The translations under genes were made by a program, and so were the position numbers. From Parcubacteria bacterium C7867-001 (GTDB lineage Bacteria > Patescibacteriota > Minisyncoccia > Phycocordibacterales > Phycocordibacteraceae): a stretch of 64,000 nt of DNA. Shown here piece by piece: positions 1-64,000 of the stretch. The notes under the pieces are model-generated. The model made no database searches. It was not told where the DNA came from and was given only the letters and a program-made list of their open reading frames with translations. Numbering within the stretch: the first letter of the stretch is position 1; each line of letters opens with the position of its first letter. The stretch covers positions 20,133 to 84,132 of the forward strand of contig LFCK01000001.1 in NCBI GenBank assembly GCA_001189095.1, in the 5' to 3' direction.

Positions 1-2
1 GT

Positions 3-209
3 GCAGAATCGGGTGCTGCCAACTGGCTCGTGTCGCACGGGTTTGCGCGCGATGCAGCCGGAGCAAACGCACTACTTATATTCCTCGCGCTGCTTTTGTT
101 TGCCGCAGCGATTGCGGGGTTCTTCTTTCTTCAGCCGCAACCTAAAGCACCAACCGATGCGCAGCTTCGTACGCTTGAGATAATGAAGGCACGGTCAGGA
201 ATACGCTAA
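3..209 (+). CDS. C-terminal fragment of a membrane protein; the gene runs off the left edge
   Basis: Frame 3 reads a hydrophobic TM-like stretch (ALLIFLALLLFAAAIAGFFFL) followed by a charged tail and TAA at 207-209. The frame-1 ORF listed in the ORF track looks like compositional noise. Confidence 0.35.
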   Translation, partial: AESGAANWLVSHGFARDAAGANALLIFLALLLFAAAIAGFFFLQPQPKAPTDAQLRTLEIMKARSGIR

Positions 210-214
210 ATCAT

Positions 215-709
215 ATGCAATCGGTCTCTCAAAAGCGTGGCTTTACCCTCATCGAGCTCTTGGTCGTTATTGCGATTATTAGTTTATTTTCGAGCATTGT
301 TCTTTCGTCATTGTCGCTCGCGCAGGCAAAAGCGCGCGATAGCCGCCGCCTCACCGATTTGCGACAAATCGTTAATGCGATTGAACTGTATCGTTCGAAT
401 AACTCAAGCTACCCCTCGACGAGCGGTTCGTGGTGGGGAAATTGCGCCGGTTTCGGTTCGCGCGCGACCAGTGGTGCCACCGCGTACGTTCCCAATGTCG
501 CTCCAACGTACATCAAGGTGTTGCCAACGGATCCAAAACCTATCGCTCCAAATAATTGCTATCTGTATAGCTCCAACGGCAGTGACTACATGATCATGGC
601 CTATGGCACGGTCGAAACGTATTCCTCTGCAAATAACCCTGCGCCACGCCCCTTTGATACGAACGAAGCAGACTTTGCGTTCTATACCGCTGGTGCGGCA
701 CAATGGTAG
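215..709 (+). CDS. Type IV pilin / pseudopilin-like protein with a prepilin N-terminus
   Basis: The N-terminus MQSVSQKRG|FTLIELLVVIAIISL matches the class III signal peptide (G-F-T-L-I-E followed by a hydrophobic helix). Size is about 160 aa. Confidence 0.7.
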   Translation: MQSVSQKRGFTLIELLVVIAIISLFSSIVLSSLSLAQAKARDSRRLTDLRQIVNAIELYRSNNSSYPSTSGSWWGNCAGFGSRATSGATAYVPNVAPTYIKVLPTDPKPIAPNNCYLYSSNGSDYMIMAYGTVETYSSANNPAPRPFDTNEADFAFYTAGAAQW

Positions 710-1179
710 GTATGCAAATCTTCATCGCTTCAGATCATGCTGGTTTTGAGCTCAAGGAGTCGCTCCGAGCTTTTCTCGCAGAGGCTGGCCACACCGTGGA
801 AGACTGTGGCGCGTTTGAAAAGAACGAGGGCGACGATTATCCAGACACGGTGATTCCGTGCGCGCAGAAGGTTGCGGAAATGCCGGACAGTTTCGGTATT
901 GTTATTGGCGCGTCAGGACAAGGTGAGGCGATGGCCGCAAATCGCGTTTCAGGTGTTCGTGCTGCTGTTTTCTACGGCGATGTGCAAGGTGTCCAAACGG
1001 ACGCGGAAGGAGGAGCATTATCTTTGGTGCAGTCGGTACGCGCTCACAATAATGCGAACATCCTTTCTCTCGGTGCGCGTTTTATTACGGAAGAAGAAGC
1101 ACAAACTGCCGTACGTATTTTTCTCGAAACACCATTTTCAGGCGACGAGCGACACGTGCGTCGTCTCGCTAAATTCTGA
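703..1179 (+). CDS. rpiB: Ribose-5-phosphate isomerase B (RpiB/LacAB family)
   Basis: The start MQIFIASDHAGFELKE is typical of RpiB. An alternative ATG lies at 712. The start overlaps the pilin stop. The gene ends in TGA. Confidence 0.8.
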   Translation: MVGMQIFIASDHAGFELKESLRAFLAEAGHTVEDCGAFEKNEGDDYPDTVIPCAQKVAEMPDSFGIVIGASGQGEAMAANRVSGVRAAVFYGDVQGVQTDAEGGALSLVQSVRAHNNANILSLGARFITEEEAQTAVRIFLETPFSGDERHVRRLAKF

Positions 1180-1231
1180 TGTATCCCCCTTCCTAAATCC
1201 AGAGTGCCGGTAAAACCGGTACACTGACTCT

Positions 1232-1954
1232 ATGGCCGTTATCATACCGGCGATATTGCCGCGTTCTAAAGAAGATCTCATACAGAAACTCGACGCGCTT
1301 CAGGGGCGGGTAAGCGACGTCCAAATTGATATTGTCGACGGCAAATTCGCGGGTCCCGCGAGCTGGCCCTGCGTACCCGGAACCGAGGACGCGACGCTTT
1401 TCGTTGCACGCCACGAACTCCTGCCGCACGCGGGCTCGCTCACTATTGAAGTGGACCTTATGGTCGAGGAGCCGGAGAAGACTGTTGGCATGTGGGTTGC
1501 CCTCGGTGCCCGTCGCATCACCATACACGCGGAAAGCGTCATCGATCTCCCGCGTCTTTTGCGTTCGCTCCAACGTACATATGGGCACGATAAGGGATTC
1601 GCGCCAGAGCTTCTTTCCATTGGCCTTGCGCTTAACATCGACAGCGAGCTTGCGCGCATCGAACCGCATCTTTCTATGGTCGATTACGTGCAGTTCATGG
1701 GTATCGACAGTATCGGGAAGCAAGGTCAACCATTTGACGAGCGTGTGTTGCGCAAAATAGCGATTTTCCGCAAACGACATACTGATATTCCGCTTCAAGT
1801 CGACGGCGGCGTTTCGCTCGCCACTGCACCAAAGTTGCTTGCAGCCGGCGTGAGCCGACTCGTCGCTGGTTCGAGCATCTGGAAGTCGCCGGACATCGGG
1901 AAGGAGATAGAAGCCTATAATTCAATCTTAGAAAGCTACGGGCGGTACACCTAA
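1232..1954 (+). CDS. rpe: Ribulose-phosphate 3-epimerase-like protein (ribulose-phosphate-binding barrel)
   Basis: IDIVDGKFAG corresponds to the Rpe metal/substrate motif DxMDGxF. There is a C-terminal GSSIW motif. The gene sits in a pentose-phosphate context. Confidence 0.65.
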   Translation: MAVIIPAILPRSKEDLIQKLDALQGRVSDVQIDIVDGKFAGPASWPCVPGTEDATLFVARHELLPHAGSLTIEVDLMVEEPEKTVGMWVALGARRITIHAESVIDLPRLLRSLQRTYGHDKGFAPELLSIGLALNIDSELARIEPHLSMVDYVQFMGIDSIGKQGQPFDERVLRKIAIFRKRHTDIPLQVDGGVSLATAPKLLAAGVSRLVAGSSIWKSPDIGKEIEAYNSILESYGRYT

Positions 1955-2038
1955 CATTCTGTGAGGATGCTATTCTAGAAATGATGGCGCACCACAAGGG
2001 TACTAATAATTTCCTAAGGCCTTCGGCCTAACAAAATT

Positions 2039-2911
2039 ATGTCGCTTACCGAACAAGAACGCATTTCTCTTGAAGCGAAGGCCAAAGCGATTCGTGAGAC
2101 GATCATCACCATGCTCGTCGAAGCGAAGAGCGGGCATACTGCCGGCCCTCTCGATATGGCGGACATCTTCACCGCTTTCTACTTCCATATACTCAAGCAC
2201 GATCCTCAAAATCCCGAGTGGGAAGAGCGCGATCGGCTTATTCTCTCGAATGGACACATCGTTCCCGTCCGCTACGCGGCTATGGCGCACGCGGGATACT
2301 TCCCGCTCGAGGAAACGAAGACGCTTCGTAAGTTCGGTTCCCGCCTTCAGGGGCATCCCGAGCGCACACGACTTCTAGGGATGGAAACAACCTCAGGGCC
2401 GCTCGGCTCAGGTCTTTCGCAGGCTGCCGGTATGGCGTACGCATTCCGTATGGATACAAAGAAGAACCGTGTCTTTTGTCTCATGGGAGATGGTGAGCAA
2501 AACGAAGGCAATGTGTGGGAAGCGGTGATGTGGGCGGGGAAGCAGAAACTCTCGAATCTCACGGCGGTTATCGATCGGAACAATATCCAGATAGATGGCA
2601 TGACGGAAGACGTTATGCCGCTCGAGCCGCTCGCCGATAAATACCGCGCGTTCAACTGGCACGTGATTGAAGTGAACGGTAACGATGTCGAAGCGTTCAT
2701 TGCGGCTGTGGAAGAAGCAAAAGCCATATTTGAAAAGCCAACGATGATCATTGCGCACACCATCGCTGGTAAGGGTGTTCCGGAAATAGAATTCGATTAC
2801 CACTGGCATGGCGGCGCGCCCGGCAAAGGCGTACCAAATGCCGAGCAAGGGAAGAAATTCCTCCAAGAAATTCGCTCTATGAAGGGGAAACTACCAAATG
2901 AGTATGCTTAA
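2039..2911 (+). CDS. Transketolase, N-terminal (TPP-binding) subunit
   Basis: GHTAGPLDMADIFTAFYF and GDGEQNEGNVWEA match the transketolase N-terminal half. The gene overlaps the next one by 14 nt. Confidence 0.85.
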   Translation: MSLTEQERISLEAKAKAIRETIITMLVEAKSGHTAGPLDMADIFTAFYFHILKHDPQNPEWEERDRLILSNGHIVPVRYAAMAHAGYFPLEETKTLRKFGSRLQGHPERTRLLGMETTSGPLGSGLSQAAGMAYAFRMDTKKNRVFCLMGDGEQNEGNVWEAVMWAGKQKLSNLTAVIDRNNIQIDGMTEDVMPLEPLADKYRAFNWHVIEVNGNDVEAFIAAVEEAKAIFEKPTMIIAHTIAGKGVPEIEFDYHWHGGAPGKGVPNAEQGKKFLQEIRSMKGKLPNEYA

Positions 2912-3890
2912 TAAAGACGCAAAATTGCTAGAGACTCTTTTCGATAAGGATATCGAGAAGAAGTCAACGCGCGACGGATTTGGGACGGCTGTCGTGGACG
3001 CAGGGAAAGAAAATAAAGATATCGTCGTGCTGTCTGCAGACCTTAAGGAGTCGACGCGTGCGGACTGGTTCGAAAAGGAATTTCCGGAACGTTTCATCGA
3101 GGTGGGCATTGGCGAGCAGAATATGGCGACGCTCGCCGCAGGGTTCGCTCTTGCCGGAAAGATCCCATTTATTACGAGCTATGCCGCATTCTCTCCAGGT
3201 CGCAATTACGAACAAATTCGTACTACTGCCGCATTAAATGACGTTCCGGTAAAAATCATGGGCATGCATGCAGGCGTATCGGTCGGACCCGATGGGGCAA
3301 CACACCAGATGCTCGAAGATATCGCGCTCATGCGCGCGATGCCGAACATGATTGTTCTGAACCCCTGTGACGCTGAAGAAGGAAGAAAGGCAACACTGTC
3401 TGCTGTTGCCAACGGAAAACCAACCTATATTCGTTTTGGTCGTTCAAATGTTCCTGTGTTTACAACAAAAGATACGCCGTTTGCCGAAGGAAAAGCGCTC
3501 GTTCTTTGGAAATCGGAAAAGCCGAAAGTTGCGCTCCTCGGTACAGGTTCGATGAGTTACAACGCACTCGTTGCCGCTCGTGCGCTCGAAGCCGAAGGCA
3601 TCGGCTCCATCGTCCTTCACAATCCTTCGATAAAACCGCTCGACGAGGCTGCAATACTTGAAGCGGCGAAAGCGGCGGGGAAGGTTGTCACAGTTGAAGA
3701 GCACCAGGTCGCGGGCGGGTTTGGCGGCGCCGTTGCAGAACTCCTTTCAAAAAAGCATCCAGTGCATATTGAACGACTCGGGATTCAGGACGAATTCGGT
3801 CAGTCAGGGGAGCCGGACGAACTCATCGAACACTACGGTCTTGGCCCATCCTTTATTGCTGAAACAGCGCGAAGAATGCTTAAGGTCTAG
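2898..3890 (+). CDS. Transketolase, C-terminal (pyrimidine-binding) subunit
   Basis: FIEVGIGEQNMATLAAGFALAGKIPF matches the transketolase C-terminal half. This is a split-gene arrangement. Confidence 0.85.
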   Translation: MSMLNKDAKLLETLFDKDIEKKSTRDGFGTAVVDAGKENKDIVVLSADLKESTRADWFEKEFPERFIEVGIGEQNMATLAAGFALAGKIPFITSYAAFSPGRNYEQIRTTAALNDVPVKIMGMHAGVSVGPDGATHQMLEDIALMRAMPNMIVLNPCDAEEGRKATLSAVANGKPTYIRFGRSNVPVFTTKDTPFAEGKALVLWKSEKPKVALLGTGSMSYNALVAARALEAEGIGSIVLHNPSIKPLDEAAILEAAKAAGKVVTVEEHQVAGGFGGAVAELLSKKHPVHIERLGIQDEFGQSGEPDELIEHYGLGPSFIAETARRMLKV

Positions 3891-4882
3891 AGAGGAGAAA
3901 CGCGGTAGTCGGGAGGCGCGTTCTTGAGGAATTCTTCAAGCGCAGCGCGCGTGAGAAGACCTTTCTGTGCGCCTACTTCCTGAACGACTGCCATGGAATT
4001 AATTGGTGCCCAGAGAAGAGCTTCAGCCAGCGGTTTACCGAGCGCAAGCGCCGAAGTAACGGTCGATGCAAATGCATCTCCTGCCCCCGTTCGTTCATAC
4101 GGCGCGCGGCTGTCGGGGTACATGGGAACTTTCATAAGGTCGTTACCGTCTGAGGCGTACGCACCATCGCGATCATCGGTAATGATAACGAGCTGGGGAC
4201 CGAGTGCGCGCAGACCGGCAAGCAGTTCCGGTAACGGCGTTCCGAGGGGAAGTTCCAAAATTCGCTGGGCCTCTTCTTTATTGCAGAAAAATACATGCGT
4301 TCGCTCGTAGAGCGCTTTTAGCTTTTCAATGCCAAGCTTCATTTGAAACGTTCCCGGCTGGAAAGCGAGTTTCGTTTCAGGGTGCGCAGCGAGATATTCC
4401 GCGATTTGCGCGTGATATGGCTCGGAGTGGTCGGCGAGTGAACTCAGGTAGAGGAATTTTGGCGCCGGCATATCCTTCGGGAACTGGTACGGATACGCTT
4501 CATGCTTCACGAGTATGGTTCGCTCGTTTTCGTACCACAGCACGTAGTGATAGTTACTCTTGATGCCGTGGTGTGCCGTAATGTAGGTCGTCGAGACGTT
4601 TTCTTTCGTGAGCTGCTCAACATCATGCTTGCCTACCGTGTCCTGTCCGATGTCGGAAACAAGACCGCTTTTGAGACCAAGTCGCGCGGCCGCGACGGCC
4701 GCGTTTGGCGAATTACCGACTCCATGGCAAATCGTGGCGAAGTCGTAGGGAATTTTGTCGCCCCAACGCATTGAAATTTCACAGTCTTCATCATCTATCT
4801 TGCAGGTAACGCGTGCATCCTTGAGACGGATGAACGGCTCGGTGACGATATCGCCCACAGCGACGAAATCAAGCGGCTCCAT
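3887..4882 (-). CDS. PfkB-family carbohydrate kinase (ribokinase/phosphofructokinase-like)
   Basis: GAGDAFASTVTSALALG is the PfkB signature 2. A GGAG RBS lies upstream on the minus strand. The gene is convergent with the transketolase C-terminal subunit, with overlapping stop codons. Confidence 0.75.
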   Translation of the reverse strand: MEPLDFVAVGDIVTEPFIRLKDARVTCKIDDEDCEISMRWGDKIPYDFATICHGVGNSPNAAVAAARLGLKSGLVSDIGQDTVGKHDVEQLTKENVSTTYITAHHGIKSNYHYVLWYENERTILVKHEAYPYQFPKDMPAPKFLYLSSLADHSEPYHAQIAEYLAAHPETKLAFQPGTFQMKLGIEKLKALYERTHVFFCNKEEAQRILELPLGTPLPELLAGLRALGPQLVIITDDRDGAYASDGNDLMKVPMYPDSRAPYERTGAGDAFASTVTSALALGKPLAEALLWAPINSMAVVQEVGAQKGLLTRAALEEFLKNAPPDYRVSPL

Positions 4883-5027
4883 TTCTCCTTAGTCTACACT
4901 ATGCTCAACGCACCAGACCGTCTATCGAATTACCTGCGGATCAATCACGTCGCAAGCAATCGTCAATGTTAATCCGAGTATTCAAGAGTTTTAAAGGTCC
5001 ACTTTGCGAAGGTGCTACACTACACAT

Positions 5028-6035
5028 ATGATGCTTGTTGATCTTTTGGCGTGCGCGCACTCGCTGGTGCATCCCGGCAAGGGCATACTTGCTGCTGACG
5101 AAAGTACGACCACCGCCGACAAGCGCCTCGAACAGTTCGGTATCAAATCATCGGTTGAGATGCGCCGGAAAGAGCGCGACCTCTTCCTTGCGACACCCGA
5201 TATCGAGAAATATCTCTCAGGCGTCATTCTCTATCAGGAGACGCTCACCCAAAAGTCAAAGAGCGGGAAGTACTTCCCGAAGCTTCTCTGGGAAAAGGGC
5301 ATCGTACCGGGTATAAAAGTCGACGAGGGAACCGAGCCTATGGCCGACAATCCCGATGAGCTCATCACGAACGGTCTTATCGGGCTCGAGGATCGCGTTG
5401 CTAAATACCACAAGGAGTCCCATACCGGATTTGCGAAGTGGCGCGCAGTTATTCGTATCGATGGCGATCGTCTCCCGACCGCTCAAGCACTTGTCGAGAA
5501 CGCAAAGCGTCTCGCAACCTATGCAAAATGCGTGCAGGAAACAGGTATGGTGCCGGTGGTTGAGCCCGAGGTTCTTCTTGAGGGTAAGCATAGTCGCGCC
5601 CGGGCCCGGGCCGTGATCGAAACCACTATGAAGGCAGTCATCGCTGCGCTTGAAGACCAGTCACTCGATATGTCAGGAGTCGTGGTGAAGACTGCGATGG
5701 CGCTTTCCGGCAATAAGAGCGGTAGAAAGGATACGCCGGAAGAGGTCGCTGAGGATACGGTAACGGCGCTCGTGAATTCCATCCCGAAAGGGTTGGCGGG
5801 CGTGGTATTCCTCTCGGGAGGCCAGACACCAGACCAAGCGACCGAGAACCTCCGCGCAATAGCGCACTACGCAGCGAAAGCCGGCGCCCCATGGCCCATG
5901 ACCTTCTCCTATGCCCGTGCGCTTCAGGAGGAGGCACTCGAGGTCTGGAGGGGAAAAGAGGAGAATGTGGATGCTGCCCGAGACATATATATGTCTCGCC
6001 TCGAGAAGGTCTTTAATGCGGCTCGGGGCGCCTAA
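5028..6035 (+). CDS. fba: Fructose-bisphosphate aldolase, class I
   Basis: GKGILAADESTTTADKRL is the class I FBA N-terminal motif. The ORF-track start at 5004 is a possible alternative. Confidence 0.8.
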   Translation: MMLVDLLACAHSLVHPGKGILAADESTTTADKRLEQFGIKSSVEMRRKERDLFLATPDIEKYLSGVILYQETLTQKSKSGKYFPKLLWEKGIVPGIKVDEGTEPMADNPDELITNGLIGLEDRVAKYHKESHTGFAKWRAVIRIDGDRLPTAQALVENAKRLATYAKCVQETGMVPVVEPEVLLEGKHSRARARAVIETTMKAVIAALEDQSLDMSGVVVKTAMALSGNKSGRKDTPEEVAEDTVTALVNSIPKGLAGVVFLSGGQTPDQATENLRAIAHYAAKAGAPWPMTFSYARALQEEALEVWRGKEENVDAARDIYMSRLEKVFNAARGA

Positions 6036-6078
6036 CGGCTCCTTGCGCTACAACCCCGTTTAGGGCATACTCGCCTTC

Positions 6079-6714
6079 ATGCATACCCTCGCAGTTTCCG
6101 TCCGGACTGAGCTTGGAAAGCGCGCAAAGCGCCTTCTTTCTGCTGGTCAGATGCCGGCCGTAGTCTACGGTCCTAAGGAGGACACCATTTCGGTTTCCGT
6201 CCCACTCGCTATCTTTGAAAAGACCCTTAAGGTCGCCGGCGAATCGTCCGTGCTTGAGCTTACGGGCCTCAACAAGCCGCTTCAGGTCCTTATTCACGAT
6301 ATCGACCGTGATCCGGTTACGAACATCCCTCGCCACGCTGATTTCTATGCAATTGAGAAGGGTGCGAAGGTTGAAGTCGCTGTTCCGCTTGAATTTATCG
6401 GTGAGTCGGCTGCCGTGAAGGCTGGTGCGAACCTTGTGAAAGTTATCCATGAACTTGAAGTCGAGGCGGACGCAGCGCACCTCCCCCAGCACATCGAAGT
6501 CGACATTTCGTCGCTTGCCGAAATCGGTTCCCAGATCCATGTCCGCGATCTCTCTATTCCATCGGGCGTTACCGTAAAGGCTGAACCGGAAGACGTCGTT
6601 GCGCTTATTCAGGAAGTGAAGATTGAGGAAGAGGCTCCGTCGGAAGCTCCTGATATGGCTTCGATTGAAGTCGAAAAGAAGGGTAAGGACGAAGAGGAAG
6701 CAGCTGCAGAATAA
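6079..6714 (+). CDS. rplY: Ribosomal protein L25 / general stress protein Ctc (two-domain form)
   Basis: RTELGKRAKRLLSAGQMPAVVYG is the L25 N-terminal motif. There is an acidic C-terminal tail. Confidence 0.8.
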   Translation: MHTLAVSVRTELGKRAKRLLSAGQMPAVVYGPKEDTISVSVPLAIFEKTLKVAGESSVLELTGLNKPLQVLIHDIDRDPVTNIPRHADFYAIEKGAKVEVAVPLEFIGESAAVKAGANLVKVIHELEVEADAAHLPQHIEVDISSLAEIGSQIHVRDLSIPSGVTVKAEPEDVVALIQEVKIEEEAPSEAPDMASIEVEKKGKDEEEAAAE

Positions 6715-6793
6715 GTCCATTCTTCATGAAAATGGCCCGCTTGGTAATGCCGGCGGGCTATTTTCGTCTTCTGATATACTGAAACCTACGTAT

Positions 6794-8158
6794 ATGCATC
6801 GGCATGTTCTCTTTGCTGTTTTCTTCCTTCTTGGCGCAATAGGGACGCTCTCCTTTGCGTCCGTTGCTGACGCGGCGGGTATCGACTGCACTTCAAATGC
6901 CGACGTTCGTGCCAAATGCCAGCAGGAATACGACCAGCTTCAACAGGAAATTGCGGGGTGGCAGAAGGTGCTCGACGAAACTCGTACGAAGAAAAATACT
7001 CTTAAGGGCGACGTGACCGCGCTCACCGCCCAAATCAATCAGGCCGAAGCGCAAATTAAGCAGAAGAACATTGCGATCGCAAAGCTCGGTTCGCAAATAG
7101 CGCAGAAGAACCGTATCATCTCAGATCTCGAGGCGCGCATTGCGCGCGGTAGGGATTCGCTTGCCTCGCTCGTACGCCAGCAAAATCAGGCGGATGATTT
7201 ATCGCTTCCGGAGATTGCGTTCTCTGCGAACGAAATCTCAAACCTCTTTACTGATATGGATCGCGTTGTTTCGATCCAGAAGGGGCTCCATACGACCTTC
7301 GCGCAGATTCGTGGCGATAAGGAGACGACGCAGAATGAGAAACTCGCGCTTACCGACGCTCAAAACAACGAGGTTGATGCGCGCTATGTCGTACAGACCA
7401 AGGAACAGCAGATAAGTCAGAATAAGAAAGAGAAGACGCAGCTCCTCACTATCACCTCGAATCAGGAGAGTCAGTACCAAAAGGCACTTTCGGAACGGCA
7501 GGCACGCGCCGCAGCGATACGCAGCGCGTTGTTCAACCTGCGCGACACGCAGGGTATCGAGTTCGGTACGGCACTTACCTATGCGACGGAAGCCTCTCAA
7601 AAGACCGGCGTTCGTCCGGCTATTATCCTCGCCTTCCTTTCGCAAGAGTCTGATCTCGGAAAGAATGTCGGCTCGTGCCTTGTGACCGACCTCTCGACGG
7701 GTAATGGAAAGGGAAAGAATACGGGAACGCCCTTTAAGAACGTGATGAAAGCTCCCCGCGATACCGTGCCTTTTGAGGTTATCACTAAGTCGCTCGGTCT
7801 CGATTGGACGACCACTCCCGTATCGTGCCCGCAATCGATAGGCTATGGCGGCGCCATGGGACCGTCGCAGTTCATCCCGTCGACATGGCAGCTCTATGCA
7901 GCGCGCCTTAAGAGTACGCTCGGCGTCGCTGTCCCGAATCCGTGGGGCGCCAAAGATGCCATTTTCGCAACGGCGCTCTACATCACCGATCTTGGCGCGA
8001 GCTCGGGCACCTACACCGCCGAGCGCAATGCTGCGTGTCAGTACTTTTCGGGCCGTACCTGTGCGGCCGCAGGAGGGGTAGTCGCTTCCTATGGCGATTC
8101 CGTGATGGCGAAAGCCGCGACGTTCCAGCAGAACATCGATTTCTTGAAGGACAACTAA
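6794..8158 (+). CDS. Secreted coiled-coil protein with a C-terminal lytic-transglycosylase-like domain (MltB/SLT-like)
   Basis: The protein begins with a signal peptide (MHRHVLFAVFFLLGAIGTLSFASVADA) followed by a long Q/E-rich coiled coil. The C-terminus carries LAFLSQESDLG (an ES catalytic motif) and GYGGAMGPSQFIPSTW, which resembles the LT GxMQFmPsTW motif. The start at 6794 is in frame with the longer ORF listed in the ORF track. Confidence 0.6.
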   Translation: MHRHVLFAVFFLLGAIGTLSFASVADAAGIDCTSNADVRAKCQQEYDQLQQEIAGWQKVLDETRTKKNTLKGDVTALTAQINQAEAQIKQKNIAIAKLGSQIAQKNRIISDLEARIARGRDSLASLVRQQNQADDLSLPEIAFSANEISNLFTDMDRVVSIQKGLHTTFAQIRGDKETTQNEKLALTDAQNNEVDARYVVQTKEQQISQNKKEKTQLLTITSNQESQYQKALSERQARAAAIRSALFNLRDTQGIEFGTALTYATEASQKTGVRPAIILAFLSQESDLGKNVGSCLVTDLSTGNGKGKNTGTPFKNVMKAPRDTVPFEVITKSLGLDWTTTPVSCPQSIGYGGAMGPSQFIPSTWQLYAARLKSTLGVAVPNPWGAKDAIFATALYITDLGASSGTYTAERNAACQYFSGRTCAAAGGVVASYGDSVMAKAATFQQNIDFLKDN

Positions 8159-8184
8159 GGGTTGTGTCTGGTACGCTTATCGTA

Positions 8185-9663
8185 ATGCTTACGCGCTTCT
8201 CGTACGTGTTTCTTGGTGCCGGCTCAGGCGCTCTCGTGGCGTTTGCATACTATTTCCCCTATAGCTGGCCGGTTATATTTATCGCGCTTATTCCACTTCT
8301 GCATGCGGTCCGTACTGCTCGTACATGGAAAGGTGCGCTCGTCGCAGGCATGGTTACCGGTGCGATCCTTGTGGGTGCAACAACATTCTGGATGTTTGCG
8401 TCGCGGCCACTTCCAACCGCGTTTAGTCTTTCGCCGTTCGTTGGCTTCCTAAGCGTCTTGGTCAGTTGGCTCTTAATCATGCTTTTTACAGCCCCTCTTG
8501 TTGGGGTATGGGCAGTGTGTGTGCGACGCTTTTTTCAATCAAGCATACTCGCTACGGTGGGTGTTGCGATACTGTGGGTTTTCATCGTTGAGTATCTGCG
8601 CATGTATGGATTTGCGCTGGTGACCTACACGCCGCTTGTTTCAAATCCACTCTTCTGGACGACGGGTGCGCTCGGGTATCCACTTGCCGACAATGAGAAT
8701 TGGTTGCAGCTTGCATCTCTCGGCGGCCTTTGGCTCCTCTCCTTTACGGTAGTGTTGGTAAACGCACTCATATATCAGTTCGTCGTGCGCGCAAGCGGAA
8801 AGAGGAGAGTAATTGCCGGAGGAGTACTCGCAACGGCACTACTTATTGCTAGCGTACTTCCGATTATTTCTTGGCGTGATGCTGGGACAAGCACTCCGTC
8901 GGTACCCATAGGGTTCATGTCGCTGTGGTCGCATAACGAGGACCAGTTCGCTGCGATTACGGATGTGCATCAAGATGCGCAACGAGCCATTATTGACCTT
9001 GCAGAAAAAGGCGCACGCATTATTGTCTTGCCCGAAGGGGAAGACTATATCGATCTTCATACGTCTATCGATATTGATCGGCTGCGCCATGAAGGGGTCA
9101 TGATTGTCGCCGCAGGTCCAACGCGTTCTCCTGACGGAAAGAAGTTGTTGCGGGGGTACGTCAGTGACGCAGAAACGGGAGTGGCCGAAACCATACGAAA
9201 CAAAATGGTCCTAACCCCACAAGGGGAGTTTTTGATCGGTATATTCCGGTACGGTATGCCGCTTATTGGTTTAGAGAAAAGTGTCGCTCGCTTTGAAGAC
9301 ACGAAAGCGCTGGGTATTGGCAGTTGGGGGAGTGCAATTGAGTACGGAACACTGCGTGCATCACTCATGTTTTGTTTTGAGGTATTTGCACCGAATTTCG
9401 GAAAAGAGTTAGTCCGGCGACAAGATTCGGATGTGGTGTTGGCGATGATTTCTCATGCACGATTTTATGACGCGCAAAACCTTCACCAGGATACCTTTCG
9501 ATTCTTGCGCGTTCGCGGGGTCGAAGCAGGCGTGCCACTTATTGTTTCAACGAATCATACGCTCGCCTATGCGTTTGATAGCTACGGTCGGATTCTCATG
9601 ACCGAGGGTGCTAGACATGAGTCAGAGTGGGGGATCGTCTCAGTACCGCTTATCCCACGCTGA
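8185..9663 (+). CDS. lnt: Apolipoprotein N-acyltransferase-like protein (Lnt; polytopic membrane domain plus C-N hydrolase domain)
   Basis: The N-terminal half has many TM helices. The C-terminal half has RIIVLPEGEDY (catalytic Glu) and ASLMFCFEVFAP (catalytic Cys), which are C-N hydrolase hallmarks. An alternative GTG start lies at 8164. The ORF-track 5' extension overlaps the upstream gene and is rejected. Confidence 0.6.
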   Translation: MLTRFSYVFLGAGSGALVAFAYYFPYSWPVIFIALIPLLHAVRTARTWKGALVAGMVTGAILVGATTFWMFASRPLPTAFSLSPFVGFLSVLVSWLLIMLFTAPLVGVWAVCVRRFFQSSILATVGVAILWVFIVEYLRMYGFALVTYTPLVSNPLFWTTGALGYPLADNENWLQLASLGGLWLLSFTVVLVNALIYQFVVRASGKRRVIAGGVLATALLIASVLPIISWRDAGTSTPSVPIGFMSLWSHNEDQFAAITDVHQDAQRAIIDLAEKGARIIVLPEGEDYIDLHTSIDIDRLRHEGVMIVAAGPTRSPDGKKLLRGYVSDAETGVAETIRNKMVLTPQGEFLIGIFRYGMPLIGLEKSVARFEDTKALGIGSWGSAIEYGTLRASLMFCFEVFAPNFGKELVRRQDSDVVLAMISHARFYDAQNLHQDTFRFLRVRGVEAGVPLIVSTNHTLAYAFDSYGRILMTEGARHESEWGIVSVPLIPR

Positions 9664-9706
9664 TGTTCCACCGACGCCCCTGCCTTTTTCATAGGGAGGG
9701 GATAGA

Positions 9707-12700
9707 ATGTACTTGAACCTTATATACACCTATACCATGCAACGACTTACTACCATCTGGGCACCCGCTCTCATTGCGTTCGCGCTGGTAACCGCTCCTA
9801 TGGTCTCCTACGCGCAAACAGCCCCCGTCATTCCTCAGGTACGCGTGTCACATGTTGAGATGCTTTCAGTAACGTTTACGGAAGGAGCGGTGGCGTCGGG
9901 AGTATTTACGATCTCAAACGCAGGGAGTGGGTCCGCGGGAAATATAGACTACGTCATCCGACTTGTTGGTGACTACGACAAGAATGGAAACTGGGGTGTC
10001 GAGTACGCTTCTCAAGAAGTAGGTCCAATAGCCCTTGGTCCGAACGAAGTTCGATTGGTGCCATTTGCTATTGAACTTCCTGCAGGGGTTGCGGGGAACG
10101 ATCTTGGTATAGAAGTGCAGGCAATGCTTGGTTCAGGATTCCCGCTCGGGTGGGCAGAGAAGCGTATCATTATTACCGGTACGCACACCTACCCAAAACT
10201 TACTGAAGCATATGTTGCAATCGGAGAAGGTAAGTTTGCGGTCGGTGAAGGGCCAACGATTCACTCAGATGAGAGCGCGGAATTGGTAGGAACATTTCAG
10301 AATAACGCTGCAACATCCCTTACACTTACTCCAAGCATCGCGCACAAGTCGATGACGGGTGACGTCGTCCGTACCGAGAAGGCCGCAACGTTTACGATTG
10401 CGCCAAACAGTTCACATGAGTTTCGTATCCCCGTAGCAGCGAGTAGCGCAAAGCCCGGCGTGTACCTCGCGAACATTACCTTCCTCGATGAGGGTGGAAA
10501 GCAGCATGCCCAACTTGTAAGCTATCGATACATTCTCCAAGGAGACGATATCGCAAACATTCAGTCTGCGAGTGCGGACAAAATAAGCGTTAAAGCAAAA
10601 GAGACAGTCACTATTTCGGTTTCCTTCAGTGGTACGCCGCCTGATATCAATCGTCCGGGAGCAAAAGAACAAGGAGTCGCTCTTCTTACGGTGAAGGCAT
10701 ACAGCGAGCGTGGGACAGAACTGGGTTCGAATACAAAGGAAGTAAATCTCGATACTGAGCACGTAGCCAGTGTCCCAATTGTGGTGAACGCTTCCGCAAG
10801 TTCTCTTCAGGTAAGTGCCACCCTTACGAAAGATGGGAAGGTGCTTGCCTCTCTCGAAGCGCCAGTGTCACCGAAGTTCGGTATTGAATCGATTCGTGCG
10901 AAAACGGCACTGTACTTCATGTATAGCCTCACAGCGCTTCTTGTTATTATCGGTCTCGTCCTGCTGGTGCGGAGCTATCGTTCTACGGTGCCGATGGTAA
11001 AGACACGTCAAGCGGGCATTACGCTTCTCGCGCTTGCGGCAGTTTCCGGTATTGTCAGCGTACTTATCATTATCGGTTTGTTTACGCCCCCGCAACAGGC
11101 AGTGAGCTTGAACCTCTCCACTCCGGTCGCGCATGCTGAGGGCAATCAAAAGGTTTGCGTTACCGATCCAGCAGCGTGTGGTCTTGGTGGCGGCGAAGCA
11201 GGAACACAGGAAGTCATTGTAAATCCTGATGTATGTCCGCTCGATGATGGTGTGCAGGAAATTGGGACGCCCTGCGTTCATTCAGAAATGGTTAGTTTCA
11301 TATTTGTTAATGACAATGCAACGTGGGAGTACTACGTGAGGACGTACCTTCCTATATGGAAGAAGACATCCACTGTTCCGTATCGGTATTGGCAGTTTGA
11401 GGATCGGTATGATGAATCAGTTGGTATCGGATTGAGTCCATCGCGTGTCACCATGGAAGCTACGAACAATCCATTACAGAATCCTTTTACGCATGCCTAT
11501 GACTCGTATTGGGAAGCAGGAATGGGAGGAGCAAGCAAGCGGTATATAGCAACAGATGCAGCCTCTTCGGCGGAACAATACTACGAAACACCATCTGACT
11601 TTAACAATCAGCCGCCATTCGTTAGCGTTTCTTCAATTCCTGGACCGATTCGCCCAGGAGACGAGTTTACGCTACAAGGAGCAATCACCTACGTCGACTG
11701 CACAAACACTCCTTCAGGCTTCTTGGTAAATGGAAGATTCGAAGGTCAGGAATTCTCGCAGGAATTTCCTGCAAACCAGTTCACTGGTCACGAACTCACT
11801 ACTGTTCAGAGACGCTTCTCTAAAACATTTACTGCTCCAACCACTCCCGGTATCTATAGGGTGTACTTGGATATGGGTTGGGAAGTTCCCGTACTTTCGA
11901 TGGGAGGCACGCTTCGTGGCCACATTGACATTGAGGTGAAGGCGGAAGTTGACCTTACACCGACCGACCTTGCACCAACGAGCGCTATTGTGAATGTACC
12001 AACAACCGTGTCGGTAAAGGTAAATAACACCGAACCTGATCCGGTTGGAATAAGTAACACGCGTTTCGAAATTCAGGGTCCTGATTTTGGGTATGAAACC
12101 CACACCGTGCAAGGGGAAAGTTGCACCATAACAAAAGAGGGGCAGATATGTGAGCCAACAACTTCGGAAGAGTCAGTCCAGATCGGGTATTACCTCGACC
12201 AGCATGTGGTAACGGCCGCAATGTCCGGTAACGGTTTCTCGACAGCTTCGTTCCCGCTTACGTTTACACAAGAAGGAACGTATAAAGTCCGAGCGTGCGT
12301 CGACTATGCATGTGGTTGGAATGCATACGGCGTATATTCGTGTGATGTGGGTTCGATTCCTGAAACGAATGAGGCCAACAATTGCACGGCAGGAGATTGG
12401 ACCGACATTGTGGTAGGTCCGGCAGTTGCTGCTGTGTCTTGCACCGTCAACAACGAAAACCCCGCTCTCGGTGAATCAGTCACATACACCGCAACTCCGG
12501 TATATGGTGCAACCGGCCCATACATCTGGACGGCCTCCGACGGTGCAACTGGTCTCGGCACAGGCAGCACCGCAACACGCTCCTTCTCTACCGCGGGTAC
12601 CTACGGTATGAGCGTATCTGCAACCGGCGCACTCTCTTCAGGATTCTGTCCAAACGTGACGGCGGGCAATGCGTGCTCGAACCCTGAAGCAACACTCTCT

Positions 12701-12952
12701 GCCTCTCCAAACCGTGTGAAGCAAGATGTCCCAACCCAAGTCACCTTCAGCTATAGGGCAACGGGTGCTTCTTCCTGCACACTCACCGGTCCTGATGTGA
12801 ACCAAACGTATACCGCAAACGAATGTACTGTCTCAGCAGGGACGCACAATGCGACCCTCACCATCACCACTCAAGGGGTGTATACCCTCACTTGTGACGG
12901 CGACGAAGCGAAGGCCGTTGTGAACGTCATACCGAAATTCAATGAGTTCTAG
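9707..12952 (+). CDS. Large surface protein (1081 aa): signal peptide, two internal TM helices, a Cys-containing distal region, and a conserved C-terminal domain ending in KFNEF
   Basis: The N-terminus has a signal peptide (LTTIWAPALIAFALVTAPMVSYAQT). Two TM helices lie mid-protein (YFMYSLTALLVIIGLVLLV and GITLLALAAVSGIVSVLIIIGLF). A C-terminal module of about 175 aa is shared with the CDS at 13903-15861. Confidence 0.7.
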   Translation: MYLNLIYTYTMQRLTTIWAPALIAFALVTAPMVSYAQTAPVIPQVRVSHVEMLSVTFTEGAVASGVFTISNAGSGSAGNIDYVIRLVGDYDKNGNWGVEYASQEVGPIALGPNEVRLVPFAIELPAGVAGNDLGIEVQAMLGSGFPLGWAEKRIIITGTHTYPKLTEAYVAIGEGKFAVGEGPTIHSDESAELVGTFQNNAATSLTLTPSIAHKSMTGDVVRTEKAATFTIAPNSSHEFRIPVAASSAKPGVYLANITFLDEGGKQHAQLVSYRYILQGDDIANIQSASADKISVKAKETVTISVSFSGTPPDINRPGAKEQGVALLTVKAYSERGTELGSNTKEVNLDTEHVASVPIVVNASASSLQVSATLTKDGKVLASLEAPVSPKFGIESIRAKTALYFMYSLTALLVIIGLVLLVRSYRSTVPMVKTRQAGITLLALAAVSGIVSVLIIIGLFTPPQQAVSLNLSTPVAHAEGNQKVCVTDPAACGLGGGEAGTQEVIVNPDVCPLDDGVQEIGTPCVHSEMVSFIFVNDNATWEYYVRTYLPIWKKTSTVPYRYWQFEDRYDESVGIGLSPSRVTMEATNNPLQNPFTHAYDSYWEAGMGGASKRYIATDAASSAEQYYETPSDFNNQPPFVSVSSIPGPIRPGDEFTLQGAITYVDCTNTPSGFLVNGRFEGQEFSQEFPANQFTGHELTTVQRRFSKTFTAPTTPGIYRVYLDMGWEVPVLSMGGTLRGHIDIEVKAEVDLTPTDLAPTSAIVNVPTTVSVKVNNTEPDPVGISNTRFEIQGPDFGYETHTVQGESCTITKEGQICEPTTSEESVQIGYYLDQHVVTAAMSGNGFSTASFPLTFTQEGTYKVRACVDYACGWNAYGVYSCDVGSIPETNEANNCTAGDWTDIVVGPAVAAVSCTVNNENPALGESVTYTATPVYGATGPYIWTASDGATGLGTGSTATRSFSTAGTYGMSVSATGALSSGFCPNVTAGNACSNPEATLSASPNRVKQDVPTQVTFSYRATGASSCTLTGPDVNQTYTANECTVSAGTHNATLTITTQGVYTLTCDGDEAKAVVNVIPKFNEF

Positions 12953-13024
12953 GGTGTGGGTTGGTGTTGCGTGTATCCCCACACGAATCCAGAGCTCAGG
13001 GCCTTGCTTGATACAATTAAAGGA

Positions 13025-13906
13025 ATGAGAAAGGTGATAGCTCTCGGTGTGGGCGCCGTCGTAATCGTTTTGATCGGTATTCTTGTGCTTAATCCGCAGC
13101 TCGTACGATATCTGAAGAATCAAGTTGCACTTCTCACTGGTTCGATAACCTTAGAAGAGGAACTTAAGCCCGCGTTGTTTGTTGCTCCTCTTAACGGCGG
13201 GGTATACACCAGCAACGGGAAAAACGTCACGCGTGGGTATCTTCCGAAAGGGACTGTGATCATTGATGCTGCGCGATCTCCGACGAGGCTCGTTGTCGTT
13301 AGTCGTCTCCCTGATGGGCTCTATGGCATATGGACTGATGGTATCTTGCGTACGTCGTCAGCGACAAAGAAAAACGACATCGACGTTACGCCAAACGGGT
13401 ATCGCGTTGCGTATGTTGAAGAGGGAAAAGGAACATCATCGGTCATTCTTTTGACCGCAGACGGTGTGTCCCAAACAATCGCAAGCAGTTCGCAGCCGCT
13501 CTTCTTGAGCGACACGGTCATTGCAGTATCGGATGCGAGCGGCGTTGCGCTCTATGCTCTTGAAGACCTTACGAAAGCTCCTCGCCGCGTCGCAGTGCTC
13601 GGTACGGCAACTGCGCTTGTCGCCGCATCTCCTGATAGGAGCTTCATCGCGGCAGTTGATGAGGAGAAAGGACAGACAACTGTGTATCGATCAATCAATC
13701 CGCAGGAAGGACTGTTTGTCGCGCAGTCGGTTTCTCCCTACCTTGCAGCATCTTCACTTATCCTTACTCCAAACGCACTCTATGTGCTTACCCCGCCAAA
13801 TAAATCACTGCAGCGTGGACTCTTCAAATACTCATTTGATGGTGGTGCCCCAGCAAAGCTCCGCAGTTACGATGGCGATATGTATATAACCAAGATACTT
13901 CCATGA
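13025..13906 (+). CDS. Membrane-anchored beta-propeller/TolB-like repeat protein (hypothetical)
   Basis: An N-terminal TM anchor (VIALGVGAVVIVLIGILVL) is followed by repeated strand-rich segments. The gene sits between the two large secreted-protein genes. Its stop overlaps the next start in an ATGA arrangement. Confidence 0.5.
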   Translation: MRKVIALGVGAVVIVLIGILVLNPQLVRYLKNQVALLTGSITLEEELKPALFVAPLNGGVYTSNGKNVTRGYLPKGTVIIDAARSPTRLVVVSRLPDGLYGIWTDGILRTSSATKKNDIDVTPNGYRVAYVEEGKGTSSVILLTADGVSQTIASSSQPLFLSDTVIAVSDASGVALYALEDLTKAPRRVAVLGTATALVAASPDRSFIAAVDEEKGQTTVYRSINPQEGLFVAQSVSPYLAASSLILTPNALYVLTPPNKSLQRGLFKYSFDGGAPAKLRSYDGDMYITKILP

Positions 13907-15861
13907 TGCGCTCTTCTTTTTTTCGTACGGCAACGTTGACGCTTCTCTTTTTTGCAGCGTGGGTCTCTTTGGTGCATGCAGACGGTATGGCTGACCCGTG
14001 CGCGGGAGAACTGTCTCAAATTTGTTTCCCCTCAGATCCGGTAGCATCCGTATCGCTCACCGCGTACCCAGATAGCGTGCCGACAGCCTCTCATTCCACT
14101 GATCTTTCATGGGCTGCAGAAAACGTGGATTCATGTACGAGCTCGGGTTTCAGTACGGGCAGTGCCTTCTATGGGAGTCTGTCGCTAGTTCCCGGCTCAA
14201 CGCAGACCTATACCATCACGTGTACCAGTTCTCTGGGAACAGTATCCGATTCAATCACTGTTTCGGTTACCCCGAAACCAGATTTCATTTCTGGTAACGT
14301 GGGAAGTGTATCGGCGACCGTCGGTAATCCGGTAACGCTCAGCGCAATGATTGGGAATGTGGGCAACGCTGATTCAGTGAGCCCTTTTTATTACGCCTTC
14401 ACACTCAATGGTCCGACTCCGGTGTATGTAGCAGGGTATCGTGATGCCTCCCTTGCGGCAGGAGCAAATATGATTGCTTCAGAAGAAGTCACCTTTGCGA
14501 TACCCGGCACCTACAGTGCGGTTGTGTGTGCGGATACTACGAACGCAATAAATGAAACATCGGAGACAAACAACTGCAGCGAACCAGTACAGATTATTGT
14601 ATCGGACGCCGTGGAGTGTTCAGACGGTATTGATAACGACGGTGATGGGGGTGTCGATGTATCGGGTGCGTCTGGCGGCACGGTGACGGGACCGGAGTGC
14701 GGTGAAGGTATCCTTATTTTGGAAGGACCTTATAATTATTCTGGAAATTCGCCGTCTGGCGGTTACTTTTCGTGGCCTTCATGTGAAGCTGCTCCACTGC
14801 CGCCTGATGCTGACTGTAGTAGCGGGGGAGATACTAATGAAACCCATGTACCACAATGTTCCGACGGTATCGATAACGATGGTGACGGGGGTGTCGACTT
14901 TGAGGGTATAAATGACCCAGGGGGTACATTCTGCGGTAACGTCACAACACAGAGCGGCTACGATGGTGAAGGGCACCTCGACCTCTTCTGTGTTTCTGAG
15001 TACGAGGCCGGTACTATTGGGATTCGGTGGGCATATTATGGCAATAACCTGCAGGGAGGCATGTGTACTAGTTGGGGATTTGATAACGGAGCATACGCAC
15101 CAAATGGTGGAGGGGGCGAGAGCGGCGGTACGTCAGGAGAAGTCCTTGTTACACCAACAGAAGACACCGACTACGGCTTATCATGCTCGACAGACTGCAA
15201 CATATATAACGGCTGTATCGATCTTGATGGCTCAACCGCTGAAGCAAGCGGTGGGTTCCAAGTAACCGTGCAGGCACCGGTTACTGTTGATGCTGATCCG
15301 GGCTGCGAAAGTCCTGAGGACGAAACCGAGTCGCCGGACCCGACGCTCTCGTGCACAGTCGATTCTTCATCTGTTTCTCCGGGTGGCAGCACTACGTACC
15401 GCGTAACGGGAGGGGGTACTCCATACGCATGGACCGCTTCAGATGGGGCAACAGGACTTGGGACAGGCTCGACGGCAACGCGCTCTTTCCCATCTGCAGG
15501 AAGCTACAGCATGTCGGTCTCCTCAACAGGCTTTACTGCAGGAACGTGTCCTGCGGTTATCGTGAGCGGTTCGTCATGTTCAAATCTTTCCGGAAGTCTC
15601 TCGGTGAGTCCGAATCGCATAACCGAAAATACTTCGACGCAGGTGACCTTTACCTACACCGCAACAGGGGTCACGAATTCCTGCACCATAGAGGGTCCCG
15701 GAGTAAACGAGACGCTCTCTATCTCTGGCTGCAATGCAACAGGTTCGACACTCACCCAAACCTTAAATATCCCGAATCAGGGGGTCTATAACCTCACGTG
15801 CGACGGGACTCGTGTCGGCCGTGCAGTCGTGAATACGAAGGTCCGCTTCCAAGAGTTTTAA
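13903..15861 (+). CDS. Large secreted protein (652 aa) with two MopE-like CxDGxDNDxDGxxD motifs and the same C-terminal module ending in RFQEF
   Basis: There is a signal peptide ([19 protein letters not shown]). [16 protein letters not shown] and [15 protein letters not shown] repeats are present. The C-terminal roughly 175 aa are paralogous to the C-terminus of the 9707-12952 protein. Confidence 0.7.
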
Positions 15862-15908
15862 GGGTCTCGTTTGCGCCAAGTCACCGCATTTGGTATAGTG
15901 CGCGGGTC

Positions 15909-16157
15909 ATGAAAAAGGACATCCATCCGGCAGATTACCGCACCGTGCTCTTCGAAGACCTCGCTTCCGGCGAGAAGTTTCTCATTGGCTCGACGGTAAA
16001 GACGACCGAAACGGGCACGTTTGAGGGGAAGGAATACCCAAAGCTCCTCGTTGAAATCTCGAGTAAGTCGCACCCGTTCTACACTGGTGAAGATCGCACC
16101 CTCGATAAGACCGGTCGCGTCGAGAAGTTCAAGCAGCGCGCTGCAAAGAAGAAATAA
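15909..16157 (+). CDS. rpmE: Ribosomal protein L31
   Basis: [24 protein letters not shown]...HPFYTG is classic L31. The ORF-track 5' extension overlaps the upstream stop and has no support. Confidence 0.85.
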
Positions 16158-16165
16158 CGACACTC

Positions 16166-16205
16166 AAATGGACGCCCCGCCTCCGCGGGGCGTCCATTTG
16201 TTATC
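16166..16205 (+). terminator. Intrinsic terminator after rpmE
   Basis: The hairpin aaatggacgccccgc-ctcc-gcggggcgtccattt is followed by g-ttatc. Confidence 0.6.
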
Positions 16206-16214
16206 ATCAAACCC

Positions 16215-17165
16215 ATGGACTACTCCCCTGAATTCAAGAAGAACTTTGCAACCGCATATCTTGCGGAGGAGTACGAGCGTCTCGCACGCGAAGTGGAAGA
16301 GTCAGTTGCAGCTGCAGGGAATGATGCAGATCTTCTCCAGATGGCCGAGGAAGATATTACGCGCATCAAGGCCCGGCAGGACGATATCCTTGTCGAAATA
16401 GAACGCATCCTCGCAAAAGAGAAGGAGGAGGAGAGTAAGCCAACTGCGCTCGTGCTCGAATTCCGCGCTGGCGCTGGCGGGGACGAAGCGACGCTGTTCG
16501 CCAAGGAATTGAAGGAAATGTATCAAAAGTACGCTGAGATGCAGGGATGGCAGGTGCGCACTCTCGACGATCTTACGATTGAAATAGGCGGTGCACAGGC
16601 CTACGATGCGCTTAAATACGAGACGGGCGTACATCGCGTTCAGCGGGTGCCGCTTACGGAAAAGTCAGGTCGCATTCATACCTCAACCGCCTCGGTTGCG
16701 GTGCTCCCTATCCGCGCGAAGCCGAAGTTTGAAATTAACCCGACGGATATTGATATGGAGTTTTCTCGCTCGGGCGGCGCTGGCGGCCAGAACGTGAACA
16801 AGGTCGAGACCGCTGTGCGACTCATCCACCGACCGACCGGTATCGATGTTCGCTCATCGAGCGAGCGCAGCCAGCTCGCAAACCGCCAGAAGGCGATGGC
16901 GATTCTTGCGGCAAAGCTCGAGACGTTGCATGAAGAAGAAGAGGCGAAGAAGCACGCGTCATTGCGAAGTGGCCAAATCGGTACCGCCGACCGCTCGGAG
17001 AAGATCCGTACCTACAACTTCCTACAGGACCGCATCACCGACCACCGCATCAAGGAGTCATGGCATAACCTTCCAAAGATCATGCAGGGGTATCTCGGAG
17101 ACATTGTTGAGGCCCTAAAAACGGCCTCACAGCAGGGTGGAATTGGAGAGGCCGAGGAGGATTGA
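16215..17165 (+). CDS. prfA: Peptide chain release factor 1 (short, 316 aa)
   Basis: The GGQ motif is present ([25 protein letters not shown]). [17 protein letters not shown] has a PxT-type tripeptide at the RF1 position. No SPF motif is present. Confidence 0.75.
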
Positions 17166-17198
17166 AACCCAGAATAGGGCATGGTAGAGTAGCCGGAC

Positions 17199-17900
17199 AT
17201 GGCAGTTATAGACCAAAAGGGCCCCGGAGTGGACCGCCTCTTTAAGGCGGGCGCTCATTTTGCCCAGCTCAAGAGTCGTCGTCATCCATCGATGAAGCCG
17301 TTTGTCGTGGGTGCTAAGGCACGCGTTGAAATCTTCGACCTCGCGAAGACCGATGCTCAGCTTGCAGAAGCAAAGAAGGCGCTTGCAGCGCTCGCTACCG
17401 CAGGCAAGACCGTGCTCTTCGTCGGCGGCAAGCAGGAAGTCTCTGCTCTCGTGAAGAATGCAGCAAAGAGCATCCACCAGCCGTACGTCGCTGGCCGCTG
17501 GCTCGGCGGAACCATCTCGAACTTCGTCGAGATCAAGAAGCGTATTGATCGCCTCGCAGACCTTACGGGTAAGCGTGAGAGCGGTGAGCTTGCAAAGCTT
17601 TACACCAAGCTCGAGCGTCTCTTCATCGATCGCGAAATCGAGCGCCTCGCGACCCGCCTCGACGGCATCACGAATCTCGCACGTCGACCGGACGCATTTG
17701 TTATCGTCGACACGAAGTATGAAGCACATGCAGTGAAGGAGGCTCGCGCAGCGGGCATTCCGGTCATCGGCATCATGAGTTCTGACTGCGACGTGACCGA
17801 CGCGACGTATCCTATCGTCACGAACGACGCCTCGCGTACGACCGTTGAGCTTGTGCTCGGTGAGCTTACGTCGGCGTTCGAGTCGGGTCTTCGCGCATAA
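17199..17900 (+). CDS. rpsB: Ribosomal protein S2
   Basis: FVIVDTKYEAHAVKEARAAGIPVIGIMSSDCD is the conserved S2 core. The gene lies adjacent to tsf. Confidence 0.85.
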   Translation: MAVIDQKGPGVDRLFKAGAHFAQLKSRRHPSMKPFVVGAKARVEIFDLAKTDAQLAEAKKALAALATAGKTVLFVGGKQEVSALVKNAAKSIHQPYVAGRWLGGTISNFVEIKKRIDRLADLTGKRESGELAKLYTKLERLFIDREIERLATRLDGITNLARRPDAFVIVDTKYEAHAVKEARAAGIPVIGIMSSDCDVTDATYPIVTNDASRTTVELVLGELTSAFESGLRA

Positions 17901-17904
17901 GCGA

Positions 17905-17938
17905 ACCCCTTCCGCGGCCGCGGAGGATTTATAATTTT
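17905..17938 (+). terminator. Intrinsic terminator after rpsB
   Basis: The palindrome ccttccgcggccgcggagg is followed by atttataattttt. Confidence 0.6.
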
Positions 17939-17953
17939 TAGTACCTACGAATC

Positions 17954-18538
17954 ATGGACATTTCGACTGATGTATTGAAGACGCTTCGCGATAAGACGGG
18001 AGTTTCCGTTATGCAGTGCAAGAAAGCACTTGAAGAGGCGGGAGGCGACATCGAAAAAGCGGAAGTCATCCTTCGCAAGAAGAGCGGTGCTGCAGCTGAA
18101 AAGAAGGGTGATCGCGAGCTCGGTGCAGGAGCTATTGGTTCCTATGTTCATGATGGTTCCATCGGCTCGATGGTGCTCCTTTCCTGCGAGACGGACTTCG
18201 TCTCGAAGAATCCTGAATTCGGCGCGGTCGCGCGCGAAGTAGCGATGCAGGTAGCTGCGTCTAATCCGAGCTTCCTTACGGACGCCGATATTCCGGCAGA
18301 GGCAAAGAAAGCCGCAGAAGACGTGTTCCAGAAGGAGGTGGAAGGGAAGCCAGAAGACATGAAGGCGAAGATTCTCGAAGGAAAGCTTGCTTCGTACTTC
18401 CGCGATCAGGTCCTCCTTGACCAGCTCTACATCAAGGACGACAGTAAGACCATTCGCGACCTCATAAACGAGGCATCGCAGAAGTTCGGCGAACGCATCG
18501 AGATCTCCCGCTTCGCCCGCTTCTCGGCCCGCAGCTAA
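17954..18538 (+). CDS. tsf: Elongation factor Ts (short form)
   Basis: LKTLRDKTGVSVMQCKKALEEAGGDIEKAEVILRKK is the EF-Ts N-terminal UBA-like motif. The rpsB-tsf synteny is conserved. Confidence 0.85.
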   Translation: MDISTDVLKTLRDKTGVSVMQCKKALEEAGGDIEKAEVILRKKSGAAAEKKGDRELGAGAIGSYVHDGSIGSMVLLSCETDFVSKNPEFGAVAREVAMQVAASNPSFLTDADIPAEAKKAAEDVFQKEVEGKPEDMKAKILEGKLASYFRDQVLLDQLYIKDDSKTIRDLINEASQKFGERIEISRFARFSARS

Positions 18539-18542
18539 CACA

Positions 18543-18992
18543 ATGTTCTACCTCGTCGCCGTACTCGTTCCGCTCCTTCTTCTCTCAGGGTTCCTCACCC
18601 TCACGGCCTACGAGACGCGCCACAACATTCGCTTTTTCGGCGTTGCGCGTGCGAAGCTTGATGCGCGCACCGAACGGGTTGCATTCATTCTCGCGCATGT
18701 CGACTTCGGGAAGTTCTTCTTCCATCTTCTGCGCGACGGGCTTGCGCATCTCGCGCACGAAATAGCACAGCTTTCGCTCGTGCTCGTTCGTCTCCTTGAG
18801 CGGACGCTCACGCGCGCGGTTCGCCACCTGCGCGGTCGCCGCGCAGCGAATGCGCCGATGACCACTCAGGCCGTGTCCTCATCTGCCTTCGTCGAAACAA
18901 TGACGTACTTCAAACACACGCTTCGTAGGTCCCGCCAGGCTCCGCCTGCCGTTCCTGCGGAATCGACAACACCGGAGAATCCCGTAGGATAA
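18543..18992 (+). CDS. Hypothetical small membrane protein (weak call)
   Basis: The ORF starts 5 nt after the tsf stop. It has one N-terminal TM helix. The region is very GC-rich, so the ORF could be spurious. Confidence 0.3.
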   Translation: MFYLVAVLVPLLLLSGFLTLTAYETRHNIRFFGVARAKLDARTERVAFILAHVDFGKFFFHLLRDGLAHLAHEIAQLSLVLVRLLERTLTRAVRHLRGRRAANAPMTTQAVSSSAFVETMTYFKHTLRRSRQAPPAVPAESTTPENPVG

Positions 18993-19000
18993 ATTCATAA

Positions 19001-19073
19001 GCCGCCTTAGCTCAGTTGGTAGAGCAACACTTTTGTAAAGTGAAGGTCCCCGGTTCAAGCCCGGGAGGCGGCT
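19001..19073 (+). tRNA. tRNA-Thr (anticodon TGT)
   Basis: A manual cloverleaf fold gives a 7-bp acceptor stem (gccgcct/aggcggc), a D-arm (gctc-agttggta-gagc), an anticodon loop tt-TGT-aa with U33/A37, and a T-arm (cccgg-ttcaagc-ccggg). CCA is not encoded. Confidence 0.85.
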
Positions 19074-19083
19074 CAAAACAGAT

Positions 19084-19503
19084 ATGGAAGAAATGCTGCA
19101 AAAAGAAGGGAATGCGCAGTGTTGTCCGGTTGCGGCAATTGTCCGTAACGGGACGATACTTATCGGTTTGCGACACTATACTCCTGATAAATGGAAGGCA
19201 ATAAGCGTATGGACGCTTCCGGGTGGAAGGTGCGATGTCGGAGAAACCATAGAGCAAACACTTCGGCGTGAGGTCGCAGAAGAAACAGCAATTTGTTCTC
19301 TAACAATTGATAAATTTCTCGGTGAAGTTCCTGGAGCAAAGGATGGCGATAGAGTTCCAGTGTTTCTCTGTAGCGCTTCTGAAGAGCCTGTTGTAGTGGA
19401 AATCGAGAAATTCTCTGAGTGGAAATGGTGCCCAATTACAGAGTTGCCGGATAATTTTATAAACCCCCACGCGAAGGAACTTATCCTCAAAGAATATACC
19501 TAA
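19084..19503 (+). CDS. NUDIX hydrolase
   Basis: The Nudix box is GGRCDVGETIEQTLRREVAEETAI (Gx5Ex7REVxEExG). Confidence 0.75.
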   Translation: MEEMLQKEGNAQCCPVAAIVRNGTILIGLRHYTPDKWKAISVWTLPGGRCDVGETIEQTLRREVAEETAICSLTIDKFLGEVPGAKDGDRVPVFLCSASEEPVVVEIEKFSEWKWCPITELPDNFINPHAKELILKEYT

Positions 19504-19505
19504 AC

Positions 19506-20198
19506 CTACTTCTTGGTTGTCGTAGCAGTCGAAGTTGCGGACTTAAAGAGTGCTTTCGGGAAGAGTTTCTGGAAGTCGTCGAGGTGCGTGAAGCCGTAGG
19601 AGACTTTGTCCTGAATCACAAAGGCGGGGAATTGAGGCTTTATTTTCTCCACGGCAATGAGCGTCTTCAGTGCCGAAAGGTCGAGGTCGTAATCGAAGGA
19701 GTAGACGCGCAACGTCGGATACGTTTGGCGCAGGTAGGAGAGCGCGTAGCCTGCTTTGTCGCAGGTCGTGCAGGCTTGCGGATCATTCGAATAGAAATAG
19801 AGCGCGGTCACTGGTTTGAGGCCGCACGAAGAGGAGAGTTTCTTCGTCAAAAGATAATCACGAATCTGAAGCAAGGTGTACTGCTTCTTGAGTTGAAGTA
19901 CTTGCGGGTCGCGGTTTCCGGCGCGACCTTCTGCAATACCGAGGCGGTCACCGAGATCGCTCACTTCGCGCGAGAACTCAGTTCCCGAAGCAATGTCTTC
20001 GCACGGCGCTGACTCAAGGAGTGCGAACTGCGTTTCAAGCGAGAGGGTGTCGGTTGCAAGTTGGTTCTGAATAGCGGAGAGTTCCGCAAGGCGCTGCTGG
20101 TCGAGGTAGTTGATGGCGTACACGATGCTGCCGATGATGGCGAGTGTTATAAGGAGCGCGAGGAGCGCGTTGCGGGCGGGAAGTGAAAGCGGCTTCAT
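19506..20198 (-). CDS. Membrane-anchored protein with a coiled-coil and a CxxC motif (possible thioredoxin-like fold)
   Basis: There is an N-terminal TM helix (ALLALLITLAIIGSIVYAI). ACTTCDKAGY carries a CxxC motif. No firm family assignment is possible. Confidence 0.5.
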   Translation of the reverse strand: MKPLSLPARNALLALLITLAIIGSIVYAINYLDQQRLAELSAIQNQLATDTLSLETQFALLESAPCEDIASGTEFSREVSDLGDRLGIAEGRAGNRDPQVLQLKKQYTLLQIRDYLLTKKLSSSCGLKPVTALYFYSNDPQACTTCDKAGYALSYLRQTYPTLRVYSFDYDLDLSALKTLIAVEKIKPQFPAFVIQDKVSYGFTHLDDFQKLFPKALFKSATSTATTTKK

Positions 20199-20225
20199 AC
20201 GTACGACAATACTACGCGAATGCTA

Positions 20226-21482
20226 CTAGCGCCACGCGCGTTCAACACCCGTCGCAACGTCATAAATGGAGCGGATGAGCCAGAACGGAGCGATGAGTCC
20301 GTATACGAACACATAGCCGATGATGCCGATCACAAGACCAGAGTCGGTATTCGATACTCTACGACCGACCATCATGAAGAATATTGAAATGGTCGTGACT
20401 ACGAATCCGATGACGGTCACGAACGAAAGGGCTGCATAGAACCACTCGATGGAGAATCGCGGCATGAGGCTGTAGGAAAGCGGAACTCCAGCGGAGAGCG
20501 AGAAGACGTGGACGATTTCGCGGATGATCATGAAGAAGGCGATACCGAACAGGGAGACGCCGCCCAAGACGGCAACGAAGCCGAGTGGGAGCACCATGAG
20601 GCCAAGCACGCCGTATTTAGGGTTGCCCACGAGCCCGCGGTAGTCAGTAAGCACGTTTCGAAGGAAGCCGGTGGTCCAGCGCGTGCGCTGCTTGATGAGT
20701 TTCGGAACGGTTTTCGGAACTTTCGTGTAGACGCGTGCGCGAACGGCGTTATCTATTTCATAGCCAGCTTTCTGGATGCGCAGCGCCATTTCCATGTCTT
20801 CTGCTTGATACGCATGACGGAACCCGCCGATCTCGTTAAGCACCGACTTGCGATAGAAGGAGAAGGGGCCCGGAGTCACGTAAATCCCGTTCACGGCCGA
20901 GAGTGTATGGCGGAGTGCGATACCGAAGATATATTCCGCATTCTGCATGCGTTCAAGAAGCGATTTTGGTTCGAAGACCGACATTGCAGGGGTAACCGAG
21001 GCGACACGCGGATCCTCGAATGAAGCGATTATTTCGCGTAGTGCATCGGTCGCTACAAACGAGTCGGCATCAAGGCAGCCGATAAATTCAGCATCGCCGG
21101 CAGATTCGATGCCGATATTAATCGCGGAATGTTTTCCGCCGTTCGCTTTGTGAATCACGGTGATCTGCGGGTTCCCGACGTACGCGTCCATGACCGCTTT
21201 GGTGTTGTCGGTCGAGCCGTCGTTTACGAGAACTATCTTGAGCTTGTCTTTTGGATAGTCGAGGGCGAGCAGGGAGCGCACCGTGCCGTCAATCGTCGTT
21301 TCTTCGTTCCAGCAGGGCACGATAATGGCGACGTTTGGGGTCTCAGTCGAGACTGCGCGATAGCGACGCCGTCGCGCTGGATCTGAGAGAAAGGTAAGGA
21401 GCATGAAGACCTCGAAATAGAGGCCTAAGAAAATGAAAGGATACGCGAAATAGGTCGCGGAGAAGTCCATACCCGAAGACAC
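20226..21482 (-). CDS. Family 2 glycosyltransferase, membrane-integrated (synthase-like)
   Basis: VAIIVPCWNEETTIDGTVRSLLALDYPKDKLKIVLVNDGSTDNT is the GT2 DxD region. TM helices flank the catalytic domain. Confidence 0.8.
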   Translation of the reverse strand: MSSGMDFSATYFAYPFIFLGLYFEVFMLLTFLSDPARRRRYRAVSTETPNVAIIVPCWNEETTIDGTVRSLLALDYPKDKLKIVLVNDGSTDNTKAVMDAYVGNPQITVIHKANGGKHSAINIGIESAGDAEFIGCLDADSFVATDALREIIASFEDPRVASVTPAMSVFEPKSLLERMQNAEYIFGIALRHTLSAVNGIYVTPGPFSFYRKSVLNEIGGFRHAYQAEDMEMALRIQKAGYEIDNAVRARVYTKVPKTVPKLIKQRTRWTTGFLRNVLTDYRGLVGNPKYGVLGLMVLPLGFVAVLGGVSLFGIAFFMIIREIVHVFSLSAGVPLSYSLMPRFSIEWFYAALSFVTVIGFVVTTISIFFMMVGRRVSNTDSGLVIGIIGYVFVYGLIAPFWLIRSIYDVATGVERAWR

Positions 21483-21519
21483 TCAAAGTATAGCAAACTC
21501 GCCCCTTCTTCTCTATGTG

Positions 21520-22674
21520 CTAGCGGATGGTCGCGTTGTATTCGTTCGTGGTGGTTTCCTCCAGCTTTTTGTGGAGCGCATCAATTTCTTCGTTCGTAAG
21601 CGTGCGATCGAGGGAACGGTAGGTGATGCGGTAGGCGTAGCTCATCTTGTCTGCGCCGAATTTCTCATCGTTTTCGTATTTATCGAGAAGCGAAACATCT
21701 TCCACAAGATCCCCCGCCACTTCGCGCGCGAGATCGAAGAAGTTATTCGGGACGAAATCCTTTCCGACAATGAAGGAGATATCGCGGACGATAGGAGGGA
21801 ACTTGCTCACTTCCTTGAACTCCGTTCCGAGAACAAGCTGCTTCTTCACACGTTCGTCGTCCGACCAAAGAAGGCGGATGTCCGGAAGAGACATGGAGGT
21901 AATAGCGAGTCGTTCGAGACCGAATCCGAACGCCCAGCCGTGATAGCCGGTGACGCCCATCTTCTCGAGCACGGATTTCTTTGGCATGCCGCTGCCAAGA
22001 ATCTCAAGCCACTTTCCCTTTGCTGGGCCTTCGGCCGCCGTGCCCTCGACGTCGAGTTCAACTTCAAACGACGGATCGGTGTAGGGGAACGTGTCGGTGT
22101 TAATCCGAAATTTCTGCTCCGGGCCGAATACAGCATGCACAATATCCCCGAGCACTTTCTTGAGGTCGTCGGGTTCGACAGGCATTGAATCAGGTGCGAT
22201 GTACCAACCTCCGAACTGATGGAAGACGTTCATGTGACGGCTATCGATTTCGTCCTTGCGGTAGACCTTGCCGAAGCAGAGTGCGCCCATCGCTTCGCCC
22301 TTTGCAATTCGTTCTTTGATGGCAGGATCGTTGAGGTAGTAGTACCAGAATACGGTGTCGTGGGTACGCAGAATGTTCTTTTCGTCAGCGTAGTATGTGT
22401 CCGAGGTAGAACGAGCGGGGTGGTCGGCAGGGAAGTCGAAGAGATCGAAGGAAATGTTGGCCGGAACGATTTCTGGGATTTCAATAATATCGAATCCAGA
22501 CAAGGCCGGCACCTTCTTCACGCGCTCGACGATTTCGTGGAGCGGGCTTCCTTGTGTGCGGGAAAGGTCGGGCATCGAAAGGTAGCGCTTCATGCGGAGC
22601 GCCTCGAAATCCGAGCGGGACTCAAGCTCTCCCCGCAATCGCGTTTCGTCGCTTCGATCGATTTTTATATCCAT
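21520..22674 (-). CDS. pheS: Phenylalanine--tRNA ligase, single-chain form (PheS-like catalytic domain fused to a C-terminal FDX-ACB anticodon-binding domain)
   Basis: FPYTDPSFEVEL matches the class II PheS motif. The C-terminus has RDISFIV...LLDKYEN...KMSYAYRITYRSLDRTLTNEEI, which resembles the PheT C-terminal FDX-ACB domain. No pheT is adjacent. Confidence 0.75.
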   Translation of the reverse strand: MDIKIDRSDETRLRGELESRSDFEALRMKRYLSMPDLSRTQGSPLHEIVERVKKVPALSGFDIIEIPEIVPANISFDLFDFPADHPARSTSDTYYADEKNILRTHDTVFWYYYLNDPAIKERIAKGEAMGALCFGKVYRKDEIDSRHMNVFHQFGGWYIAPDSMPVEPDDLKKVLGDIVHAVFGPEQKFRINTDTFPYTDPSFEVELDVEGTAAEGPAKGKWLEILGSGMPKKSVLEKMGVTGYHGWAFGFGLERLAITSMSLPDIRLLWSDDERVKKQLVLGTEFKEVSKFPPIVRDISFIVGKDFVPNNFFDLAREVAGDLVEDVSLLDKYENDEKFGADKMSYAYRITYRSLDRTLTNEEIDALHKKLEETTTNEYNATIR

Positions 22675-22699
22675 ATCTAGGGAGTTTACGACTCACGTA

Positions 22700-22735
22700 T
22701 ATAAAAACAAGCCGCTCGGGGTTACCGAGCGGCTG
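22700..22735 (-). terminator. Intrinsic terminator (minus strand) after the small membrane gene
   Basis: The reverse complement is gccgctcggtaaccccgagcggc followed by ttgttttt. It shares its 5' context tataaaaacaagccgctcg with the terminator at 23044-23080. Confidence 0.6.
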
Positions 22736-22740
22736 ATGGT

Positions 22741-23007
22741 TTAGATAGGAATATGTAGGTGCCGGAAGAGCCAAGGTTTGAAAACGTTCCAGATGAACCA
22801 GAACATCGCGAGGCAGAGGGCTCCGATTCCGACGAGGCCAAGACCGATGAGTGCGGTCAGCCATCCTTTGGATCCGAAGCCGTTATAGATGAATCCTTCA
22901 ACGATGGCTAGCACGCCCATGAGGGCCGTGATAACGCCGGTGAAGTATCCGAGATACATGCATATTCTGGTCGGATCGTCCCACAGTTCCTTAAGAATCT
23001 TTTTCAT
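22741..23007 (-). CDS. Small membrane protein (88 aa, 2-3 TM helices), hypothetical
   Basis: The sequence has hydrophobic segments. An intrinsic terminator lies directly downstream on the minus strand. Confidence 0.5.
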   Translation of the reverse strand: MKKILKELWDDPTRICMYLGYFTGVITALMGVLAIVEGFIYNGFGSKGWLTALIGLGLVGIGALCLAMFWFIWNVFKPWLFRHLHIPI

Positions 23008-23043
23008 GCAGAACTCCTTTCTGAACGAACCTTACTTCTGTCA

Positions 23044-23080
23044 TTTATAAAAAACAAGCCGCTCGCGTGAGCGAGCGGCC
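23044..23080 (-). terminator. Intrinsic terminator (minus strand; also plausible on the plus strand)
   Basis: gccgctcgc-gtga-gcgagcggc is flanked by an A-run and a T-run. Confidence 0.6.
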
Positions 23081-23104
23081 GTTTTGGGGCAGGGCAGTAA
23101 ATCT

Positions 23105-23290
23105 CTACGCGCGGCGCTTTTGGCGCACACGCGGCGCTTGCCGGTCGGCGAAGCGCAGATCGGTGACGCGAACGTCGCCGAGCGGACCGGTTTTCCGGTC
23201 GAGGTCATCGATGAAGCGATTCACGTCCACAACCTCCCCGCGAGGGGAGAAGGACGCGTCACTGCCAATGTCATAGAAAGAACGGGACAT
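23105..23290 (-). CDS. Small hypothetical protein (61 aa, Arg-rich C-terminus)
   Basis: The ORF is followed on the minus strand by a strong terminator at 23044-23080. Confidence 0.4.
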   Translation of the reverse strand: MSRSFYDIGSDASFSPRGEVVDVNRFIDDLDRKTGPLGDVRVTDLRFADRQAPRVRQKRRA

Positions 23291-23447
23291 ATTGATCTCC
23301 GTGACACGGCTCGGCCCTCCGAACCGTGATACATGTAATATACAGTTTACGCATACTTTGTCAAGTTATTTGAAATCTTGGTGGGGTTGGGTAGAAACAG
23401 AAGTCGCCCGCGCATGGGAATGCGCGGGCGACGCTCGTCGAGCGAGC

Positions 23448-23672
23448 TTAGAGAAGGCTGGGAACGTGCCGAGACGTCAGCGGTTCGATGCCGAATTGCG
23501 CGGCTTCGAGCGGACGGGTCTGGGTTTCGAAAACTCCGTTGGGCAGAATGCGATGCCCGTAGGTTTCGAACCAGACCCAGTGCGGCTTGCCGTCTCGGCG
23601 GGTTCCAACCTTGGTGGGGAAAAACGCATAGCGCGGTTCCCACTCGTACAGGTCTTTTTCGGCTTGCGCCAT
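23448..23672 (-). CDS. Small hypothetical protein (74 aa)
   Basis: The ORF is followed on the minus strand by the hairpin gtcgcccgcgca...tgcgcgggcgac. Confidence 0.45.
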   Translation of the reverse strand: MAQAEKDLYEWEPRYAFFPTKVGTRRDGKPHWVWFETYGHRILPNGVFETQTRPLEAAQFGIEPLTSRHVPSLL

Positions 23673-23790
23673 AGTCAGTCCCTTTCTCTGTTTCTAAGAT
23701 TAATTATACACCATACAGGCATATATGTCAATATTTCGGGGGCTTCGGGGATACCCGAAGAGGCAATCATTTATGATATAATTTCAGTAA

Positions 23791-25896
<2,106 letters not shown>

Positions 25897-25912
25897 ACAA
25901 GTAAAAAGAAAA

Positions 25913-25942
25913 CGCCCCCGCGAATGCGGGGCCGTTTTCTTG
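25913..25942 (+). terminator. Bidirectional terminator between gyrB and the CARDB-like gene
   Basis: aaaacgcccccgcgaatgcggggccgttttctt. Confidence 0.55.
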
Positions 25943-25949
25943 AGTGAGA

Positions 25950-26714
25950 TTAGAGAATCTCGATTGCGATAGAACCGCTGTTGTTGTTCTCGCTCGTCTC
26001 GACGATCTTCTTATCAGGATCGATAGAGATGTCGATGGTGCGCGTGCCAGTGCGGCCGCGATCGAAGCCGAGGGTGAAGTCGATGTGCTCACCCGGAAGA
26101 AGTGCCGCCTGCGTCGGGGACGAGAAGGTGTAGCTCGGGGAAGTCGGGAGCGTTGCGTCGAAATCCCAGCCACCAGTGGTGTTGGTACCGACGTTCGTCA
26201 CCGTGAAGCGAACCGCGCCGCGCTTACCGTCTGGAACGGTCTTTGAAGCGACGAAGGAGGTAGTGTCAGTCTGGTTTGCGAGGTAACCGACTGCAACGAT
26301 GTTTACTGAAAGGTCAGAGAGACCATAGAGCGTACCCTGTTGCGGAACGGCAGTACCGCCACCAACCACATACGTGCCGGTCGTGCGGGGGCCAGCAGAC
26401 GGGGTTACCGCTGCCGGAGTTCCACCAGTCGACGGGGTAGTCGGAGTTGTATCAGTCGACGTTGCGACAACCGAAGAACCCTCGTCATCCTTCGACGGAA
26501 CGACCGTAAGTTCGTTCGTCGACGCCGGAGAAAAGACCGATGAGAAATAAACGCTTGCCGTTGCAAGGCGAGTAACCGCCTGCGGGATATAGCGTGCCGA
26601 ATAAATCGCAAGCGTCATGCCTGCGAAAATTAGTGCCACGAAACCGACAACGGCAAGACCGTTGACCATCGCGCGGCGCGTTCCCTGTGAAGTATTCATC
26701 GTTTCCATACGCAT
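25950..26714 (-). CDS. Membrane-anchored Thr/Pro-rich protein with a CARDB-like C-terminal domain
   Basis: An N-terminal TM anchor is followed by a T/P-rich linker. The C-terminal region has FTVTNVGTNTTGGWDF...ENNNSGSIAIEI, which is CARDB-like. Confidence 0.55.
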   Translation of the reverse strand: MRMETMNTSQGTRRAMVNGLAVVGFVALIFAGMTLAIYSARYIPQAVTRLATASVYFSSVFSPASTNELTVVPSKDDEGSSVVATSTDTTPTTPSTGGTPAAVTPSAGPRTTGTYVVGGGTAVPQQGTLYGLSDLSVNIVAVGYLANQTDTTSFVASKTVPDGKRGAVRFTVTNVGTNTTGGWDFDATLPTSPSYTFSSPTQAALLPGEHIDFTLGFDRGRTGTRTIDISIDPDKKIVETSENNNSGSIAIEIL

Positions 26715-26863
26715 ATATATCTAGCACACCCTCGATTTGTTGTCAAGTGTCTGGATTCATGCTCGTATTCGCCGCTCGTTGTTGACAGAGCCCTACTCTT
26801 TCCGTTACGTTCGATAGTGGGCGGGGAAAAGCCTTCCCAATGGGGAACACATGGAGGCAATGA

Positions 26864-27271
26864 ATGACAGTACCAGTGAGTCTACGCAGCGAGGATCTTA
26901 CGGTTGCACTTGCGATCGCAGCGCTCCAAGCCTACGTACCTCATGAGGAAATTCGCCTCGGACGAGCGCAGGATGACATCCTGTTCTGGTCCGGTTTTTC
27001 AGAACGGTTCCTGAAGAAGATTGACCGCATCGAACACCTCGGCGTGCTTAAGCCGGACGGGGTTCTCGACGCGGACATCGAACGGGTCGTCTCGCTCTTG
27101 TGCGAAGGCGATCGGGAGTGGTCATCAGTGGTGACCATCTTCCATCGAACGAGTCATGCAAACCTGTTATGCGGTGCGCACCGGTTGGTGCGCACATTCG
27201 CGCTTTACGGGATTGTGCATGGCTGCCTCAAGGAAAAGCCTGAGGCCACGACGCTCCGCGCCGTCGCCTAA
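26864..27271 (+). CDS. Hypothetical protein (135 aa)
   Basis: A GGAGG RBS lies 8 nt upstream. A terminator lies downstream at 27286-27322. Confidence 0.45.
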   Translation: MTVPVSLRSEDLTVALAIAALQAYVPHEEIRLGRAQDDILFWSGFSERFLKKIDRIEHLGVLKPDGVLDADIERVVSLLCEGDREWSSVVTIFHRTSHANLLCGAHRLVRTFALYGIVHGCLKEKPEATTLRAVA

Positions 27272-27394
27272 GGGAAACCCAAAACCAAGCGCCACGCGAA
27301 AATCGCGTGGCGCTCTTGTTGTAGGCCGTATTCGGGCGTTTGACGTACCCCTTGACAAATGGCGGAATATAGTGTACTTATATGTAGGACCGAT

Positions 27395-28117
27395 ATGGCA
27401 TTGGTACACAAGGTGGCGGCAGCCGTTCGTGCCGCACAGGATACGTATGCAAGGAAGTGGACCTTCCTTGCGGCTTTTCTTGGTGTCTTCTTCGTCTCGT
27501 TCCTCATCCTGCAGGATCTCGGTTTCGTGCCGAATCCGCCGCAGATTGCGGAAGCGGGTACGAACGAACCGAAGGTAACGCTTGAAGCGTCGCCGCTTGT
27601 TGCGGCTCCGTCTTCAATGGCTCACCTCTCGGCGGATGTGTCGGATGCAGGGCTTTTCGGTCTTCATGCTGGCGAGCTTCCGGTCGCCATCGAGATTCCG
27701 ACCATCGGTCTTTCAGTGAAGGTGTCGAATCCGAATTCGACCGATGTCGGGAAGCTCGATGCGGCGCTTCTTACCGGAGCAGTCCGCTACCCGACGTCCG
27801 GCACGCTTGGCGTGAAGGGTAATGTCGTTATCTTCGCGCACTCGAGCTACCTTCCGGTCGTGAAGAATCCGGCGTTCAAGGCGTTCGATGATATTCAGAA
27901 GCTCGCACCGGGTGAGCGCATCACGGTATATTCAGGCACTCGTGCGTATACCTATGCAGTGACTCGTGTAGAAAAAGTGAAAGCCGACGATGCAGCTATT
28001 CCGCTTACGGTGAATGGCAGCAAGCTGACGCTCTCGACGTGTGACTCGTTTGGCACGAAGAGTGATCGCTTTGTCGTCACCGCAGATTTTGTTGAAAGCC
28101 ATACGCTCGCGAACTAA
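27395..28117 (+). CDS. Sortase-family transpeptidase
   Basis: There is an N-terminal TM anchor. The conserved His is in NVVIFAHSSY. The catalytic TLxTC motif is LTLSTCD. The ORF-track start at 27359 is a possible alternative. Confidence 0.75.
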   Translation: MALVHKVAAAVRAAQDTYARKWTFLAAFLGVFFVSFLILQDLGFVPNPPQIAEAGTNEPKVTLEASPLVAAPSSMAHLSADVSDAGLFGLHAGELPVAIEIPTIGLSVKVSNPNSTDVGKLDAALLTGAVRYPTSGTLGVKGNVVIFAHSSYLPVVKNPAFKAFDDIQKLAPGERITVYSGTRAYTYAVTRVEKVKADDAAIPLTVNGSKLTLSTCDSFGTKSDRFVVTADFVESHTLAN

Positions 28118-28208
28118 TCGCGCGCGGATGGCTTCCTGCAAAGGAGGCGCGGATTCCTAGTTCATTCACAACGTCGCGCATCACGCGCGACAAGAGGAGG
28201 GCATCCTA

Positions 28209-29351
28209 ATGCCAGAACGTCGTGAGACTCGCGACGGGATCGGGTTCTTCGGGTGGGCGGGTTTACTCGCACTCCTGTTGATTATTTTCGGAGGCGCGTT
28301 CCTGTATTGGGACACGCACCGGAACCCCAGCCTGTCGAATGATTCCGGCGCCGCGCCTTTTGCGGCTACGGAGGATACGAGTACTGAACCGGTGGAGGCG
28401 CGTGCGCCACCACCGGAAGAACCGGCTGCGGAAACCAAACCGCAGACCGACTCGCCGAAGCCGCGTAACACCGGCTTCTACTACGGTCTGAAGGATCCGA
28501 GCGAGCTCGCAAAGCTCGTCGAGGACAATCTTCGGAAGGATCCGACGGGGAAGACGATGATCAACCCCGAGAAATGCGCCAAGGACGGCTCATGCGCCAG
28601 TCCTCATGACTATCTCGTTATGTTCCAAGAGAACGACCCGGAAGCTGAGCTCACGTCAGTGGCCCAGCTCCCTGCGTTCCTGCGGAGCCTTGTCGCTCGG
28701 GACCCCGGTCCCGGCGAGTATCAGATGGCGTGCATCAGGATGCCGGCTCACACGCCGGACCTGCACTGCATGAAGCGTAAATTCCTGCCGGGCGAAAAGG
28801 TCTATGTCGACCCCAAGTCGAATAGGGCCATCTTTGCTTGGCACTGCACGAACCCCATCGATAAACCGGTGGAGCCACGGCAGTGCATGGAAATCATGGT
28901 GACCATCAAAGGCGAGCGTTCGATGAAGTTCGCGCACCTCGGCCCCGCCAAGGTGCAGGACTCGTGCCTTGCTTTGCGCAAGGTCGGAGTGGGAGTAATT
29001 CCGCTTCGCGAGTACGTCGGTGAGTGCGACTTCGACGCGGTTGCCGAGTTCTTCGGCGAACGCGTGCGCGAGGAGTACTGCGTTCCGGTAACACCCGGTA
29101 CGTACATTCTCACGGTCGCGGCGAAGCCTTACGGCGAGCCAAAGACCCGTCACTGGTGGGTGTTCTGTTGGTCGGATGAGGACGACGTGTCGTCGAACAC
29201 GATGCGCGTCCGAGACTTCGATTACATCGGCAACGATGTGCGTCGCGCGACGATTTACAACTCGCGCGATGAAATGGAAGACAAGACCTATCCCAAGAGC
29301 GTTTCGCACTTGTGGATTCCGTGGAGCGAAGAGCCCGGCACGGACCGCTAA
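28209..29351 (+). CDS. Membrane-anchored Cys-rich hypothetical protein (380 aa)
   Basis: A GAGGAGG RBS is present. There is an N-terminal TM anchor (FFGWAGLLALLLIIFGGAFLYW), a Pro/Glu-rich linker, and more than 10 Cys in the C-terminal domain. A terminator lies at 29358-29400. Confidence 0.55.
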   Translation: MPERRETRDGIGFFGWAGLLALLLIIFGGAFLYWDTHRNPSLSNDSGAAPFAATEDTSTEPVEARAPPPEEPAAETKPQTDSPKPRNTGFYYGLKDPSELAKLVEDNLRKDPTGKTMINPEKCAKDGSCASPHDYLVMFQENDPEAELTSVAQLPAFLRSLVARDPGPGEYQMACIRMPAHTPDLHCMKRKFLPGEKVYVDPKSNRAIFAWHCTNPIDKPVEPRQCMEIMVTIKGERSMKFAHLGPAKVQDSCLALRKVGVGVIPLREYVGECDFDAVAEFFGERVREEYCVPVTPGTYILTVAAKPYGEPKTRHWWVFCWSDEDDVSSNTMRVRDFDYIGNDVRRATIYNSRDEMEDKTYPKSVSHLWIPWSEEPGTDR

Positions 29352-29357
29352 GGGAAT

Positions 29358-29400
29358 GGACGGCACGCTTCGCGTGCCGTCCTGAACCTCCTCTTTTTTG
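29358..29400 (+). terminator. Intrinsic terminator after the Cys-rich protein gene
   Basis: ggacggcacgc-ttcg-cgtgccgtcc is followed by a T6 run about 10 nt downstream. Confidence 0.5.
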
Positions 29401-29464
29401 TACGCCCGCAAGGGCAGGGGCTTATTTATTACCTGTTTATCAATTGAACGAAACAACAACACGT

Positions 29465-31381
29465 ATGGTGTACTTCACCGAACAGATCGCATATGTGAAA
29501 TCGCGACCGATTGCCGTCGGTATTTTCGCCGTGCTTGCTGCCGTCTCGATCGGCATGACCGTCGCTGTCGCGACTGGCATGACGCTTCCGACGAAAGCGT
29601 TCGCGGACGTTGGTCCTCCCTGCTGCACGGAGCCGCCTCCTCCGCCCCCGCCTCCTCCACCACCCCCACCGCCTCCGTCGAGCTGTGATTCACTCACGGC
29701 GTCGGCAACGGAAATTAATTCAGGCGATGCGGTTACCCTTACGTGGCACACCACCAACGCCGACTCGGTCACTATCGATCAGGGTGTTGGTTCGGTGACA
29801 CCAGTCGGTTCAGGTTCGGTTGTCGTACATCCGACTGCGGATACGACGTACTCGGCTACCGTTACGGGTCCTGGCATCGTCAGCGAGCCGTGCCATGTTG
29901 AAGTAAAGATAAAGACCATCACTAACTCGGCGCAGTGCGTGTCGTTTGCGGCAAGCGCGTCGAACATCACGGCTGGTCAGGCAGTCACGCTTTCGTGGCA
30001 GACCCTTAATGCAACGGGAGTTACCATCGACAACGGTGTCGGTGCGGTAACGCCGATTGCGTCCGGTTCCACTGTCGTGCATCCGACCGCGAACACGACC
30101 TATACCGCAACGGTTGCAGGTGCAACCGGTAACGTGACGTGTGCCGCTTCGGTCCACATCACGACTATTACAACCGGTCCGTCTTGCGTCGCTCTTACAG
30201 CGAACAAGACCACGATTAGTTCTGGCGAAGCAGTCGTTCTCTCGTGGCAGACGCTTAATGCCACCTCGACCTCAATCGATCAGGGCATTGGTTCGGTTAC
30301 TCCAGTCGGTTCAGGTTCCGTAACGGTGAACCCAACCTCTGATACGACCTACACCATGACCACTGCGGGCGCTCCGGCGAACGACAGCTGTAAGGTGACG
30401 GTTCGCATTCAGACGAGTTCCTGCGTCGGCTCGTGCTGCACAGGCAGCTGCGGTGGCGGCGGTAATCCGAAGCCGAAGGTCATCCTTGGCGTCGCAACCT
30501 CTTCGCCGCTTGCCTTCGTGTATCTCTCGCAGGTTCCGTACACCGGTCTTGATCTCGGTCCGCTCGGTACCTTCATGTACTGGCTCGTGCTCATCCTCTG
30601 GAGCGCAGCAGCTGCGTACCTTGTGCTCTTCACGGCAGCCCCATTCGCTGCTCGTCGTCTCCGTTCGTTCGGGGAAGATGTGCGCGATGTTCTCAATGGA
30701 AATGAATCGGTCTCAACTGCGCCGGTCATGCAGGCATCGGCGGGGGATCATTCAGGTGGACATAATCTTATGCCGCACGCTCCAGTTCCAGTTCACCGTG
30801 CTCCAGAAGCATCGAGCACGTTCTCGAACTTCCACGGCTTCCGCTCGTTTGCGCAGGGCACTGAGCTTACGATCGATGATCTCGTGAAGGGACTCGCTCG
30901 CGAACACGCAGTACATGCTGCTCCAGTTGCGCATATCGAGGATCCGAAAGAAGATGCGTACGCGTTCTCGTCTGAACGAAATGTCGAGCCTATCGCCCCG
31001 CATCTTCCGACTGAAATAGGGAAGATTGAACCGATCATGGACGTATTCGCACACGCAATCGAAGTTCGTGGATTCATTTCCGCGCTCGTCGAGAAGGACA
31101 AGGAGGCGCTCTTCGGCGCACTTCGCCAAATCGTTCGCGGCGGCGGTAGCGTTGAGCACTTCCTTACGCAGGTCGCGCACGCACTCGATGATGTCTTCCG
31201 CTCGCGCATCGACGGTACGCCGGCAGATCCCGAGATGGTTCGCATCTGTGTGAACTGCGACACGCCGGTTCTTGAGCAGCTCGTCGGTCACTTTGCGACG
31301 GCAATCGACTCAAGCTACTCGACCGATGTCACGGCAGGTAAGATGGCGGTCACTCGCGCACTTACGACGCTCGAAGCGTAA
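29465..31381 (+). CDS. Modular membrane protein with six parts: signal/anchor; poly-Pro linker; three tandem Ig-like repeats of about 80 aa; a VPYTG motif; a TM helix; a C-terminal domain of about 240 aa
   Basis: The protein has PPPPPPPPPPPPPPP. The repeat consensus is AVTLxWxTxNAxxxxIDxGxGxVTPxxSGSxxVxPTxxTTY. Further downstream is SQVPYTGLDLGPLGTFMYWLVLILWSAAAAYLVLF followed by RRLR. The ORF-track start at 29312 overlaps the upstream gene and is rejected. Confidence 0.6.
   Translation: MVYFTEQIAYVKSRPIAVGIFAVLAAVSIGMTVAVATGMTLPTKAFADVGPPCCTEPPPPPPPPPPPPPPPSSCDSLTASATEINSGDAVTLTWHTTNADSVTIDQGVGSVTPVGSGSVVVHPTADTTYSATVTGPGIVSEPCHVEVKIKTITNSAQCVSFAASASNITAGQAVTLSWQTLNATGVTIDNGVGAVTPIASGSTVVHPTANTTYTATVAGATGNVTCAASVHITTITTGPSCVALTANKTTISSGEAVVLSWQTLNATSTSIDQGIGSVTPVGSGSVTVNPTSDTTYTMTTAGAPANDSCKVTVRIQTSSCVGSCCTGSCGGGGNPKPKVILGVATSSPLAFVYLSQVPYTGLDLGPLGTFMYWLVLILWSAAAAYLVLFTAAPFAARRLRSFGEDVRDVLNGNESVSTAPVMQASAGDHSGGHNLMPHAPVPVHRAPEASSTFSNFHGFRSFAQGTELTIDDLVKGLAREHAVHAAPVAHIEDPKEDAYAFSSERNVEPIAPHLPTEIGKIEPIMDVFAHAIEVRGFISALVEKDKEALFGALRQIVRGGGSVEHFLTQVAHALDDVFRSRIDGTPADPEMVRICVNCDTPVLEQLVGHFATAIDSSYSTDVTAGKMAVTRALTTLEA
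29630..29677 (+). repeat. CCN simple-sequence repeat encoding poly-proline
   Basis: The DNA is ccgcctcctccgcccccgcctcctccaccacccccaccgcctccg. Confidence 0.8.
29681..30415 (+). repeat. Three diverged tandem coding repeats (about 243 nt each)
   Basis: The repeats are recognisable at DNA level (gtcggttcaggttc...ccgac...acgac.ta.ac) and at protein level. Confidence 0.7.
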
Positions 31382-31394
31382 TATCTCTTACTAA

Positions 31395-31427
31395 AGAAAA
31401 CGGCCCGCCATAGGCGGGCCGTTTTCT
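31395..31427. terminator. Bidirectional terminator; a near-identical copy lies at 57381-57410
   Basis: gaaaacggcccgcc-ata-ggcgggccgttttct. Confidence 0.65.
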
Positions 31428-31572
31428 ATTTCTCGTTCGTGATGCGCTCGTAGCAGGCTTTGCAGAGGTGCATTTTTTTCGCCATGCCGTTTTCGTCTGG
31501 AGGAGAGAACAGGAGCCCGCCGAAGTCGGTGAGTTCGGTCTTACAAAAATCGCAGTGGGGAGCAATAGCCAT
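31426..31572 (-). CDS. Small zinc-ribbon protein (48 aa), translationally coupled to thrS
   Basis: The minus strand reads MAIAPHCDFCKTELTDFGGLLFSPPDENGMAKKMHLCKACYERITNEK. There are two CxxC pairs. The start overlaps the thrS stop as TAATG. A terminator follows immediately. The ORF is shorter than the ORF-track cutoff. Confidence 0.45.
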   Translation of the reverse strand: MAIAPHCDFCKTELTDFGGLLFSPPDENGMAKKMHLCKACYERITNEK

Positions 31573-32816
31573 TAGCGTACGCGCTTCTTGATTTCGTCCT
31601 CTGTGCGAGCAGTAAAGTCGCCGACGCTCATCGCGTCGAGCTTGCCATGGTCGCGACTGTCGACTGATACGGTGCTGTCCTCGATTTCCTTATCGCCGAC
31701 CACGAGGAGATACGGAATCTTCTCAGTCTTAGCGTTCCTGATTTTCTTGCCAAGCGTCTCGTTCGACTCATCGAGCTCAACACGGAGCCCTGCTTCCTTG
31801 AGGGAGGCAAGTACTTGGTAGGCGTACTCGCTATGCTTTTCCGAGACGGGAAGAATGCGTGCGTGAACGGGAGAGAGCCAGAGTGGGAATGCGCCTGCAT
31901 ATTTCTCGATGAGGAAGGCAATGATGCGTTCGATAGAACCTATAGAGGATCGATGAACCACGAAGCATCCGTGCTCCTTGCCGTCTTCTCCCATGTAAAC
32001 GAGATCGAATTTCTTCGGAGAGGAAAGATCGTATTGCACGGTGAAAGCGGTGTCCTCCTTACCATTCACATTCTTCATCTGGATGTCTATCTTCGGTCCG
32101 TAGAACGCAGCTTCGCCAGCCGCTTCCACGAAGTCGACACCTCGTTTTTGCATGCACTCGCGCAGAAGCGCTTCCGCTTTTTCCCAGCCAGCATCGTCCT
32201 TGTAGTATTTTTCAGTGTCCGCACGGTCGCCGAGCGAGAGGCGGTAGGTGTAGTCCTTGCCCATCTCGAGTCCGAGCACGCCGTTCGCGTACTCGATAAG
32301 GTCGAGCGCTTTTGCGACTTCCTCGACTGCCTGCTCTTCAGACGAGCAGATGACATGCGCATCGGAAAGGCAGAATGAGCGCACGCGCTGAAGGCCCATG
32401 AGTTCGCCTGACTGCTCATAGCGGTAGAGTTTCGCGATTTCTGCGTATCGAACAGGGAACTCGCGGTAGCTATGAGGAGCGCGGAGGAAAAGTTCGAAGT
32501 GATGCGGGCAGGTCATCGGGCGAAGCATGAATTTCTCGTCCTCATCCTCGATAGGAGCGTACATCCCGTCTTTGTAGTGCGGATAGTGGCCGGATTTTTC
32601 GTAGAGCTCGAGCTTCGCCATGTCAGGCGTATACACGTGCTCGTAGCCACGCTTTATTTCTTCATCAACGATGAATCGTTCGAGTTCGCGACGTATCGTA
32701 GCGCCTTTAGGAGTCCAGAGCGGAAGGCCTTTGCCGACCGTCGGAGAAAAAGTGAAAAGATCGAGCTCTCGTCCTAGTCGCTTATGGTCGTTTTCTTTTT
32801 CTTGCGAGGGTTCCAT
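31572..32816 (-). CDS. thrS: Threonine--tRNA ligase, catalytic plus anticodon-binding core only (no N-terminal TGS/editing domains)
   Basis: The protein starts MEPSQEKENDHKRLGRELDLFTF at the class II core. FVVHRSSIGSIERIIAFLIE and the MTCPHH motif are present. The upstream ORF extension has no conserved sequence. Confidence 0.8.
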   Translation of the reverse strand: MEPSQEKENDHKRLGRELDLFTFSPTVGKGLPLWTPKGATIRRELERFIVDEEIKRGYEHVYTPDMAKLELYEKSGHYPHYKDGMYAPIEDEDEKFMLRPMTCPHHFELFLRAPHSYREFPVRYAEIAKLYRYEQSGELMGLQRVRSFCLSDAHVICSSEEQAVEEVAKALDLIEYANGVLGLEMGKDYTYRLSLGDRADTEKYYKDDAGWEKAEALLRECMQKRGVDFVEAAGEAAFYGPKIDIQMKNVNGKEDTAFTVQYDLSSPKKFDLVYMGEDGKEHGCFVVHRSSIGSIERIIAFLIEKYAGAFPLWLSPVHARILPVSEKHSEYAYQVLASLKEAGLRVELDESNETLGKKIRNAKTEKIPYLLVVGDKEIEDSTVSVDSRDHGKLDAMSVGDFTARTEDEIKKRVR

Positions 32817-32875
32817 ATAGGGAGGAATATAGCATAAAAAGGGAAGCGGCGGCCCAGAGGGCCGCCGCGCGGAGG

Positions 32876-33025
32876 TTAGATACGCTTCGTATCGATGTGC
32901 CGATATTTGTCGGCAACCGCATCCGAAAGTCGCTCGAGCTCCTTTTGTGACATTCCTGCACAAGGGAGCAGACCTCGCAGCACTGCTACGTGCTGTTTTT
33001 TCTCATCCGGAGTCAATACGGTCAT
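32876..33025 (-). CDS. Possible small ORF (49 aa) between dnaE and thrS
   Basis: The minus strand reads MTVLTPDEKKQHVAVLRGLLPCAGMSQKELERLSDAVADKYRHIDTKRI. It is followed by the hairpin gcggcggccc...gggccgccgc. This is speculative. Confidence 0.25.
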   Translation of the reverse strand: MTVLTPDEKKQHVAVLRGLLPCAGMSQKELERLSDAVADKYRHIDTKRI

Positions 33026-33057
33026 TGGGCACGTTCTCCTTCCTGAAATATATTATG

Positions 33058-36000
33058 TCACAATGCTTTAAGATTGTCTACCGTGAGACTAGTCTCGCCG
33101 TTGCGGCCCGAAACGTTTCCTTTGATGAGGACGCAGGTGCCGCCTTCGATAAGCCCTGCGTGCTCTTTGAAAAGTTTGGGGAAGATAACCCCTTCGATGG
33201 AAGCGGATTTATCCTCGAACTTTACGAATGCCATTTTGTCGCCGCCTTTGGTAATGATGCTGCGCACTTCGGAAATCAGTACCGGCATGATGACCGGCAT
33301 TCCAGCCTTCGGTTCTTCGAGAATTTGCGCTATGGAAATCTTCGATTTCGCGGTCATCTCGGGATACGCGTCGAGCGGGTGCCCCGACACATAAATGCCG
33401 AGCAGTTCTTTTTCCCACGAAAGTTTGTCGAGGAGCGAGACGGGCTGCTCGCTTGCTGGAAGATTGAGTGTTGGTGCTGCAAGTGCGCCGAAGAGGGAGT
33501 CTTGCGGCTTTTCGTTCGTCGCATCGCGATGGAAGCTGAGCAAGGTCTCAATGTGCGCGAGCAAATTTCCACGACTGCCGAAGCGGTCGAGCGCGCCGCA
33601 CTTGATAAGTGATTCGAGTGATTTGCGGTTGAGATTCTTTGAGCCAATGCGGCAGAGGAAGTCCGAGATGGAGGAAAACGGACCATTCTTTGTTCGCTCC
33701 TCGATGATCGCTTGCGCGATTCCTTCGCCGAAGTTCTTGATCGTCGTGAGGCCGAAACGAATCGTGTCTTTATTCTCGCCGGCAACTGCAAAGTCCGCGC
33801 CGCTTTCATTCACGTCCGGCGGAAGTACGGGAATCTTCATGCGCTCGCATTCAGCAACGAAGGTGGCGATTGATTCCGTGTCGCCCGCATCAGCCGTGAG
33901 GACTGCCGTCATGTATTCGACGGGGTAGTTCGCTTTCATGTATGCCGTTTGGTACGCCACTTTTCCGTAGCTTGCTGCATGTGCCTTGTTGAAGCCGTAC
34001 GCCGCGAATGGCTCGATGAGTTTCCAAATAGCTTCTGCTCTCGAAGCGTCGAGTTTGCTATATCCCTTGAAGCCCTGCACGAGCTTTTCTTTCTGCGCCT
34101 CCATTTCTTCGGGGATCTTCTTTCCCATGGCTTTACGGAGCGCATCCGCTTCGAGCCATGAATAGCCAGCGAGCTTCACTGCCGTGAGCAGCACGTCGTC
34201 CTGATACACAATGAGTCCGTAGGAGGTATCAAGATATTCCTTCATCCGCTCGTCGAGGTAGCGCACGAGTCGCGGATTCTTCTTTCGTTCAATGTACTGC
34301 GGAATCATTTCCATCGGTCCCGGACGGTAGAGCGCCACCATGGCGTTGATGTCATGAATCGTGGTCGGCTGGAGTTCTTTGAGGTAGCGGGTCATGCCGG
34401 AACCGTTCAGCTGGAAGAGTCCTTCGGTTTCGCCGCGCGCGAGCATGGCGAAGGTCTTGTCGTCATCAAGGGGAATGCTTTCGATATCAATATGAATGCC
34501 GCGGATTTTCTCTACTTGCGCGACCGCGTCAGCAAGAATGGCGAGGTTTTTAATGCCGAGGAAGTCGAATTTAAGAAGACCGACGCCGCCGTATTCGTCC
34601 GTAATGGAGTACATGTCGTACTGCGTGATGAGGTCCCCCGAACCTTTCGGGTCGAGCTGGAGCGGTGACCATTCGGCAAGCGGGGTCGGTGCAATGACGA
34701 CGCCGGCGGCGTGCACACCCACGTGTCGCACGCAGCCCTCGATTCTTTTTGCGAGATCGATGATCTCGCGCACGTCCTCGTCTTCGTCATAGATAGTGCG
34801 CAAGTCTTCCGTTTCTTCCATCGCGCGCTTGATGGTCATCGGGAAGCCTTGGCTTCCAACTGGAATGAGTTTTGCGATTCGGTCGCCAGTGCCGTAGGAG
34901 TGGCCGAGTGCGCGCGCGACATCGCGCACGGCAGCGCGCGCGAGCATTGTTCCGAAGGTGCCAATTTGCGCCACGTGATCCTCGCCGTATTTTTGTTTGG
35001 CATACGCAATCACTTCGCCGCGGCGATTATCAGCGAAGTCCATGTCGATGTCCGGCGCTTTCGGGCGCTCAGGGTTGAGAAAGCGTTCGAAGGGAAGTTT
35101 GTAGAACAGCGGGTCGACGTTCGTGATGCCGACGAGGTAGGAAGTGAGCGAGCCGCCTGCCGAGCCGCGCGTCGTGGTGAGAATACCGTTCGTCTTTGCA
35201 AAGGTGAGAAGATCCGACACGACGAGGAAGTACGTTGCGAATCCCTTGCTCTTGATGACGGATAGTTCGTACTCAAGGCGATCCTCGACTTCTTTGGTGC
35301 GCTCGAGTCCGCGCATCGTGATTCCTTTATAGGCTCGTTCGCGAAGCATATCGTCATGTGTTTTGCCTTCGTCGGCAGGAACGGAAGGGAAGGTCCAGTT
35401 TCCGAGCGAGAATTCAATTTGGCAGCGGTCCGCGATGTTCCCGCTTTCCTCGATGGCTTCGGGAATATCCTTGAACCATTCGAACATCGTCGATTCATCG
35501 ACGAAGGAGAAATCTTCCTCCTCGTTACGTCCTGCCTCGCCTTGCTGGATGCGGCGCATGACGCCGGTCGCTTCGCGGTCGTCAGGCGCTATGTAGTAGA
35601 CGTCGTGCTGGGCGACGAGCGGGACTCCCGCTTTCTTTCCAAGCGCGATTACTTTCCGAGTCTTTTCTTCGTGCCCCGAAACTTTCGGGTGATGCGAAAT
35701 TTCTAAGTACACGTTTCCTTTGCCGAAAATGCTTACGTATTCCTCAAGCACGGCCGCGGCACCGTTTTCGTCTCCGGCGGCAAGCATGAGCGGAACATCG
35801 CCCGCAAACGAAGGAATGAGCGCAATGAGACCCTCGTGATGTTTGCGGAGGAGTTCTTTATCCATGCGCGGACGATCGAAGAGTCCGTCGGTATAGGAAG
35901 CGGTCACGAGCGCGAGCAGATTTTTATAGCCCGCCATATTTTCCACGAGCAGGACGAGGCGCGAACGTTTTTCATCGCGCTCCTTTATAAGGCGCGAGGT

Positions 36001-36219
36001 AGGCGCGAGGTATGCGTCGACCCCGAGTATGGGCTTAATGCCCGCTTTCGTTGCGGCTTTATAGAACTCAATTGTCCCGTGCATGTTGCCCTCGTCGGTA
36101 AGGGCGAGCGCGCTCATTCCGCGGTCTTTCGCGGCGTCCACAAGCTCATCTATCTTCGGAAGCGCCTTGAGGAAGGAGTAGTGGCTGTGAGTATGGAGAT
36201 GGACGAAGCGGCCTGCCAT
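33058..36219 (-). CDS. dnaE: DNA polymerase III alpha subunit
   Basis: The PHP domain begins FVHLHTHSHYSFL. The protein is 1053 aa and collinear with DnaE. Confidence 0.9.
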   Translation of the reverse strand: MAGRFVHLHTHSHYSFLKALPKIDELVDAAKDRGMSALALTDEGNMHGTIEFYKAATKAGIKPILGVDAYLAPTSRLIKERDEKRSRLVLLVENMAGYKNLLALVTASYTDGLFDRPRMDKELLRKHHEGLIALIPSFAGDVPLMLAAGDENGAAAVLEEYVSIFGKGNVYLEISHHPKVSGHEEKTRKVIALGKKAGVPLVAQHDVYYIAPDDREATGVMRRIQQGEAGRNEEEDFSFVDESTMFEWFKDIPEAIEESGNIADRCQIEFSLGNWTFPSVPADEGKTHDDMLRERAYKGITMRGLERTKEVEDRLEYELSVIKSKGFATYFLVVSDLLTFAKTNGILTTTRGSAGGSLTSYLVGITNVDPLFYKLPFERFLNPERPKAPDIDMDFADNRRGEVIAYAKQKYGEDHVAQIGTFGTMLARAAVRDVARALGHSYGTGDRIAKLIPVGSQGFPMTIKRAMEETEDLRTIYDEDEDVREIIDLAKRIEGCVRHVGVHAAGVVIAPTPLAEWSPLQLDPKGSGDLITQYDMYSITDEYGGVGLLKFDFLGIKNLAILADAVAQVEKIRGIHIDIESIPLDDDKTFAMLARGETEGLFQLNGSGMTRYLKELQPTTIHDINAMVALYRPGPMEMIPQYIERKKNPRLVRYLDERMKEYLDTSYGLIVYQDDVLLTAVKLAGYSWLEADALRKAMGKKIPEEMEAQKEKLVQGFKGYSKLDASRAEAIWKLIEPFAAYGFNKAHAASYGKVAYQTAYMKANYPVEYMTAVLTADAGDTESIATFVAECERMKIPVLPPDVNESGADFAVAGENKDTIRFGLTTIKNFGEGIAQAIIEERTKNGPFSSISDFLCRIGSKNLNRKSLESLIKCGALDRFGSRGNLLAHIETLLSFHRDATNEKPQDSLFGALAAPTLNLPASEQPVSLLDKLSWEKELLGIYVSGHPLDAYPEMTAKSKISIAQILEEPKAGMPVIMPVLISEVRSIITKGGDKMAFVKFEDKSASIEGVIFPKLFKEHAGLIEGGTCVLIKGNVSGRNGETSLTVDNLKAL

Positions 36220-36241
36220 ATATCCCTAGTATACTTTCCGT

Positions 36242-36832
36242 ATGAAATTCGTGCTCGGAGTCGATGAGGCGGGTCGCGGGCCCTTAGCGGGGCCGGTCGC
36301 GGTCGGCATCGTGTGTGTCGAAGAAGGCTTCGATATTGCAGCTGCGTTTCCGGGACTGAATGATTCTAAAAAGCTTTCAGAGAAAAAACGAGAAGCGCTT
36401 TTTGAGCTTCTGCTCGAACGAGAAAAAGCAGGGGACGTGCGATTCGTGGTGAAGTCAGTCGATGCAGCAACCATTGATAATGCAGGAATCGCCGTATGCG
36501 TGCGTCGATCGGTGCATGAGGGAATCCGTACACTTATGCCAGAACCAACCTCAGGAAAAGTATTTCTCGATGGCGCGCTTTCGGCGCCGGAGGGCTACGA
36601 GCATGAAGTTGTTATTGGTGGCGACGCGCTCATTCCTGCCATCATGCTCGCGTCGATTGCGGCGAAAGTCGCTCGTGATCGCCTCATGATAAAACTCGCG
36701 GAAGAATATCCGGTGTATGGCTTCGAAAAACATAAGGGCTACGGCACGAAGGTGCATTATGCGGCGCTCAAGGAGCACGGACTTTCGCCTATCCACCGTC
36801 GCTCCTTTATCCATCTTGACCGAGCTCGCTAA
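36242..36832 (+). CDS. rnhB: Ribonuclease HII
   Basis: VLGVDEAGRGPLAGPVAVGIVCV is the RNase HII catalytic N-terminus. Confidence 0.85.
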   Translation: MKFVLGVDEAGRGPLAGPVAVGIVCVEEGFDIAAAFPGLNDSKKLSEKKREALFELLLEREKAGDVRFVVKSVDAATIDNAGIAVCVRRSVHEGIRTLMPEPTSGKVFLDGALSAPEGYEHEVVIGGDALIPAIMLASIAAKVARDRLMIKLAEEYPVYGFEKHKGYGTKVHYAALKEHGLSPIHRRSFIHLDRAR

Positions 36833-36873
36833 CGGCGGTACACCTAAGGCTTCGTGTTCTTTGGGAGGAATAC

Positions 36874-37149
36874 ATGGGACGCACGTCGGGAAATCCCCGC
36901 ATCGAAGCTCTCGAAAAAAAGAAGTACGCGGAATTGCCGTGCAGTACCTGCGAGATTTTCTCGCGCGTGCGATACGACGACATGCTCGAAGTCACTCTGG
37001 TTTTCTGCGCGATTAACGCAGGATGCGAAGACAAGCGAGTGCCGTCAGAAGTCCTCTACCGCGAGGCGAAAGCATGTCCGGGGTCGGAGCTGCGAATGCT
37101 CTGGCTCAACGCTCCCTCGCACTACGCGAAAACAAAGCCCGATCCTTAA
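36874..37149 (+). CDS. Small Cys-containing hypothetical protein (91 aa)
   Basis: The ORF's stop lies in the loop of a strong terminator hairpin at 37133-37166. Confidence 0.45.
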   Translation: MGRTSGNPRIEALEKKKYAELPCSTCEIFSRVRYDDMLEVTLVFCAINAGCEDKRVPSEVLYREAKACPGSELRMLWLNAPSHYAKTKPDP

Positions 37150-37166
37150 AGGATCGGGCTTTTTCA
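37133..37166 (+). terminator. Intrinsic terminator
   Basis: aaagcccgatcc-ttaaa-ggatcgggctttttc. Confidence 0.65.
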
Positions 37167-37208
37167 TGCTCTTGGACACAATTTCATGCTTGTGGTAAGG
37201 TACCCCTC

Positions 37209-37544
37209 ATGTCAGTACGAATGCGCCACACTAGTTCGCATACCAAGAACCGCCGAAGCCACCATGCTTTGAAGAATAAGGTTATCGTCGCAGATAAAGA
37301 GAGCGGCAAGCTCCGCCTCCCACATCGCCTCGATGAATCGACCGGTATGTACCGCGGTAAGCTTATCGTCCCAGAGCGCGTCAAAGCCGTGAAGGAAGAT
37401 GCGAAGCATAAGAAAGCGCAGAAGGAAGGTCGCGCTGAAAAGCACGAAGTACACTCGCATGTCGAAGAAGTAGTAAAGCCGGCAAAGACAAAAGCTGCAG
37501 GAAAGAGCGAAGCGAAAGCGCGCGCAGGTAAGGGCGACAAGTAA
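37209..37544 (+). CDS. rpmF: Ribosomal protein L32 with a Lys-rich C-terminal extension
   Basis: MSVRMRHTSSHTKNRRSHHALK...ESTGMYRGKLIV matches the L32 core. It is followed by a tail of about 55 aa rich in K, A and E. Confidence 0.75.
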   Translation: MSVRMRHTSSHTKNRRSHHALKNKVIVADKESGKLRLPHRLDESTGMYRGKLIVPERVKAVKEDAKHKKAQKEGRAEKHEVHSHVEEVVKPAKTKAAGKSEAKARAGKGDK

Positions 37545-37563
37545 AAAAAGATTTCCACAATTC

Positions 37564-37600
37564 ACAGTAACGGCCGCGGCATAGCCGCGGCCGTTACTGT
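37564..37600 (+). other. Long perfect hairpin (17-bp stem) after rpmF with no U-tract; possible terminator or processing site
   Basis: acagtaacggccgcggc-ata-gccgcggccgttactgt lies immediately before the NusB-NUDIX start. Confidence 0.45.
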
Positions 37601-37603
37601 TAC

Positions 37604-38524
37604 ATGCTAGGCTTAGGGGTAGTGGCAAACAGGCACCTTGCACGGTCAGTCGTACTTCAAACCCTCTTCGAGTGGGATACCTCGCACGTTCCGGATGCTG
37701 AAGTTGCAGCGGTTCTCGGACGCAACTGCGAGGAATTCGGCGGAGCCGATACCGACAAGCCGTTCATGGAACAACTCCTTCAGGGCGTCATAGCAAAACG
37801 CACCGATCTCGATCTCGTGATAGCGAAAGCGGCTCCTGATTGGCCGATAGAGAAAATCGCTCCAGTTGACCGCAACATTCTCCGCATTGGGCTCTTTGAG
37901 CTTCTGTTCGCCGATCGCGCGCAGGTTCCTGCGAAAGTCGCTATCAATGAAGCTATCGAGCTCGCAAAAGTATTCGGTGGCGAAAGCTCCGGACGCTTCG
38001 TGAATGGCGTTCTCGGTGCGGTCTATAAGGAAATGGGTGAGCCGGGCAAGGATGAGGTCGGCAAGAAAAAGACGATCCGCCGTGAAGATCTCCCACTTGA
38101 GAAGCTTGGCGGCGCCGTGGTCTACACTTTTCATGACGGTCAGTACTATCTTGCGCTCGTGCATGACGTTTTTGGTCGTTGGACGCTCTCAAAGGGGCAC
38201 ATAGAAAAGGATCCGAGTCCTGAAGAAGGCGTTGTCCGCGTGGTGAAGGAAGAGCTCGGGCTTACCGCAACCGTGCATGAAATGGTCGGAGAAAATGAAT
38301 ACGTCGCTTCGCATCCTGAAAAAGGAAAGGTTCGAAAGCACGTGTACTTCTATCTTGTTTCGACCGATTTCGAACCGCTCGTTCTCAAGAAAAGCGGTGG
38401 GCTTGATGACGCCAAATGGTTCCGCCTCACCGACATCCTCGACCTCAATTTCTACGACGACATGCTCCCAATCGTCACCGCAGCGGTGCAAAAACTACTT
38501 GATAAGTCCTCGACGCGTGCATAG
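37604..38524 (+). CDS. nusB: NusB antitermination factor fused to a C-terminal NUDIX hydrolase domain
   Basis: The NusB domain has SVVLQTLFEWD and AINEAIELAKVFGGESSGRFVNGVLGAV. The Nudix box is GHIEKDPSPEEGVVRVVKEELGL. Confidence 0.7.
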   Translation: MLGLGVVANRHLARSVVLQTLFEWDTSHVPDAEVAAVLGRNCEEFGGADTDKPFMEQLLQGVIAKRTDLDLVIAKAAPDWPIEKIAPVDRNILRIGLFELLFADRAQVPAKVAINEAIELAKVFGGESSGRFVNGVLGAVYKEMGEPGKDEVGKKKTIRREDLPLEKLGGAVVYTFHDGQYYLALVHDVFGRWTLSKGHIEKDPSPEEGVVRVVKEELGLTATVHEMVGENEYVASHPEKGKVRKHVYFYLVSTDFEPLVLKKSGGLDDAKWFRLTDILDLNFYDDMLPIVTAAVQKLLDKSSTRA

Positions 38525-38571
38525 TCCGTCTCGCTGGTGTTTCCAGTCGTATTTGATATAAGCTTATTTAT

Positions 38572-39258
38572 ATGCCCGATTTCAAAGCATTCGGCGAGTC
38601 CATCGGAGTCTCCTTCGCTAACCTCGAACTTCTCATCGAGGCGCTTACGCATCGCTCCTATATAAATGAGCACAAGAGCGCGAAGAGCCACAACGAGCGC
38701 CTTGAGTTCCTTGGCGACGCCGTGCTCGAGCTCGCGACGACGCGCTTCCTGTTTGATAAATATCCTGAGAAGCCAGAGGGTGAATTGACTGCGTATCGCG
38801 CGGCGCTCGTAAACACCTTTTCCATCGCTGATGCAGCAGACGCACTCGGCGTTAACGACATGCTCCTTCTTTCAAAAGGTGAAAAGAAAGATACGGGACG
38901 TGCGCGCAAAATCATTCTCGCGAATGCATTCGAAGCAATCGTGGGCGCCATCTATCTCGATCAAGGGTACGAGGCAGCGGAAGCGTTCATCGCGAAGAAT
39001 CTCTACGCAAAGATAGAAGATGTGATCAAGGCGAAGAGTTACCAAGACGCCAAGAGTCGCTTCCAAGAAGCTTCTCAGGACAAGAAGGGCATCACGCCGC
39101 ACTACAAGACCATGGGCGAAGTCGGTCCCGATCACGATAAGCATTTTACGGTTGGCGTCTATCTTGGTGCGGACGAAATTGCGCGTGGCGAAGGGAAGAG
39201 TAAGCAAGAGGCGGAGCAGAGCGCGGCGCAGAACGCGCTTGACAAGACTGGTTGGTAA
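38572..39258 (+). CDS. rnc: Ribonuclease III
   Basis: LTHRSYINE....NERLEFLGDAVLEL is the RNase III signature. There is a C-terminal dsRBD. Confidence 0.85.
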   Translation: MPDFKAFGESIGVSFANLELLIEALTHRSYINEHKSAKSHNERLEFLGDAVLELATTRFLFDKYPEKPEGELTAYRAALVNTFSIADAADALGVNDMLLLSKGEKKDTGRARKIILANAFEAIVGAIYLDQGYEAAEAFIAKNLYAKIEDVIKAKSYQDAKSRFQEASQDKKGITPHYKTMGEVGPDHDKHFTVGVYLGADEIARGEGKSKQEAEQSAAQNALDKTGW

Positions 39259-39301
39259 AAGCATTGTGCCCACGTATCTGCGGTGAGGCAGTACGAGGAG
39301 A

Positions 39302-39508
39302 ATGTTCATGAAAAAGAAGAGGTTGGCATTCGCTGCGAGCATTTTGTTCGCATGGTTCTTCGCGGTTCAAACGAACGCCATTTCCACCATCGGTCCGTTC
39401 TGGACCAAGAAGGAATGTGAGGCTGCTGCGGTGAAGCTGGTCAACAAAACTCCCGGAGCTGTTCTTGCGCTTCCGTGCTGGGATGGTCCGCCCAATACTA
39501 TTGGGTAA
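39302..39508 (+). CDS. Small secreted protein (68 aa) with a signal peptide
   Basis: The N-terminus is MFMKKKRLAFAASILFAWFFAVQTNA. A strong terminator lies at 39513-39547. Confidence 0.5.
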   Translation: MFMKKKRLAFAASILFAWFFAVQTNAISTIGPFWTKKECEAAAVKLVNKTPGAVLALPCWDGPPNTIG

Positions 39509-39512
39509 TGGT

Positions 39513-39547
39513 AAAGCGCGCGCCTTTGGCGCGCGCGTTTTCTTTTT
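39513..39547 (+). terminator. Intrinsic terminator
   Basis: aaagcgcgcgcc-tttg-gcgcgcgcgttttcttttt. Confidence 0.7.
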
Positions 39548-39587
39548 GCGAGTTATATGAGAAGGTGCCGCAAGAAAGGAGGCAGTC

Positions 39588-39764
39588 ATGCCAAAGCTCT
39601 GCAAGCGTTGTGGCGGAGCCGGCTGGCTCTTCCGTGCTCTCGAAAAGCAAACAGAACTCCAGAAATCCCGTCAGTTCGGCAAAAGCCCGTTCGGACAGCG
39701 CCTCACGCGCTGCACCGACTGCGGCGGTTCCGGCATGAAGGGAAAGAAGGAGAAAAAGAAATAA
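39588..39764 (+). CDS. Small protein (58 aa) with two DnaJ-type CxxCxGxG zinc-finger motifs
   Basis: A GGAGG RBS lies 6 nt upstream. The sequence is MPKLCKRCGGAGWLF...CTDCGGSGMKGKKEKKK. A terminator lies at 39764-39798. The gene is in a different frame from the ORF listed in the ORF track. Confidence 0.55.
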   Translation: MPKLCKRCGGAGWLFRALEKQTELQKSRQFGKSPFGQRLTRCTDCGGSGMKGKKEKKK

Positions 39765-39852
39765 CGCGCGTCCTACAGGGCGCGCGTTCCTTTCGTTGAC
39801 AGATTGGTCGAATGCCGTAGCGTTATGCCTAGAAACAACTTAGGAGGTCATC

Positions 39853-40215
39853 GTGGACCATCTTGTGTTAGGCGTTCGGTCGGTCGGCATGGCTCTCATG
39901 TGGTCGGCGATTACGGCGATGCTGTACTTTCCGAATCATGACGGAATTACCTTTCCACTCGTTATTCTGAGCGGAATCATCTTCGGAGTTGGCGATTTCA
40001 TGCGCACAAATGTGCCGCCGCAAGCGCTCTTTGCAATGCTTGCGACCTGCGCGATTGTGGCCGTCCTCTTCTCATGCGTTCGTTTTCTTCCAGAACCGTA
40101 TCACTCCATCGCGCAATGGATTGCGCTCGGGTATGCGGTCATCGGGTGGATAATCGTGCTGCGTCGAGCTTGGCTCTTTGTCCGGGATAGCCGTGCAACG
40201 GCAACGCCCGTATAA
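39853..40215 (+). CDS. Hypothetical membrane protein (about 4 TM helices, GTG start)
   Basis: A GGAGG RBS lies 5 nt upstream of the GTG. The sequence has hydrophobic helices. A terminator lies at 40219-40254. Confidence 0.5.
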   Translation: MDHLVLGVRSVGMALMWSAITAMLYFPNHDGITFPLVILSGIIFGVGDFMRTNVPPQALFAMLATCAIVAVLFSCVRFLPEPYHSIAQWIALGYAVIGWIIVLRRAWLFVRDSRATATPV

Positions 40216-40252
40216 AATTGAAACCGCGCCCAAGGGGCGCGGTTTTTGTTTG

Positions 40253-40260
40253 TTATAATT
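40253..40260 (+). promoter_or_regulatory. Extended -10 element tgTTATAAT, 6 nt upstream of the smc start codon (suggests a leaderless smc mRNA)
   Basis: The hexamer TATAAT lies at 40255-40260 and the ATG at 40267. There is no Shine-Dalgarno sequence. Confidence 0.4.
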
Positions 40261-40266
40261 CCTGCA

Positions 40267-42477
40267 ATGCTCAAGCGGCTAGAAATTGCCGGGTTTAAGT
40301 CCTTTGCGCGCAAAACGTCGCTGGATTTTTCGTCATCCGTAACTTCTATCGTGGGCCCGAACGGCTCCGGAAAGTCGAATGTGGCCGAAGCGTTCCGCTT
40401 CGCGCTCGGCGAGCAATCGATGAAGTCCATGCGTGGAAAGCGTAGTGAAGATCTCATCTGGAGCGGCTCCCATTCCATGTCGCGCTCTAATCGCGCTTCG
40501 GTCGCCATCGTTTTTGATAATCGTAAGAAAATATTCCCGAAGCTCGAGTTCGATGAAGTGACCATTGAACGCGCGGTCTTCCGCGACGGTCAGAGCGAAT
40601 ACCTCGTGAATGGCTCAAAGGTTCGTCTCCGCGATGTTCAAGAACTTCTTGCGAGCGCGAATGTGGGTGACACCGGTCACCACATCATTTCTCAGGGAGA
40701 AGCGGATCGCATTCTTCTTGCGTCGCCGCAGGATCGCCGCGCAATGCTCGAAGACGCGCTTGGCCTCACTGCATTTGAATTCAAGAAGCAGGACGCCATC
40801 AGAAAACTTGAGAAGACGGAAGAGAATGTTCGCCAAGTTGAAGCACTGCGACGTGAGCTCGTGCCGCACGTCCGTTTCTTGAGCAAGCAGGTCGAGAAGC
40901 TCGACCGTGCTGAAGAGCTCCGTAAGCAGCTCGCGCAAGCGTGTCAGGAATATTTTGCGATTGAAGAGCTCTATATCGAAGTGGAGAAGACGCGCACTGC
41001 GGCAGCGAAGTCCGCTGCAGGGGAACGTCTTGCAGCTGCGGTCGCTGAGCTCGGTCGTTTCGGGAGTCGTCTTTCAGGAGATCCGGAAGGAATGAAGTAT
41101 TCGGAAACCGTGCGTCAGGCGGAGCGCGATGTTGACCGTATTCTCGAAGAGCGCGCAGAGCTTTCTCGAGAAATAGGCCGACTCGAAGGCGCGCTTGAAG
41201 AAGCAAAGAAGCGAAGTGTTGAGACTGCTCGGGATCCGTATGTGAAAGTCCCGCGCGAAGATTTCGCACTCCTTAAGAATGAGGTGGAGAAGCAGTCGAA
41301 TCTTGGAGATGATGCAGATCCGTCCGCACTCCGAGCTGCGCTCATGTCGCTCCGCGCTGCGGTGACCGCATTCTTCTCGCGCTTCGGAAATCCGAATGAC
41401 GACCTCATGGCGGATGAAGAGCGAGCGGTCGCACGTCTTGAGAACGAACGTTCGCTCCTCATGGAAAAGGACGCGCATCTTGCGGAAAGTGTGGAGCGTG
41501 CGAAAAAGCACCTCGCGAAGTCCCGTGAAGCATCGATGTCATACGAAGAGACGGGTCGCGAACAGCAGTTCCGCGTTCTTGATCTTGCGGAAACGAAAGC
41601 GAAAGAAGAAGCGCAGGTTGTGCGCGAGGAAGCGCGCGAGAAGGAACTTGAATACTTGCGTAGCGATCTTGAGCAGAGTCGTGCAGAAGCACTTCAGCTC
41701 GCTGGAAGCGAGGCATTTTCATACACAAAACTTTCGGAACTCCCGAAGGAAGAGCGTCGAACACAGGAAGACCGAAAGCGTGTTCTCGAGCGCCTTAAAA
41801 TTCGCGTCGAAGAGGCGGGTGGTACGGGCGAAGACGTTCGCAAAGAGCATAAGGACGCGACCGAGCGTGAAGCGTTTCTTGCCCACGAGCTCGACGACCT
41901 TGCGAAGTCCGCACAAGGACTCCGCGACCTTATTGCCGATCTTGATCTTGAACTCTCGAAGAATTTCGCCGAAGGCCTTAAGAGTGTGAATCAATCATTC
42001 ACAGAATTCTTCTCGCTCATGTTTGGTGGTGGTGGCGCGCGTCTCATGCTTGAAGAGGCGTCAAACGATGATGAAGAAGATGAAGAGAATGAGTTTGACG
42101 ATCAACCGAAAAAGCAGAAGAAGGCAGGCATCGAGGTGCAGGTGAGTCTCCCGAAAAAGCGTGTGCAGTCCTTGGTGCAGCTCTCAGGAGGTGAGCGTGC
42201 GCTCACTTCAATAGCACTTATTTTTGCGATGAGTCAGGTAAACCCGCCACCGTTCCTCATCCTCGACGAAACGGACGCGGCGCTTGATGAAGCGAACAGC
42301 CGACGCTACGGCGATATGATCGAAGCGCTTGCGAAGCGTTCCCAGCTCGTCGTCATCACCCACAATCGCGAAACCATGAGTCGTGCAGGCATCCTCTACG
42401 GCGTAACGATGGGTTCCGACGGCGTGTCGAAACTCCTCTCCGTGAAGTTCGAAGAAGCAGCTGCCGTTGCAAAATAA
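40267..42477 (+). CDS. smc: SMC-family chromosome segregation ATPase, shortened (737 aa, no obvious hinge)
   Basis: The N-terminus has FKSFARKTSLDFSSSVTSIVGPNGSGKSNVAEAFRFALGEQSMKSMRG (Walker A). The C-terminus has LSGGERALTSIALIFA (signature) and LDETDAALD (Walker B). The central region is coiled-coil only. Confidence 0.75.
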   Translation: MLKRLEIAGFKSFARKTSLDFSSSVTSIVGPNGSGKSNVAEAFRFALGEQSMKSMRGKRSEDLIWSGSHSMSRSNRASVAIVFDNRKKIFPKLEFDEVTIERAVFRDGQSEYLVNGSKVRLRDVQELLASANVGDTGHHIISQGEADRILLASPQDRRAMLEDALGLTAFEFKKQDAIRKLEKTEENVRQVEALRRELVPHVRFLSKQVEKLDRAEELRKQLAQACQEYFAIEELYIEVEKTRTAAAKSAAGERLAAAVAELGRFGSRLSGDPEGMKYSETVRQAERDVDRILEERAELSREIGRLEGALEEAKKRSVETARDPYVKVPREDFALLKNEVEKQSNLGDDADPSALRAALMSLRAAVTAFFSRFGNPNDDLMADEERAVARLENERSLLMEKDAHLAESVERAKKHLAKSREASMSYEETGREQQFRVLDLAETKAKEEAQVVREEAREKELEYLRSDLEQSRAEALQLAGSEAFSYTKLSELPKEERRTQEDRKRVLERLKIRVEEAGGTGEDVRKEHKDATEREAFLAHELDDLAKSAQGLRDLIADLDLELSKNFAEGLKSVNQSFTEFFSLMFGGGGARLMLEEASNDDEEDEENEFDDQPKKQKKAGIEVQVSLPKKRVQSLVQLSGGERALTSIALIFAMSQVNPPPFLILDETDAALDEANSRRYGDMIEALAKRSQLVVITHNRETMSRAGILYGVTMGSDGVSKLLSVKFEEAAAVAK

Positions 42478-42510
42478 AAACCGCGCCAGCATAGCTGGCG
42501 CGGCATTTTC
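42476..42510. terminator. Bidirectional terminator (smc / minus-strand hypothetical)
   Basis: aaaataaaaaccgcgccagc-ata-gctggcgcggcattttc. Confidence 0.65.
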
Positions 42511-42847
42511 ACACATCGGCGAGAATGTCCGGAAACTCTCTCGCTAAGAAAGCGTCGAATACTCCTTCGCGCCCCTTTCTGAAATCGCGGTGCTGCGCCT
42601 TTTCAGATTCGCGGCGCCACAGTTTGCGTTCACGAAGATACTGCTTCACGAAGGCGACGAACTCGCGCGCGTCGTCCTCGTCCCAGAAATGGGCGAGTTC
42701 GATATCGTCTTGCGAGACGACGATAAATCCCCAGCCCGATGGCCGGACAGTCCACGGCTGCGGATATCGCCTGCAGGTCTGTTCGAAGACTTCTTTGAGG
42801 AAGTCGACCTTCTTTGTTCGCGAAAGGGTAAGTTGTTTCTTGGCCAT
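42509..42847 (-). CDS. Hypothetical protein (112 aa)
   Basis: A GGAGG RBS lies 7 nt upstream on the minus strand. The gene shares a bidirectional terminator with smc. Confidence 0.5.
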   Translation of the reverse strand: MAKKQLTLSRTKKVDFLKEVFEQTCRRYPQPWTVRPSGWGFIVVSQDDIELAHFWDEDDAREFVAFVKQYLRERKLWRRESEKAQHRDFRKGREGVFDAFLAREFPDILADV

Positions 42848-42893
42848 GAGCGGCCTCCTTTCTTCGTGTCTATCTGCACGGTATCATGCGGAA

Positions 42894-43244
42894 ATGGAAA
42901 AACACACCGGCGGATGTCACTGCACAAAAGTCCGTTACGAAGTTGAGCTGGATCTCACAAGGCCGGTCCTCGACTGCAATTGCTCGCACTGCGCTATAAA
43001 AGGCCTACTGCTCGCATTCGTGCCAGAATCGCAATTTACCCTCCTTTCAGGAGCGGATGATCTCGAGACCTACAAATTCAGCAAAGGCCACATCTCGCAC
43101 ATGGCTTGCAAGAGTTGCGGCGTGCAGCCGTTCGGAAAAGGGATGGGGAAGGATGGGCCAATGGTCGCGATAAACGTCCGTACGCTCGACGACGTCGACC
43201 TCAAGTCTCTTACGTACAACGAATTCAACGGAAAGGACCTCTAG
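42894..43244 (+). CDS. GFA-family protein (glutathione-dependent formaldehyde-activating/CENP-V-like zinc domain)
   Basis: GGCHCTKVRYEV...CNCSHC is the GFA Cys-ligand pattern. The ORF-track start at 42525 would overlap the minus-strand gene. Confidence 0.65.
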   Translation: MEKHTGGCHCTKVRYEVELDLTRPVLDCNCSHCAIKGLLLAFVPESQFTLLSGADDLETYKFSKGHISHMACKSCGVQPFGKGMGKDGPMVAINVRTLDDVDLKSLTYNEFNGKDL

Positions 43245-43347
43245 GCCACCTTACGAGTTCGGCGTCGAGCACTCTTTTGCAGTTTCGGGTGCACTCGACA
43301 AATAATTATATTCGGGTTATAGAAGTACTGGAAGCCCATTAGGGGTT

Positions 43348-43866
43348 TTGCAAACGCCAACAGGAGAATTCTTAGTGGCAGATGAAACTACCGTAGATAC
43401 CCCCGAACCTAAGGGTAAGGGAGGGTGGACCGCGCTCGCCGTAGTGGCGGCTCTCCTTCTCCTCATTGCCTTGGCTATAGGAGGCTATACGATCTATATG
43501 AAAAACGGTGGGCAAAATCCTTTTGCCAAACCTGCGCCGGTTGCCTCTAAAGAAGCAATCGCGTTCGGTGAACGTTGCGCTGGCGCCGGACTCTCTCAGG
43601 ACTGCGCCGGTACGTATGTGTTCGTGAAGGGCAATCCTCGGCCGTATGTGATCGGCGAGTCATCGCTCTATAACGACATCGTCTGGTTCGACGCTCTCGC
43701 GAAGAACAAGTTCGTCGATGTCGAGCGCGTCGTCTCGCCGCGCTGCGGCCCCGAAGGCAGCGACTATGAAAAAGTCGTCTGCGAGTACAACGGCATCAAG
43801 CCCAAGCCGCCGGCGCCGGCAGCCGGTAGCGCTGCGCCCGTAAAGCCAGCCGCTCCGCCAAGCTAA
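43348..43866 (+). CDS. Membrane-anchored hypothetical protein with a Pro/Ala-rich C-terminus
   Basis: There is an N-terminal anchor (WTALAVVAALLLLIALAIGGYTIY). A terminator lies at 43886-43925. Confidence 0.5.
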   Translation: MQTPTGEFLVADETTVDTPEPKGKGGWTALAVVAALLLLIALAIGGYTIYMKNGGQNPFAKPAPVASKEAIAFGERCAGAGLSQDCAGTYVFVKGNPRPYVIGESSLYNDIVWFDALAKNKFVDVERVVSPRCGPEGSDYEKVVCEYNGIKPKPPAPAAGSAAPVKPAAPPS

Positions 43867-43885
43867 TCCGATCGCTCCGCGATTC

Positions 43886-43925
43886 GGAAAACCCGCTGCA
43901 GAAATGCAGCGGGTTTTTGTTATTT
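43886..43925. terminator. Bidirectional terminator (membrane protein gene / rnr)
   Basis: gaaaacccgctgca-gaaa-tgcagcgggtttttgttatttc. Confidence 0.7.
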
Positions 43926-45887
43926 CACGAGTTCAAAATCGAGTTCGCGTTCGAAGGGCCGTGCGGCAATAAGGCGTACACGTATCGGGTCGCCAAGTGC
44001 GTATTCCTTCTTCGTACGCTCGCCCACAAGGCGATAACGCTTTTCATCAAAGGTGTAGTAGTCGTCGCCGATTGAGTTGATGCGCACCATACCGTCTGCG
44101 CGCGTCGACTGTTCTTCCACGTAGAAACCGTTTGCCGTGACGCCGGAAATAACCGCATCGAATTCGGTTCCAATCTTGTCCATGAGGAACTCGACCTGCT
44201 TGAGCTTGATCGAGTCGCGTTCTGCTTCCGAAGCAGAGACTTCGCGTTCGCTTGAGTGGACCGCGAGACGCTCGAGCTCATCGAGCTCTTTCTTGGTGAC
44301 CTCGTCGCCATGCTCGATGTGCTTCACCATGCGGTGCACGAGAAGGTCCGGATAGCGGCGAATCGGTGAGGTGAAGTGCGTGTAGTGCGAAAAGGCGAGA
44401 CCAAAGTGGCCATTGTTCTTCGTCGTATAAATAGCCTTGCTCATCGAGCGAAGGGTCGCGCTCTTAATGAGATATTCTTCCGGCTTTCCTTTCACCTGTT
44501 CGAGGAGCTGATTAAGGTCCGTACCTTTCACTTGGCCGGCGCCCGTGACTGGCAGGTTATAGCCGAGAACTTTGAGGAACGCCGCAAGATTTTCGATGCG
44601 TTCTGCGTCTGGAACATCGTGCACGCGATAAATGACGCCATTCGCAAGACCTTTTTTCTTGGTCGTCTTTTCCAAATGCTCCGCAACCGCTTCGTTTGCA
44701 AGAAGCATGAAGTCTTCGATGAGGAGATTCGTCGCTTTGCGTTCCTTGAGGCGGATAGCGATTGGCTTGCCGTTCTCATCGAGTTCGATTTTCACTTCGG
44801 CGGTGTCGAATTCAATAGCGCCCTTCTTCACGCGGCGTGCGCGGATCTTGTCCGCAAGCGTTTTAAGAATAGTGAGCTCTTTGAAGAGTTCGCCTTCGCC
44901 CTTGTCGAGCACTTCCTGCGCGTTTTCGTATGTAAATCGTTTATCCGAGTGAATGACCGTCTCACCGAACCATGTCTCAATGATGCCGGCATCCTTGTCG
45001 AGTGTGAACACGGCAGAGACAGCGAGACGATCGAGGTCAGGATTAAGTGAGCAGAGATTGGTGGAGAGGACGTGCGGAAGCATTGGAATGGTGCGATCAA
45101 CGAGGTACACGCTCGTTGCGCGGTTGCGGCCTTCTGCGTCGATTTCGGTACCGGGGACGACAAAATGCGAGACGTCCGCGATATGCACGCCGATTTCAAA
45201 ATTTCCATCAGGAAGCTCTTTCACTGAAAGCGCGTCGTCGAAGTCTTTTGCATCGAAGGGGTCAATAGTGAAGGTCGTGGTGCCGCGGAAGTCCTTGCGG
45301 CGCGGGTCTTTTGCACCGGCGTCGAGCATTGCTTGGCCGTTCTTTTCGAGTTCTTCCGCTTCTTTCTTTACGCCGGGAGGGAAGTCAGAGTGGAATCCTT
45401 GCGCGAGTGCGACGGCGCGCATTTCGACGTCGTGGTCGCCCGCGATACCAATAACTTCTTTCACCGTGCCCCACGGGAAACGGGCTCCTGCGTCCCAGCC
45501 GCCAAGCGTAATAAGCACTTTGTAGCCGAACGGGGGATTCTCACCGCGCACTTCAAACGGCACGTACATCTTCTTCCAGTCGGGAATCAGAATGGCCTTG
45601 AACTGGCTTGCATCTTCTGGCTTCGGTTCGATGAGTTTACCGACGAATTCCGTGCGAGCGCGCGTGACTATTTCGAGCACTTTGCCCGCTTCCCGCTTCC
45701 CGCCCGAACGGCGGTCTTCAATGAAGCCGACTGATTGCACTTTCACGATGTCGTAGGGGAATGCGCCGCCGAGGTCATCAGCTTGGATGATGAAGTCCTC
45801 CTTGCCGTTTTCCCGCGCAAAAAAGCCCGTGCCGCTTCGCGTCACGGAAATCACTCCTTCATATATCGTTTCGTCCTTTGCGGCCAT
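43920..45887 (-). CDS. rnr: Ribonuclease R (RNB-family 3'-5' exoribonuclease with a C-terminal S1 domain)
   Basis: HFGLAFSHYTHFTSPIRRYPDLLVHR is the RNB catalytic motif. Confidence 0.85.
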   Translation of the reverse strand: MAAKDETIYEGVISVTRSGTGFFARENGKEDFIIQADDLGGAFPYDIVKVQSVGFIEDRRSGGKREAGKVLEIVTRARTEFVGKLIEPKPEDASQFKAILIPDWKKMYVPFEVRGENPPFGYKVLITLGGWDAGARFPWGTVKEVIGIAGDHDVEMRAVALAQGFHSDFPPGVKKEAEELEKNGQAMLDAGAKDPRRKDFRGTTTFTIDPFDAKDFDDALSVKELPDGNFEIGVHIADVSHFVVPGTEIDAEGRNRATSVYLVDRTIPMLPHVLSTNLCSLNPDLDRLAVSAVFTLDKDAGIIETWFGETVIHSDKRFTYENAQEVLDKGEGELFKELTILKTLADKIRARRVKKGAIEFDTAEVKIELDENGKPIAIRLKERKATNLLIEDFMLLANEAVAEHLEKTTKKKGLANGVIYRVHDVPDAERIENLAAFLKVLGYNLPVTGAGQVKGTDLNQLLEQVKGKPEEYLIKSATLRSMSKAIYTTKNNGHFGLAFSHYTHFTSPIRRYPDLLVHRMVKHIEHGDEVTKKELDELERLAVHSSEREVSASEAERDSIKLKQVEFLMDKIGTEFDAVISGVTANGFYVEEQSTRADGMVRINSIGDDYYTFDEKRYRLVGERTKKEYALGDPIRVRLIAARPFERELDFELVK

Positions 45888-45952
45888 TTACGCCTAAAAT
45901 ATAGCATCTTCCGCATATATCGACACGAAATGAGGCGCGTGGCATAGTCTTT

Positions 45953-46297
45953 TTGGAGTTCTCTGGAAATGACTCCTTGGAAAGGTTTTTACCAATGGGA
46001 GAAGTTAGTTTGGGGGCGATGTCGATCGCATTCTTGTGGTTTGCAGGAATTGTCGGCGTTTTTGCCCTCTGGATGTCGTTCGTCGAAAGTTGGCCGAACG
46101 CTCAGATGTTCACACCGATGTGGTTCGGCGGGGCATTCGCTCTCGCGGGCGCCGCGCTGCTTTCCGCAGCCAAAACGACCTACCCGATGCTGTGTGCAGG
46201 CGCCGTCCTGTGCGGCATCGGAATCATCTTCATGAGCGTGTATCTGCACGTTTTCGTGAAAGCGGGGTACCAGCGGGTTACCTATAAAACCTACTGA
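45953..46297 (+). CDS. Small hypothetical membrane protein
   Basis: Hydrophobic helices are present. A terminator lies at 46300-46338. A likely internal start MGEVSL lies near 45995. Confidence 0.4.
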   Translation: MEFSGNDSLERFLPMGEVSLGAMSIAFLWFAGIVGVFALWMSFVESWPNAQMFTPMWFGGAFALAGAALLSAAKTTYPMLCAGAVLCGIGIIFMSVYLHVFVKAGYQRVTYKTY

Positions 46298-46374
46298 CCA
46301 AAGGCGCCTCGGATGTATCCGAGGCGCCTCTTTATTTGACCAAAAGCCCCTATTTTGGTACTCTCCACGGACAT

Positions 46375-46815
46375 ATGTTGATGATCCGCTTTCAGCGAAT
46401 TGGCCGCAAGAATGATCCGGCTTTTCGTATTGTCGTACTCCCGAAGACCTCGGGCCCTAAAGCTGGTACCTATACCGACCTCATCGGTACCTACAACCCG
46501 AAGACCAAGGAATTTAAGATCGAAGCAGACCGCCTCAAGGACTGGATGAGCAAGGGTGCCCAGCTTTCCCCAAGCCTTTCGAACCTCCTCATTGATAAGA
46601 AGATCATCGAAGGTAAGAAGGTGAATGTCCTTCCGAAGAAGTCTCCTATCAAGGATCCTGAAGCTGAAGCAAAGGCTGCTGCAGCGGCCGCAGCAGCAGC
46701 TGCGCCGGTTGTTGCTGAGGCAGCTCCTGAAGTTGTTGAAGAAGCGCCCGCTGAAGCTCCGGTTGAAGAGGCAGCTCCTGCTGAGGAAGTTGCACCTGCC
46801 GAAGCTGCGGCATAA
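46375..46815 (+). CDS. rpsP: Ribosomal protein S16 with an Ala/Glu/Pro-rich C-terminal extension
   Basis: MIRFQRIGRKNDPAFRIVV matches the S16 N-terminus. The C-terminal tail is low-complexity AAAAAAAAAPVVAEAAPE. Confidence 0.8.
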   Translation: MLMIRFQRIGRKNDPAFRIVVLPKTSGPKAGTYTDLIGTYNPKTKEFKIEADRLKDWMSKGAQLSPSLSNLLIDKKIIEGKKVNVLPKKSPIKDPEAEAKAAAAAAAAAAPVVAEAAPEVVEEAPAEAPVEEAAPAEEVAPAEAAA

Positions 46816-46848
46816 CCGCGCGCGCTACGCGCGCGTCATTACTTTTCT

Positions 46849-47172
46849 ATGGATATGGATGTAACGAATGCAAAGGAATTTCTTGAATACGTGATACGCC
46901 AGCTCGTCGATCATCCGGACGAGGTTTCGATCGTTCCGACACTCGACAACTTCGGCGTCCTCCTCACCCTCAAAGTCCACAAGGACGATATGGGCAAGCT
47001 CATCGGTAAGGGAGGCAAGTTCGCTACCGAAACCATTCGCCCGCTTATGAAAGCCTACGGCTACAAGCATGGTGCAAACATTAGCGTGAAGCTCGCAGAA
47101 CCGGTTGGCGGCAAGCGCTACAGCGAAGCGCCAGAACTTAAGTCGGTAGACGAAGCATTGGGCGAGCTATAA
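46849..47172 (+). CDS. khpA: KH-domain RNA-binding protein (KhpA/YlqC-like)
   Basis: KLIGKGGKFATETIRPL carries the GxxG KH motif. The position after rpsP is conserved. Confidence 0.7.
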   Translation: MDMDVTNAKEFLEYVIRQLVDHPDEVSIVPTLDNFGVLLTLKVHKDDMGKLIGKGGKFATETIRPLMKAYGYKHGANISVKLAEPVGGKRYSEAPELKSVDEALGEL

Positions 47173-47182
47173 TTCTTTATAT

Positions 47183-47740
47183 ATGACTACGACTCGTGGA
47201 TTCGCGTTCATAACGGTACTCATTGCCGTTGCTGGTCTTTTGATGCTCGGTGGGACCGCGTACGTCGTTACGCAGGATTCGATGAAAGCTCCGGCGGATC
47301 AGGTCGCTACGATGGAAGAGAAGCATGTGCAGACGGCGCCCGGGGATCATCCAGAAGTTGATCATGATGCCAATGGTGGCGTAGCGGCATCTGCCACAGG
47401 AAAAATCGGCATTAACTGGAAGTTTGAGAGCGCGGGCGAAAAGGACTATGTTCCGCAAACCAAAGTCACGGCGATAGTAAGCAGCAAGCCGCATGTCGTC
47501 GGTGTATTCGCGGGTACCTGTTCTGAAATAGGACCGTCAGGCGGCGTTGATGGGAAAGGTCTTCTCGCCGGCGAACTTTCTGGCGTTCAATGCTGGTATG
47601 CAGGAGGCGGCAATGAAATCGGTCTCTTCGCGATAGAGGACGGCGGCGTCGAAATCATGGTTGGCGAACTCGATGAAGGCAGTGCTGAGAATGCCGGTGT
47701 CCGCGGTAACTTCAAGATTCGCACCGACATCAAGCTCTAA
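47183..47740 (+). CDS. Membrane-anchored hypothetical protein occupying the usual rimM slot
   Basis: There is an N-terminal anchor (FAFITVLIAVAGLLMLGG). No PRC-barrel/RimM motifs are recognised. Its stop overlaps the trmD start as TAATG. Confidence 0.5.
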   Translation: MTTTRGFAFITVLIAVAGLLMLGGTAYVVTQDSMKAPADQVATMEEKHVQTAPGDHPEVDHDANGGVAASATGKIGINWKFESAGEKDYVPQTKVTAIVSSKPHVVGVFAGTCSEIGPSGGVDGKGLLAGELSGVQCWYAGGGNEIGLFAIEDGGVEIMVGELDEGSAENAGVRGNFKIRTDIKL

Positions 47741-48396
47741 TGCTTCGTTTTCATCTCATTACTCTCTTTCCGGAAGCATGCGATGCGTATCTTTCCGCAT
47801 CCATCCTTGGTCGTGCTCGTACGAATAAAAAGATAGCGGTGAAGTATGCGTCTCCGCGCGACTTCGTTGAAAATAAGTGGGGCAAGGTGGACGAGCGTCC
47901 GTATGGCGGCGGTCCCGGCATGGTGATGCAGGCCCTTCCGGTGGTGAAGGCGGCGAAGAAGTCTCTTGGCACCAAAAAGAAAGCAGCGATTGTTTGGTTC
48001 GCACCAAACGCAAAGCCTTTTGATAACAAAGAGGCGGACAAACTCGCGAAGTTTTCTGACGTAGTGCTCGTGTGTGGTCGCTATGAAGGCATTGATGAGC
48101 GCGCAAAGACGATGCTCAAGACGCTCGGTACGCTTAAAGAATACTCAGTTGGTGAAGCGGTTTATACGGGTGGGGAAGTTCCGGCACTCGCTATTGTGGA
48201 TGCGGTAACGCGTCGTCTCAAGGGGGTGCTCGGTAAGGATGAGTCGGTGGAAGAGCGGCGCGTGGCCTCCCGCGCCGTCTACACGCGTCCCGACACCATT
48301 TCCTTTAACAAGAAAAACTACAAAGTTCCCGCGGTTCTCAAGACTGGCCACCACGCAAATATCGATACATGGAAGACCAAGAAAAACACGCGCTAG
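47740..48396 (+). CDS. trmD: tRNA (guanine37-N1)-methyltransferase
   Basis: LITLFPE....ERPYGGGPGMVM and VLVCGRYEGIDER match the TrmD SPOUT motifs. Confidence 0.85.
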   Translation: MLRFHLITLFPEACDAYLSASILGRARTNKKIAVKYASPRDFVENKWGKVDERPYGGGPGMVMQALPVVKAAKKSLGTKKKAAIVWFAPNAKPFDNKEADKLAKFSDVVLVCGRYEGIDERAKTMLKTLGTLKEYSVGEAVYTGGEVPALAIVDAVTRRLKGVLGKDESVEERRVASRAVYTRPDTISFNKKNYKVPAVLKTGHHANIDTWKTKKNTR

Positions 48397-48413
48397 CGTG
48401 GGATACTGAATGT

Positions 48414-48602
48414 ATGGAAGCATCCCCCGGACAAGACCCGTTTGTGCGAAACGAAGAATTTGAAGAGGACGGAAAGACGTATCGTCGGTTCATCCGGCAC
48501 GACGGAACGGCTATGACCATGCTTATAAGCAAAGGATACGAGCCGCGACGCGAAGAGGTCTTCAACGAAGAGACGAAGACGTGGGAACAGAAAGCAGCAT
48601 AA
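48414..48602 (+). CDS. Small acidic hypothetical protein (62 aa; an alternative start at 48369 would overlap trmD)
   Basis: The ORF is followed by a strong bidirectional terminator at 48601-48640. Confidence 0.4.
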   Translation: MEASPGQDPFVRNEEFEEDGKTYRRFIRHDGTAMTMLISKGYEPRREEVFNEETKTWEQKAA

Positions 48603-48640
48603 AAGGAGCGGGCCGGCGCGAAGCGCCGGCCCTTTTTCCT
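48601..48640. terminator. Bidirectional terminator
   Basis: aaaaggagcgggccggcgc-gaa-gcgccggccctttttcc. Confidence 0.7.
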
Positions 48641-48644
48641 GAAC

Positions 48645-48767
48645 TCAGGACTTTTTGGATCTCGGTTCCCACAGGTTGACCATCCATCCGAGGACACAAG
48701 CGCCCCCGAAGAACAGCCCCCAAGAGAGCCCCTTAATCCATTCCCAAGTGGTAGGGTCAATGTGCAT
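48645..48767 (-). CDS. Membrane microprotein of 40 aa
   Basis: The minus strand reads MHIDPTTWEWIKGLSWGLFFGGACVLGWMVNLWEPRSKKS. A GGGAGGTG RBS lies 5-6 nt upstream. A consensus promoter lies upstream and a terminator downstream. Confidence 0.45.
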   Translation of the reverse strand: MHIDPTTWEWIKGLSWGLFFGGACVLGWMVNLWEPRSKKS

Positions 48768-48789
48768 GATTGTGCACCTCCCATTGGAT

Positions 48790-48818
48790 ATAATACAGTA
48801 TTTTAGTATATATGTCAA
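48790..48818 (-). promoter_or_regulatory. Near-consensus sigma70-type promoter on the minus strand (TTGACA, 17-nt spacer, TATTAT) driving the 40-aa microprotein
   Basis: The reverse complement reads acTTGACAtatatactaaaatactgTATTATatccaatGGGAGGTGcacaatcATG. Confidence 0.5.
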
Positions 48819-48848
48819 GTTATGGGGATAACCAGCCCCAAAACAGGC

Positions 48849-48876
48849 TTGACGCCCCCTGCGTGGGGCGTATACT
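48849..48876 (+). promoter_or_regulatory. Candidate sigma70-type promoter upstream of rpoB (TTGACG, 16-nt spacer, TATACT)
   Basis: The sequence cTTGACGccccctgcgtggggcgTATACTgggg lies about 150 nt upstream of the rpoB ATG. Confidence 0.45.
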
Positions 48877-49033
48877 GGGGCTAACCAGAACGGATTGAGT
48901 GATGGGGGCACTCTGGTACAAAAGATCCGATAGTTAGACAATTTTTTAACAGCGTCTCGAGAACGAGGCGAATGGCTTGCATGCGTGCAGGTCCATTTAC
49001 CGTTTTCAGAGATTCCTTCTTCACGACATACAC

Positions 49034-52000
49034 ATGGCTCATACCAAAAAGCGAGAGCAGAAGACCTTCGCCGCCTTCAAGGCGCCGCGCGTGGACTTTC
49101 CGGATCTCGTCGCGCATCAGCGCGAGAGCTTCGAGTGGCTTCTCAAGGATGGATTCGCGGAGCTCTTCAAGGAGTTCTCCCCGATTCCGGACTATTCGGG
49201 AAAGAAGTTCGAGCTCAAATTTAATGGATTTGAAATAGGCGAGCCGAAGGGTGATGAAGAGTACGCACGCGAAAACATGCGCACCTTCGAAGCACCGCTC
49301 AAGGTTTCGGTTACGCTCCTTAATAAGACGCTCGGTACCGAAAAGACGCAGGACATCTTCATCGCGGACATTCCGATGATGACCCCGCACGGTTCCTTCA
49401 TCGTCTCGGGTGTTGAGCGCGCCATTGTGCCGCAGCTCGCCCGCTCATTCGGCGCATTCTTTGTGTCTGAAGATATAAAGGGTAAGCCATCGTTCGGCGC
49501 GAAAATCATCCCGTCGCGTGGCGTTTGGATTGAAGTTGAGTCTGATGCTGATGGTGCGATCTTCGTGAAGATCGACCGCAAGCGCAAATTCCCGGTCACC
49601 AACCTCCTCTCCGTATTTAGCGGCGAGACCGGTGAAGCACTCTTGAAGCGTTTCAAGGGAGACGAAGTCGCGCTCACCGCGCTCAAGAAGACCCTCGAAC
49701 TCGATACGGCAAAGTCTATCGAGGACGCCTACGTTGAAATTCACCGCCGCATGCGCGACGGCGATTTGGCGACCCCAGACAACGCCAAGCAGTACGTGAA
49801 CGCACTCTTCGCTCCAGAACGTTACGACCTCTCCAAGGTCGGACGTCATCGCCTTAATCGCCGCTTCGGTCTTGCTACCGATCCGAAGTCGCTCGATAAG
49901 CGCGTGCTTACGCTCGAAGACCTCGTGAACATTGTCGCGGAAATCGCGAAGATGAACATCGACCCGAATGCACAACCGGATGACATCGATCACCTCGGCT
50001 TCCGCCGCGTTCGTTTCGTTGGTGAGCTTCTTCAGGCTCGTATGCGCGTCGGTATGTCGCGCATGAAGCGCAACATTCAGGACCGCATGAGTACCATCGA
50101 GACCGACACCTCGCTCCCGATGGCATTCGTGAACCCACGTCCGTTCCAAGCCTCGGTCCGTGAATTCTTCACCGCAAACCAGCTCTCGCAGTTCATGGAT
50201 CAGCAGAACATTCTTGCTGAGCTCGAGAACATGCGCACTCTTTCAGCGCTCGGTCCCGGTGGTCTCACGCGCGAGCGTGCAGGCTTCGAAGTCCGCGACG
50301 TGCATCCGTCTCATTACGGACGCCTCTGCCCGATTCACACGCCAGAAGGCCAGAACATCGGTCTCATCCTCCGTCTCGCGCTCCATGCGCGTACCAACGA
50401 GTTCGGCGTCATCGAGACTCCGTACGCAAAGGTGGAGAAGGGTGTAGTCACTGAGAAAATTGAATACTTGAACGCACTCGAAGAAGAAGCGGTCGTTATC
50501 GCGCACGGCGCAACGCCAGTCGACGAGAAAGGCCGCATCATTCCTGATCAGATCGAAGCTCGTAAGGGCGGCGAACCAGCAGTCGTGAAGCGCGAAGAAA
50601 TAAACTACTTCGACGCCTCGACCTACCAGATGTTCAGCGCCGCAACAGCCATGATTCCGTTCGTCGATCACGACGATGCGAACCGTGCGCTCATGGGTTC
50701 GAACATGCAGAAGCAGGCAACGCCGGTTCTTATTCCGGAAGCACCGCTCGTTGCAACCGGTATCGAAGAGCACGCAGCTCGCAACACAGGCCGCCTCATC
50801 GTCGCTCAGGAGGGTGGTGATGTTACCTACTGCGATGCGCGTAAGATTGTTGTCACTAATAAGGACAACAAGAAGCGCGAGTACAAGCTGCAGGGCCTTA
50901 CACAGACCAACCAGAACTCAGCATTTAATCAGCGCCCAATCGTCGCAACGGGCGACAAGGTGAAGAAGGGTGATGTGCTCGCAGACGCATCGTCGTCGGA
51001 TCAGGGCCAGATGGCGCTCGGACAGAACGTCCGCGTTGCCTTCATGAGCTGGAGCGGTGCTAACTACGAAGACGCCATCATCGTCTCAGAGCGCCTCGTG
51101 CAGGAAAGCAAGTTCACCACGCTTCACATCGAAGATTTCGAGTGCATGGTGCGCGACACCAAGCTCGGTGCTGAAGTCACCACTCACGACATTCCAAACG
51201 TTGGCGAGCTCCGCCTTAAGAACCTCGATGAGGAAGGTGTTGTTCGTATCGGTGCAGAAGTTCGCTCTGGCGATATTCTCGTCGGTAAAGTCACACCGAA
51301 GGGTGAGACGCAGCTCACGCCGGAAGAGCGCCTCCTCCGTTCTATTTTCGGCGACAAGGCGAAGGATGTGAAAGACACCTCGCTCCGCATGGAAGGCGGC
51401 AAGCGCGGCCGTGTCATCGGCGTGCGCGTCTTCTCTCGCGAGAAGGGCGATCAGCTCGAAAGCGGCATCATCAAGAAGATCGTTGTTACGGTCGCACAGG
51501 TTCGTAACGTCTCGGTCGGCGACAAGCTCGCTGGTCGTCACGGAAACAAGGGTGTTATCTCCCGTGTGCTTCCGGTTGAAGAAATGCCATACGACGAGCA
51601 GGGAAATCCTGTCGACATTCTTCTCACGCCACTCGGCGTTCCGTCGCGTATGAACCTCGGTCAGATTCTTGAAATGCACCTTGGTCTTGCAGCGAACTCG
51701 CTCGGCTATCAGGCAGTGGTTCCTCCATTCGCTGGTGCAACCGCGGAAGAGATTCAGGAAGAGCTCGTGAAGGCAGGCTTCGATAAGAGCGGCAAGATGC
51801 AGCTCTTCGATGGCCGCACGGGCGAAGCTTTCGCGCAGACGATTGCGGTCGGCTACATGTACATCTTGAAACTCCATCACATGGTGGAAGACAAGATACA
51901 CATGCGCTCTATCGGTCCCTACAGCCTCATCACGCAGCAGCCACTCGGCGGCAAGGCGCAGAACGGCGGTCAGCGCTTCGGAGAAATGGAAGTGTGGGCG

Positions 52001-52216
52001 CTCCTCGGCTACGGCTCGGCGTACACGCTCCGCGAAATGCTCACCATCAAGTCGGACGATATTCAGGGCCGCTCAGCGACCTTCGATGCAATCGTGAAGG
52101 GCGAACCGGTCGTCCATTCGGGCACGCCGGCTTCCTTCAGTGTTCTTACCAACCAGATCCGCGGCCTCGCGCTCGATATTGAGCCGATGGACAACGCTCA
52201 GGATCTCCCTAACTAA
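49034..52216 (+). CDS. rpoB: DNA-directed RNA polymerase beta subunit
   Basis: The protein is collinear with RpoB over its full length. The start MAHTKKREQKTFA is in frame with the longer ORF listed in the ORF track. Confidence 0.9.
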   Translation: MAHTKKREQKTFAAFKAPRVDFPDLVAHQRESFEWLLKDGFAELFKEFSPIPDYSGKKFELKFNGFEIGEPKGDEEYARENMRTFEAPLKVSVTLLNKTLGTEKTQDIFIADIPMMTPHGSFIVSGVERAIVPQLARSFGAFFVSEDIKGKPSFGAKIIPSRGVWIEVESDADGAIFVKIDRKRKFPVTNLLSVFSGETGEALLKRFKGDEVALTALKKTLELDTAKSIEDAYVEIHRRMRDGDLATPDNAKQYVNALFAPERYDLSKVGRHRLNRRFGLATDPKSLDKRVLTLEDLVNIVAEIAKMNIDPNAQPDDIDHLGFRRVRFVGELLQARMRVGMSRMKRNIQDRMSTIETDTSLPMAFVNPRPFQASVREFFTANQLSQFMDQQNILAELENMRTLSALGPGGLTRERAGFEVRDVHPSHYGRLCPIHTPEGQNIGLILRLALHARTNEFGVIETPYAKVEKGVVTEKIEYLNALEEEAVVIAHGATPVDEKGRIIPDQIEARKGGEPAVVKREEINYFDASTYQMFSAATAMIPFVDHDDANRALMGSNMQKQATPVLIPEAPLVATGIEEHAARNTGRLIVAQEGGDVTYCDARKIVVTNKDNKKREYKLQGLTQTNQNSAFNQRPIVATGDKVKKGDVLADASSSDQGQMALGQNVRVAFMSWSGANYEDAIIVSERLVQESKFTTLHIEDFECMVRDTKLGAEVTTHDIPNVGELRLKNLDEEGVVRIGAEVRSGDILVGKVTPKGETQLTPEERLLRSIFGDKAKDVKDTSLRMEGGKRGRVIGVRVFSREKGDQLESGIIKKIVVTVAQVRNVSVGDKLAGRHGNKGVISRVLPVEEMPYDEQGNPVDILLTPLGVPSRMNLGQILEMHLGLAANSLGYQAVVPPFAGATAEEIQEELVKAGFDKSGKMQLFDGRTGEAFAQTIAVGYMYILKLHHMVEDKIHMRSIGPYSLITQQPLGGKAQNGGQRFGEMEVWALLGYGSAYTLREMLTIKSDDIQGRSATFDAIVKGEPVVHSGTPASFSVLTNQIRGLALDIEPMDNAQDLPN

Positions 52217-52222
52217 ATCTCT

Positions 52223-55984
<3,762 letters not shown>

Positions 55985-56004
55985 ATCTAGTCTCGAAAGG
56001 GAAG

Positions 56005-56035
56005 CGAAAAACCGCCCAACAGGGCGGTTTTTCGT
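56005..56035 (+). terminator. Intrinsic terminator after rpoC
   Basis: gaaaaaccgccc-aaca-gggcggtttttcg. Confidence 0.7.
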
Positions 56036-56117
56036 ACATTGACTCTAGACCAATAATATGTTATAGAGAATTCAGACCTGAACGTTCGTTTCAGGCACAG
56101 CAAGAGAAAGGCAATCA

Positions 56118-56996
56118 ATGAAAATTGCTGGTATTGGCCTCGCGCTCGTCATGTTCGCGATGGTCTCGGGCTGCGGCCCTTCTGCAAAACAAGTCGCTGA
56201 GGCGACCGCTTCGATCAACGCGCAAGACCGAGCTCTCGATCGGCGCGATGCGCTCGATCGTCTGATGAAGTCGCTTAGGCCTGTTGACCAGGCTCGATTC
56301 GAGATGGAAATGTTCCGCGTGCGTGATGCACGCGAACTCCGTCTGGGCGACAACGCCTCGAAGGGCGAAATTCTGCGCGCGCGGAAAGTCATATGGCGCG
56401 CGGAAGAACTCGCTGAATACAAGTTGCCTGCAACGGCAACCGACGAGGATCTCTATGCGGCAAAAGAACGCAAATGGCTCAAAGAAGACGCGAAAGACCT
56501 CGGCCTTCCGGTGAGCGCATCAAAAGCGCAGGTCGATGCGGCGCGCAAAGCGAAGTACGACGCTGACAGCGAGAAGTCTCGCGTCAGGATGGCGCTCGAC
56601 CTCGGTCTTCCCGCGACAGCGTCGTGGAAAGAAATCGAAACAGCGGAAGCCGATAGGCGTCGCGTCGATGCTGCACTTCGGCACGGGCTGCCAAAAACGG
56701 CCACGTGGGTCCAAATCAGCCGCAAGGCTGACGAGGATAACGCGGCGACCGATGCGAAGTACAAGGCGCTTCGGCGGGCGAACAGCGACTACGAAAAGGC
56801 GCAGGACGCACTCGAGGACGCACAGCGTCGCATCGACGCACTCGAAGCCGGCCTTCCGGAAACAGCGAGTCGCGATCAAATCGAGGAGCACGAAATCAAT
56901 CGTGTGCGTCGCTATGCGGCGGCCAACCTCGGTCTCTCTGAGGGTTCGTCTTGGGGGCTCATTTTCGATGCGACCCAGCACGACTCTCGATACTAG
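56118..56996 (+). CDS. Lipoprotein with five or six tandem degenerate repeats centred on an (L)GLPxTAS motif
   Basis: The lipobox is AMVSGC. The motifs KLPATAT, GLPVSAS, GLPATAS, GLPKTAT, GLPETAS and GLSEGSS are spaced about 25-40 aa apart in a charged helical background. Confidence 0.65.
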   Translation: MKIAGIGLALVMFAMVSGCGPSAKQVAEATASINAQDRALDRRDALDRLMKSLRPVDQARFEMEMFRVRDARELRLGDNASKGEILRARKVIWRAEELAEYKLPATATDEDLYAAKERKWLKEDAKDLGLPVSASKAQVDAARKAKYDADSEKSRVRMALDLGLPATASWKEIETAEADRRRVDAALRHGLPKTATWVQISRKADEDNAATDAKYKALRRANSDYEKAQDALEDAQRRIDALEAGLPETASRDQIEEHEINRVRRYAAANLGLSEGSSWGLIFDATQHDSRY

Positions 56997-57005
56997 AAAC
57001 GACTA

Positions 57006-57040
57006 CAACGCCCCGCGGCTTCCGCGGGGCGTTTTCTTAT
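57006..57040 (+). terminator. Intrinsic terminator after the lipoprotein gene
   Basis: caacgccccgcgg-cttc-cgcggggcgttttctta. Confidence 0.7.
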
Positions 57041-57072
57041 GCTAGGGTGCCGGCAGAAAGAAGGAGAAACGA

Positions 57073-57372
57073 ATGAAAGAGTTTGATGTTCCTGAAGGAA
57101 TGACGTCTGAACTGGTGGCGTGTACATTTGCGGCGTACCTCTTAGGAAGCCTCTTCAACAGCAACTGGCAAAGATCGGTCTACGGTCCATTTCGAAAAGA
57201 CTATCGAGAAGGCACTGACTATGAAAGATGGCAGCTCGATAACACAAACGACTACTGGCTCCATATTGAAGGAAATAAAGCAAAACTTGTCTCTCGCTAC
57301 GATCGCCAAGATGTTCTTGAGGCGATGTTGACCCTCTTCAAGCTCCGGTTTCCGCAACGCGCTCACGCGTAG
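57073..57372 (+). CDS. Hypothetical protein (99 aa)
   Basis: An AAGGAG RBS is present. The ORF is flanked by terminators at 57006-57040 and 57381-57410. Confidence 0.5.
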   Translation: MKEFDVPEGMTSELVACTFAAYLLGSLFNSNWQRSVYGPFRKDYREGTDYERWQLDNTNDYWLHIEGNKAKLVSRYDRQDVLEAMLTLFKLRFPQRAHA

Positions 57373-57380
57373 TTGTGCTT

Positions 57381-57410
57381 AACGGCCCGCCAAAGGCGGG
57401 CCGTTTTTCT
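57381..57410 (+). terminator. Intrinsic terminator, near-identical to the one at 31395-31427
   Basis: taacggcccgcc-aaa-ggcgggccgtttttct. Confidence 0.65.
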
Positions 57411-57450
57411 ATCCAAGCAGGCAACCGCCAAAAAGAGTAAAATACTCCTA

Positions 57451-59136
57451 ATGGCCGCAGACACCGTCGAATTGATAAAGCAGAAGTTGACCATCGTCGA
57501 TGTGGTGTCGCCGTATGTAAAGCTCACGCGTGCCGGTAAGTATTTTAAGGGCCTCTCGCCCTTCAATAAGGAAAAGACGCCATCTTTCATGGTCTCGCCC
57601 GATCGCGGAAGCTATTACTGTTTCTCTTCTGGTCAGGGCGGCGACATGTTCACCTTCATCGAGAAGATGGAAGGAGTTGATTTCAAGGGTGCGATGAAAA
57701 TTCTCGCGGAGAAGGCGGGCGTTGAGATTGTGTTTTCAAAAGGGGGAAGCGCCAATAAAGAAAAAACCGAGCGGCTGCGCGAAGCGCTAGGAGAGGCGGA
57801 GCAGTTTTATGCCCGCGCATTTGTCGAAGGAGGCGCTGCGCATGAATACGCGAAGAAGCGCGGACTTACTTCGCAAACCATGCAAGAGTGGCGCATCGGC
57901 TATGCGCCGGACGCATGGCGTGCGCTTTTCGAGGAACTTTCCGCAAAAGGATTTACGACGCAAGAACTCGTTGACGCAGGGCTCATAAAAGAAGCGGACG
58001 AAAAGCGCGGTACCTACTACGATCGCTTCCGAAATCGCCTTATGTTCCCGATTCGGGATTCCGCAGGTCGCACCGTTGCCTTCACCGGCCGCGCACTCGA
58101 CCCGAACGACCAAGCGAAATACCTCAATAGCCCTGAAACCGAGCTATATAAAAAAGGTCAGATTCTTTTCGGAATGGATCGGGCAAAGGATGCGATTCGT
58201 ACGCGCGGATTCGCGCTTCTCGTCGAAGGTCAGTTCGATCTCATCCTCCTGCATCAGATTGGATTCACGAATACCATCGCGCTTTCAGGGACGGCGCTCA
58301 CGCACGAGCACATTTCACTCATTAAGCGTTACGCAGAAAATCTCATGCTCGCGCTCGATGCAGACCGCGCTGGTTTAGCCGCAAGCGCCAAGCATGCGAT
58401 AGCCGCGCTCCGTTCCGGTATGCGTGTGAAAGCGGTCCGTATACCGCAAGGCAAGGATCCTGCGGATTTGGCGAACGAGGATCCGAAGGGAATCACGAAG
58501 CTCATCGCGGACGCCCAGTCCATCGTGGAGTTCTTTTTGGCCGTCCTTACGGGAGCCGAGAAGGATCAGCATAAGCTGGTGGTTGCCGTGGAGAAGGTCG
58601 TTTTACCCCTTATACAGGCCATCCAGAGTCCCTTGGAGCGGGAGCACTTCATCGGGGTGGCTGCTCGGGCCATAGGGTCAACGGCGGACGCTGTCCGTAG
58701 CTCTCTTTCCAAAGCTCCAAGACTTGAGGATATGCCTCGCCAGACAGGTACCACGAACGCCCCGCTTCCGGCCGCGCAGCTTTCCCCGCTTGAAGCCCGC
58801 CGAAAGTATCTTCATGCAGTTGCGGTGAATTGTGCTGGTTCTGAGGTTGCCAAGACCCTAGAAGAGGAGTATAAAAGGATTACAGGCACATCGCTCCCCG
58901 AGGAACTCCCGTCCGAGCGAATGCTATTTGAGGCAGGACTCGCATTTGTCGAGATGCCCACACCGCTAGAAGTAGAGGATCTTATAAAGAGTTTCGAGCA
59001 TGTCTTCCTCAAGGAAGAGATTGCTCGTGCGTCAGCGCGTGTACGTCAGGCGGAAATCGCCGGCGATACCAAGGATATGCAGTCCGCAATGCAGGAACTG
59101 AAAGCGCTTTCGACGAAACTCTCCGTGCTCTCCTAA
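57451..59136 (+). CDS. dnaG: DNA primase with a degenerate (ligand-deficient) zinc-ribbon
   Basis: LSPFNKEKTPSFMVSPDRGSYYCFSSGQGGDMF aligns with the DnaG CHC2 finger, but three of the four ligands are S, N and S. The Toprim domain has LLVEGQFDLI. The upstream TTG ORF start overlaps a terminator and is rejected. Confidence 0.8.
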   Translation: MAADTVELIKQKLTIVDVVSPYVKLTRAGKYFKGLSPFNKEKTPSFMVSPDRGSYYCFSSGQGGDMFTFIEKMEGVDFKGAMKILAEKAGVEIVFSKGGSANKEKTERLREALGEAEQFYARAFVEGGAAHEYAKKRGLTSQTMQEWRIGYAPDAWRALFEELSAKGFTTQELVDAGLIKEADEKRGTYYDRFRNRLMFPIRDSAGRTVAFTGRALDPNDQAKYLNSPETELYKKGQILFGMDRAKDAIRTRGFALLVEGQFDLILLHQIGFTNTIALSGTALTHEHISLIKRYAENLMLALDADRAGLAASAKHAIAALRSGMRVKAVRIPQGKDPADLANEDPKGITKLIADAQSIVEFFLAVLTGAEKDQHKLVVAVEKVVLPLIQAIQSPLEREHFIGVAARAIGSTADAVRSSLSKAPRLEDMPRQTGTTNAPLPAAQLSPLEARRKYLHAVAVNCAGSEVAKTLEEEYKRITGTSLPEELPSERMLFEAGLAFVEMPTPLEVEDLIKSFEHVFLKEEIARASARVRQAEIAGDTKDMQSAMQELKALSTKLSVLS

Positions 59137-59151
59137 TTTTATTTTCACACT

Positions 59152-60405
59152 ATGGCTAAGAAAAAGACCGTAAAGAAGAAGGCTTCTTCGAAATCCGCAA
59201 AGAAAGCGGGAAAAAAGTCTGCGCCCAAAAAGAAGAAGGTTGTTAAGAAAGCAGTAAAGAAGGTCGCAAAGCCGAAGAAGAAAGAGCAGATGAAGAACGT
59301 CGTCCGTGTGGCGGCGAAGGGTGCGCGTGCAAAAGCTGCGGCAGAGAAGGGAGACAAAGCAGAGCGTCTTCTTCAGAAGGGTAAGGAGCGCGGCTACATC
59401 ACTTACAGCGAAATTCTTAAGGAATTCCCGCACATCGAGGAAGATGTGCAGTTCCTCGATTCCCTCTACGAAAAGTTCTCATCGAATGGCATCGACATTC
59501 TCGAAGGCGGCATGCTCGAAGACAATGCCGACCAGTATCTTGCGACCCGCAATATCAAAGGTCGTGAGGGTGCGAGCTATGACTCCATTCAGATCTACCT
59601 TCGTGAAATAGGTCAGTACCCGCTTTTGACCGCCTCTGAAGAGCGTGAGCTCGCCAAGCGCATCGAGAAGGGAGAAGACGAAGCGCGCAACATCCTCGCT
59701 CGCTCGAACCTCCGCCTCGTGGTCTCTATCGCGAAGAAATACGTGGGCCGCTCGCCGGACCTCACGCTCCTCGACCTCATTCAGGAAGGAAATCTCGGTC
59801 TCTTCAAGGCTGTCGATAAATTCGATTGGAAGAAGGGCTACAAGTTCAGCACGTACGCAACGTGGTGGATTCGTCAGGCCATCACCCGCGCACTTGCTGA
59901 TCAGTCCCGCACCATCCGCATTCCGGTCCACATGGTGGAAACCATCGCGAAGTACAAGCAGATTTCCCGTCGCCTTTCGCAGGCCCTTGGTCGCGATCCG
60001 CAGCCGGAAGAAATTGCCGTAGAAATGGGTGTCGAAGTGGAGAAAATCTACCAGATCGAGAAGATAAATCAGGACACTCTCTCACTTGAGAACCCAATCG
60101 GTTCTGATGACGATGAGAAGTCGACCCTCGGTGACTTCATCGCAGACGACAAGATTCCGTCCCCGATTCAGGAGTCTTCTGAACGCATCCTTGGTGAGCA
60201 AGTCCGCGACATCCTCGACGACCTTTCACCGAAGGAGCGCAAGATTCTCGAGATGCGTCACGGTCTCCTCGATGGTGTGTATCACACGCTTGAAGAAGTG
60301 GGTAAGGAGTTCGGCGTTACCCGCGAACGCATCCGCCAGATTGAGGCGAAAGCTCTCGAGAAAATTAGAACTCATGAGAAATCCCGAAGACTCAAGAGTT
60401 ACTAA
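59152..60405 (+). CDS. rpoD: RNA polymerase sigma-70 factor with a Lys-rich N-terminal extension of about 50 aa in place of an acidic region 1.1
   Basis: Region 2 has [13 protein letters not shown]. Regions 3 and 4 are present. The N-terminus is [44 protein letters not shown]. The dnaG-rpoD synteny is conserved. Confidence 0.85.
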
Positions 60406-60632
60406 TTTTCTCTTTCGAAGATCCGGATACCCCAAGGGTACTTCCAATTTCCTAACTCGCTGTCGCTCCTAACGAAATTTGGGCGCGCACGAAAAGCCTC
60501 AAAATATCAAAGTAAACAACCAGTTTATTTGGGGAGGAAATACTGGTGCCTAATGGCGCGTGTGGACAAAAAACTCACCTGTTATAGAGTTTAGGTATCC
60601 GATAGCTATAACAACAGCCGGCACATACACGC

Positions 60633-61331
60633 ATGGCCATTTTTTCCAAAAAAAGAAGTCTAATATCAGGCGAGATTAGATACCGACCTACATTAACCTC
60701 TGCAAAAGGGGGTGTTGAGCTTGCAAAGCTACTTGAGGGAAAATTTCCTCATTGGCGAATTCGCAACGGACAGGACGTGGCACTTCTCGACGAAACAAAA
60801 AAGTGGCTGATCGAAATTAGATATAACTCACTTATTTTTCAAAATGAAGGCGAGGAAGCAGGAACAGAACTTATTGATCTCCTTGAGCTCGTGTTCAACG
60901 AAGTTAAGGAACATTTTGGCATAAGTGATTATTTACACGTAGGTTGTCGCAATAAGTCTGTTTACGCTTGCTCATTTCAAGAGAAAGACCTAGTTGATTT
61001 AACTTTCCGTAAATTGTATGGAAATACGTCCGTGCTTACTTCAATGTCAGGTGACAAATTAAGGGATACAGGTTTTGTACTAGATGCAACAAAGGGTGAA
61101 CTAAACACGCATGTTCAAATTGGTCCAGCAAAAGAAGGTCAGGCAGAAAATTTCATCAACAACCAATTTGATGTAGAAGATCTAGAAGGTAATAGCTTCT
61201 TAATGGTAGACGTGGACGTATTTAAGAAAACCTCCCTCACAAAGGAGAGCTGCATTAACGTACTGAAGGAGGCCGCCGCTGTAAATTCTGAAGTAACCTC
61301 AGGGTACATCGACTTCTTGTCTACAAAATGA
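60633..61331 (+). CDS. Island gene A: hypothetical protein (232 aa) with no recognisable domain
   Basis: The ORF has an AT-rich composition distinct from its surroundings. Its stop overlaps the next start as ATGA. Confidence 0.55.
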   Translation: MAIFSKKRSLISGEIRYRPTLTSAKGGVELAKLLEGKFPHWRIRNGQDVALLDETKKWLIEIRYNSLIFQNEGEEAGTELIDLLELVFNEVKEHFGISDYLHVGCRNKSVYACSFQEKDLVDLTFRKLYGNTSVLTSMSGDKLRDTGFVLDATKGELNTHVQIGPAKEGQAENFINNQFDVEDLEGNSFLMVDVDVFKKTSLTKESCINVLKEAAAVNSEVTSGYIDFLSTK

Positions 61332-61945
61332 TATTCCCAGTTCTACCGCCAGCCGACATAAACCTAACTAATTTTGCTGCTCAGCAGGGTGTGATTGATC
61401 GCAATAGAAAGACGTCTGAAAGCGCTTCAGTTGAACGTTCAAGCAAGGATTCAGAGCGTGTTGAGGTTGAGAGGAAAGAGATAACGGCGGAGAGTGTCGT
61501 TTCTGAAGATCAAACTGTCATTGAGGGTGTCGAATTCAAAGAAAGTGATAAAAGCTCTTCTTCAGTCAACGACCAATCGCGTGAGCATTTCTCCAACGAG
61601 GGCTTTGGCGATGCATATATAAAACACAGTACAGCAGCAGCAATATTGCAGATTAAGAATCTCATCGAGGAGTGGAATAAAAAAGGAACTAAGGATAGTA
61701 CCTCAGAAATAAGCCAAATAAAAACTACTCTTGAGGAATACGCACCCTTCTTTACAGAAAGACCGGAGTCAGAAGTCTTACTGGGAGGACTGGAGACTAT
61801 TTTTGATGGTGATAGATGGGAAAGACTCGATTCAGCTAAATTAACCTTGATATCCAGGCAGCTTGAGAACTTTCAAGCTGGAAATGTGAGATGGGAGTCA
61901 CTCAGGAGATTTGCTCGAGAGATTTACTCTGCCGAAATTGTCTAA
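61328..61945 (+). CDS. Island gene B: hypothetical protein (205 aa) with a Ser/Glu-rich disordered N-terminal half and a helical C-terminal half
   Basis: The composition is AT-rich. The gene is translationally coupled to A. Its stop lies 2 nt before the start of C. Confidence 0.55.
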   Translation: MIFPVLPPADINLTNFAAQQGVIDRNRKTSESASVERSSKDSERVEVERKEITAESVVSEDQTVIEGVEFKESDKSSSSVNDQSREHFSNEGFGDAYIKHSTAAAILQIKNLIEEWNKKGTKDSTSEISQIKTTLEEYAPFFTERPESEVLLGGLETIFDGDRWERLDSAKLTLISRQLENFQAGNVRWESLRRFAREIYSAEIV

Positions 61946-61947
61946 AT

Positions 61948-62718
61948 ATGGCGAAGAGACAGAAGGTTCTAATAGATACTTCTATTCAAATCGGAAAATT
62001 AAAATATAAAGAAATTAGAGAAAAAATAAGAGAAATCGCTGAAACAGAAGATCCCGGGACGTCCTTTTTTGTGCTGTTTGAGTTCAAGGTCGGAGTGATT
62101 CTAAGTTTTATTGAATATTGGAACTTTGTAAATATTTCAGAAAATGTCTCGAAGGCTATGAGTAGATGGTCCGAGAAATATAGTGTTAGAGACGTTAAAT
62201 ACTTTGTAATGTTGCAAGCGATACTGGCTGAGAAATTTGAAAACATCTCCACAGACAAAAAGAAGCATTTAAGACAAGTTGAATTTATCATAATGTTCAC
62301 CATTGAAAACTTCTTCGCAGATATTCGAGATATACCAGTTGGTGATTTTAGGTATGACGAAATAGTGCGTTATGAAATAAAATCACGAGTTGATTACCCG
62401 GGGTTTGTGAAATTGTGCTATGAGAAAAACGAGATGGTAGATCAAAGGAAGTTTTGGACAAAATACAGAGCGGAACTAGATAAATTGGTTGCTGATGCGG
62501 ACCTGGAGAAGTGCCACTCTTCATTACACGAAGCGTTAACTCGTATTCAATCTGATATTAAATATGCTCACATGGTGAAAACGAATAAATCTATTGGAGA
62601 CGCCGTAATAACAGTTGACAGTAGACATGATACTCGCATTCTCACAACAGATTCTTCGTTCGAGAAGTTGGCGCCGATTTTAGGAAAGACTTTTGAGAAG
62701 ATACCAAATAAATACTAG
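61948..62718 (+). CDS. Island gene C: expanded PIN-like domain protein (256 aa), putative nuclease
   Basis: QKVLIDTSI resembles the PIN beta-1 Asp motif. FVLFEF supplies a conserved Glu. GDAVITVDSRHDTRILTTDSSF resembles the PIN C-terminal motif. About 150 aa are inserted between these elements. Confidence 0.5.
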   Translation: MAKRQKVLIDTSIQIGKLKYKEIREKIREIAETEDPGTSFFVLFEFKVGVILSFIEYWNFVNISENVSKAMSRWSEKYSVRDVKYFVMLQAILAEKFENISTDKKKHLRQVEFIIMFTIENFFADIRDIPVGDFRYDEIVRYEIKSRVDYPGFVKLCYEKNEMVDQRKFWTKYRAELDKLVADADLEKCHSSLHEALTRIQSDIKYAHMVKTNKSIGDAVITVDSRHDTRILTTDSSFEKLAPILGKTFEKIPNKY

Positions 62719-62729
62719 GACTCTTTGGC

Positions 62730-63167
62730 TCAACTACTTTTCCTTCGATTCTCTCGAACAATCGTAATTATGAGAACGGTCTCAGCGAGCGCGCCAAGTA
62801 TTATCTCGTTAGCGAAAGGAAATTTAAAAAAGTGAAAGTCTGCGAGACCAAAGACCATCAGAATTCCTAGACACAGATAGAATCCCACAGCAGTCATCAG
62901 AGCTCCTTCTACAAGATCTAAAAAGAAGGATGTACTACTGCGCCGGCCCTTATAGGCCGCGCCGATAACAATTGAATTTGTAACTACAAATGGTCCAGTA
63001 AAGGCTATTGATAACAAAACGAGTTTAATCCAATCCAGTTGGAATACTTGATTGGGATTATATACGTACATGGCCGTTAAGCCTGGCAAAATAATTGCCA
63101 AAACAGCAAAGAAAGCAAGTAAAAATGATTTATCCTGAAATGTTCGAACCATTGATCTAACGCTCAT
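62730..63167 (-). CDS. Island gene D: four-TM membrane protein (145 aa), convergent with C
   Basis: Four hydrophobic helices are present. The composition is AT-rich like A-C. Confidence 0.5.
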   Translation of the reverse strand: MSVRSMVRTFQDKSFLLAFFAVLAIILPGLTAMYVYNPNQVFQLDWIKLVLLSIAFTGPFVVTNSIVIGAAYKGRRSSTSFFLDLVEGALMTAVGFYLCLGILMVFGLADFHFFKFPFANEIILGALAETVLIITIVRENRRKSS

Positions 63168-63242
63168 TCGTTTATTCTAACATCGACCGAATGGGCTCGC
63201 CTTCTTCATCGAAATTAGAGGGTTGGACGGTATACTGAGTCC

Positions 63243-63716
63243 ATGAAAAAGATACAACCGTTTTTGTGGTTCAAGGAGAATGGGCAGGAGGCTATGGAGC
63301 TGTATACGAAGCTGTTTCCGGATTCGAAGATCGGCAATATAACCATGCTGCCGGACGCGCCAGGGCCTAAGGGTCAGTTCGTGGGCGAGTTCGAACTTAT
63401 GGCTGAGAAGTATATGTGCATACAGGGAGGAGAGAATCCGATGCTTGCTGCGGTGGGACCTGTATCGCTCGTCGCACTCTGCGATACACAGGAAGAGATA
63501 GATAAGCTTTGGGATGCCTTCAAGGAGGGCGGGAAGGAAATCGCGTGCGGCTGGATTACAGATCGCTTCGGCATTACGTGGCAGGTCACGCCGACCGTAC
63601 TCGGCGAATACATGAGCGATCCAGATCAGGAGAAAGCGCATCGCACCGCTATCGCGATGATGAATATGGTGAAGTTCGATATCGCTGCCCTCAAACGCGC
63701 GCACGACGGCGAATAG
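63243..63716 (+). CDS. PhnB-like / 3-demethylubiquinone-9 3-methyltransferase-domain protein (VOC/glyoxalase fold)
   Basis: MKKIQPFLWFKENGQEAMELYTKLFPDSKI is the typical family N-terminus. GC content returns to background. Confidence 0.65.
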   Translation: MKKIQPFLWFKENGQEAMELYTKLFPDSKIGNITMLPDAPGPKGQFVGEFELMAEKYMCIQGGENPMLAAVGPVSLVALCDTQEEIDKLWDAFKEGGKEIACGWITDRFGITWQVTPTVLGEYMSDPDQEKAHRTAIAMMNMVKFDIAALKRAHDGE

Positions 63717-63721
63717 CGCCT

Positions 63722-64000
63722 CTAGAGTGAATCCAAGCCCTCGGAAACCGTGACAACACGGACGTTATTTGCTTTGAGGTAATCCACGAGCTGATTGAAG
63801 AGTGTGGGCGTGATGCAGTATTGGTCCGAGCAGGAGCTTTGTACTTGGTGTGCGGTCAAGATGAGCCAGCGCTTATTCGCTAGCGCGGTGTCTACTCGGT
63901 TCTTAATCTCTGTCCAGGTGGTCGATGATTCGAGACCGTATCGCTCGAGCTGGTACGGATCTGATGCGAGTGTGACGTAGCCGCCGTTCGAGCTCGCGGC
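63722..64000 (-). CDS. C-terminal fragment of a protein running off the right edge (possibly polysaccharide-deacetylase-like)
   Basis: The minus strand reads ...NGGYVTLASDPYQLERYGLESS...RWLILTAHQVQSS...NNVRVVTVSEGLDSL*. The identification is tentative. Confidence 0.35.
   Translation of the reverse strand, partial: AASSNGGYVTLASDPYQLERYGLESSTTWTEIKNRVDTALANKRWLILTAHQVQSSCSDQYCITPTLFNQLVDYLKANNVRVVTVSEGLDSL

Follow-up and report, generated by a model that had tools for sequence, protein, structure and literature searches.

A gene with a PheS-type core and a PheT-type anticodon-binding domain

The window, by which we mean the whole 64-kb stretch of DNA analysed from Parcubacteria bacterium C7867-001, carries a gene for a single-chain phenylalanyl-tRNA synthetase (PheRS) that lies exactly at the position and has the length of 384 aa given in the first-pass annotation, and is read on the minus strand. 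The gene stands out in the ORF listing and by Pfam, NCBIfam and PDB matches, and its product is 100% identical to the NCBI entry 'phenylalanine--tRNA ligase, alpha subunit [Parcubacteria bacterium C7867-001]'. The gene and its parts are as follows (window coordinates, strand, feature and basis):

21520..22674, minus: single-chain PheRS gene, 384 aa plus stop, ATG start (ORF listing, Pfam, NCBIfam and PDB matches)
22564..22674, minus: N-terminal helical extension, aa 1-37 (outside all Pfam models; conserved across the Parcubacteria clade)
21838..22563, minus: PheS-type class II catalytic core, aa 38-279 (PF01409 tRNA-synt_2d)
21808..21837, minus: inter-domain linker, presumed hinge, aa 280-289 (between the two Pfam domains)
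21523..21807, minus: FDX-ACB anticodon-binding domain, PheT-B8-type and RRM-like, aa 290-384 (PF03147, TIGR00472, E. coli PheT alignment)

HMM domain calls bore out the proposed combination of a PheS-type core with a C-terminal FDX-ACB domain, both well above their cutoffs. The core matched tRNA-synt_2d (PF01409) at aa 38-279 with E 5.8e-51 (173.8 bits against a gathering cutoff of 19.8), and the C-terminal region matched FDX-ACB (PF03147) at aa 290-384 with E 1.8e-23 (83.2 bits against 31.1) over the full length of the profile (1-94/94). These are the sole Pfam domains of the 384-aa protein, in which Pfam found neither a B3/B4 editing domain nor the PheS N-terminal domain PF02912. The C-terminal domain also matched positions 698-798 of the pheT model TIGR00472. 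In tblastn searches of the window, E. coli PheT aligned solely via residues 696-794 (B8), to nt 21523-21822, with 27% identity over 100 aa, and E. coli PheS aligned solely to the core, with 32% identity over 239 aa. These domain and PheT/PheS matches are far beyond chance. Ahead of the core, the N-terminal extension forms two helices in the AF2 model (aa 8-18 and 23-33) and holds ten positions that are invariant in 30 homologues (M1, I5, E10, L13, R20, R27, Y31, L32, D36 and L37); viral-type forms have a shorter N-terminus in its place.

The fold and catalytic motifs resemble those of mitochondrial PheRS

In a sequence search of the PDB, human mitochondrial PheRS was the top match (E about 3e-53). 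In the fold search with the predicted model, canonical bacterial PheS chains reached E values of 1e-17 to 1e-20 and matched over the core only. The model itself (pLDDT 89.4, pTM 0.86), in which the FDX-ACB domain has a beta-alpha-beta-beta-alpha arrangement, superposed along the whole chain on the human mitochondrial structures 3CMQ, 5MGU and 5MGH in Foldseek, with TM scores of 0.76-0.77 and rmsd values of 3.2-3.7 A over about 395 columns, the rmsd on 3CMQ/5MGU being 3.3 A. It agreed better with the closed human enzyme (TM 0.77, 3CMQ) than with the tRNA-bound open one (0.56, 3TUP), and from these two human structures we presume that the linker at aa 280-289 is a hinge. Domain calls, the PDB top match and the whole-chain fold on 3CMQ/5MGU together support the assignment as a mitochondrial-type single-chain PheRS.

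The following stretches of the core were located by translation or alignment:

22216..22272, minus: class II motif 2 region GKVYRKDEIDSRHMNVFHQ, aa 135-153 (coordinates confirmed by translation)
22069..22089, minus: Phe-pocket motif FPYTDPS, aa 196-202 (correspondence with the Thermus and human mitochondrial pockets)
22015..22044, minus: clade-specific 10-aa hairpin insertion GTAAEGPAKG, aa 211-220 (homologue alignment)
21904..21939, minus: class II motif 3 region GWAFGFGLERLA, aa 246-257 (coordinates confirmed by translation)

Both peptides quoted in the first-pass annotation were recovered, FPYTDPS at aa 196-202 and RDISFIV...SYAYRITYRS inside the C-terminal domain. Across 22 divergent single-chain sequences (31-77% identity), R139, D141, D144, H147, F151 and Q153 of motif 2 and G250 and R255 of motif 3 are invariant, and A248 and G252 are nearly so. 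The phenylalanine pocket is formed by Phe-alpha258, Phe-alpha260 and Val-alpha261 in Thermus, the human mitochondrial enzyme having Thr235 (PMC3275996). F196, Y198 and T199 correspond to Thermus F258, F260 and V261 and to human mitochondrial T235, the second pocket aromatic being Tyr (Y198) and not Phe. F196 and P197 are nearly invariant in the 22 single-chain sequences, and Y198 and T199 are invariant among 30 homologues of the Parcubacteria family, in which both domains are rich in invariant positions and mean column identity is 80%. As far as residues can tell, motif 2, motif 3 and the Phe pocket are intact, and the residues for ATP binding are conserved as well. The hairpin insertion, modelled at lower confidence (block pLDDT 70), is nearly invariant in close relatives and missing from P0121 (the representative at 58% identity in the query's own cluster), from L065/L054 and from all distant forms.

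The single-chain family straddles the pheS_mito cutoff

None of the three NCBIfam equivalog models relevant here claimed the query. It scored 214.9 bits against pheS_mito (TIGR00469, cutoff 258.35), and since P0121 passes the same cutoff with 264.3 bits, the family straddles it. The protein also lacks the marks of a bacterial PheS alpha subunit: it scored 150.7 bits against pheS (TIGR00468, cutoff 237.45), has no PF02912 domain and has no adjacent pheT. The SrmL model NF051887 matched end to end (profile 31-344/349) at 210.3 bits, and because its cutoff lies at 300, the query is not an SrmL member; every representative tested missed this cutoff.

Searches for pheT and for an editing domain

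No PheT was found in the 64-kb window, either by Pfam searches of the ten largest ORFs or by tblastn with E. coli PheT and PheS, and residues 200-600 of E. coli PheT had no match there. The gene is flanked by a GT2 glycosyltransferase gene downstream and by small ORFs and gyrB upstream, and no large ORF of the 64 kb is PheT, confirming that no pheT is adjacent. A wider screen of the window and of 1.34 Mb of flanks from related loci (83 loci, about 80 related genomes), which covered part of each genome and used E. coli PheT alone as tblastn query for pheT without a CPR positive control, revealed neither a pheT B3/4-B5 region nor a second PheS-like gene. The earlier statement that no PheT editing domain is present stands for the protein, the 64-kb window and the 1.34 Mb of related flanks, and reaches no further. 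In the cultured parcubacterium Minisyncoccus archaeiphilus, a gene table lists a canonical adjacent pheT-pheS pair; PheRS type is therefore not uniform in the class.

Long 'single-chain' representatives (546-872 aa) were considered as fusions to an editing domain, but none has one. Their additional sequence contains AlaRS, TACO1/YebC or methyltransferase domains or is unmatched in Pfam, and their length probably comes from fused gene models or start codons called too far upstream. A weak B2-like match in locus L039 proved spurious, lying inside a helicase gene beside a masked stretch. In one subclade, a free-standing PheT-B2-like gene lies next to the synthetase gene.

A housekeeping neighbourhood and vertical inheritance

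The neighbouring features are:

20226..21482, minus: GT2 glycosyltransferase gene, co-directional, downstream across a 37-nt gap (Pfam Glycos_transf_2 family)
22710..22734, minus: terminator-like hairpin closing an upstream 88-aa gene (10-bp stem, 8 GC pairs, T-run)
23797..25896, plus: gyrB, divergent conserved neighbour (Pfam HATPase_c, DNA_gyraseB, Toprim, DNA_gyraseB_C)

The gene lies in housekeeping surroundings that include gyrB, S2, EF-Ts, RF, L31, dnaE, rpoD and dnaG, and the GC content around it is typical for the window. The terminator-like hairpin lies about 35 nt ahead of its start codon, and a sigma-70 scan gave no convincing promoter between the two. At gathering thresholds the sole Rfam match in the window was a tRNA-Thr; ahead of the gene there was neither a T-box nor a leader RNA.

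Close relatives of the protein were found in more than 545 GTDB species genomes. Near-closed genomes among the carriers include CAYYWQ010000001.1 (1.21 Mb), JBAZVG010000001.1 (813 kb), JBBTSZ010000002.1 (566 kb) and CAYMNZ010000001.1 (528 kb). The best 80 of these, at 62-78% identity, belong to Kaiser-, Zambryski-, Colwell-, Vogel-, Adler- and Doudnabacteria. The first-pass annotation had called the architecture rare in bacteria, which holds across phyla but not within Parcubacteria/Paceibacteria, where those hundreds of genomes carry it. With gyrB as the yardstick for vertical inheritance, we compared the best 80 loci: 61 of them have gyrB linked to the PheRS gene, and identity to the window protein averages 68.7% for PheRS, 71.6% for GyrB, 66.6% for RF, 61.5% for EF-Ts and 57.3% for S2. 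PheRS and GyrB identities co-vary (r 0.68, p 5e-8). The gene for the single-chain PheRS acts like a vertically inherited core gene in hundreds of ultra-small CPR species. The GT2 gene, near the PheRS gene in half of the best 80 loci (40/80), is a frequent neighbour and functionally no part of the synthetase.

More distantly related single-chain forms are present in a code-25 CPR bacterium, in an Oligoflexia MAG and in huge phages and giant viruses; 44 IMG/VR contigs carry such genes, including phage-like contigs of 200-536 kb and giant-virus MAGs. The nearest relatives outside Parcubacteria are P0125, P0126 and P0130, whose best model is SrmL; P0125, from the Oligoflexia MAG, is surrounded by non-translation genes. 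When the phylogeny against FARS2 and bacterial single-chain forms that the first-pass annotation had proposed was built, the Parcubacteria sequences formed a clade with bootstrap 100 on a separate bacterial branch with bootstrap 98, apart from eukaryote and viral sequences. Viral forms clustered with eukaryote-type sequences and not with the query, although this eukaryote-plus-viral group has a bootstrap of only 37 and the deep order of the neighbour-joining trees rests on one outgroup, E. coli PheS, from which a long branch parts all single-chain forms.

A one-polypeptide, editing-free PheRS as best explanation

Taken together, the gene likely encodes the housekeeping PheRS of this Parcubacteria/Paceibacteria (CPR) bacterium, an editing-free enzyme in one polypeptide and most probably its sole PheRS. 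The enzyme type is known, but for this bacterial branch of it we found no description in literature open to searching. The protein would make Phe-tRNA-Phe and work as a monomer. The PheS-type core (aa 38-279) would convert phenylalanine and ATP to Phe-AMP, and the FDX-ACB domain (aa 290-384) would read the tRNA-Phe anticodon in cis, so that the whole roughly 800-aa PheT subunit would be replaced. If it works like human mitochondrial PheRS, the enzyme may be closed at rest, its anticodon-binding domain swinging about the linker into an open state to dock tRNA. As there is no B3/B4 module, Tyr- and meta-Tyr-tRNA-Phe would not be cleared in cis, and accuracy would rest on the synthetic site. Presumably pheT is missing from the rest of the C7867-001 genome too, and we expect no trans-editing of any kind.

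An unlikely alternative is that an unlinked classical pheS-pheT does the housekeeping and the single-chain form is a spare or specialised paralogue, for example a stress- or inhibitor-tolerant one. Duplicate aaRS genes occur in other bacteria, at least one parcubacterium (M. archaeiphilus) has the canonical pair, and our screen spans the window, 64 kb of a 390-kb contig, and related flanks. However, no second PheS-like or PheT-like gene appeared anywhere in that screen, and aaRS redundancy would be improbable in genomes so small and streamlined. Moreover, the PheRS is as conserved as GyrB and more so than S2, EF-Ts and RF, and it keeps its gyrB synteny in 61/80 loci; such core-gene behaviour would be unusual for a dispensable spare.

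We consider it very improbable that the protein is instead an SrmL-like, PheS-related ligase with a non-canonical job that does not charge tRNA-Phe for translation. The end-to-end match to NF051887, about equal in score to that of pheS_mito, speaks for such a role, as does SrmL being the best model of P0125, P0126 and P0130, the first of them set among non-translation genes. Yet the query and all tested representatives fall well below the cutoff of 300, P0121 from the same cluster passes that of pheS_mito, and the Phe-pocket residues and a full FDX-ACB domain are conserved in a gene with core-like conservation and a translation/replication neighbourhood.

Recent horizontal acquisition from a eukaryote (FARS2), a huge phage or a giant virus is the least credible origin: the viral contigs do carry such genes and FARS2 is the best-characterised relative, but viral and eukaryote-type sequences share just 30-41% identity with the query, the Parcubacteria clade and its bacterial branch stand apart from them (bootstraps 100 and 98), GC is window-typical, gyrB synteny is kept and divergence tracks GyrB. 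A phage origin was rejected, with viral copies at no more than 41% identity and branching elsewhere.

If the single-chain enzyme is indeed the sole PheRS, one of the major bacterial radiations makes do without PheRS proofreading when it translates Phe codons, which bears on the translational error tolerated by streamlined episymbionts. It would provide enzymology and engineering with a naturally minimal PheRS of cellular origin, and supply the missing prokaryotic relatives for tracing the origins of the mitochondrial and viral enzymes. TIGR00468 and TIGR00472 are both part of the GTDB bac120 marker set, and marker sets expecting pheS and pheT would then count such lineages as lacking both; that the query fails the TIGR00468 cutoff is relevant to genome-quality and phylogenomic marker sets built on these genes.

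In textbooks and reviews the one-chain PheRS figures as something peculiar to organelles, and to our knowledge no study has led the mitochondrial and viral forms back to the alphaproteobacterial ancestor of mitochondria. A bolder, rather doubtful reading is that much of the CPR fully swapped the classical (alpha-beta)2 PheRS for the editing-free single-chain enzyme and, jointly, that an old bacterial branch, or phages shuttling the gene, gave rise to the single-chain PheRS of mitochondria and viruses. It takes in many Parcubacteria/Paceibacteria and at least one code-25 Gracilibacteria/Absconditabacteria-type lineage. Were the CPR replacement true, these would be the first known cellular, non-organellar organisms living on an editing-free single-chain PheRS.

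Comparison with known systems

We came across no description in the searchable full-text literature of single-chain PheRS from bacteria or CPR, no mention of SrmL and no article that names FARS2 together with CPR; in the main text and supplements of several CPR genome papers, the Minisyncoccus gene table was the one pertinent match.

The closest known system is mitochondrial PheRS (FARS2 3CMQ/3TUP, yeast MSF1, TIGR00469, 'PheRS-M' of AARS Online), which has the same chain of PheS-type core and B8/FDX-ACB domain and, like the query, neither a beta subunit nor an editing domain. The human enzyme is the best match in both sequence and fold, and shares with the query the pocket Thr where Thermus has Val. 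In contrast to the mitochondrial enzymes, to which it is only about 31-36% identical, the query is coded on a bacterial chromosome amid housekeeping genes and is not an organellar import; it has its own N-terminal helical extension, the 10-aa hairpin insertion and a Tyr for the second pocket Phe. Between motifs 2 and 3 it is shorter than the human enzyme by roughly 30 residues, its TIGR00469 score stays under the cutoff, and it falls on a separate, well-supported bacterial branch.

Huge-phage and giant-virus PheRS (e.g. P0141, on a 494-kb phage-like contig) combine the same PF01409 and PF03147 domains in about 340-375 aa, but are only 29-41% identical to the query and lack the Parcubacteria N-terminal extension, and several of them, unlike the query, pass the pheS_mito cutoff. 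SrmL (NF051887, 'PheS-related mystery ligase SrmL') is similar in overall architecture, as its end-to-end match indicates.

With the classical (alpha-beta)2 PheRS of E. coli and Thermus thermophilus, the query shares a core homologous to PheS and a C-terminal domain homologous to PheT B8. Unlike classical PheS, it has no N-terminal coiled-coil domain (PF02912) and scores below the TIGR00468 cutoff, and unlike classical PheT it has no B1, B2, B3/B4 (editing), B5 or B6/B7 (CLM) domains, nor is a pheT adjacent. The idea that very small genomes go with loss of PheRS proofreading is set out in PMC7373986, which refers to Li et al. (2011) and Melnikov et al. (2018). In the editing-defective PheRS of Mycoplasma and host-restricted organisms, the alpha-beta enzyme is kept and its editing site is mutated or degenerate, whereas the query enzyme is without the entire beta subunit bar the anticodon-binding domain.

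A PheS-type core and an FDX-ACB domain in one chain

The gene for the single-chain phenylalanyl-tRNA synthetase (PheRS) lies where the first-pass annotation had placed it (21520..22674, minus strand, ATG start, 384 aa), and translation confirmed both the peptides cited from the protein and the coordinates of its sub-features. The PheS-type class II core proposed there was recovered by Pfam as PF01409 at aa 38-279 (E 5.8e-51), followed by the FDX-ACB domain (PF03147, aa 290-384). In tblastn searches, E. coli PheT residues 696-794 (domain B8) aligned to nt 21523-21822 as the sole PheT match in the window, and E. coli PheS matched the window only at the core of the PheRS gene; no B3/B4 editing domain was detected by Pfam in the 384-aa chain. 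Public databases name such sequences generically ('alpha subunit' or 'hypothetical'), and an NCBI entry 100% identical to the protein, which also occurs in GCA_002396685.1 and a JGI metagenome, is titled 'phenylalanine--tRNA ligase, alpha subunit [Parcubacteria bacterium C7867-001]'; its gene sits on a contig of up to 390,547 bp.

A PDB search identified human mitochondrial PheRS entries as the closest solved relatives by sequence (E ~3e-53), followed by bacterial PheS chains (E 1e-31 to 1e-20) and by PheT chains, matched via B8 only. An AlphaFold2 model built from 30 homologues was confident (pLDDT 89.4, pTM 0.86) and could be superposed along its full length on human mitochondrial PheRS in the 'closed' form (3CMQ, 5MGU; TM 0.76-0.77, rmsd ~3.3 Å, ~395 columns), with a poorer fit to the tRNA-bound 'open' form (3TUP; TM 0.56). 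Fold matches to canonical PheS chains were confined to the core of the model. Among 22 single-chain sequences with 31-77% identity to the query, residues R139, D141, D144, H147, F151 and Q153 of motif 2 and G250 and R255 of motif 3 were invariant; judged from sequence, the catalytic signatures are intact. Counterparts of the Thermus Phe-pocket triplet (Phe-alpha258, Phe-alpha260 and Val-alpha261) are F196, Y198 and T199, of which Y198 is a replacement called conservative in cytosolic PheRS and T199 is the same residue as Thr235 of the human mitochondrial enzyme (PMC3275996). Mean column identity in a 30-sequence family alignment was 80%, with dense invariance in both domains. In the catalytic core, the tip of one beta-hairpin carries a 10-aa insertion (GTAAEGPAKG, aa 211-220; window 22015-22044, minus strand) that hardly varies among the closest relatives but is missing from Parcubacteria farther away and from every other single-chain form.

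Genomic neighbourhood

The PheRS gene resides in a chromosomal housekeeping context with the following features:

gyrB, upstream of the PheRS gene and divergent, separated from it by three small ORFs
22741-23672, minus strand, the three small ORFs (88, 61 and 74 aa), no Pfam match
22734-22710, strong terminator-like hairpin that ends the upstream 88-aa gene ~35 nt before the PheRS start codon
GT2 glycosyltransferase gene, starting 37 nt downstream of the PheRS gene
Farther away, tRNA-Thr, NUDIX, EF-Ts, S2, release factor, L31, dnaE, SMC, RNase R, rpoD, dnaG and class IIa aaRS genes

No T-box or other leader RNA was detected for the PheRS gene. The three small ORFs are called in every copy of the query locus, with a strong terminator-like hairpin after each; near-consensus sigma-70-like promoters precede the 74-aa ORF (23731-23703, 12/12 matches) and the 61-aa ORF (23364-23337, 11/12).

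Elsewhere, GC content falls from ~0.54-0.57 to 0.43-0.44 across the final 4 kb (60001-64000), which may be a foreign island; it contains consecutive ORFs without Pfam match (60633-61331, 61328-61945 and 61891-62718) and a PF06983 (3-dmu-9_3-mt) family protein (63243-63716). Large secreted or surface-type proteins cluster at 9707-15861 and 25950-31381, including a 1081-aa ORF with a weak WxLIP match, a 652-aa CARDB protein, a 254-aa protein with a weak CARDB match, a sortase, and 380-aa and 689-aa ORFs, neither with a Pfam match. Such clusters are typical of CPR episymbiont surface machinery.

A widespread and constrained gene

The earlier description of this architecture as rare in bacteria holds across phyla but is wrong within this class, because the gene is widespread there: when GTDB was scanned with one genome for each species, at least 545 relatives were confirmed. 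The best 80 of these are 62-78% identical to the query and come from MAGs named Kaiser-, Zambryski-, Colwell-, Vogel-, Adler- and Doudnabacteria, Paceibacteria/Paceibacterota, Minisyncoccia and Parcubacteria. More than 100 protein-database clusters at 73-93% identity all carry the same two domains. Many GTDB records with the gene are titled 'uncultured Candidatus Saccharibacteria'; identities of up to 85% between their GyrB and the window's show this label to be generic. The copy in a 'Nitrospira sp.' MAG (4.2-kb contig) is probably a binning contaminant.

Linkage to gyrB was found at 61 of the best 80 loci. In the same genome pairs, mean identity to the window proteins was 68.7% for PheRS, compared with 71.6% for GyrB, 66.6% for release factor, 61.5% for EF-Ts, 57.3% for S2 and 51.2% for GT2, and PheRS divergence correlated with GyrB divergence (r 0.68, p 5e-8). 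Linkage, GyrB-like identity and correlated divergence are together the signature of an informational gene under strong constraint and vertical inheritance.

Distant relatives and phylogeny

When 1.84 billion cluster representatives were searched exhaustively with HMMER, only 172 matched at E <= 1e-30. Eukaryote-type sequences scored 407-434 bits with pheS_mito (TIGR00469), and a group of ~340-370 aa scored 260-308 bits, above the cutoff; P0121, representing the query's own 50% cluster, passed narrowly (264.3 versus 258.35). The ~350-aa single-chain group is largely viral. IMG/VR held 44 viral-contig loci with single-chain PheRS of ~340-375 aa, all 29-41% identical to the query and several above the pheS_mito cutoff, in huge phages (200-536 kb) and giant-virus MAGs (up to 1.47 Mb). 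The locus of one relative, P0141 (JGI 3300024262 Ga0210003_1000004, 494 kb), also encodes a terminase, a NUMOD homing endonuclease, T4 RNA ligase, PNKP and a class I aaRS.

Three further relatives, P0125 (from an Oligoflexia MAG), P0126 and P0130, matched best to the 'PheS-related mystery ligase' model SrmL (NF051887), all below its cutoff. The P0130 gene (L088:9463-10833, plus strand; locus GC 32.5%) adjoins an F-ATPase operon and contains 13 in-frame TGA codons at positions where the alignment has glycine, among them the invariant glycines of motif 3. This pattern indicates code 25 as the genetic code and thus a Gracilibacteria/Absconditabacteria-type CPR source. The 13 'W' residues of the database protein are probably wrong, translation having used code 4 (TGA=Trp). 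Some long database proteins (P0194, P0218 and P0237), in which an AlaRS core, a TACO1/YebC domain or a methyltransferase is attached to single-chain PheRS, probably result from fused eukaryotic gene models; an editing domain was absent from every long fused protein checked.

In bootstrapped neighbour-joining (NJ) trees, a simple method, the Parcubacteria clade received 100 and the bacterial branch uniting it with P0125, P0126 and P0130 received 98. Recent import of the query clade from eukaryotes or viruses, which share the single-chain form, was rejected because of this support. With one outgroup in these trees, support for a monophyletic eukaryote-plus-viral remainder was only 37.

A probable sole PheRS without editing in cis

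Classical pheS and pheT are usually adjacent. Besides the query gene, no pheS- or pheT-like sequence was found in the 64-kb window (Pfam on large ORFs; tblastn with E. coli PheT and PheS). Likewise, neither a pheT B3/4-B5 region, a free-standing editing domain nor a second PheS-like gene was found in the window or in 1.34 Mb of flanks from 83 loci, pheT being screened for with E. coli PheT and no CPR positive control. In the published gene table of the cultured parcubacterium Minisyncoccus archaeiphilus, a 1,062-nt pheS adjoins a 2,046-nt pheT with domains B3/4, CLM, B5 and FDX-ACB. Given this alpha-beta pair and the single-chain gene in other Parcubacteria, the Parcubacteria are divided into alpha-beta and one-chain lineages, and mutual exclusion of the two enzymes is the parsimonious expectation. 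Taken jointly, we consider it quite probable that the query is a functional housekeeping PheRS, present as the sole copy and lacking editing in cis.

In 4 of the 80 related genomes, a free-standing 140-143-aa tRNA_bind protein is encoded 27-45 nt upstream of the PheRS gene on the same strand; no such gene occurs in the window:

L065:9513-9935, plus strand, free-standing tRNA_bind gene
L054:9534-9965, plus strand, free-standing tRNA_bind gene
L045, ~9504-9932, free-standing tRNA_bind gene
L071, ~9562-9921, free-standing tRNA_bind gene

Its best model is the PheT B2 region (TIGR00472 positions 41-150, 94-102 bits, versus 80-83 bits for YtpR), and it may be a pheT relic acting as a tRNA-binding cofactor in trans.

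Proposed function and comparison with known enzymes

The core would take up Phe and ATP to form Phe-AMP. On its linker (aa 280-289), the FDX-ACB domain would swing from the closed position of the model to an open one and there bind the tRNA-Phe anticodon, both as in the human enzyme, and Phe would be transferred to the terminal adenosine of tRNA-Phe. Mischarged Tyr- or meta-Tyr-tRNA-Phe would be left unhydrolysed by the enzyme, because it has no editing module in cis.

The query falls below the cutoffs of all three relevant curated models (pheS_mito, SrmL and pheS). An identity as SrmL was rejected on this score, and one as classical PheS on its score, the lack of a PF02912 domain and the lack of a partner gene nearby. 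On its own the finding is moderately interesting; full replacement of the alpha-beta PheRS, or a tie to where the mitochondrial enzyme came from, would make it more so if true. Reviews portray monomeric PheRS as a mitochondrial peculiarity, and a full-text literature search turned up no account of a single-chain PheRS from CPR or other bacteria. The query shares architecture and fold with mitochondrial PheRS and, by analogy, is predicted to work like it. In contrast to that enzyme, it scores below the TIGR00469 cutoff and is missing ~30 residues found between motifs 2 and 3 of the human protein; it also has an N-terminal extension of its own as well as the clade-specific 10-aa insertion, and its branch is a distinct, bacterial one. 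The query is a new bacterial, cellular example of a known enzyme type.

Follow-up and report, generated by a model that had tools for sequence, protein, structure and literature searches.

The window analysed here, a stretch of 64,000 nucleotides from Parcubacteria bacterium C7867-001, carries on its minus strand a thrS gene (31572–32816, 414 aa plus stop) for a bacterial-type threonyl-tRNA synthetase (ThrRS) that consists of catalytic core and anticodon-binding domain only, followed by a gene for a 48-residue Cys4 zinc-ribbon microprotein (31426–31572, minus strand, MAIAPHCDFC...HLCKACYERITNEK). As stated in the first-pass annotation and as can be read directly from bases 31574–31570, the two genes overlap in a TAATG (31570–31574, minus strand), in which base 31572 is common to the TAA stop of thrS and the ATG of the small open reading frame (ORF). 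Judged by its sequence, this overlap is a candidate termination-reinitiation site. The strong terminator that had been assigned to the end of the small ORF is found as a bidirectional intrinsic terminator at 31395–31427, with a 15-bp stem including 10 G–C pairs, a 3-nt loop and an A run and a T run on its flanks, and the TAG stop of the small ORF (31428–31426) overlaps this hairpin by 2 nt. The terminator is common to the thrS/small-ORF transcript and to a convergent gene for a 689-aa surface protein, and since A run and T run flank the hairpin, it should be able to terminate both convergent transcripts. Rfam matches at 31395–31427 were sub-threshold, reflected hairpin resemblance only and were discarded.

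In the program-made list, thrS is contained in a longer ORF (32963–31572, minus strand, TTG start, 463 aa). We place the true start at the ATG at 32816–32814, with a protein beginning MEPSQEKENDHKRLGRELDLF, because the 5′ extension contains an intrinsic terminator, because the ThrRS relatives start at a site equivalent to ATG 32816, many of them with in-frame stops 0–15 codons upstream, and because N2-coding sequence is absent from all frames of the 64-kb window (tblastn with the N2 domains of E. coli ThrRS and of the relative designated L059). The terminator in question lies in the gap between dnaE and thrS (32846–32868, minus strand) and comprises 10 G–C pairs followed by TTCCCTTTTT. The 49-codon extension is thus non-coding and spurious, in agreement with the earlier remark that it lacks conserved content. 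Rfam searches at gathering and E-value thresholds gave neither a T-box nor any other leader between dnaE and thrS, the only matches being those to the terminator hairpin.

The ThrRS contains the Pfam domains tRNA-synt_2b (PF00587) and HGTP_anticodon (PF03129) and nothing else. With its class II core and HGTP domain it is a member of the bacterial-type thrS family, scoring 492.9 bits against NCBIfam thrS TIGR00418, above the curated cut-off of 383.65. The match covers profile positions 167–563 of 565, and residues 10–412 align with residues 243–635 of E. coli ThrRS at 36% identity (BLASTP). Both the TGS domain (N1) and the N2 editing domain, with its HxxxH and CxxxH motifs, are absent from this truncated enzyme; the proposal that it begins at the catalytic core is therefore confirmed by the Pfam content, by the profile match starting at position 167 and by the E. 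coli alignment starting at residue 243. S. aureus ThrRS (residues 237–640, E=7.5e-127) is the closest solved structure, and mitochondrial ThrRS (3UGQ) is matched as well. The zinc ligands C103, H154 and H288 (E. coli C334, H385 and H511) and the ATP- and threonine-binding residues R132, E134, D152, Y239, K242, Q261 and R297 are all conserved, so that the enzyme is expected to charge tRNA-Thr. Since N2 is lacking, and going by what is known of ΔN ThrRS, it should be devoid of cis post-transfer editing of Ser-tRNA-Thr.

A scan with one genome per species yielded 447 ThrRS relatives, of which the best 80, at 68–81% identity, were examined; these 80 are all Patescibacteria, mostly Paceibacteria/Kaiserbacteria-like. 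N2 status was judged in the 76 of the best 80 for which 700 nt or more upstream of thrS were available, and N2 is absent in 75 of these 76. The sole exception, L059, possesses a fused N2 which is 40% identical to that of E. coli and has kept the HxxxH and CRGxH motifs. The first-pass annotation had named a full-length ThrRS from an upstream start in homologs as the observation that would overturn its reading; with respect to N2, this applies to L059 only, and the other 75 evaluable relatives share the short form. In one further relative, L052, thrS starts at the contig edge, and its N2 is located on a different contig of that assembly.

Among the more divergent relatives, L100, L175, L177 and L179 contain N2. 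In a neighbour-joining tree the divergent N2-containing relatives are basal, while the N2-less L119 is sister to the N2-containing L175, which indicates independent losses. From the N2-containing deeper relatives together with one nested N2-containing lineage, we conclude that the absence of N2 is secondary and goes back to more than one loss, and that the ancestral ThrRS of the clade likely contained N2 without TGS. The N2-less enzymes of the crown clade additionally share the motif-2-loop signature SGELMGLQRVR. At the first variable position of this loop the N2-containing enzymes have Ser, replaced by Asn, Phe or His in the more distant enzymes, and the residue at the second varies among them; L119, which lost N2 independently, does not display the signature. 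It may represent a compensation for N2 loss, but might just as well stem from one event in an ancestor.

It has to be considered whether the short thrS is an artefact of mis-assembly or frameshift, or a pseudogene, the real ThrRS being full-length, or split with its N2 gene located elsewhere. Such a view could draw on the existence of N2-containing relatives, on L175, L177 and L179, where N2 and core appear as two ORFs that overlap by about 40–50 nt in different frames, and on the fact that the inspection covered only part of the C7867-001 genome, namely 64 kb of a contig that is at least 390 kb long. However, a terminator sits directly upstream of the short start, none of the window's frames contains N2-like sequence, the catalytic residues have been kept, and the same short form recurs in 75 independent assemblies, many with in-frame stops just upstream. 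The apparent split genes, moreover, are frame-shifted overlaps or contig-end fragments. Two of the out-of-frame cases come from contigs with names of the form 'contig_NNNNN', which by this name alone may be long-read assemblies, so that a frameshift artefact is the likeliest origin of the overlapping ORFs. With the L059 N2 as query, a homology search returned many short proteins (165–335 aa) labelled 'partial' ThrRS, and the five candidates for free-standing N2 proteins in Paceibacteria that were inspected were rejected as contig-end fragments or frameshifted fused genes. P0366 and P0282 are contig-end N2 fragments, the latter from the same assembly as L052. Neither N2 nor an AlaX-like or other trans-editing gene is present in the 64-kb window (tblastn with E. 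coli and L059 N2; Pfam on 15 window ORFs), and within 4 kb of thrS a free-standing editing gene is absent in all 80 relatives. The sole window match of the trans-editing search lay inside the phenylalanyl-tRNA synthetase (PheRS) gene and was rejected as spurious. From the regions covered we consider an artefactual or split thrS very improbable, though a trans-editing factor may be encoded outside the window, and we regard the short gene as a natural form of the enzyme.

The product of the small ORF, described as unannotated in the first-pass annotation, is identical to the GenBank hypothetical protein ABA06_00265 of Parcubacteria bacterium C7867-001. The two CxxC pairs reported for it are present as C7-x2-C10 and C37-x2-C40. 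A first search returned 3 homologues, whereas a profile built from four sequences returned 121, all with E≤3e-16 and 43–82 aa in length, and an exhaustive profile search raised this to at least 1882 clusters (50% identity level) at E≤1e-3, of which 426 reach E≤1e-10. The family follows the consensus MAIKPxCDxCkkELxdFGaLLFSPPdxxxxvKKfHiCkxCYxxi, in which C7, G18, P24, P25, K33 and C37 never vary and C10, C40 and H35 hardly do. In the AF2 model of the 48-aa protein (pLDDT 83.5), strands 17–22 and 33–37 form a β-hairpin followed by a helix at 38–47. Sequence and model together thus present a zinc ribbon, with two CxxC knuckles bracketing the β-hairpin, and the protein would be expected to bind zinc. 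A chance ORF, or the decayed remnant of a larger gene, might be suspected from the shortness of the frame, from a ribosome-binding site not being visible in the sequence and from its absence at this position in most relatives. Against the identical database protein, more than 120 homologues, the breadth of the family, its invariant metal ligands and the confidently predicted fold, this suspicion retains next to no credibility, and on the strength of sequence conservation we regard it as refuted; the small ORF is a genuine gene.

The 48-aa protein belongs to no family in Pfam, NCBIfam or PDB. Its top Pfam match, DUF2197, reaches 14.3 bits against a cut-off of 22.2, and across 120 members the Pfam small zinc-finger families Fin, Gin, DUF4428 and DUF7685 gave sub-threshold matches only; NCBIfam gave none for the window protein. 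Bacterial members occur in Parcubacteria, Levybacteria, Saccharimonadales and other Patescibacteria, archaeal ones in Pacearchaeota, Aenigmatarchaeota and further archaea, amounting to a CPR and DPANN distribution. Archaeal and bacterial members are 58–64% identical, and the archaeal loci have archaeal neighbours, namely a Cbf5/Pus10-type pseudouridine synthase and EF-1α. Longer members feature unassigned C-terminal tails and, as the only informative fusion, one to DUF1653. The protein is likely a general-purpose module that binds, in a zinc-dependent manner, nucleic acid or some other conserved macromolecule. The more specific proposal of an undescribed CPR/DPANN housekeeping factor, which would bind a component common to both domains such as the ribosome, RNA polymerase or tRNA and, in the Paceibacteria lineage where the two genes are coupled, would work with ThrRS, for example by stabilising the acceptor arm of tRNA-Thr, is in our estimation rather unlikely.

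The neighbourhood of thrS in the relatives bears on the earlier suggestion that the zinc ribbon is a trans-acting factor of ThrRS or a remnant. The thrS stop is present in 79 genome loci; of these, only one (L029) has the small gene after thrS, and in the remaining 78 no homologue lies within 4 kb. The order rnhB–dnaE–thrS followed by a convergent surface-protein gene is kept in most loci, with dnaE present in 63 of the 80, and several loci leave no room for the small gene, since the convergent gene abuts thrS. The expectation that the small ORF would be conserved downstream of thrS in relatives consequently fails with regard to position, but holds with regard to the family itself, which is widely conserved elsewhere. 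Metagenomes add three distinct cases of thrS followed by the small gene (L100, L119 and L156), so that together with the window and L029 five distinct genomes share this arrangement, always with a gap of 0–3 nt. In the four distinct homologues other than that of the window, the spacers after the thrS stop are 1–3 nt long and read TAACCATG, TAGTATG, TAATATG and TAACTATG. ThrRS identity among the five goes down to 47%, L100 and L119 being 47–50% identical to the window enzyme. The L100 ThrRS (586 aa) retains N2 and nevertheless has the small gene downstream; presence of the small gene therefore does not track editing loss.

Elsewhere the gene resides in unrelated operons. In L082 it is inserted between atpD and atpC with a 1-nt gap on each side, in L084 it follows a NUDIX gene, and in L104 it directly follows dnaE with no thrS present, while further contexts are after infB–rbfA, before a transketolase subunit and, in archaea, before UbiA. 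The small gene abuts an upstream gene on the same strand in 22 of 47 loci compared to 29% of background pairs (Fisher p=0.018, with crude ORF calling). This frequent abutment suggests a promoter-less gene that is reliant on translation of the upstream gene wherever it is located.

Could the zinc-ribbon protein still be a dedicated ThrRS accessory, which might clamp the tRNA-Thr acceptor arm, serve fidelity or regulation or donate zinc, and which is kept stoichiometric by translational coupling? The retention of a 0–3 nt gap in five genomes across ThrRS divergence to 47% identity, and the fact that ThrRS is a zinc enzyme, are in line with such a role. It is opposed by the single occurrence among 79 loci, by the pairing with an N2-containing ThrRS in L100, by L104, where the gene follows dnaE without thrS, and by the atp, rbfA, transketolase, NUDIX and UbiA contexts and the archaeal members. 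We hence hold a dedicated accessory to be improbable. The 48-aa protein is probably not a partner of ThrRS, and its adjacency to thrS is a lineage-specific and patchily retained feature. Because the tight adjacency recurs where ThrRS is only 47–50% identical, a functional or regulatory link to thrS is still conceivable, and we assign a small chance to the recurrent coupling reflecting a real one. A 48-residue zinc ribbon is too small for a deacylase fold and cannot replace a deacylase domain. Given in addition the large family, the varied contexts, the few thrS-adjacent cases and the N2-containing L100 enzyme, the small gene is neither an editing substitute nor a remnant, and the idea of a zinc-ribbon partner that replaces ThrRS editing is not supported.

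The scattered positions might alternatively be explained by a mobile or selfish cassette, or by phage origin, in which case the site behind thrS would simply be an insertion site. The gene does behave as a precise indel in the otherwise conserved dnaE–thrS–convergent-gene frame, the L082 copy with its 1-nt gaps fits this picture, and the identity of about 60% between CPR and DPANN copies suggests cross-domain transfer. Weak matches to phrog_2999 in 17 of 120 members and three IMG/VR contigs that carry the gene point in the same direction. Yet these three viral contigs stand against 356 metagenome matches, we noticed no sign of transposases, integrases or flanking repeats in any of the contexts given above, and the strong purifying conservation is typical of a cellular function, so that we view a mobile origin as unlikely.

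We therefore favour, with a probability of roughly 70%, an explanation by two independent features that happen to adjoin: a natural ΔN ThrRS which arose by reductive evolution, and a free-standing zinc-ribbon microprotein of CPR and DPANN organisms. Domain content and conservation, together with the varying gene context and the missing correlation with N2 status, are direct observations, while co-transcription and translational coupling of thrS and the small ORF are deduced from their arrangement. Within this explanation, the N2 domain would have been lost secondarily in the Paceibacteria clade as part of reductive evolution, leaving a ΔN enzyme that would charge tRNA-Thr via the usual zinc-dependent class II active site and would perform no cis post-transfer editing of Ser-tRNA-Thr. 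In this lineage the 48-aa gene would be carried along as the 3′-terminal part of the thrS transcript; ribosomes would probably begin its translation by termination-reinitiation at UAAUG, and transcription would stop at the shared bidirectional terminator.

Editing-domain loss, a pattern known from organisms that depend on a host, is thereby extended to a large clade within the Patescibacteria. As N2-containing and N2-less ThrRS are still about 70% identical in the core, they constitute a natural series in which tolerance of Ser-tRNA-Thr, or compensation for it, could be followed. The strongly conserved and so far unnamed family of zinc ribbons of about 50 residues in CPR and DPANN is, in turn, worth pursuing in work on microproteins of these lineages, most of which are uncultivated.

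The window also encodes, at 21520–22674, a PheRS of 384 aa which unites the class II core PF01409 (E=5.8e-51) and FDX-ACB PF03147 (E=1.8e-23) in one chain. This fusion identifies it as a monomeric PheRS of mitochondrial type, and among PDB entries it is matched best by human mitochondrial PheRS (E=3e-53), with bacterial α subunits at about 1e-30. Since its architecture lacks the editing β subunit, it fits a trend of proofreading loss, and the two synthetases are consistent with a lineage-wide loss of synthetase proofreading. A literature search of limited range yielded nothing specific on truncation of CPR ThrRS or on monomeric PheRS in CPR.

In archaea with a split ThrRS, the catalytic protein, ThrRS-cat, is paired with a DTD-like trans-editing protein, ThrRS-ed. 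The crenarchaeal version of this system resembles the window in that a shortened thrS gives rise to a catalytic-only ThrRS (PMC7373986). It differs in that ThrRS-ed accompanies it, whereas in the window and in the surroundings of thrS in the relatives neither ThrRS-ed nor a bacterial N2-type gene was found; the window ThrRS is furthermore of bacterial type, unlike crenarchaeal ThrRS-cat, and its 48-aa neighbour is not a homologue of an editing domain. Loss of post-transfer editing has also been documented in other host-restricted or reduced-genome organisms (PMC11415595, PMC7373986). ThrRS, PheRS and LeuRS of Mycoplasma, synthetases of microsporidia, the yeast mitochondrial ThrRS MST1 and mitochondrial PheRS are likewise editing-deficient. 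In the window ThrRS, by contrast, the whole N1 and N2 region is deleted and not just mutated, and the organism belongs to a CPR/Patescibacteria lineage. For the microprotein, Fin, Gin, DUF4428, DUF7685, DZR_2, eS21 and the archaeal Zn-ribbon translation protein 6SW9_C were compared, all of which match below their family thresholds; no function can be transferred from these small zinc ribbons. Its signature MAIKPxCDxC...FGALLFSPP...KKxHxCxxCY is specific to the family and unlike that of the small Cys4 zinc ribbons in Pfam.

A close counterpart of the window enzyme is the engineered E. coli ΔN ThrRS (residues 242–642; PDB 1EVK, 1EVL, 1FYF and 1KOG), which has nearly the same boundaries. This construct aminoacylates tRNA-Thr and cannot clear Ser-tRNA-Thr. 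Window residues 10–412 are co-linear with residues 2–394 of its 401 aa (E=1.6e-79), and the two agree in their zinc ligands and active site. What was made in E. coli as a laboratory truncation is found here as the natural, clade-wide form of the enzyme.

The ThrRSs of the crown clade (the window enzyme and its close relatives among loci L001-L080) that lack the N2 editing domain share the signature SGELMGLQRVR in the motif-2 loop, which in the window enzyme spans residues 136-146 (about 32411-32379, - strand). Among the 87 aligned sequences M140 is found in 78 and Q143 in 76, while N2-containing relatives, including the nested members L059 and L052, carry S, N, F or H at the M140 position and varying residues at that of Q143. 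The signature may compensate for the lost acceptor-arm clamp; alternatively, it may reflect a single ancestral event. The ThrRS of locus L119, in which N2 was lost independently, does not carry it.

In three related loci, L175 (2816-4557), L177 (4001-5742) and L179 (4001-5834), the ORF calls split the N2 domain from the catalytic core, giving two ORFs in different frames that overlap by about 40-50 nt. These are probably frameshift errors, genuinely split thrS genes being the less likely reading; contig names suggest long-read assemblies for two of the three.

The dnaE-thrS spacer of the window is, at 241 nt (32817-33057, - strand), unusually long, whereas in relatives the two genes lie 4-11 nt apart or overlap. 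On the same strand, the region features a promoter-like site (33080-33052), a non-conserved 49-aa ORF (33025-32876) that stops 8 nt ahead of a terminator (32868-32846), and a TATATT box (32831-32826) located 9 nt upstream of the thrS ATG, before which no Shine-Dalgarno sequence was seen. The spacer gave no match to an Rfam leader. These features could point to a near-leaderless thrS mRNA or else to attenuation-like control.

Convergent to the 48-aa zinc-ribbon ORF lies the gene of a 689-aa protein (29312-31381, + strand) that contains a poly-proline tract as well as a unit of ~90 aa repeated in tandem about three times, following the pattern SG.AVTLSW.T.NA....ID.G.G.VTP..SGS..V.PT..TTY. The protein has no Pfam match, and 47 of the 80 related loci have a homologue at this place, likewise convergent.

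Within the zinc-ribbon family, a form of 77-81 aa recurs with a conserved C-terminal tail (...ITRLxIxEIEDVLSLGPAWLNYTRKxKR), and tandem double-ribbon fusions of 97-98 aa as well as one DUF1653 fusion are also observed (variant proteins: P0069, P0105, P0117, P0121; P0124, P0140; P0168). In L082 (5001-5153), and likewise in L083, a family member sits between atpD (ATP-synthase beta) and atpC (epsilon) with a 1-nt gap on each side, a strikingly precise placement within a conserved operon.

A second synthetase of the window, a PheRS of 384 aa (21520-22674, - strand), is a single chain in which the class II core (PF01409) is fused to an FDX-ACB anticodon-binding domain (PF03147). This one-chain, mitochondrial-type architecture implies that neither a beta subunit nor PheRS editing is to be expected. 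Human mitochondrial PheRS provides the top PDB matches (E=3e-53), while bacterial PheRS alpha subunits score only about 1e-30, and judged by its sequence the protein is a monomeric, mitochondrial-type enzyme in a bacterium.

Follow-up and report, generated by a model that had tools for sequence, protein, structure and literature searches.

A predicted lipid-anchored Parcubacterial protein built on seven helix-corner repeats whose cores resemble sortase signals

In a window of 64,000 nucleotides from the genome of Parcubacteria bacterium C7867-001, one gene encodes a predicted lipoprotein in which short cores of the LPxTA(S/T) type recur along the chain, and another encodes a sortase. Are these cores recognition peptides for a transpeptidase, or do they belong to the fold of the protein itself? 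The first-pass annotation, which pointed to the likeness with sortase signals, considered a structural repeat equally plausible, and it is the second view that our analysis supports, through ordered loops and a spacing in helical turns. We hold it rather probable that the protein is a lipid-anchored, all-helical ectodomain of seven helix corners, with an architectural or spacer-type role in the Parcubacterial envelope. The structural part of this explanation is reasonably supported, whereas the functional part is what we infer from it. The reading frame starts at an ATG, its stop codon being included in the coordinates of Table 1, and the 292-aa product matches the deposited "hypothetical protein ABA06_00390" of the same organism at 100% identity. 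The genome of C7867-001, assembled from a groundwater metagenome, measures about 0.81 Mb with 53% GC (PMC4508563); the paper describing it makes no mention of sortase or of lipoproteins. Two overlapping frames, 56536-57045 (+) and 56520-56981 (-), are unsupported, both the homologs and the repeat sitting in the frame that begins at 56118.

Chance does not come near to explaining the repetition in this protein. Five matches to the strict pattern LP.[TS]A[ST] are present, a number that none of 100,000 shuffled sequences attained (mean 0.001). With 491 units from non-orthologous proteins as its source, and with the target and its orthologs left out, a unit HMM detects seven units at 8.9-31.5 bits, and 500 shuffles of the mature sequence gave at most 5.0 bits. 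The tandem degenerate repeats described at first reading are thus real. The six motifs listed then are all present, with LP or LS at residues 103, 130, 164, 191, 246 and 273, and they are preceded by a seventh, degenerate unit that had escaped notice, LRLGDNAS at residue 76. Successive units are spaced by 27, 27, 34, 27, 55 and 27 aa; the interval of 25-40 aa given earlier covers the 27 and 34 and misses one double-length interval of 55. The 34-aa unit 3 has a helix longer by 7 residues, the 55-aa unit 5 carries a 47-residue helix after its corner, and unit 4 is the one nearest to the family consensus. K, R, D and E together make up 37% of the mature protein. Two outcomes had been named as speaking against the initial proposal, a lack of significant periodicity and assignment to a known class such as Sel1 or TPR: the periodicity is strong and no such class matches.

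Table 1. Features of the repeat lipoprotein gene and its immediate surroundings (window positions; aa, residues of the 292-aa product; bits, unit HMM score)
Feature	Coordinates	Strand	Evidence or remark
Terminator-like hairpin	56005..56034	.	GC-rich, A/T runs on both sides, just past rpoC stop (55984)
Possible sigma-70-like promoter, TTGACT-17 nt-TATAGA	56039..56067	+	Read by eye; weak evidence
Coding sequence, repeat lipoprotein	56118..56996	+	Identity to ABA06_00390; orthologs
Predicted signal peptide and lipobox V-S-G-C	56118..56174	+	PS51257-type rule; Cys19 = 56172-56174
Unit 1, corner LRLGDNAS (degenerate), aa 71-97	56328..56408	+	10.3 bits; loop aa 74-81 between helices 55-73 and 82-100
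Unit 2, corner YKLPATAT, aa 98-124	56409..56489	+	18.5 bits; loop aa 101-108
Unit 3, corner LGLPVSAS, aa 125-158	56490..56591	+	18.3 bits; loop aa 128-135, helix 136-161
Unit 4, corner LGLPATAS, aa 159-185	56592..56672	+	31.5 bits; loop aa 162-169
Unit 5, corner HGLPKTAT, aa 186-240	56673..56837	+	20.2 bits; loop aa 189-196, helix 197-243
Unit 6, corner AGLPETAS, aa 241-267	56838..56918	+	24.7 bits; loop aa 244-251
Unit 7, corner LGLSEGSS and C-terminal cap SWGxI[YF]D, aa 268-292	56919..56993	+	8.9 bits
Intrinsic-terminator-like hairpin	57007..57033	+	12 pairs, 10 GC, then TTCTTATGCT
Small conserved gene, 99 aa	57073..57372	+	Downstream neighbour in relatives too; synteny-only link

A search for the repeat elsewhere had been suggested along with the first-pass annotation. 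Run as a full HMMER search over 1.84 billion cluster representatives, a 4-sequence profile retrieved 286 proteins at E <= 1e-3, 64 of them at E <= 1e-10. The repeat is therefore found in at least 286 protein clusters, whose members range from 43 to 2,274 residues. We define this 27-residue 'LGLPxTATWxEI' helix-corner repeat family by at least two tandem units that match a unit profile made without the target or its orthologs and are spaced by 27 aa or by 27 +/- whole helical turns, a definition that includes the target with its seven units. Members other than the orthologs share the repeat alone, in many architectures, from small proteins with 2-4 units to P0006, which carries 23 units in 2,274 aa. 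N-terminal signal or membrane segments occur in 36 of 151 relatives, most members having no export signal. One relative, P0072, begins with a Mu gpI-like head-maturation protease domain and carries the repeat behind it.

No family for the target is found in Pfam, NCBIfam or PHROGs, and Pfam gives nothing at E <= 1 apart from noise. Library matches of the relatives (DnaJ, Brz zinc ribbon, SAP, RPT, Mu-like_Pro) are scattered, sub-threshold and due to the same short motif; the Brz match (E 3e-4, 21 bits against a cut-off of 100), which comes from this same short corner, was dismissed. Ten family members looked up in their clusters bear no informative names. The scan of species-representative genomes gave no relative, the metagenome scan four partial repeat-level matches and no new ortholog, and the word-indexed search with the double-unit profile A2 three small proteins only, without names. 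Neither a tblastn search of phage records with P0004, a relative with regular repeats, nor the literature on helix-extension-helix motifs, on the repeat or on the lipoprotein yielded anything relevant. This 27-residue single-helix repeat is thus widespread and described in none of the searched libraries (Pfam, NCBIfam, PHROGs). The target would be an alpha-helical tandem-repeat lipoprotein, a known kind of protein, built on an undescribed repeat.

The structure prediction proposed as a check at first reading places the motifs with some precision. Computed from a 4-sequence alignment, the AlphaFold2 model is entirely alpha-helical, with a mean pLDDT of 86.3 (92-95 over residues 60-200) and a pTM of 0.56, and together with the charge content it bears out the highly charged helical background described from sequence. 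In the model, every motif is an 8-residue loop between helices, and the helices that follow motifs 1-7 measure 19, 19, 26, 19, 47, 19 and 8 residues. The helices may pack in a zig-zag or in bundles. Foldseek retrieved no known fold from the PDB (TM <=0.15), the BFVD structure search gave no match, and no PDB sequence reached E <= 1 with the full-length profile A1.

Over 635 units, with Gly taken as position 0, the family consensus reads A..LGLPx[TDN]A[TS]Wx[EDQ]I. Conservation culminates at Leu +1 (96%), I/V/L +10 (94%), T/S +6 (89%) and E/D/Q +9 (88%), followed by T/D/N/S +4 (85%; T 35%, D 26%, N 15%), Gly 0 (82%), Ala +5 (80%) and Pro +2 (72%). It extends to both sides with Ala -4 (62%), Arg -8 (55%), Leu -1 (52%), Ala +13 (47%), Trp +7 (39%) and Glu -11 (34%). 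In 151 relatives, unit spacing is quantised in whole helical turns: it peaks at 23 (30 cases), 26-27 (227), 30-31 (34) and 34-35 (24), is nearly empty at 25 (2) and at 32-33 (2), and includes a recurrent double-length class of 54-55. With the helix boundaries of the model as reference, Gly(0) would follow the preceding helix as its C' residue, Leu(+1) being C'', and the next helix would have Thr/Ser(+6) as N-cap, Glu(+9) at N3 and Ile(+10) at N4. [quoted passage not shown] A helical-wheel calculation puts positions +7, +10 and +13 on a face roughly opposite to that of +16, +19, +23 and +26, as one would predict for corners that each build a small core of their own from the flanking helix ends. 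The spacing in helical turns and these opposite conserved faces support a structural role of the motif. Thus, the GLPxTAS core looks like a helix stop-and-restart corner, a structural element and not a recognition peptide.

The idea that the cores serve as sortase sites, the window sortase or another transpeptidase cleaving after Thr and thereby linking or releasing helical modules, is to be confronted with this picture. Its starting points are genuine. The core resembles LPXTG-class signals, including LPNTA and LPxTATN: four target units read LPxTA, five if LPVSA is counted, and NCBIfam holds a model for a 'class D sortase, LPxTATN-specific' (NF058671). The sortase gene seen at first reading is real, at 27359-28117 (PF04203, E 7e-20), 28 kb from the lipoprotein gene. 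However, its product remains far under every NCBIfam class cut-off, the best score being 41.5 bits (class E) against 160, with 33.7 bits against 140 for NF058671. Sortase substrates carry a C-terminal motif followed by a membrane-spanning segment and a positive tail. In the target, the motifs are internal and seven-fold, the last one is followed by WGLIFDATQHDSRY, and neither a hydrophobic segment nor a basic tail comes after any of them, the maximal 15-residue hydropathy of the mature protein being 0.7. The sole canonical-looking sorting signal near the sortase, and the sole sequence of this type in the window, is VPYTG with a TM segment and RRLR, in ORF 29312-31381, two genes past it.

The motifs themselves behave differently from a linear signal. 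Motif position 4, an invariant Thr in sortase substrates, is occupied in the target units by N, T, S, T, T, T and G in order (LGDN, LPVS and LSEG among them), and across the family it is Asp or Asn in 41% of units and Thr in only 35%. Conservation reaches past LPxT to Gly(0), Ala(+5), Thr/Ser(+6), Trp, Glu and Ile, the corners are confidently modelled as tight inter-helix loops, and a spacing in helical turns would be meaningless for a linear peptide signal. Moreover, most family members lack an export signal, and P0072 is a phage head-protease protein. We therefore reject the target as a sortase substrate, its motifs being internal, ordered and seven-fold, without a tail and with a replaceable Thr; that the LPxTA(S/T) cores are sortase sites is highly improbable.

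In the lipoprotein orthologs, 67% of units carry LPxT. The share is 33% among other members whose N-terminus has a hydrophobic segment, and 24% among all remaining ones; the contrast of 67% with 24% (Fisher p 6e-8) is not corrected for relatedness and is inflated by shared ancestry. This commoner Thr at +4 in the lipoprotein orthologs is not predicted by a purely structural model. It would suit sortase sites in exported proteins, and in a narrower form it could mean that the exported Parcubacterial subfamily co-opted its corners as LPxTA(T/S) sites for a sortase-like transpeptidase, a reading from sequence to which we give very little credence. LPxTATN-specific class D sortases do form a recognised class. 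If the reading were true, internal, repeated sites of a lipid-anchored protein would serve for its cross-linking to the wall or for its trimming; sortase action at such sites has, to our knowledge, not been described. The higher LPxT occupancy is the only positive hint of co-option, all structural and architectural evidence being contrary.

The helix-corner reading echoes several known systems. As the first-pass annotation remarked, the first helix of J-domains has a similar pattern, and corners between J-domain helices I and II are indeed the best, though marginal, PDB matches of the double-unit profile (E 0.026-0.18, about 23 residues). Both share the hydrophobic-Gly-hydrophobic-x3-Ala-Ser/Thr-x2-Glu-Ile succession with identical spacing, for example ILGVPRNATQEEIKRAY. 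This is a shared supersecondary motif and not membership: a single corner is matched, at E 0.03-0.2, whereas the target has neither the HPD loop nor the four-helix J fold, gives no match at E <= 1 to the PF00226 profile of about 63 residues, and is a tandem array predicted to be extracytoplasmic. J-domain identity was rejected on the lack of HPD and of a PF00226 match. SAP and helix-extension-helix motifs also consist of two helices joined by a short Gly-containing loop with similar hydrophobic spacing. SAP matches one relative faintly (E 0.016, 12 residues) and the target not significantly, and it is an isolated motif of about 35 aa, whereas in the target each helix is shared by two corners with a period of 27 aa.

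CPR bacteria depend on the uptake of external nucleic acids. J-domain-like or SAP-like modules could recruit an Hsp70-type chaperone or bind nucleic acid such as extracellular DNA, an idea by analogy to which the J-domain matches, the weak hits of individual relatives to DnaJ, SAP, UBA_HYPK and Brz, and the mid-helix Arg at -8 would lend themselves. We judge it very improbable.

Classical helical repeats such as TPR, Sel1 and HEAT resemble the target as tandem, degenerate arrays of a few dozen residues with conserved small and hydrophobic positions. TPR and Sel1, which are 34-44-residue units of two antiparallel helices forming a superhelical fold, were rejected, the target giving neither a profile match in Pfam nor a fold match.

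The phage connection deserves separate mention. Linker or scaffold regions of Mu gpI-like proteases (PF10123, phrog_328, phrog_3894) contain tandem LGLxxxA[TS]xxE[IV] in charged helical regions, as the target does, and P0072 joins the repeat to a bona fide protease domain. In P0017 and P0025 the repeat matches the middle of these head-maturation-protease families, and P0017 attains the PF10123 cut-off via its repeat region. The target, in contrast, has no N-terminal protease domain and no PHROG or PF10123 match, and it combines a lipobox with a chromosomal slot between rpoC and dnaG. These associations would allow the array to be a polyprotein which, in the manner of phage scaffolds broken down by head proteases, is cleaved at each motif and so releases peptides of about 27 residues. 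Yet no protease partner lies in the neighbourhood, the corners are modelled as ordered, and units differing in length and sequence would yield no uniform peptide, which leaves the proposal scarcely credible.

The helix-corner array would be held at the membrane by its N-terminus. The sequence MKIAGIGLALVMFAMVSGC combines Lys2, an uncharged hydrophobic region and V-S-G-C, with the Cys at position 19, and MKIAGIGLALVMFAMVSG-C19 agrees with the PROSITE-type lipoprotein rule (K2, ...FAMVSGC). This PS51257-type rule asks for Lys or Arg within the first 7 residues, an uncharged hydrophobic stretch, and a lipobox [LIVMFWSTAG](2)-[LIVMFYSTAGCQ]-[AGS]-C with the Cys at position 15-35. The lipobox (MVSGC) recognised at first reading thus stands, and the protein is predicted to receive a diacylglyceryl group from Lgt and to be cut by signal peptidase II, Cys19 becoming the first residue of the mature form. 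Orthologs P0002, P0003, P0007 and P0008 conform to the same rule. P0005 as called does not and begins MSLLTACGPSS; its gene call looks cut at the N-terminus.

The first-pass annotation had also attached importance to an Lnt-like gene in the same window. The gene exists, at 7942-9663 (PF20154 LNT_N, 49 bits; TIGR00546, 79 bits, below its cut-off of 132.9), but it lies 46 kb away and has no specific link with the lipoprotein. It is the only gene of this kind seen, neither lgt nor lspA being found among the scanned ORFs of the window. Braun's lipoprotein Lpp, a helical envelope spacer, forms short coiled-coil trimers, which diderms cross-link to their peptidoglycan. As an analogy from general knowledge, it shares with the target an N-terminal lipid anchor, an all-helical, Ala-rich and charged ectodomain and a presumed architectural role; the two are unlike in that there is no sequence or structural relationship between them.

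Five orthologs, P0002, P0003, P0005, P0007 and P0008, are 269-296 aa long and 32-41% identical to the target. They share its repeat plan and a conserved C-terminal cap WGxI[YF]D, of which W279, G280, I282 and D284 are invariant in the alignment of the six sequences. P0002, P0003 and P0008 have seven units with near-identical spacing. In P0005 and P0007 the unit HMM finds six and five, respectively, and intervals of twice the usual length betray the units it missed. The group is very rare and lineage-restricted: billions of proteins yielded a handful of clusters, and the species-representative genomes yielded none. In the window, the gene sits between rpoC (52223-55984) and dnaG/rpoD, in the order rpoB-rpoC-X-dnaG-rpoD, X being the lipoprotein gene. 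In the four fetched loci with orthologs P0002, P0003 and P0007 it occupies the same slot after rpoC, followed by a small conserved unannotated gene and then by dnaG where the contig reaches. This is a conserved chromosomal position and not a prophage.

Compared with the related locus L001, RpoC is 90% identical and DnaG 73%, against 37% for the lipoprotein. The invariant columns of the orthologs lie almost entirely in the corners, which together with this 37% indicates that the architecture is kept and that the helix surfaces turn over fast. Such divergence, as read from the sequences, is usual for exposed proteins with a structural or an interaction role, and it suggests an exposed, fast-evolving architectural surface protein. 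Relaxed constraint would equally give fast divergence, and synonymous sites are saturated at this ortholog distance.

The main functional alternative has the same structure as the favoured explanation and differs in role alone. The protein may be a specific adhesin or receptor-like surface protein for the host or partner of an episymbiotic-type bacterium, or else a phage target, its variable faces being functional and under diversifying selection. A predicted surface location, a rare and lineage-restricted distribution, and an identity far below that of the flanking genes in spite of conserved repeat number and helix lengths are what one would expect of such a protein. On the other hand, it has no similarity to any adhesin family, no host is known, and its divergence may come from weak constraint on solvent-exposed helix faces; we regard an adhesin or receptor role as unlikely.

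Returning to the architectural reading, we propose the following model. The N-terminal lipid would hold the protein at the membrane, and its extracytoplasmic part, an elongated and charged ectodomain of about 270 residues, would be a chain of helices bearing seven copies of one tight corner. In each corner, Ala(-4)..Leu(-1)-Gly(0)-Leu(+1)-Pro(+2) would end one helix, Gly providing the C' (Schellman-type) cap. The residue at +4 (Thr/Asp/Asn), Ala(+5), the N-cap Thr/Ser(+6) and Trp(+7)-x-Glu/Asp/Gln(+9, N3)-Ile(+10, N4) would start the next one through a capping box and a hydrophobic contact. Every corner would have its own small core, so that seven self-contained corners would set the shape of the ectodomain. 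The helix middles between them would vary freely, changing in length by whole turns alone. The outcome would be a defined multi-helix architecture whose exposed surfaces change rapidly; a conserved geometry with diverging faces would fit an architectural or spacer-type function at the surface.

If this model is right, a lookalike of a sortase signal is in fact a helix-capping corner, which calls for caution in motif-based annotation of CPR surface proteins. The unnamed 27-residue single-helix repeat family, with its at least 286 clusters including P0072, would be a candidate for a new family model. As nearly every conserved residue in it serves to stop or to start a helix, and as its length variants differ by whole turns, it would also offer a natural example for the classification and design of repeat proteins. 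A lineage-restricted, fast-evolving and probably surface-exposed lipoprotein would be established at a fixed chromosomal place in one Parcubacterial clade, and work on the envelope or on cell-cell contacts of these uncultivated bacteria could reasonably start from it. The model has no bearing on any long-standing open question.

The immediate surroundings of the gene suggest that it is transcribed on its own. The upstream hairpin, listed on the - strand with 13 pairs, 8 of them GC, reads AAAAACCGCCCAACAGGGCGGTTTTT as a palindrome on the + strand; being terminator-like, it may separate rpoC from the lipoprotein gene. The downstream one starts 11 nt past the lipoprotein stop codon, and hairpins on both sides suggest that the gene forms its own transcription unit. 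The possible promoter escapes the consensus promoter scan, which accepts only T as the sixth base of the -10 hexamer. Upstream of the gene, AGAAAGG can be read as a ribosome-binding site. The product of the small downstream gene has no match in Pfam or NCBIfam; homologues follow the lipoprotein gene in loci L008 (52% identity), L001 and L009 (27-28%). The 64-kb window holds no other copy of the array, and one marginal single corner is seen elsewhere in it, in the ORF fragment 63725-64000 (-).

The repeat of the lipoprotein, seven 27-residue units built around a GLPxTAS core, also occurs in proteins of quite different make-up. P0006, a protein of 2,274 aa encoded on a 3.87-Mb contig, carries 23 units as near-identical copies in which LGLAPTASVAEIN and LGLDPNSTPEQVK alternate, together with a distinct additional C-terminal repeat, LPVPGTGIVGKG; it has no signal peptide. 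The small protein P0079, whose gene adjoins S1-domain and FtsA-like genes on a CPR-like contig, is likewise without export signal, and the repeat therefore occurs beyond exported proteins. Within the window, the single copy of the corner motif (the conserved core of the repeat, located in the loop between helices) in the fragment at the window end seems to represent a lone helix corner within a protein that is unrelated in other respects.

Coordinates of the features discussed (positions in the window, except for P0079)
Feature	Location	Strand	Remark
Lnt-like protein, 573 aa	7942-9663	+	above LNT_N domain cut-off (PF20154, 49 bits)
Secreted protein, 1081 aa	9707-12952	+	one of a pair with WxLIP_HBD-like and CARDB domains
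Secreted protein, 652 aa	13903-15861	+	one of a pair with WxLIP_HBD-like and CARDB domains
689-aa protein	29312-31381	+	two genes downstream of sortase
99-aa ORF	57073-57372	+	immediately 3' of lipoprotein gene
dnaG ORF as mechanically listed	57373-57451 (region)	+	start TTG 57373
ORF fragment	63725-64000	-	lone marginal corner motif copy YGLESSTTWTEI, 11 bits; extends past window end
P0079, 95 aa	L004, 1749-2036	+	three repeat units

The 99-aa ORF matched no family in Pfam or NCBIfam and is flanked by hairpins of its own. Homologs lie at the equivalent position in three related lineages, one sharing 52% identity (locus L008) and two, of 166 aa, sharing 27-28% (L001 and L009). Downstream, the listed dnaG ORF overlaps a strong hairpin (57381-57405); since the alignment with the ortholog begins only from Met27, translation probably starts at the ATG at 57451.

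The Lnt-like protein is a divergent apolipoprotein N-acyltransferase homolog of a CPR bacterium. With TIGR00546, whose cut-off is 132.9, its score is no more than 79 bits; a CN-hydrolase match was absent from its Pfam matches at E <= 1e-4. The two large secreted proteins have closely similar C-termini, of the form ...TLTCDG...AVVN..[KR]F[NQ]EF, and may share a C-terminal tag or domain.

Besides three Ig-like repeats, the 689-aa protein has a poly-Pro stretch; the GTG listed as its start probably lies upstream of the real one. At aa 408, in mid-protein, VPYTG precedes a membrane-spanning segment and RRLR, after which the chain continues for about 240 residues; this element looks like a sorting signal placed away from the C-terminus.

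At the end of the window, three successive ORFs (60633-61331, 61328-61945 and 61891-62718) gave no match in Pfam. The 60500-64000 region has a GC content of 43-44%, versus 50-59% elsewhere in the window, and may be an acquired island.

Follow-up and report, generated by a model that had tools for sequence, protein, structure and literature searches.

A DnaG primase with a probably metal-free zinc-ribbon domain in a Parcubacteria bacterium belongs to a class found across several bacterial lineages

Here we describe a DnaG primase of Parcubacteria bacterium C7867-001 whose N-terminal zinc-ribbon-type domain has lost three of its four metal ligands, and which probably (we put this at roughly three in four) functions as the replicative primase with no metal in its ribbon. 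The gene lies on the forward strand at positions 57451..59136 of the window, i.e., the whole stretch of 64,000 nucleotides that was analysed. We propose that the N-terminal domain would still adopt the ribbon fold and take part in handling the template, with zinc binding gone. Ser36, Asn39, Cys57, Ser59, and Ser60 would replace the metal site, and the two knuckles would presumably be joined by hydrogen bonds and packing. Within Patescibacteria, the zinc-free state would have been gained several times over, by new origin or by exchange, and it would have arisen independently in Corynebacterium, the PVC group (Verrucomicrobiota and Lentisphaerota), and other bacteria. Zinc-free is used throughout for a class that is defined by the residues at the ligand positions, from which we infer that metal is absent.

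The dnaG reading frame starts with ATG and encodes 561 amino acids plus a stop; a longer alternative frame, opened by TTG, runs from 57373. The initial annotation had called the gene a DnaG primase, and this identification is borne out by a whole-protein score of 394.2 bits against NCBIfam TIGR01391 (dnaG), above the cut-off of 283.6. The product further matches the Pfam families Zn_ribbon_DnaG, DNAG_N, and Toprim, and its best PDB match is 2AU3, the DnaG of Aquifex aeolicus. Three domains can be delimited on the forward strand. The N-terminal zinc-ribbon-type domain, without a metal site, occupies 57451..57738 (residues 1-96; PF01807, E=1.1e-28 over residues 3-96) and is followed by the RNA-polymerase core at 57829..58476, composed of DNAG_N (residues 127-246, 4e-41) and Toprim (residues 255-342; Toprim_2, 1.6e-19). 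A C-terminal helical domain, presumed to bind the helicase, extends over 58786..59133 (residues 446-561) and is helical in the AlphaFold2 (AF2) model.

The reading frame includes GLSPFNKEKTPSFMVSPDRGSYYCFSSGQGGDMF, and the N-terminus of the protein contains ...KGLSPFNKEKTPSFMVSPDRGSYYCFSSGQGGDMF.... In a HMMER alignment, S36, N39, C57, and S60 stand opposite the zinc ligands C, H, C, and C of 2AU3, which agrees with the earlier reading that only one of the four ligands survives. Knuckle 1 (57556..57567, forward strand) consists of S36 (for Cys), P37, F38, and N39 (for His), and knuckle 2 (57619..57630, forward strand) of C57 (retained), F58, S59 (for Gly), and S60 (for Cys). The exchange at position 59 is absent from the initial annotation: between ligands 3 and 4, the Gly of CFGCG has given way to a Ser encoded by TCT. 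The codons at the ligand positions, S36 TCG (57556-58), N39 AAT (57565-67), C57 TGT (57619-21), and S60 TCT (57628-30), were read directly; all are in frame and there is no frameshift. C57 is the only Cys within residues 1-100, and His is absent from this stretch. An alternative alignment therefore cannot rebuild the metal site, and the possibility that other Cys or His residues occupy the ligand positions was ruled out.

The ligand loss is shared by the relatives of this protein. An alignment with related DnaGs, which the initial annotation had suggested as a check, showed the loss to be lineage-wide, with the pattern S-[N/T/A]-C-[S/T] in all 120 best homologues (60-98% identity), the nearest of which are named Parcubacteria, Paceibacterota, or Patescibacteria. 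Among the query and these 120 homologues, S36 and C57 are each found in 121 of 121 sequences, position 39 is N in 100, T in 20, and A in one, and position 60 is S in 87 and T in 34. That S36 and C57 never vary among these 121 sequences speaks for strong purifying selection on the ribbon. The identical protein was moreover encoded on seven contigs, with three samples named (JGI 3300001199, SRR2043728, and SRR29904083), and a resequenced locus that restores the Cys and His codons is therefore not to be expected.

The gene neighbourhood is that of a bacterial dnaG. Its operon partner rpoD, encoding the primary sigma factor (59152..60405, forward strand; Pfam Sigma70 regions 1.1, 1.2, 2, 3, and 4), starts 15 bp downstream of dnaG, and the order dnaG-rpoD is also found in three relatives (L001, L003, and L126). 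The gene order in the window is rpoB-rpoC-...-dnaG-rpoD, with dnaE, gyrB, and smc also present. Two strong terminator-like hairpins lie upstream of dnaG. One of them, at 57381..57412 on the forward strand, just upstream of the gene, has an 11-bp stem with nine GC pairs followed by a T-run (TTTTCT), and its position before dnaG suggests that dnaG-rpoD is transcribed apart from the upstream genes. RpoC, encoded 1.5 kb upstream of dnaG, retains both of its four-Cys zinc sites (C73/75/88/91 and C844/910/917/920), which rules out a genome-wide avoidance of Cys or zinc. A zinc-ribbon ribosomal protein gene, sought as a second control, was not found within 45850-49000 of the window.

An AF2 model built from an alignment of 59 zinc-free sequences predicts that the zinc-ribbon fold is kept despite the loss of the ligands. 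The mean pLDDT is 87, and the ribbon, at about 86-90, has five strands. By Foldseek, the predicted ribbon superimposes on the zinc-binding domain of Geobacillus stearothermophilus primase (1D0Q, 1d0q_A) with a TM score of 0.83 and an rmsd of 1.1 Å over 90 columns, a likeness to be read in the knowledge that AlphaFold cannot model metals and may return the family fold whatever the stability of the domain. A purely structural account of the metal-free ribbon has no explanation for the one Cys that nearly all members keep.

The catalytic core is intact, as had been supposed from the sequence at first reading: the acidic residues E259, D263, D303, D305, and D336 and the basic motif KYLNSPE (K223-E229) are all present. 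These acidic and basic residues are nearly all invariant in 221 Patescibacteria sequences, zinc-free and canonical alike, and the catalytic motifs are likewise conserved across five lineage groups (99 zinc-free sequences). We infer that priming activity is retained; the fixation of the zinc-free form in Corynebacterium is the basis for taking such primases to be functional. The last acidic motif reads DPAD, not DPD; this feature is common to zinc-free and canonical Patescibacteria primases and is unrelated to the ligand loss. The claim of an intact DnaB-interaction region fared less well. The C-terminal helices are predicted with confidence (pLDDT 80-93), but the Pfam DnaB_bind match (residues 384-409, E=0.019) is below its cut-off and lies upstream of the C-terminal domain, and a Foldseek comparison of the model with the primase C-domain in 2R6A (2r6a_C) gave a weak match (TMt 0.38).

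The initial annotation had suggested that the selection of initiation sites may work differently in this primase. In the primases of phage T7 and Clostridioides difficile, the choice of template is tuned by the residue that directly precedes ligand 3 (PMC5737085, PMC8928506). It is Tyr in the clade of the window DnaG (Tyr56) and His both in the nearest canonical relatives and in zinc-free Corynebacterium. A consistent specificity signature is therefore lacking, and by this residue the zinc-free state implies no common change of specificity across groups.

Patescibacteria include both canonical and zinc-free primases. The nearest canonical relative of the window DnaG (P0121) is 53% identical to it and has the same dnaG-rpoD context. 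Its homologues include 75 canonical and 24 zinc-free sequences; the few with names are Kaiserbacteria, Minisyncoccia, and Paceibacterota. Among clusters formed at 50% identity, the best 150 representatives include 118 with C-H-C-C, 31 that are zinc-free, and one fragment without the domain. Three zinc-free representatives among these 150 (P0162, P0174, and P0179) have Asp for the one remaining Cys. In an alignment of 221 sequences, positions 36, 39, 59, and 60 part zinc-free from canonical proteins perfectly, and positions 62 (Q/K) and 73 (M) show a strong bias between the two classes. Partial ligand states were not found among the several hundred sequences examined. At equal divergence of the catalytic core (1.02), ribbon distance is 0.47 among zinc-free and 0.59 among canonical sequences, and this greater likeness of the zinc-free ribbons is what one would expect of a fold maintained by side chains alone.

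The two classes are interleaved in trees of the catalytic core (neighbour-joining on distances, 312 columns, 100 bootstraps), in which deep nodes are weak. One clade with 99% support contains 38 zinc-free and 38 canonical sequences, and mixed sister pairs of a zinc-free and a canonical sequence have bootstrap values of 91-100. The canonical sequence P0280 is nested inside a zinc-free subclade (bootstrap 94-100), where its sister is the zinc-free P0368 with 83% overall identity. P0280 was assembled twice independently and lies in the synteny rpoB-rpoC-x-dnaG-rpoD, as in the window; the canonical and zinc-free forms thus represent allelic versions of a single locus and not a pair of paralogues. 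A single zinc-free origin within Patescibacteria is not supported, as the distance trees require 23 parsimony changes of ligand state, compared with about 59 for shuffled labels. Broken down by tract, ribbon-core columns follow the ligand state (7 changes) and the ribbon flanks follow the core tree (21 vs 23). This contrast between ribbon core and flanks would fit either the exchange of a cassette or convergent co-adaptation. Between P0280 and P0368, about 50% of synonymous sites differ along the whole gene, i.e., they are saturated, and an imported tract is not discernible.

The window DnaG, which the initial annotation had presented as one odd protein, is one of many in a polyphyletic class with members among cultured model bacteria. 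A scan of one genome per species with the back-translated knuckle 2 (Y[Y/H]CF[S/T][S/T]x[Q/K/R]GGDxF), a pattern that requires Cys at ligand 3 and leaves the Asp variant outside, returned at least 120 loci. All 120 listed matches are DnaG N-termini with Ser at ligand 1 and a residue other than His at ligand 2. Ligand positions 1 and 2 are outside the search pattern, and among the sequences examined their coupling with knuckle 2 is all-or-none. When the matches listed are sorted by the titles of their records, and two loci by their own sequences instead, about 73 zinc-free loci belong to Patescibacteria, 31 to many cultured species of Corynebacterium, 13 to the PVC group, two to alphaproteobacterial metagenome-assembled genomes, and one to the spirochaete Salinispira. 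The PVC loci span Opitutales, Verrucomicrobiales, Ca. Spyradosoma, and Ca. Spyradenecus and include one contig that is labelled Sphaerochaetaceae and was assigned by sequence. Within Corynebacterium, all 119 DnaGs with the domain among the 120 listed matches of C. amycolatum DnaG are zinc-free, including that of C. glutamicum MB001, with the ligand pattern S-K/Q-C-(S/A)-T/S.

The state is stereotyped across these groups: C is changed to S, H to a polar residue, the third ligand Cys is kept, G is changed to S, and the last C to S or T. The Corynebacterium, PVC, spirochaete, and alphaproteobacterial proteins share only 28-32% identity with the window DnaG over the core and 60-72% over the ribbon core; the corresponding values for its nearest canonical relatives are 62-65% and 60-65%. 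The catalytic core of C. glutamicum DnaG is closest to that of Mycobacterium tuberculosis (497 bits vs about 155 for other primases), and by this affinity the C. glutamicum gene is an actinobacterial dnaG that was changed in place. Codon usage separates the groups further. Ser is encoded by TCN at position 36 in 72 of 73 and at position 59 in 70 of 73 patescibacterial loci, and by AGY in 12 of 13 and 11 of 13 PVC loci, respectively. The two codon families correspond to separate one-step paths out of Cys (TGY) and Gly (GGY) and point to a convergent origin of the zinc-free ribbon across lineage groups. A few sequences have Ala at position 59, which is a plausible intermediate (Gly to Ala to Ser) on the TCN route.

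It is tempting to go further and to propose that the ribbon has two discrete, interconvertible states, i.e., the Cys-His-Cys-Cys zinc form and a metal-free form with the fixed signature Ser...polar...Cys-x-Ser-Ser/Thr, that at least four or five groups came to the metal-free form independently and by different routes, and that the same patescibacterial locus flips between them, possibly by exchange of a cassette of about 35 residues. We give this broader proposal slightly less than even odds. If true, it would mean that zinc is dispensable for template recognition by primases. Scarcity of zinc or thiol-oxidising stress may have favoured the switch; we put forward both as hypotheses only.

The ligand positions could alternatively still hold a metal, either zinc bound through Cys57 and oxygen or nitrogen donors, or Mg2+, Ca2+, Na+, or K+ bound through Ser/Thr hydroxyls and Asn, such that the metal was switched and not lost. 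Such a site would be in keeping with four positions that have stayed polar and strictly conserved and have not turned hydrophobic, with the near-universal retention of one Cys, and with Asp, a residue capable of metal binding, in P0162, P0174, and P0179. From general coordination chemistry, however, Ser and Thr hydroxyls are very poor zinc ligands. Position 39 can be N, T, S, K, A, or Q, of which Ala and Lys cannot be ligands, and no extra His, Asp, or Glu has been recruited nearby. We therefore regard a switched metal as unlikely.

A decaying vestige is another conceivable explanation for a ribbon without ligands, if template recognition had been lost or relaxed, or if another primase did the real work; a second primase could be encoded elsewhere in the genome. 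A precedent is metazoan mitochondrial TWINKLE, a T7 gp4-like primase-helicase of the Toprim type, in which the cysteines of the zinc finger disappeared in evolution along with primase activity (PMC5737085). TWINKLE has, however, also lost catalytic residues. The window DnaG keeps its core with the catalytic motifs conserved, which rules out an inactivated primase of the TWINKLE type, and its ribbon is strongly constrained; TWINKLE structures were matched only weakly by its model in Foldseek. The ribbon is in fact the most conserved part of the protein, with 60-72% identity across lineage groups as against about 30% for the core. In addition, the domain is kept at full length throughout a cultured genus, Corynebacterium, and the gene resides at the orthologous dnaG-rpoD locus. 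That the ribbon is vestigial thus seems quite improbable.

Cys57 might instead have acquired a regulatory role, with thiol modification or a disulfide turning priming off under oxidative stress, and the other ligands removed to free it. Its retention in 121 of 121 close relatives and in 119 of 119 listed Corynebacterium DnaGs, while its three partners are always replaced, would be expected under this scenario. Three cluster representatives, however, have Asp instead without other changes, the equivalent canonical residue is on a strand and likely buried (as judged from the superposition on 1D0Q), and nothing else supports such a role, which we consider highly unlikely. An artefact of sequencing or assembly, a frameshift, or a pseudogene as the cause of the ligand loss can practically be dismissed, given the intact, full-length frame, the recurrence of the same protein on seven contigs from several independent samples, and a state common to all 120 closest homologues.

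The window DnaG resembles canonical DnaG (Escherichia coli; G. stearothermophilus, 1D0Q; A. aeolicus, 2AU3) in its three-domain layout, predicted ribbon fold, catalytic motifs, and dnaG-rpoD order, and differs from it in having S-N-C-S for C-H-C-C and Ser for the knuckle Gly. Parallels to a ribbon without zinc exist in other proteins. According to Makarova et al. in 2001, the ribosomal proteins L31, L33, L36, S14, and S18 reportedly occur in C+ and C- forms, the zinc-free ones keeping fold and function. Such forms are usually paralogue pairs switched by Zur under zinc starvation, whereas for DnaG either form is found at one orthologous locus in different genomes, and neither a paralogue nor a connection with Zur was noticed in the sequences analysed. 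In T7 primase, replacing single Cys residues of the zinc motif by Ser, as done in the Richardson laboratory in the 1990s, is said to abolish zinc binding and template-directed priming. These engineered mutants carry the same kind of substitution at ligand positions; the natural DnaG variants, by contrast, change all partners and the Gly together and are evidently viable. Cysteine-free repeats in topoisomerases are exemplified in Actinobacteria. The C-terminal repeats of type IA topoisomerases are, depending on lineage, of the zinc-bound Topo_C_ZnRpt or the cysteine-free Topo_C_Rpt type, and the enzyme is functional (PMC9369019, PMC10969213). They belong to a different protein and ribbon family, and the replacement in DnaG is distinct as a single stereotyped set of residues that recurs across phyla. 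More generally, zinc-finger folds are known to have lost ligands in the course of evolution (PMC4999995, PMC5906684). A description of a zinc-free DnaG ribbon was not found in the full-text literature available without subscription. The zinc-free DnaG sequences themselves have long been public.

In reviews, the four zinc ligands count as a conserved hallmark of bacterial primases and are placed within a highly conserved region (PMC8928506); they assign to the zinc-binding domain the selection of initiation sites and the tuning of primer synthesis. A natural, conserved zinc-free ribbon that is fixed in whole lineages bears on the old question of whether zinc is purely structural in these enzymes. 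The window gene alone is of modest interest, being a typical member of its clade; the class as a whole is moderately surprising and experimentally accessible. The tractable C. glutamicum beside its zinc-containing relative Mycobacterium offers a ready experimental comparison. For genome annotation, a "CHC2 zinc finger" label does not guarantee a metal, and the class is of relevance to antibiotics directed against primase, e.g., zinc-ejecting compounds. For the primase family, zinc-free DnaG would be a clear example of a metal site that was replaced convergently and in all-or-none fashion.

The zinc-free DnaG signature, i.e., replacement of three of the four C-H-C-C ligands of the zinc ribbon (S36-N39-C57-S60 in the window DnaG), also occurs outside Patescibacteria. 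It is fixed genus-wide in Corynebacterium, including C. glutamicum (P0434), with L026, L077, and L119 as examples among the listed knuckle-2 pattern matches (loci L006-L125, one genome per species). Further carriers among these listed matches are Opitutales, Lentisphaerota, one spirochaete, and alphaproteobacterial MAGs, as exemplified by L017 and L116 from the PVC group, L040 from Salinispira, and L080 and L107 from Alphaproteobacteria. The serine codon usage of the zinc-free dnaG loci in this set (L006-L125) differs from lineage to lineage.

Record labels of some MAG contigs disagree with the dnaG that they carry. The dnaG N-terminus is of Corynebacterium type in L061 ('Clostridia bacterium'), of Patescibacteria type in L063 ('Azotimanducaceae'), and of PVC-group type in L051 ('Sphaerochaetaceae'), mismatches that likely reflect bin contamination or mislabelling. 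Many TPA records labelled 'uncultured Candidatus Saccharibacteria' are Paceibacteria-like sequences.

The canonical C-H-C-C primase P0280 (L003:10001-11698) is placed within a zinc-free subclade with a bootstrap support of 99-100%. It shares one syntenic locus with the zinc-free P0368 (L005:98-1768), and the differences between the two proteins are concentrated in the ribbon core of ~35 residues. Within this subclade, P0280 either reverted to the canonical state or acquired it by cassette exchange; the comparison of P0280 and P0368 at the codon level is saturated.

Upstream of dnaG (57451-59136, +), the window encodes a 292-aa protein (56118-56996, +) whose signal (…MVSGCG…) resembles that of a lipoprotein and in which charged helices alternate with some five copies of the motif 'GLPxTAS(W)xxI'. 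This ORF has no Pfam match and is kept 5' of dnaG in loci L126 and L127. Between dnaG and the small ORFs that precede it, the forward strand has two strong GC-rich hairpins, each followed by a T-run (57007-57033 and 57381-57405), which suggest that dnaG-rpoD forms its own transcription unit, apart from rpoBC. Directly past rpoD (59152-60405, +), the GC content falls from ~0.54 to ~0.44, and none of the ORFs 60633-61331, 61328-61945, 61891-62718, and 63177-63704 (-) matches a Pfam family; the region 60001-64000 may be an acquired island.

Three large cysteine-rich ORFs on the forward strand, 9707-12952 (1081 aa, 17 Cys), 13903-15861 (652 aa, 24 Cys), and 29312-31381 (689 aa, 16 Cys), probably encode surface proteins; two lack a Pfam family and the third has only a CARDB domain.

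In the zinc-free 50%-identity clusters represented by P0162, P0174, and P0179, the ribbon is devoid of any cysteine because the last one also became aspartate (YYDFSS). The third acidic Toprim motif of the window DnaG reads DPAD (D336-P-A-D339, 58456-58467), as compared to DPD in solved primases. Ala338 is near-invariant in canonical and zinc-free Patescibacteria DnaGs alike, and DPAD is therefore a clade trait unconnected with ligand loss.
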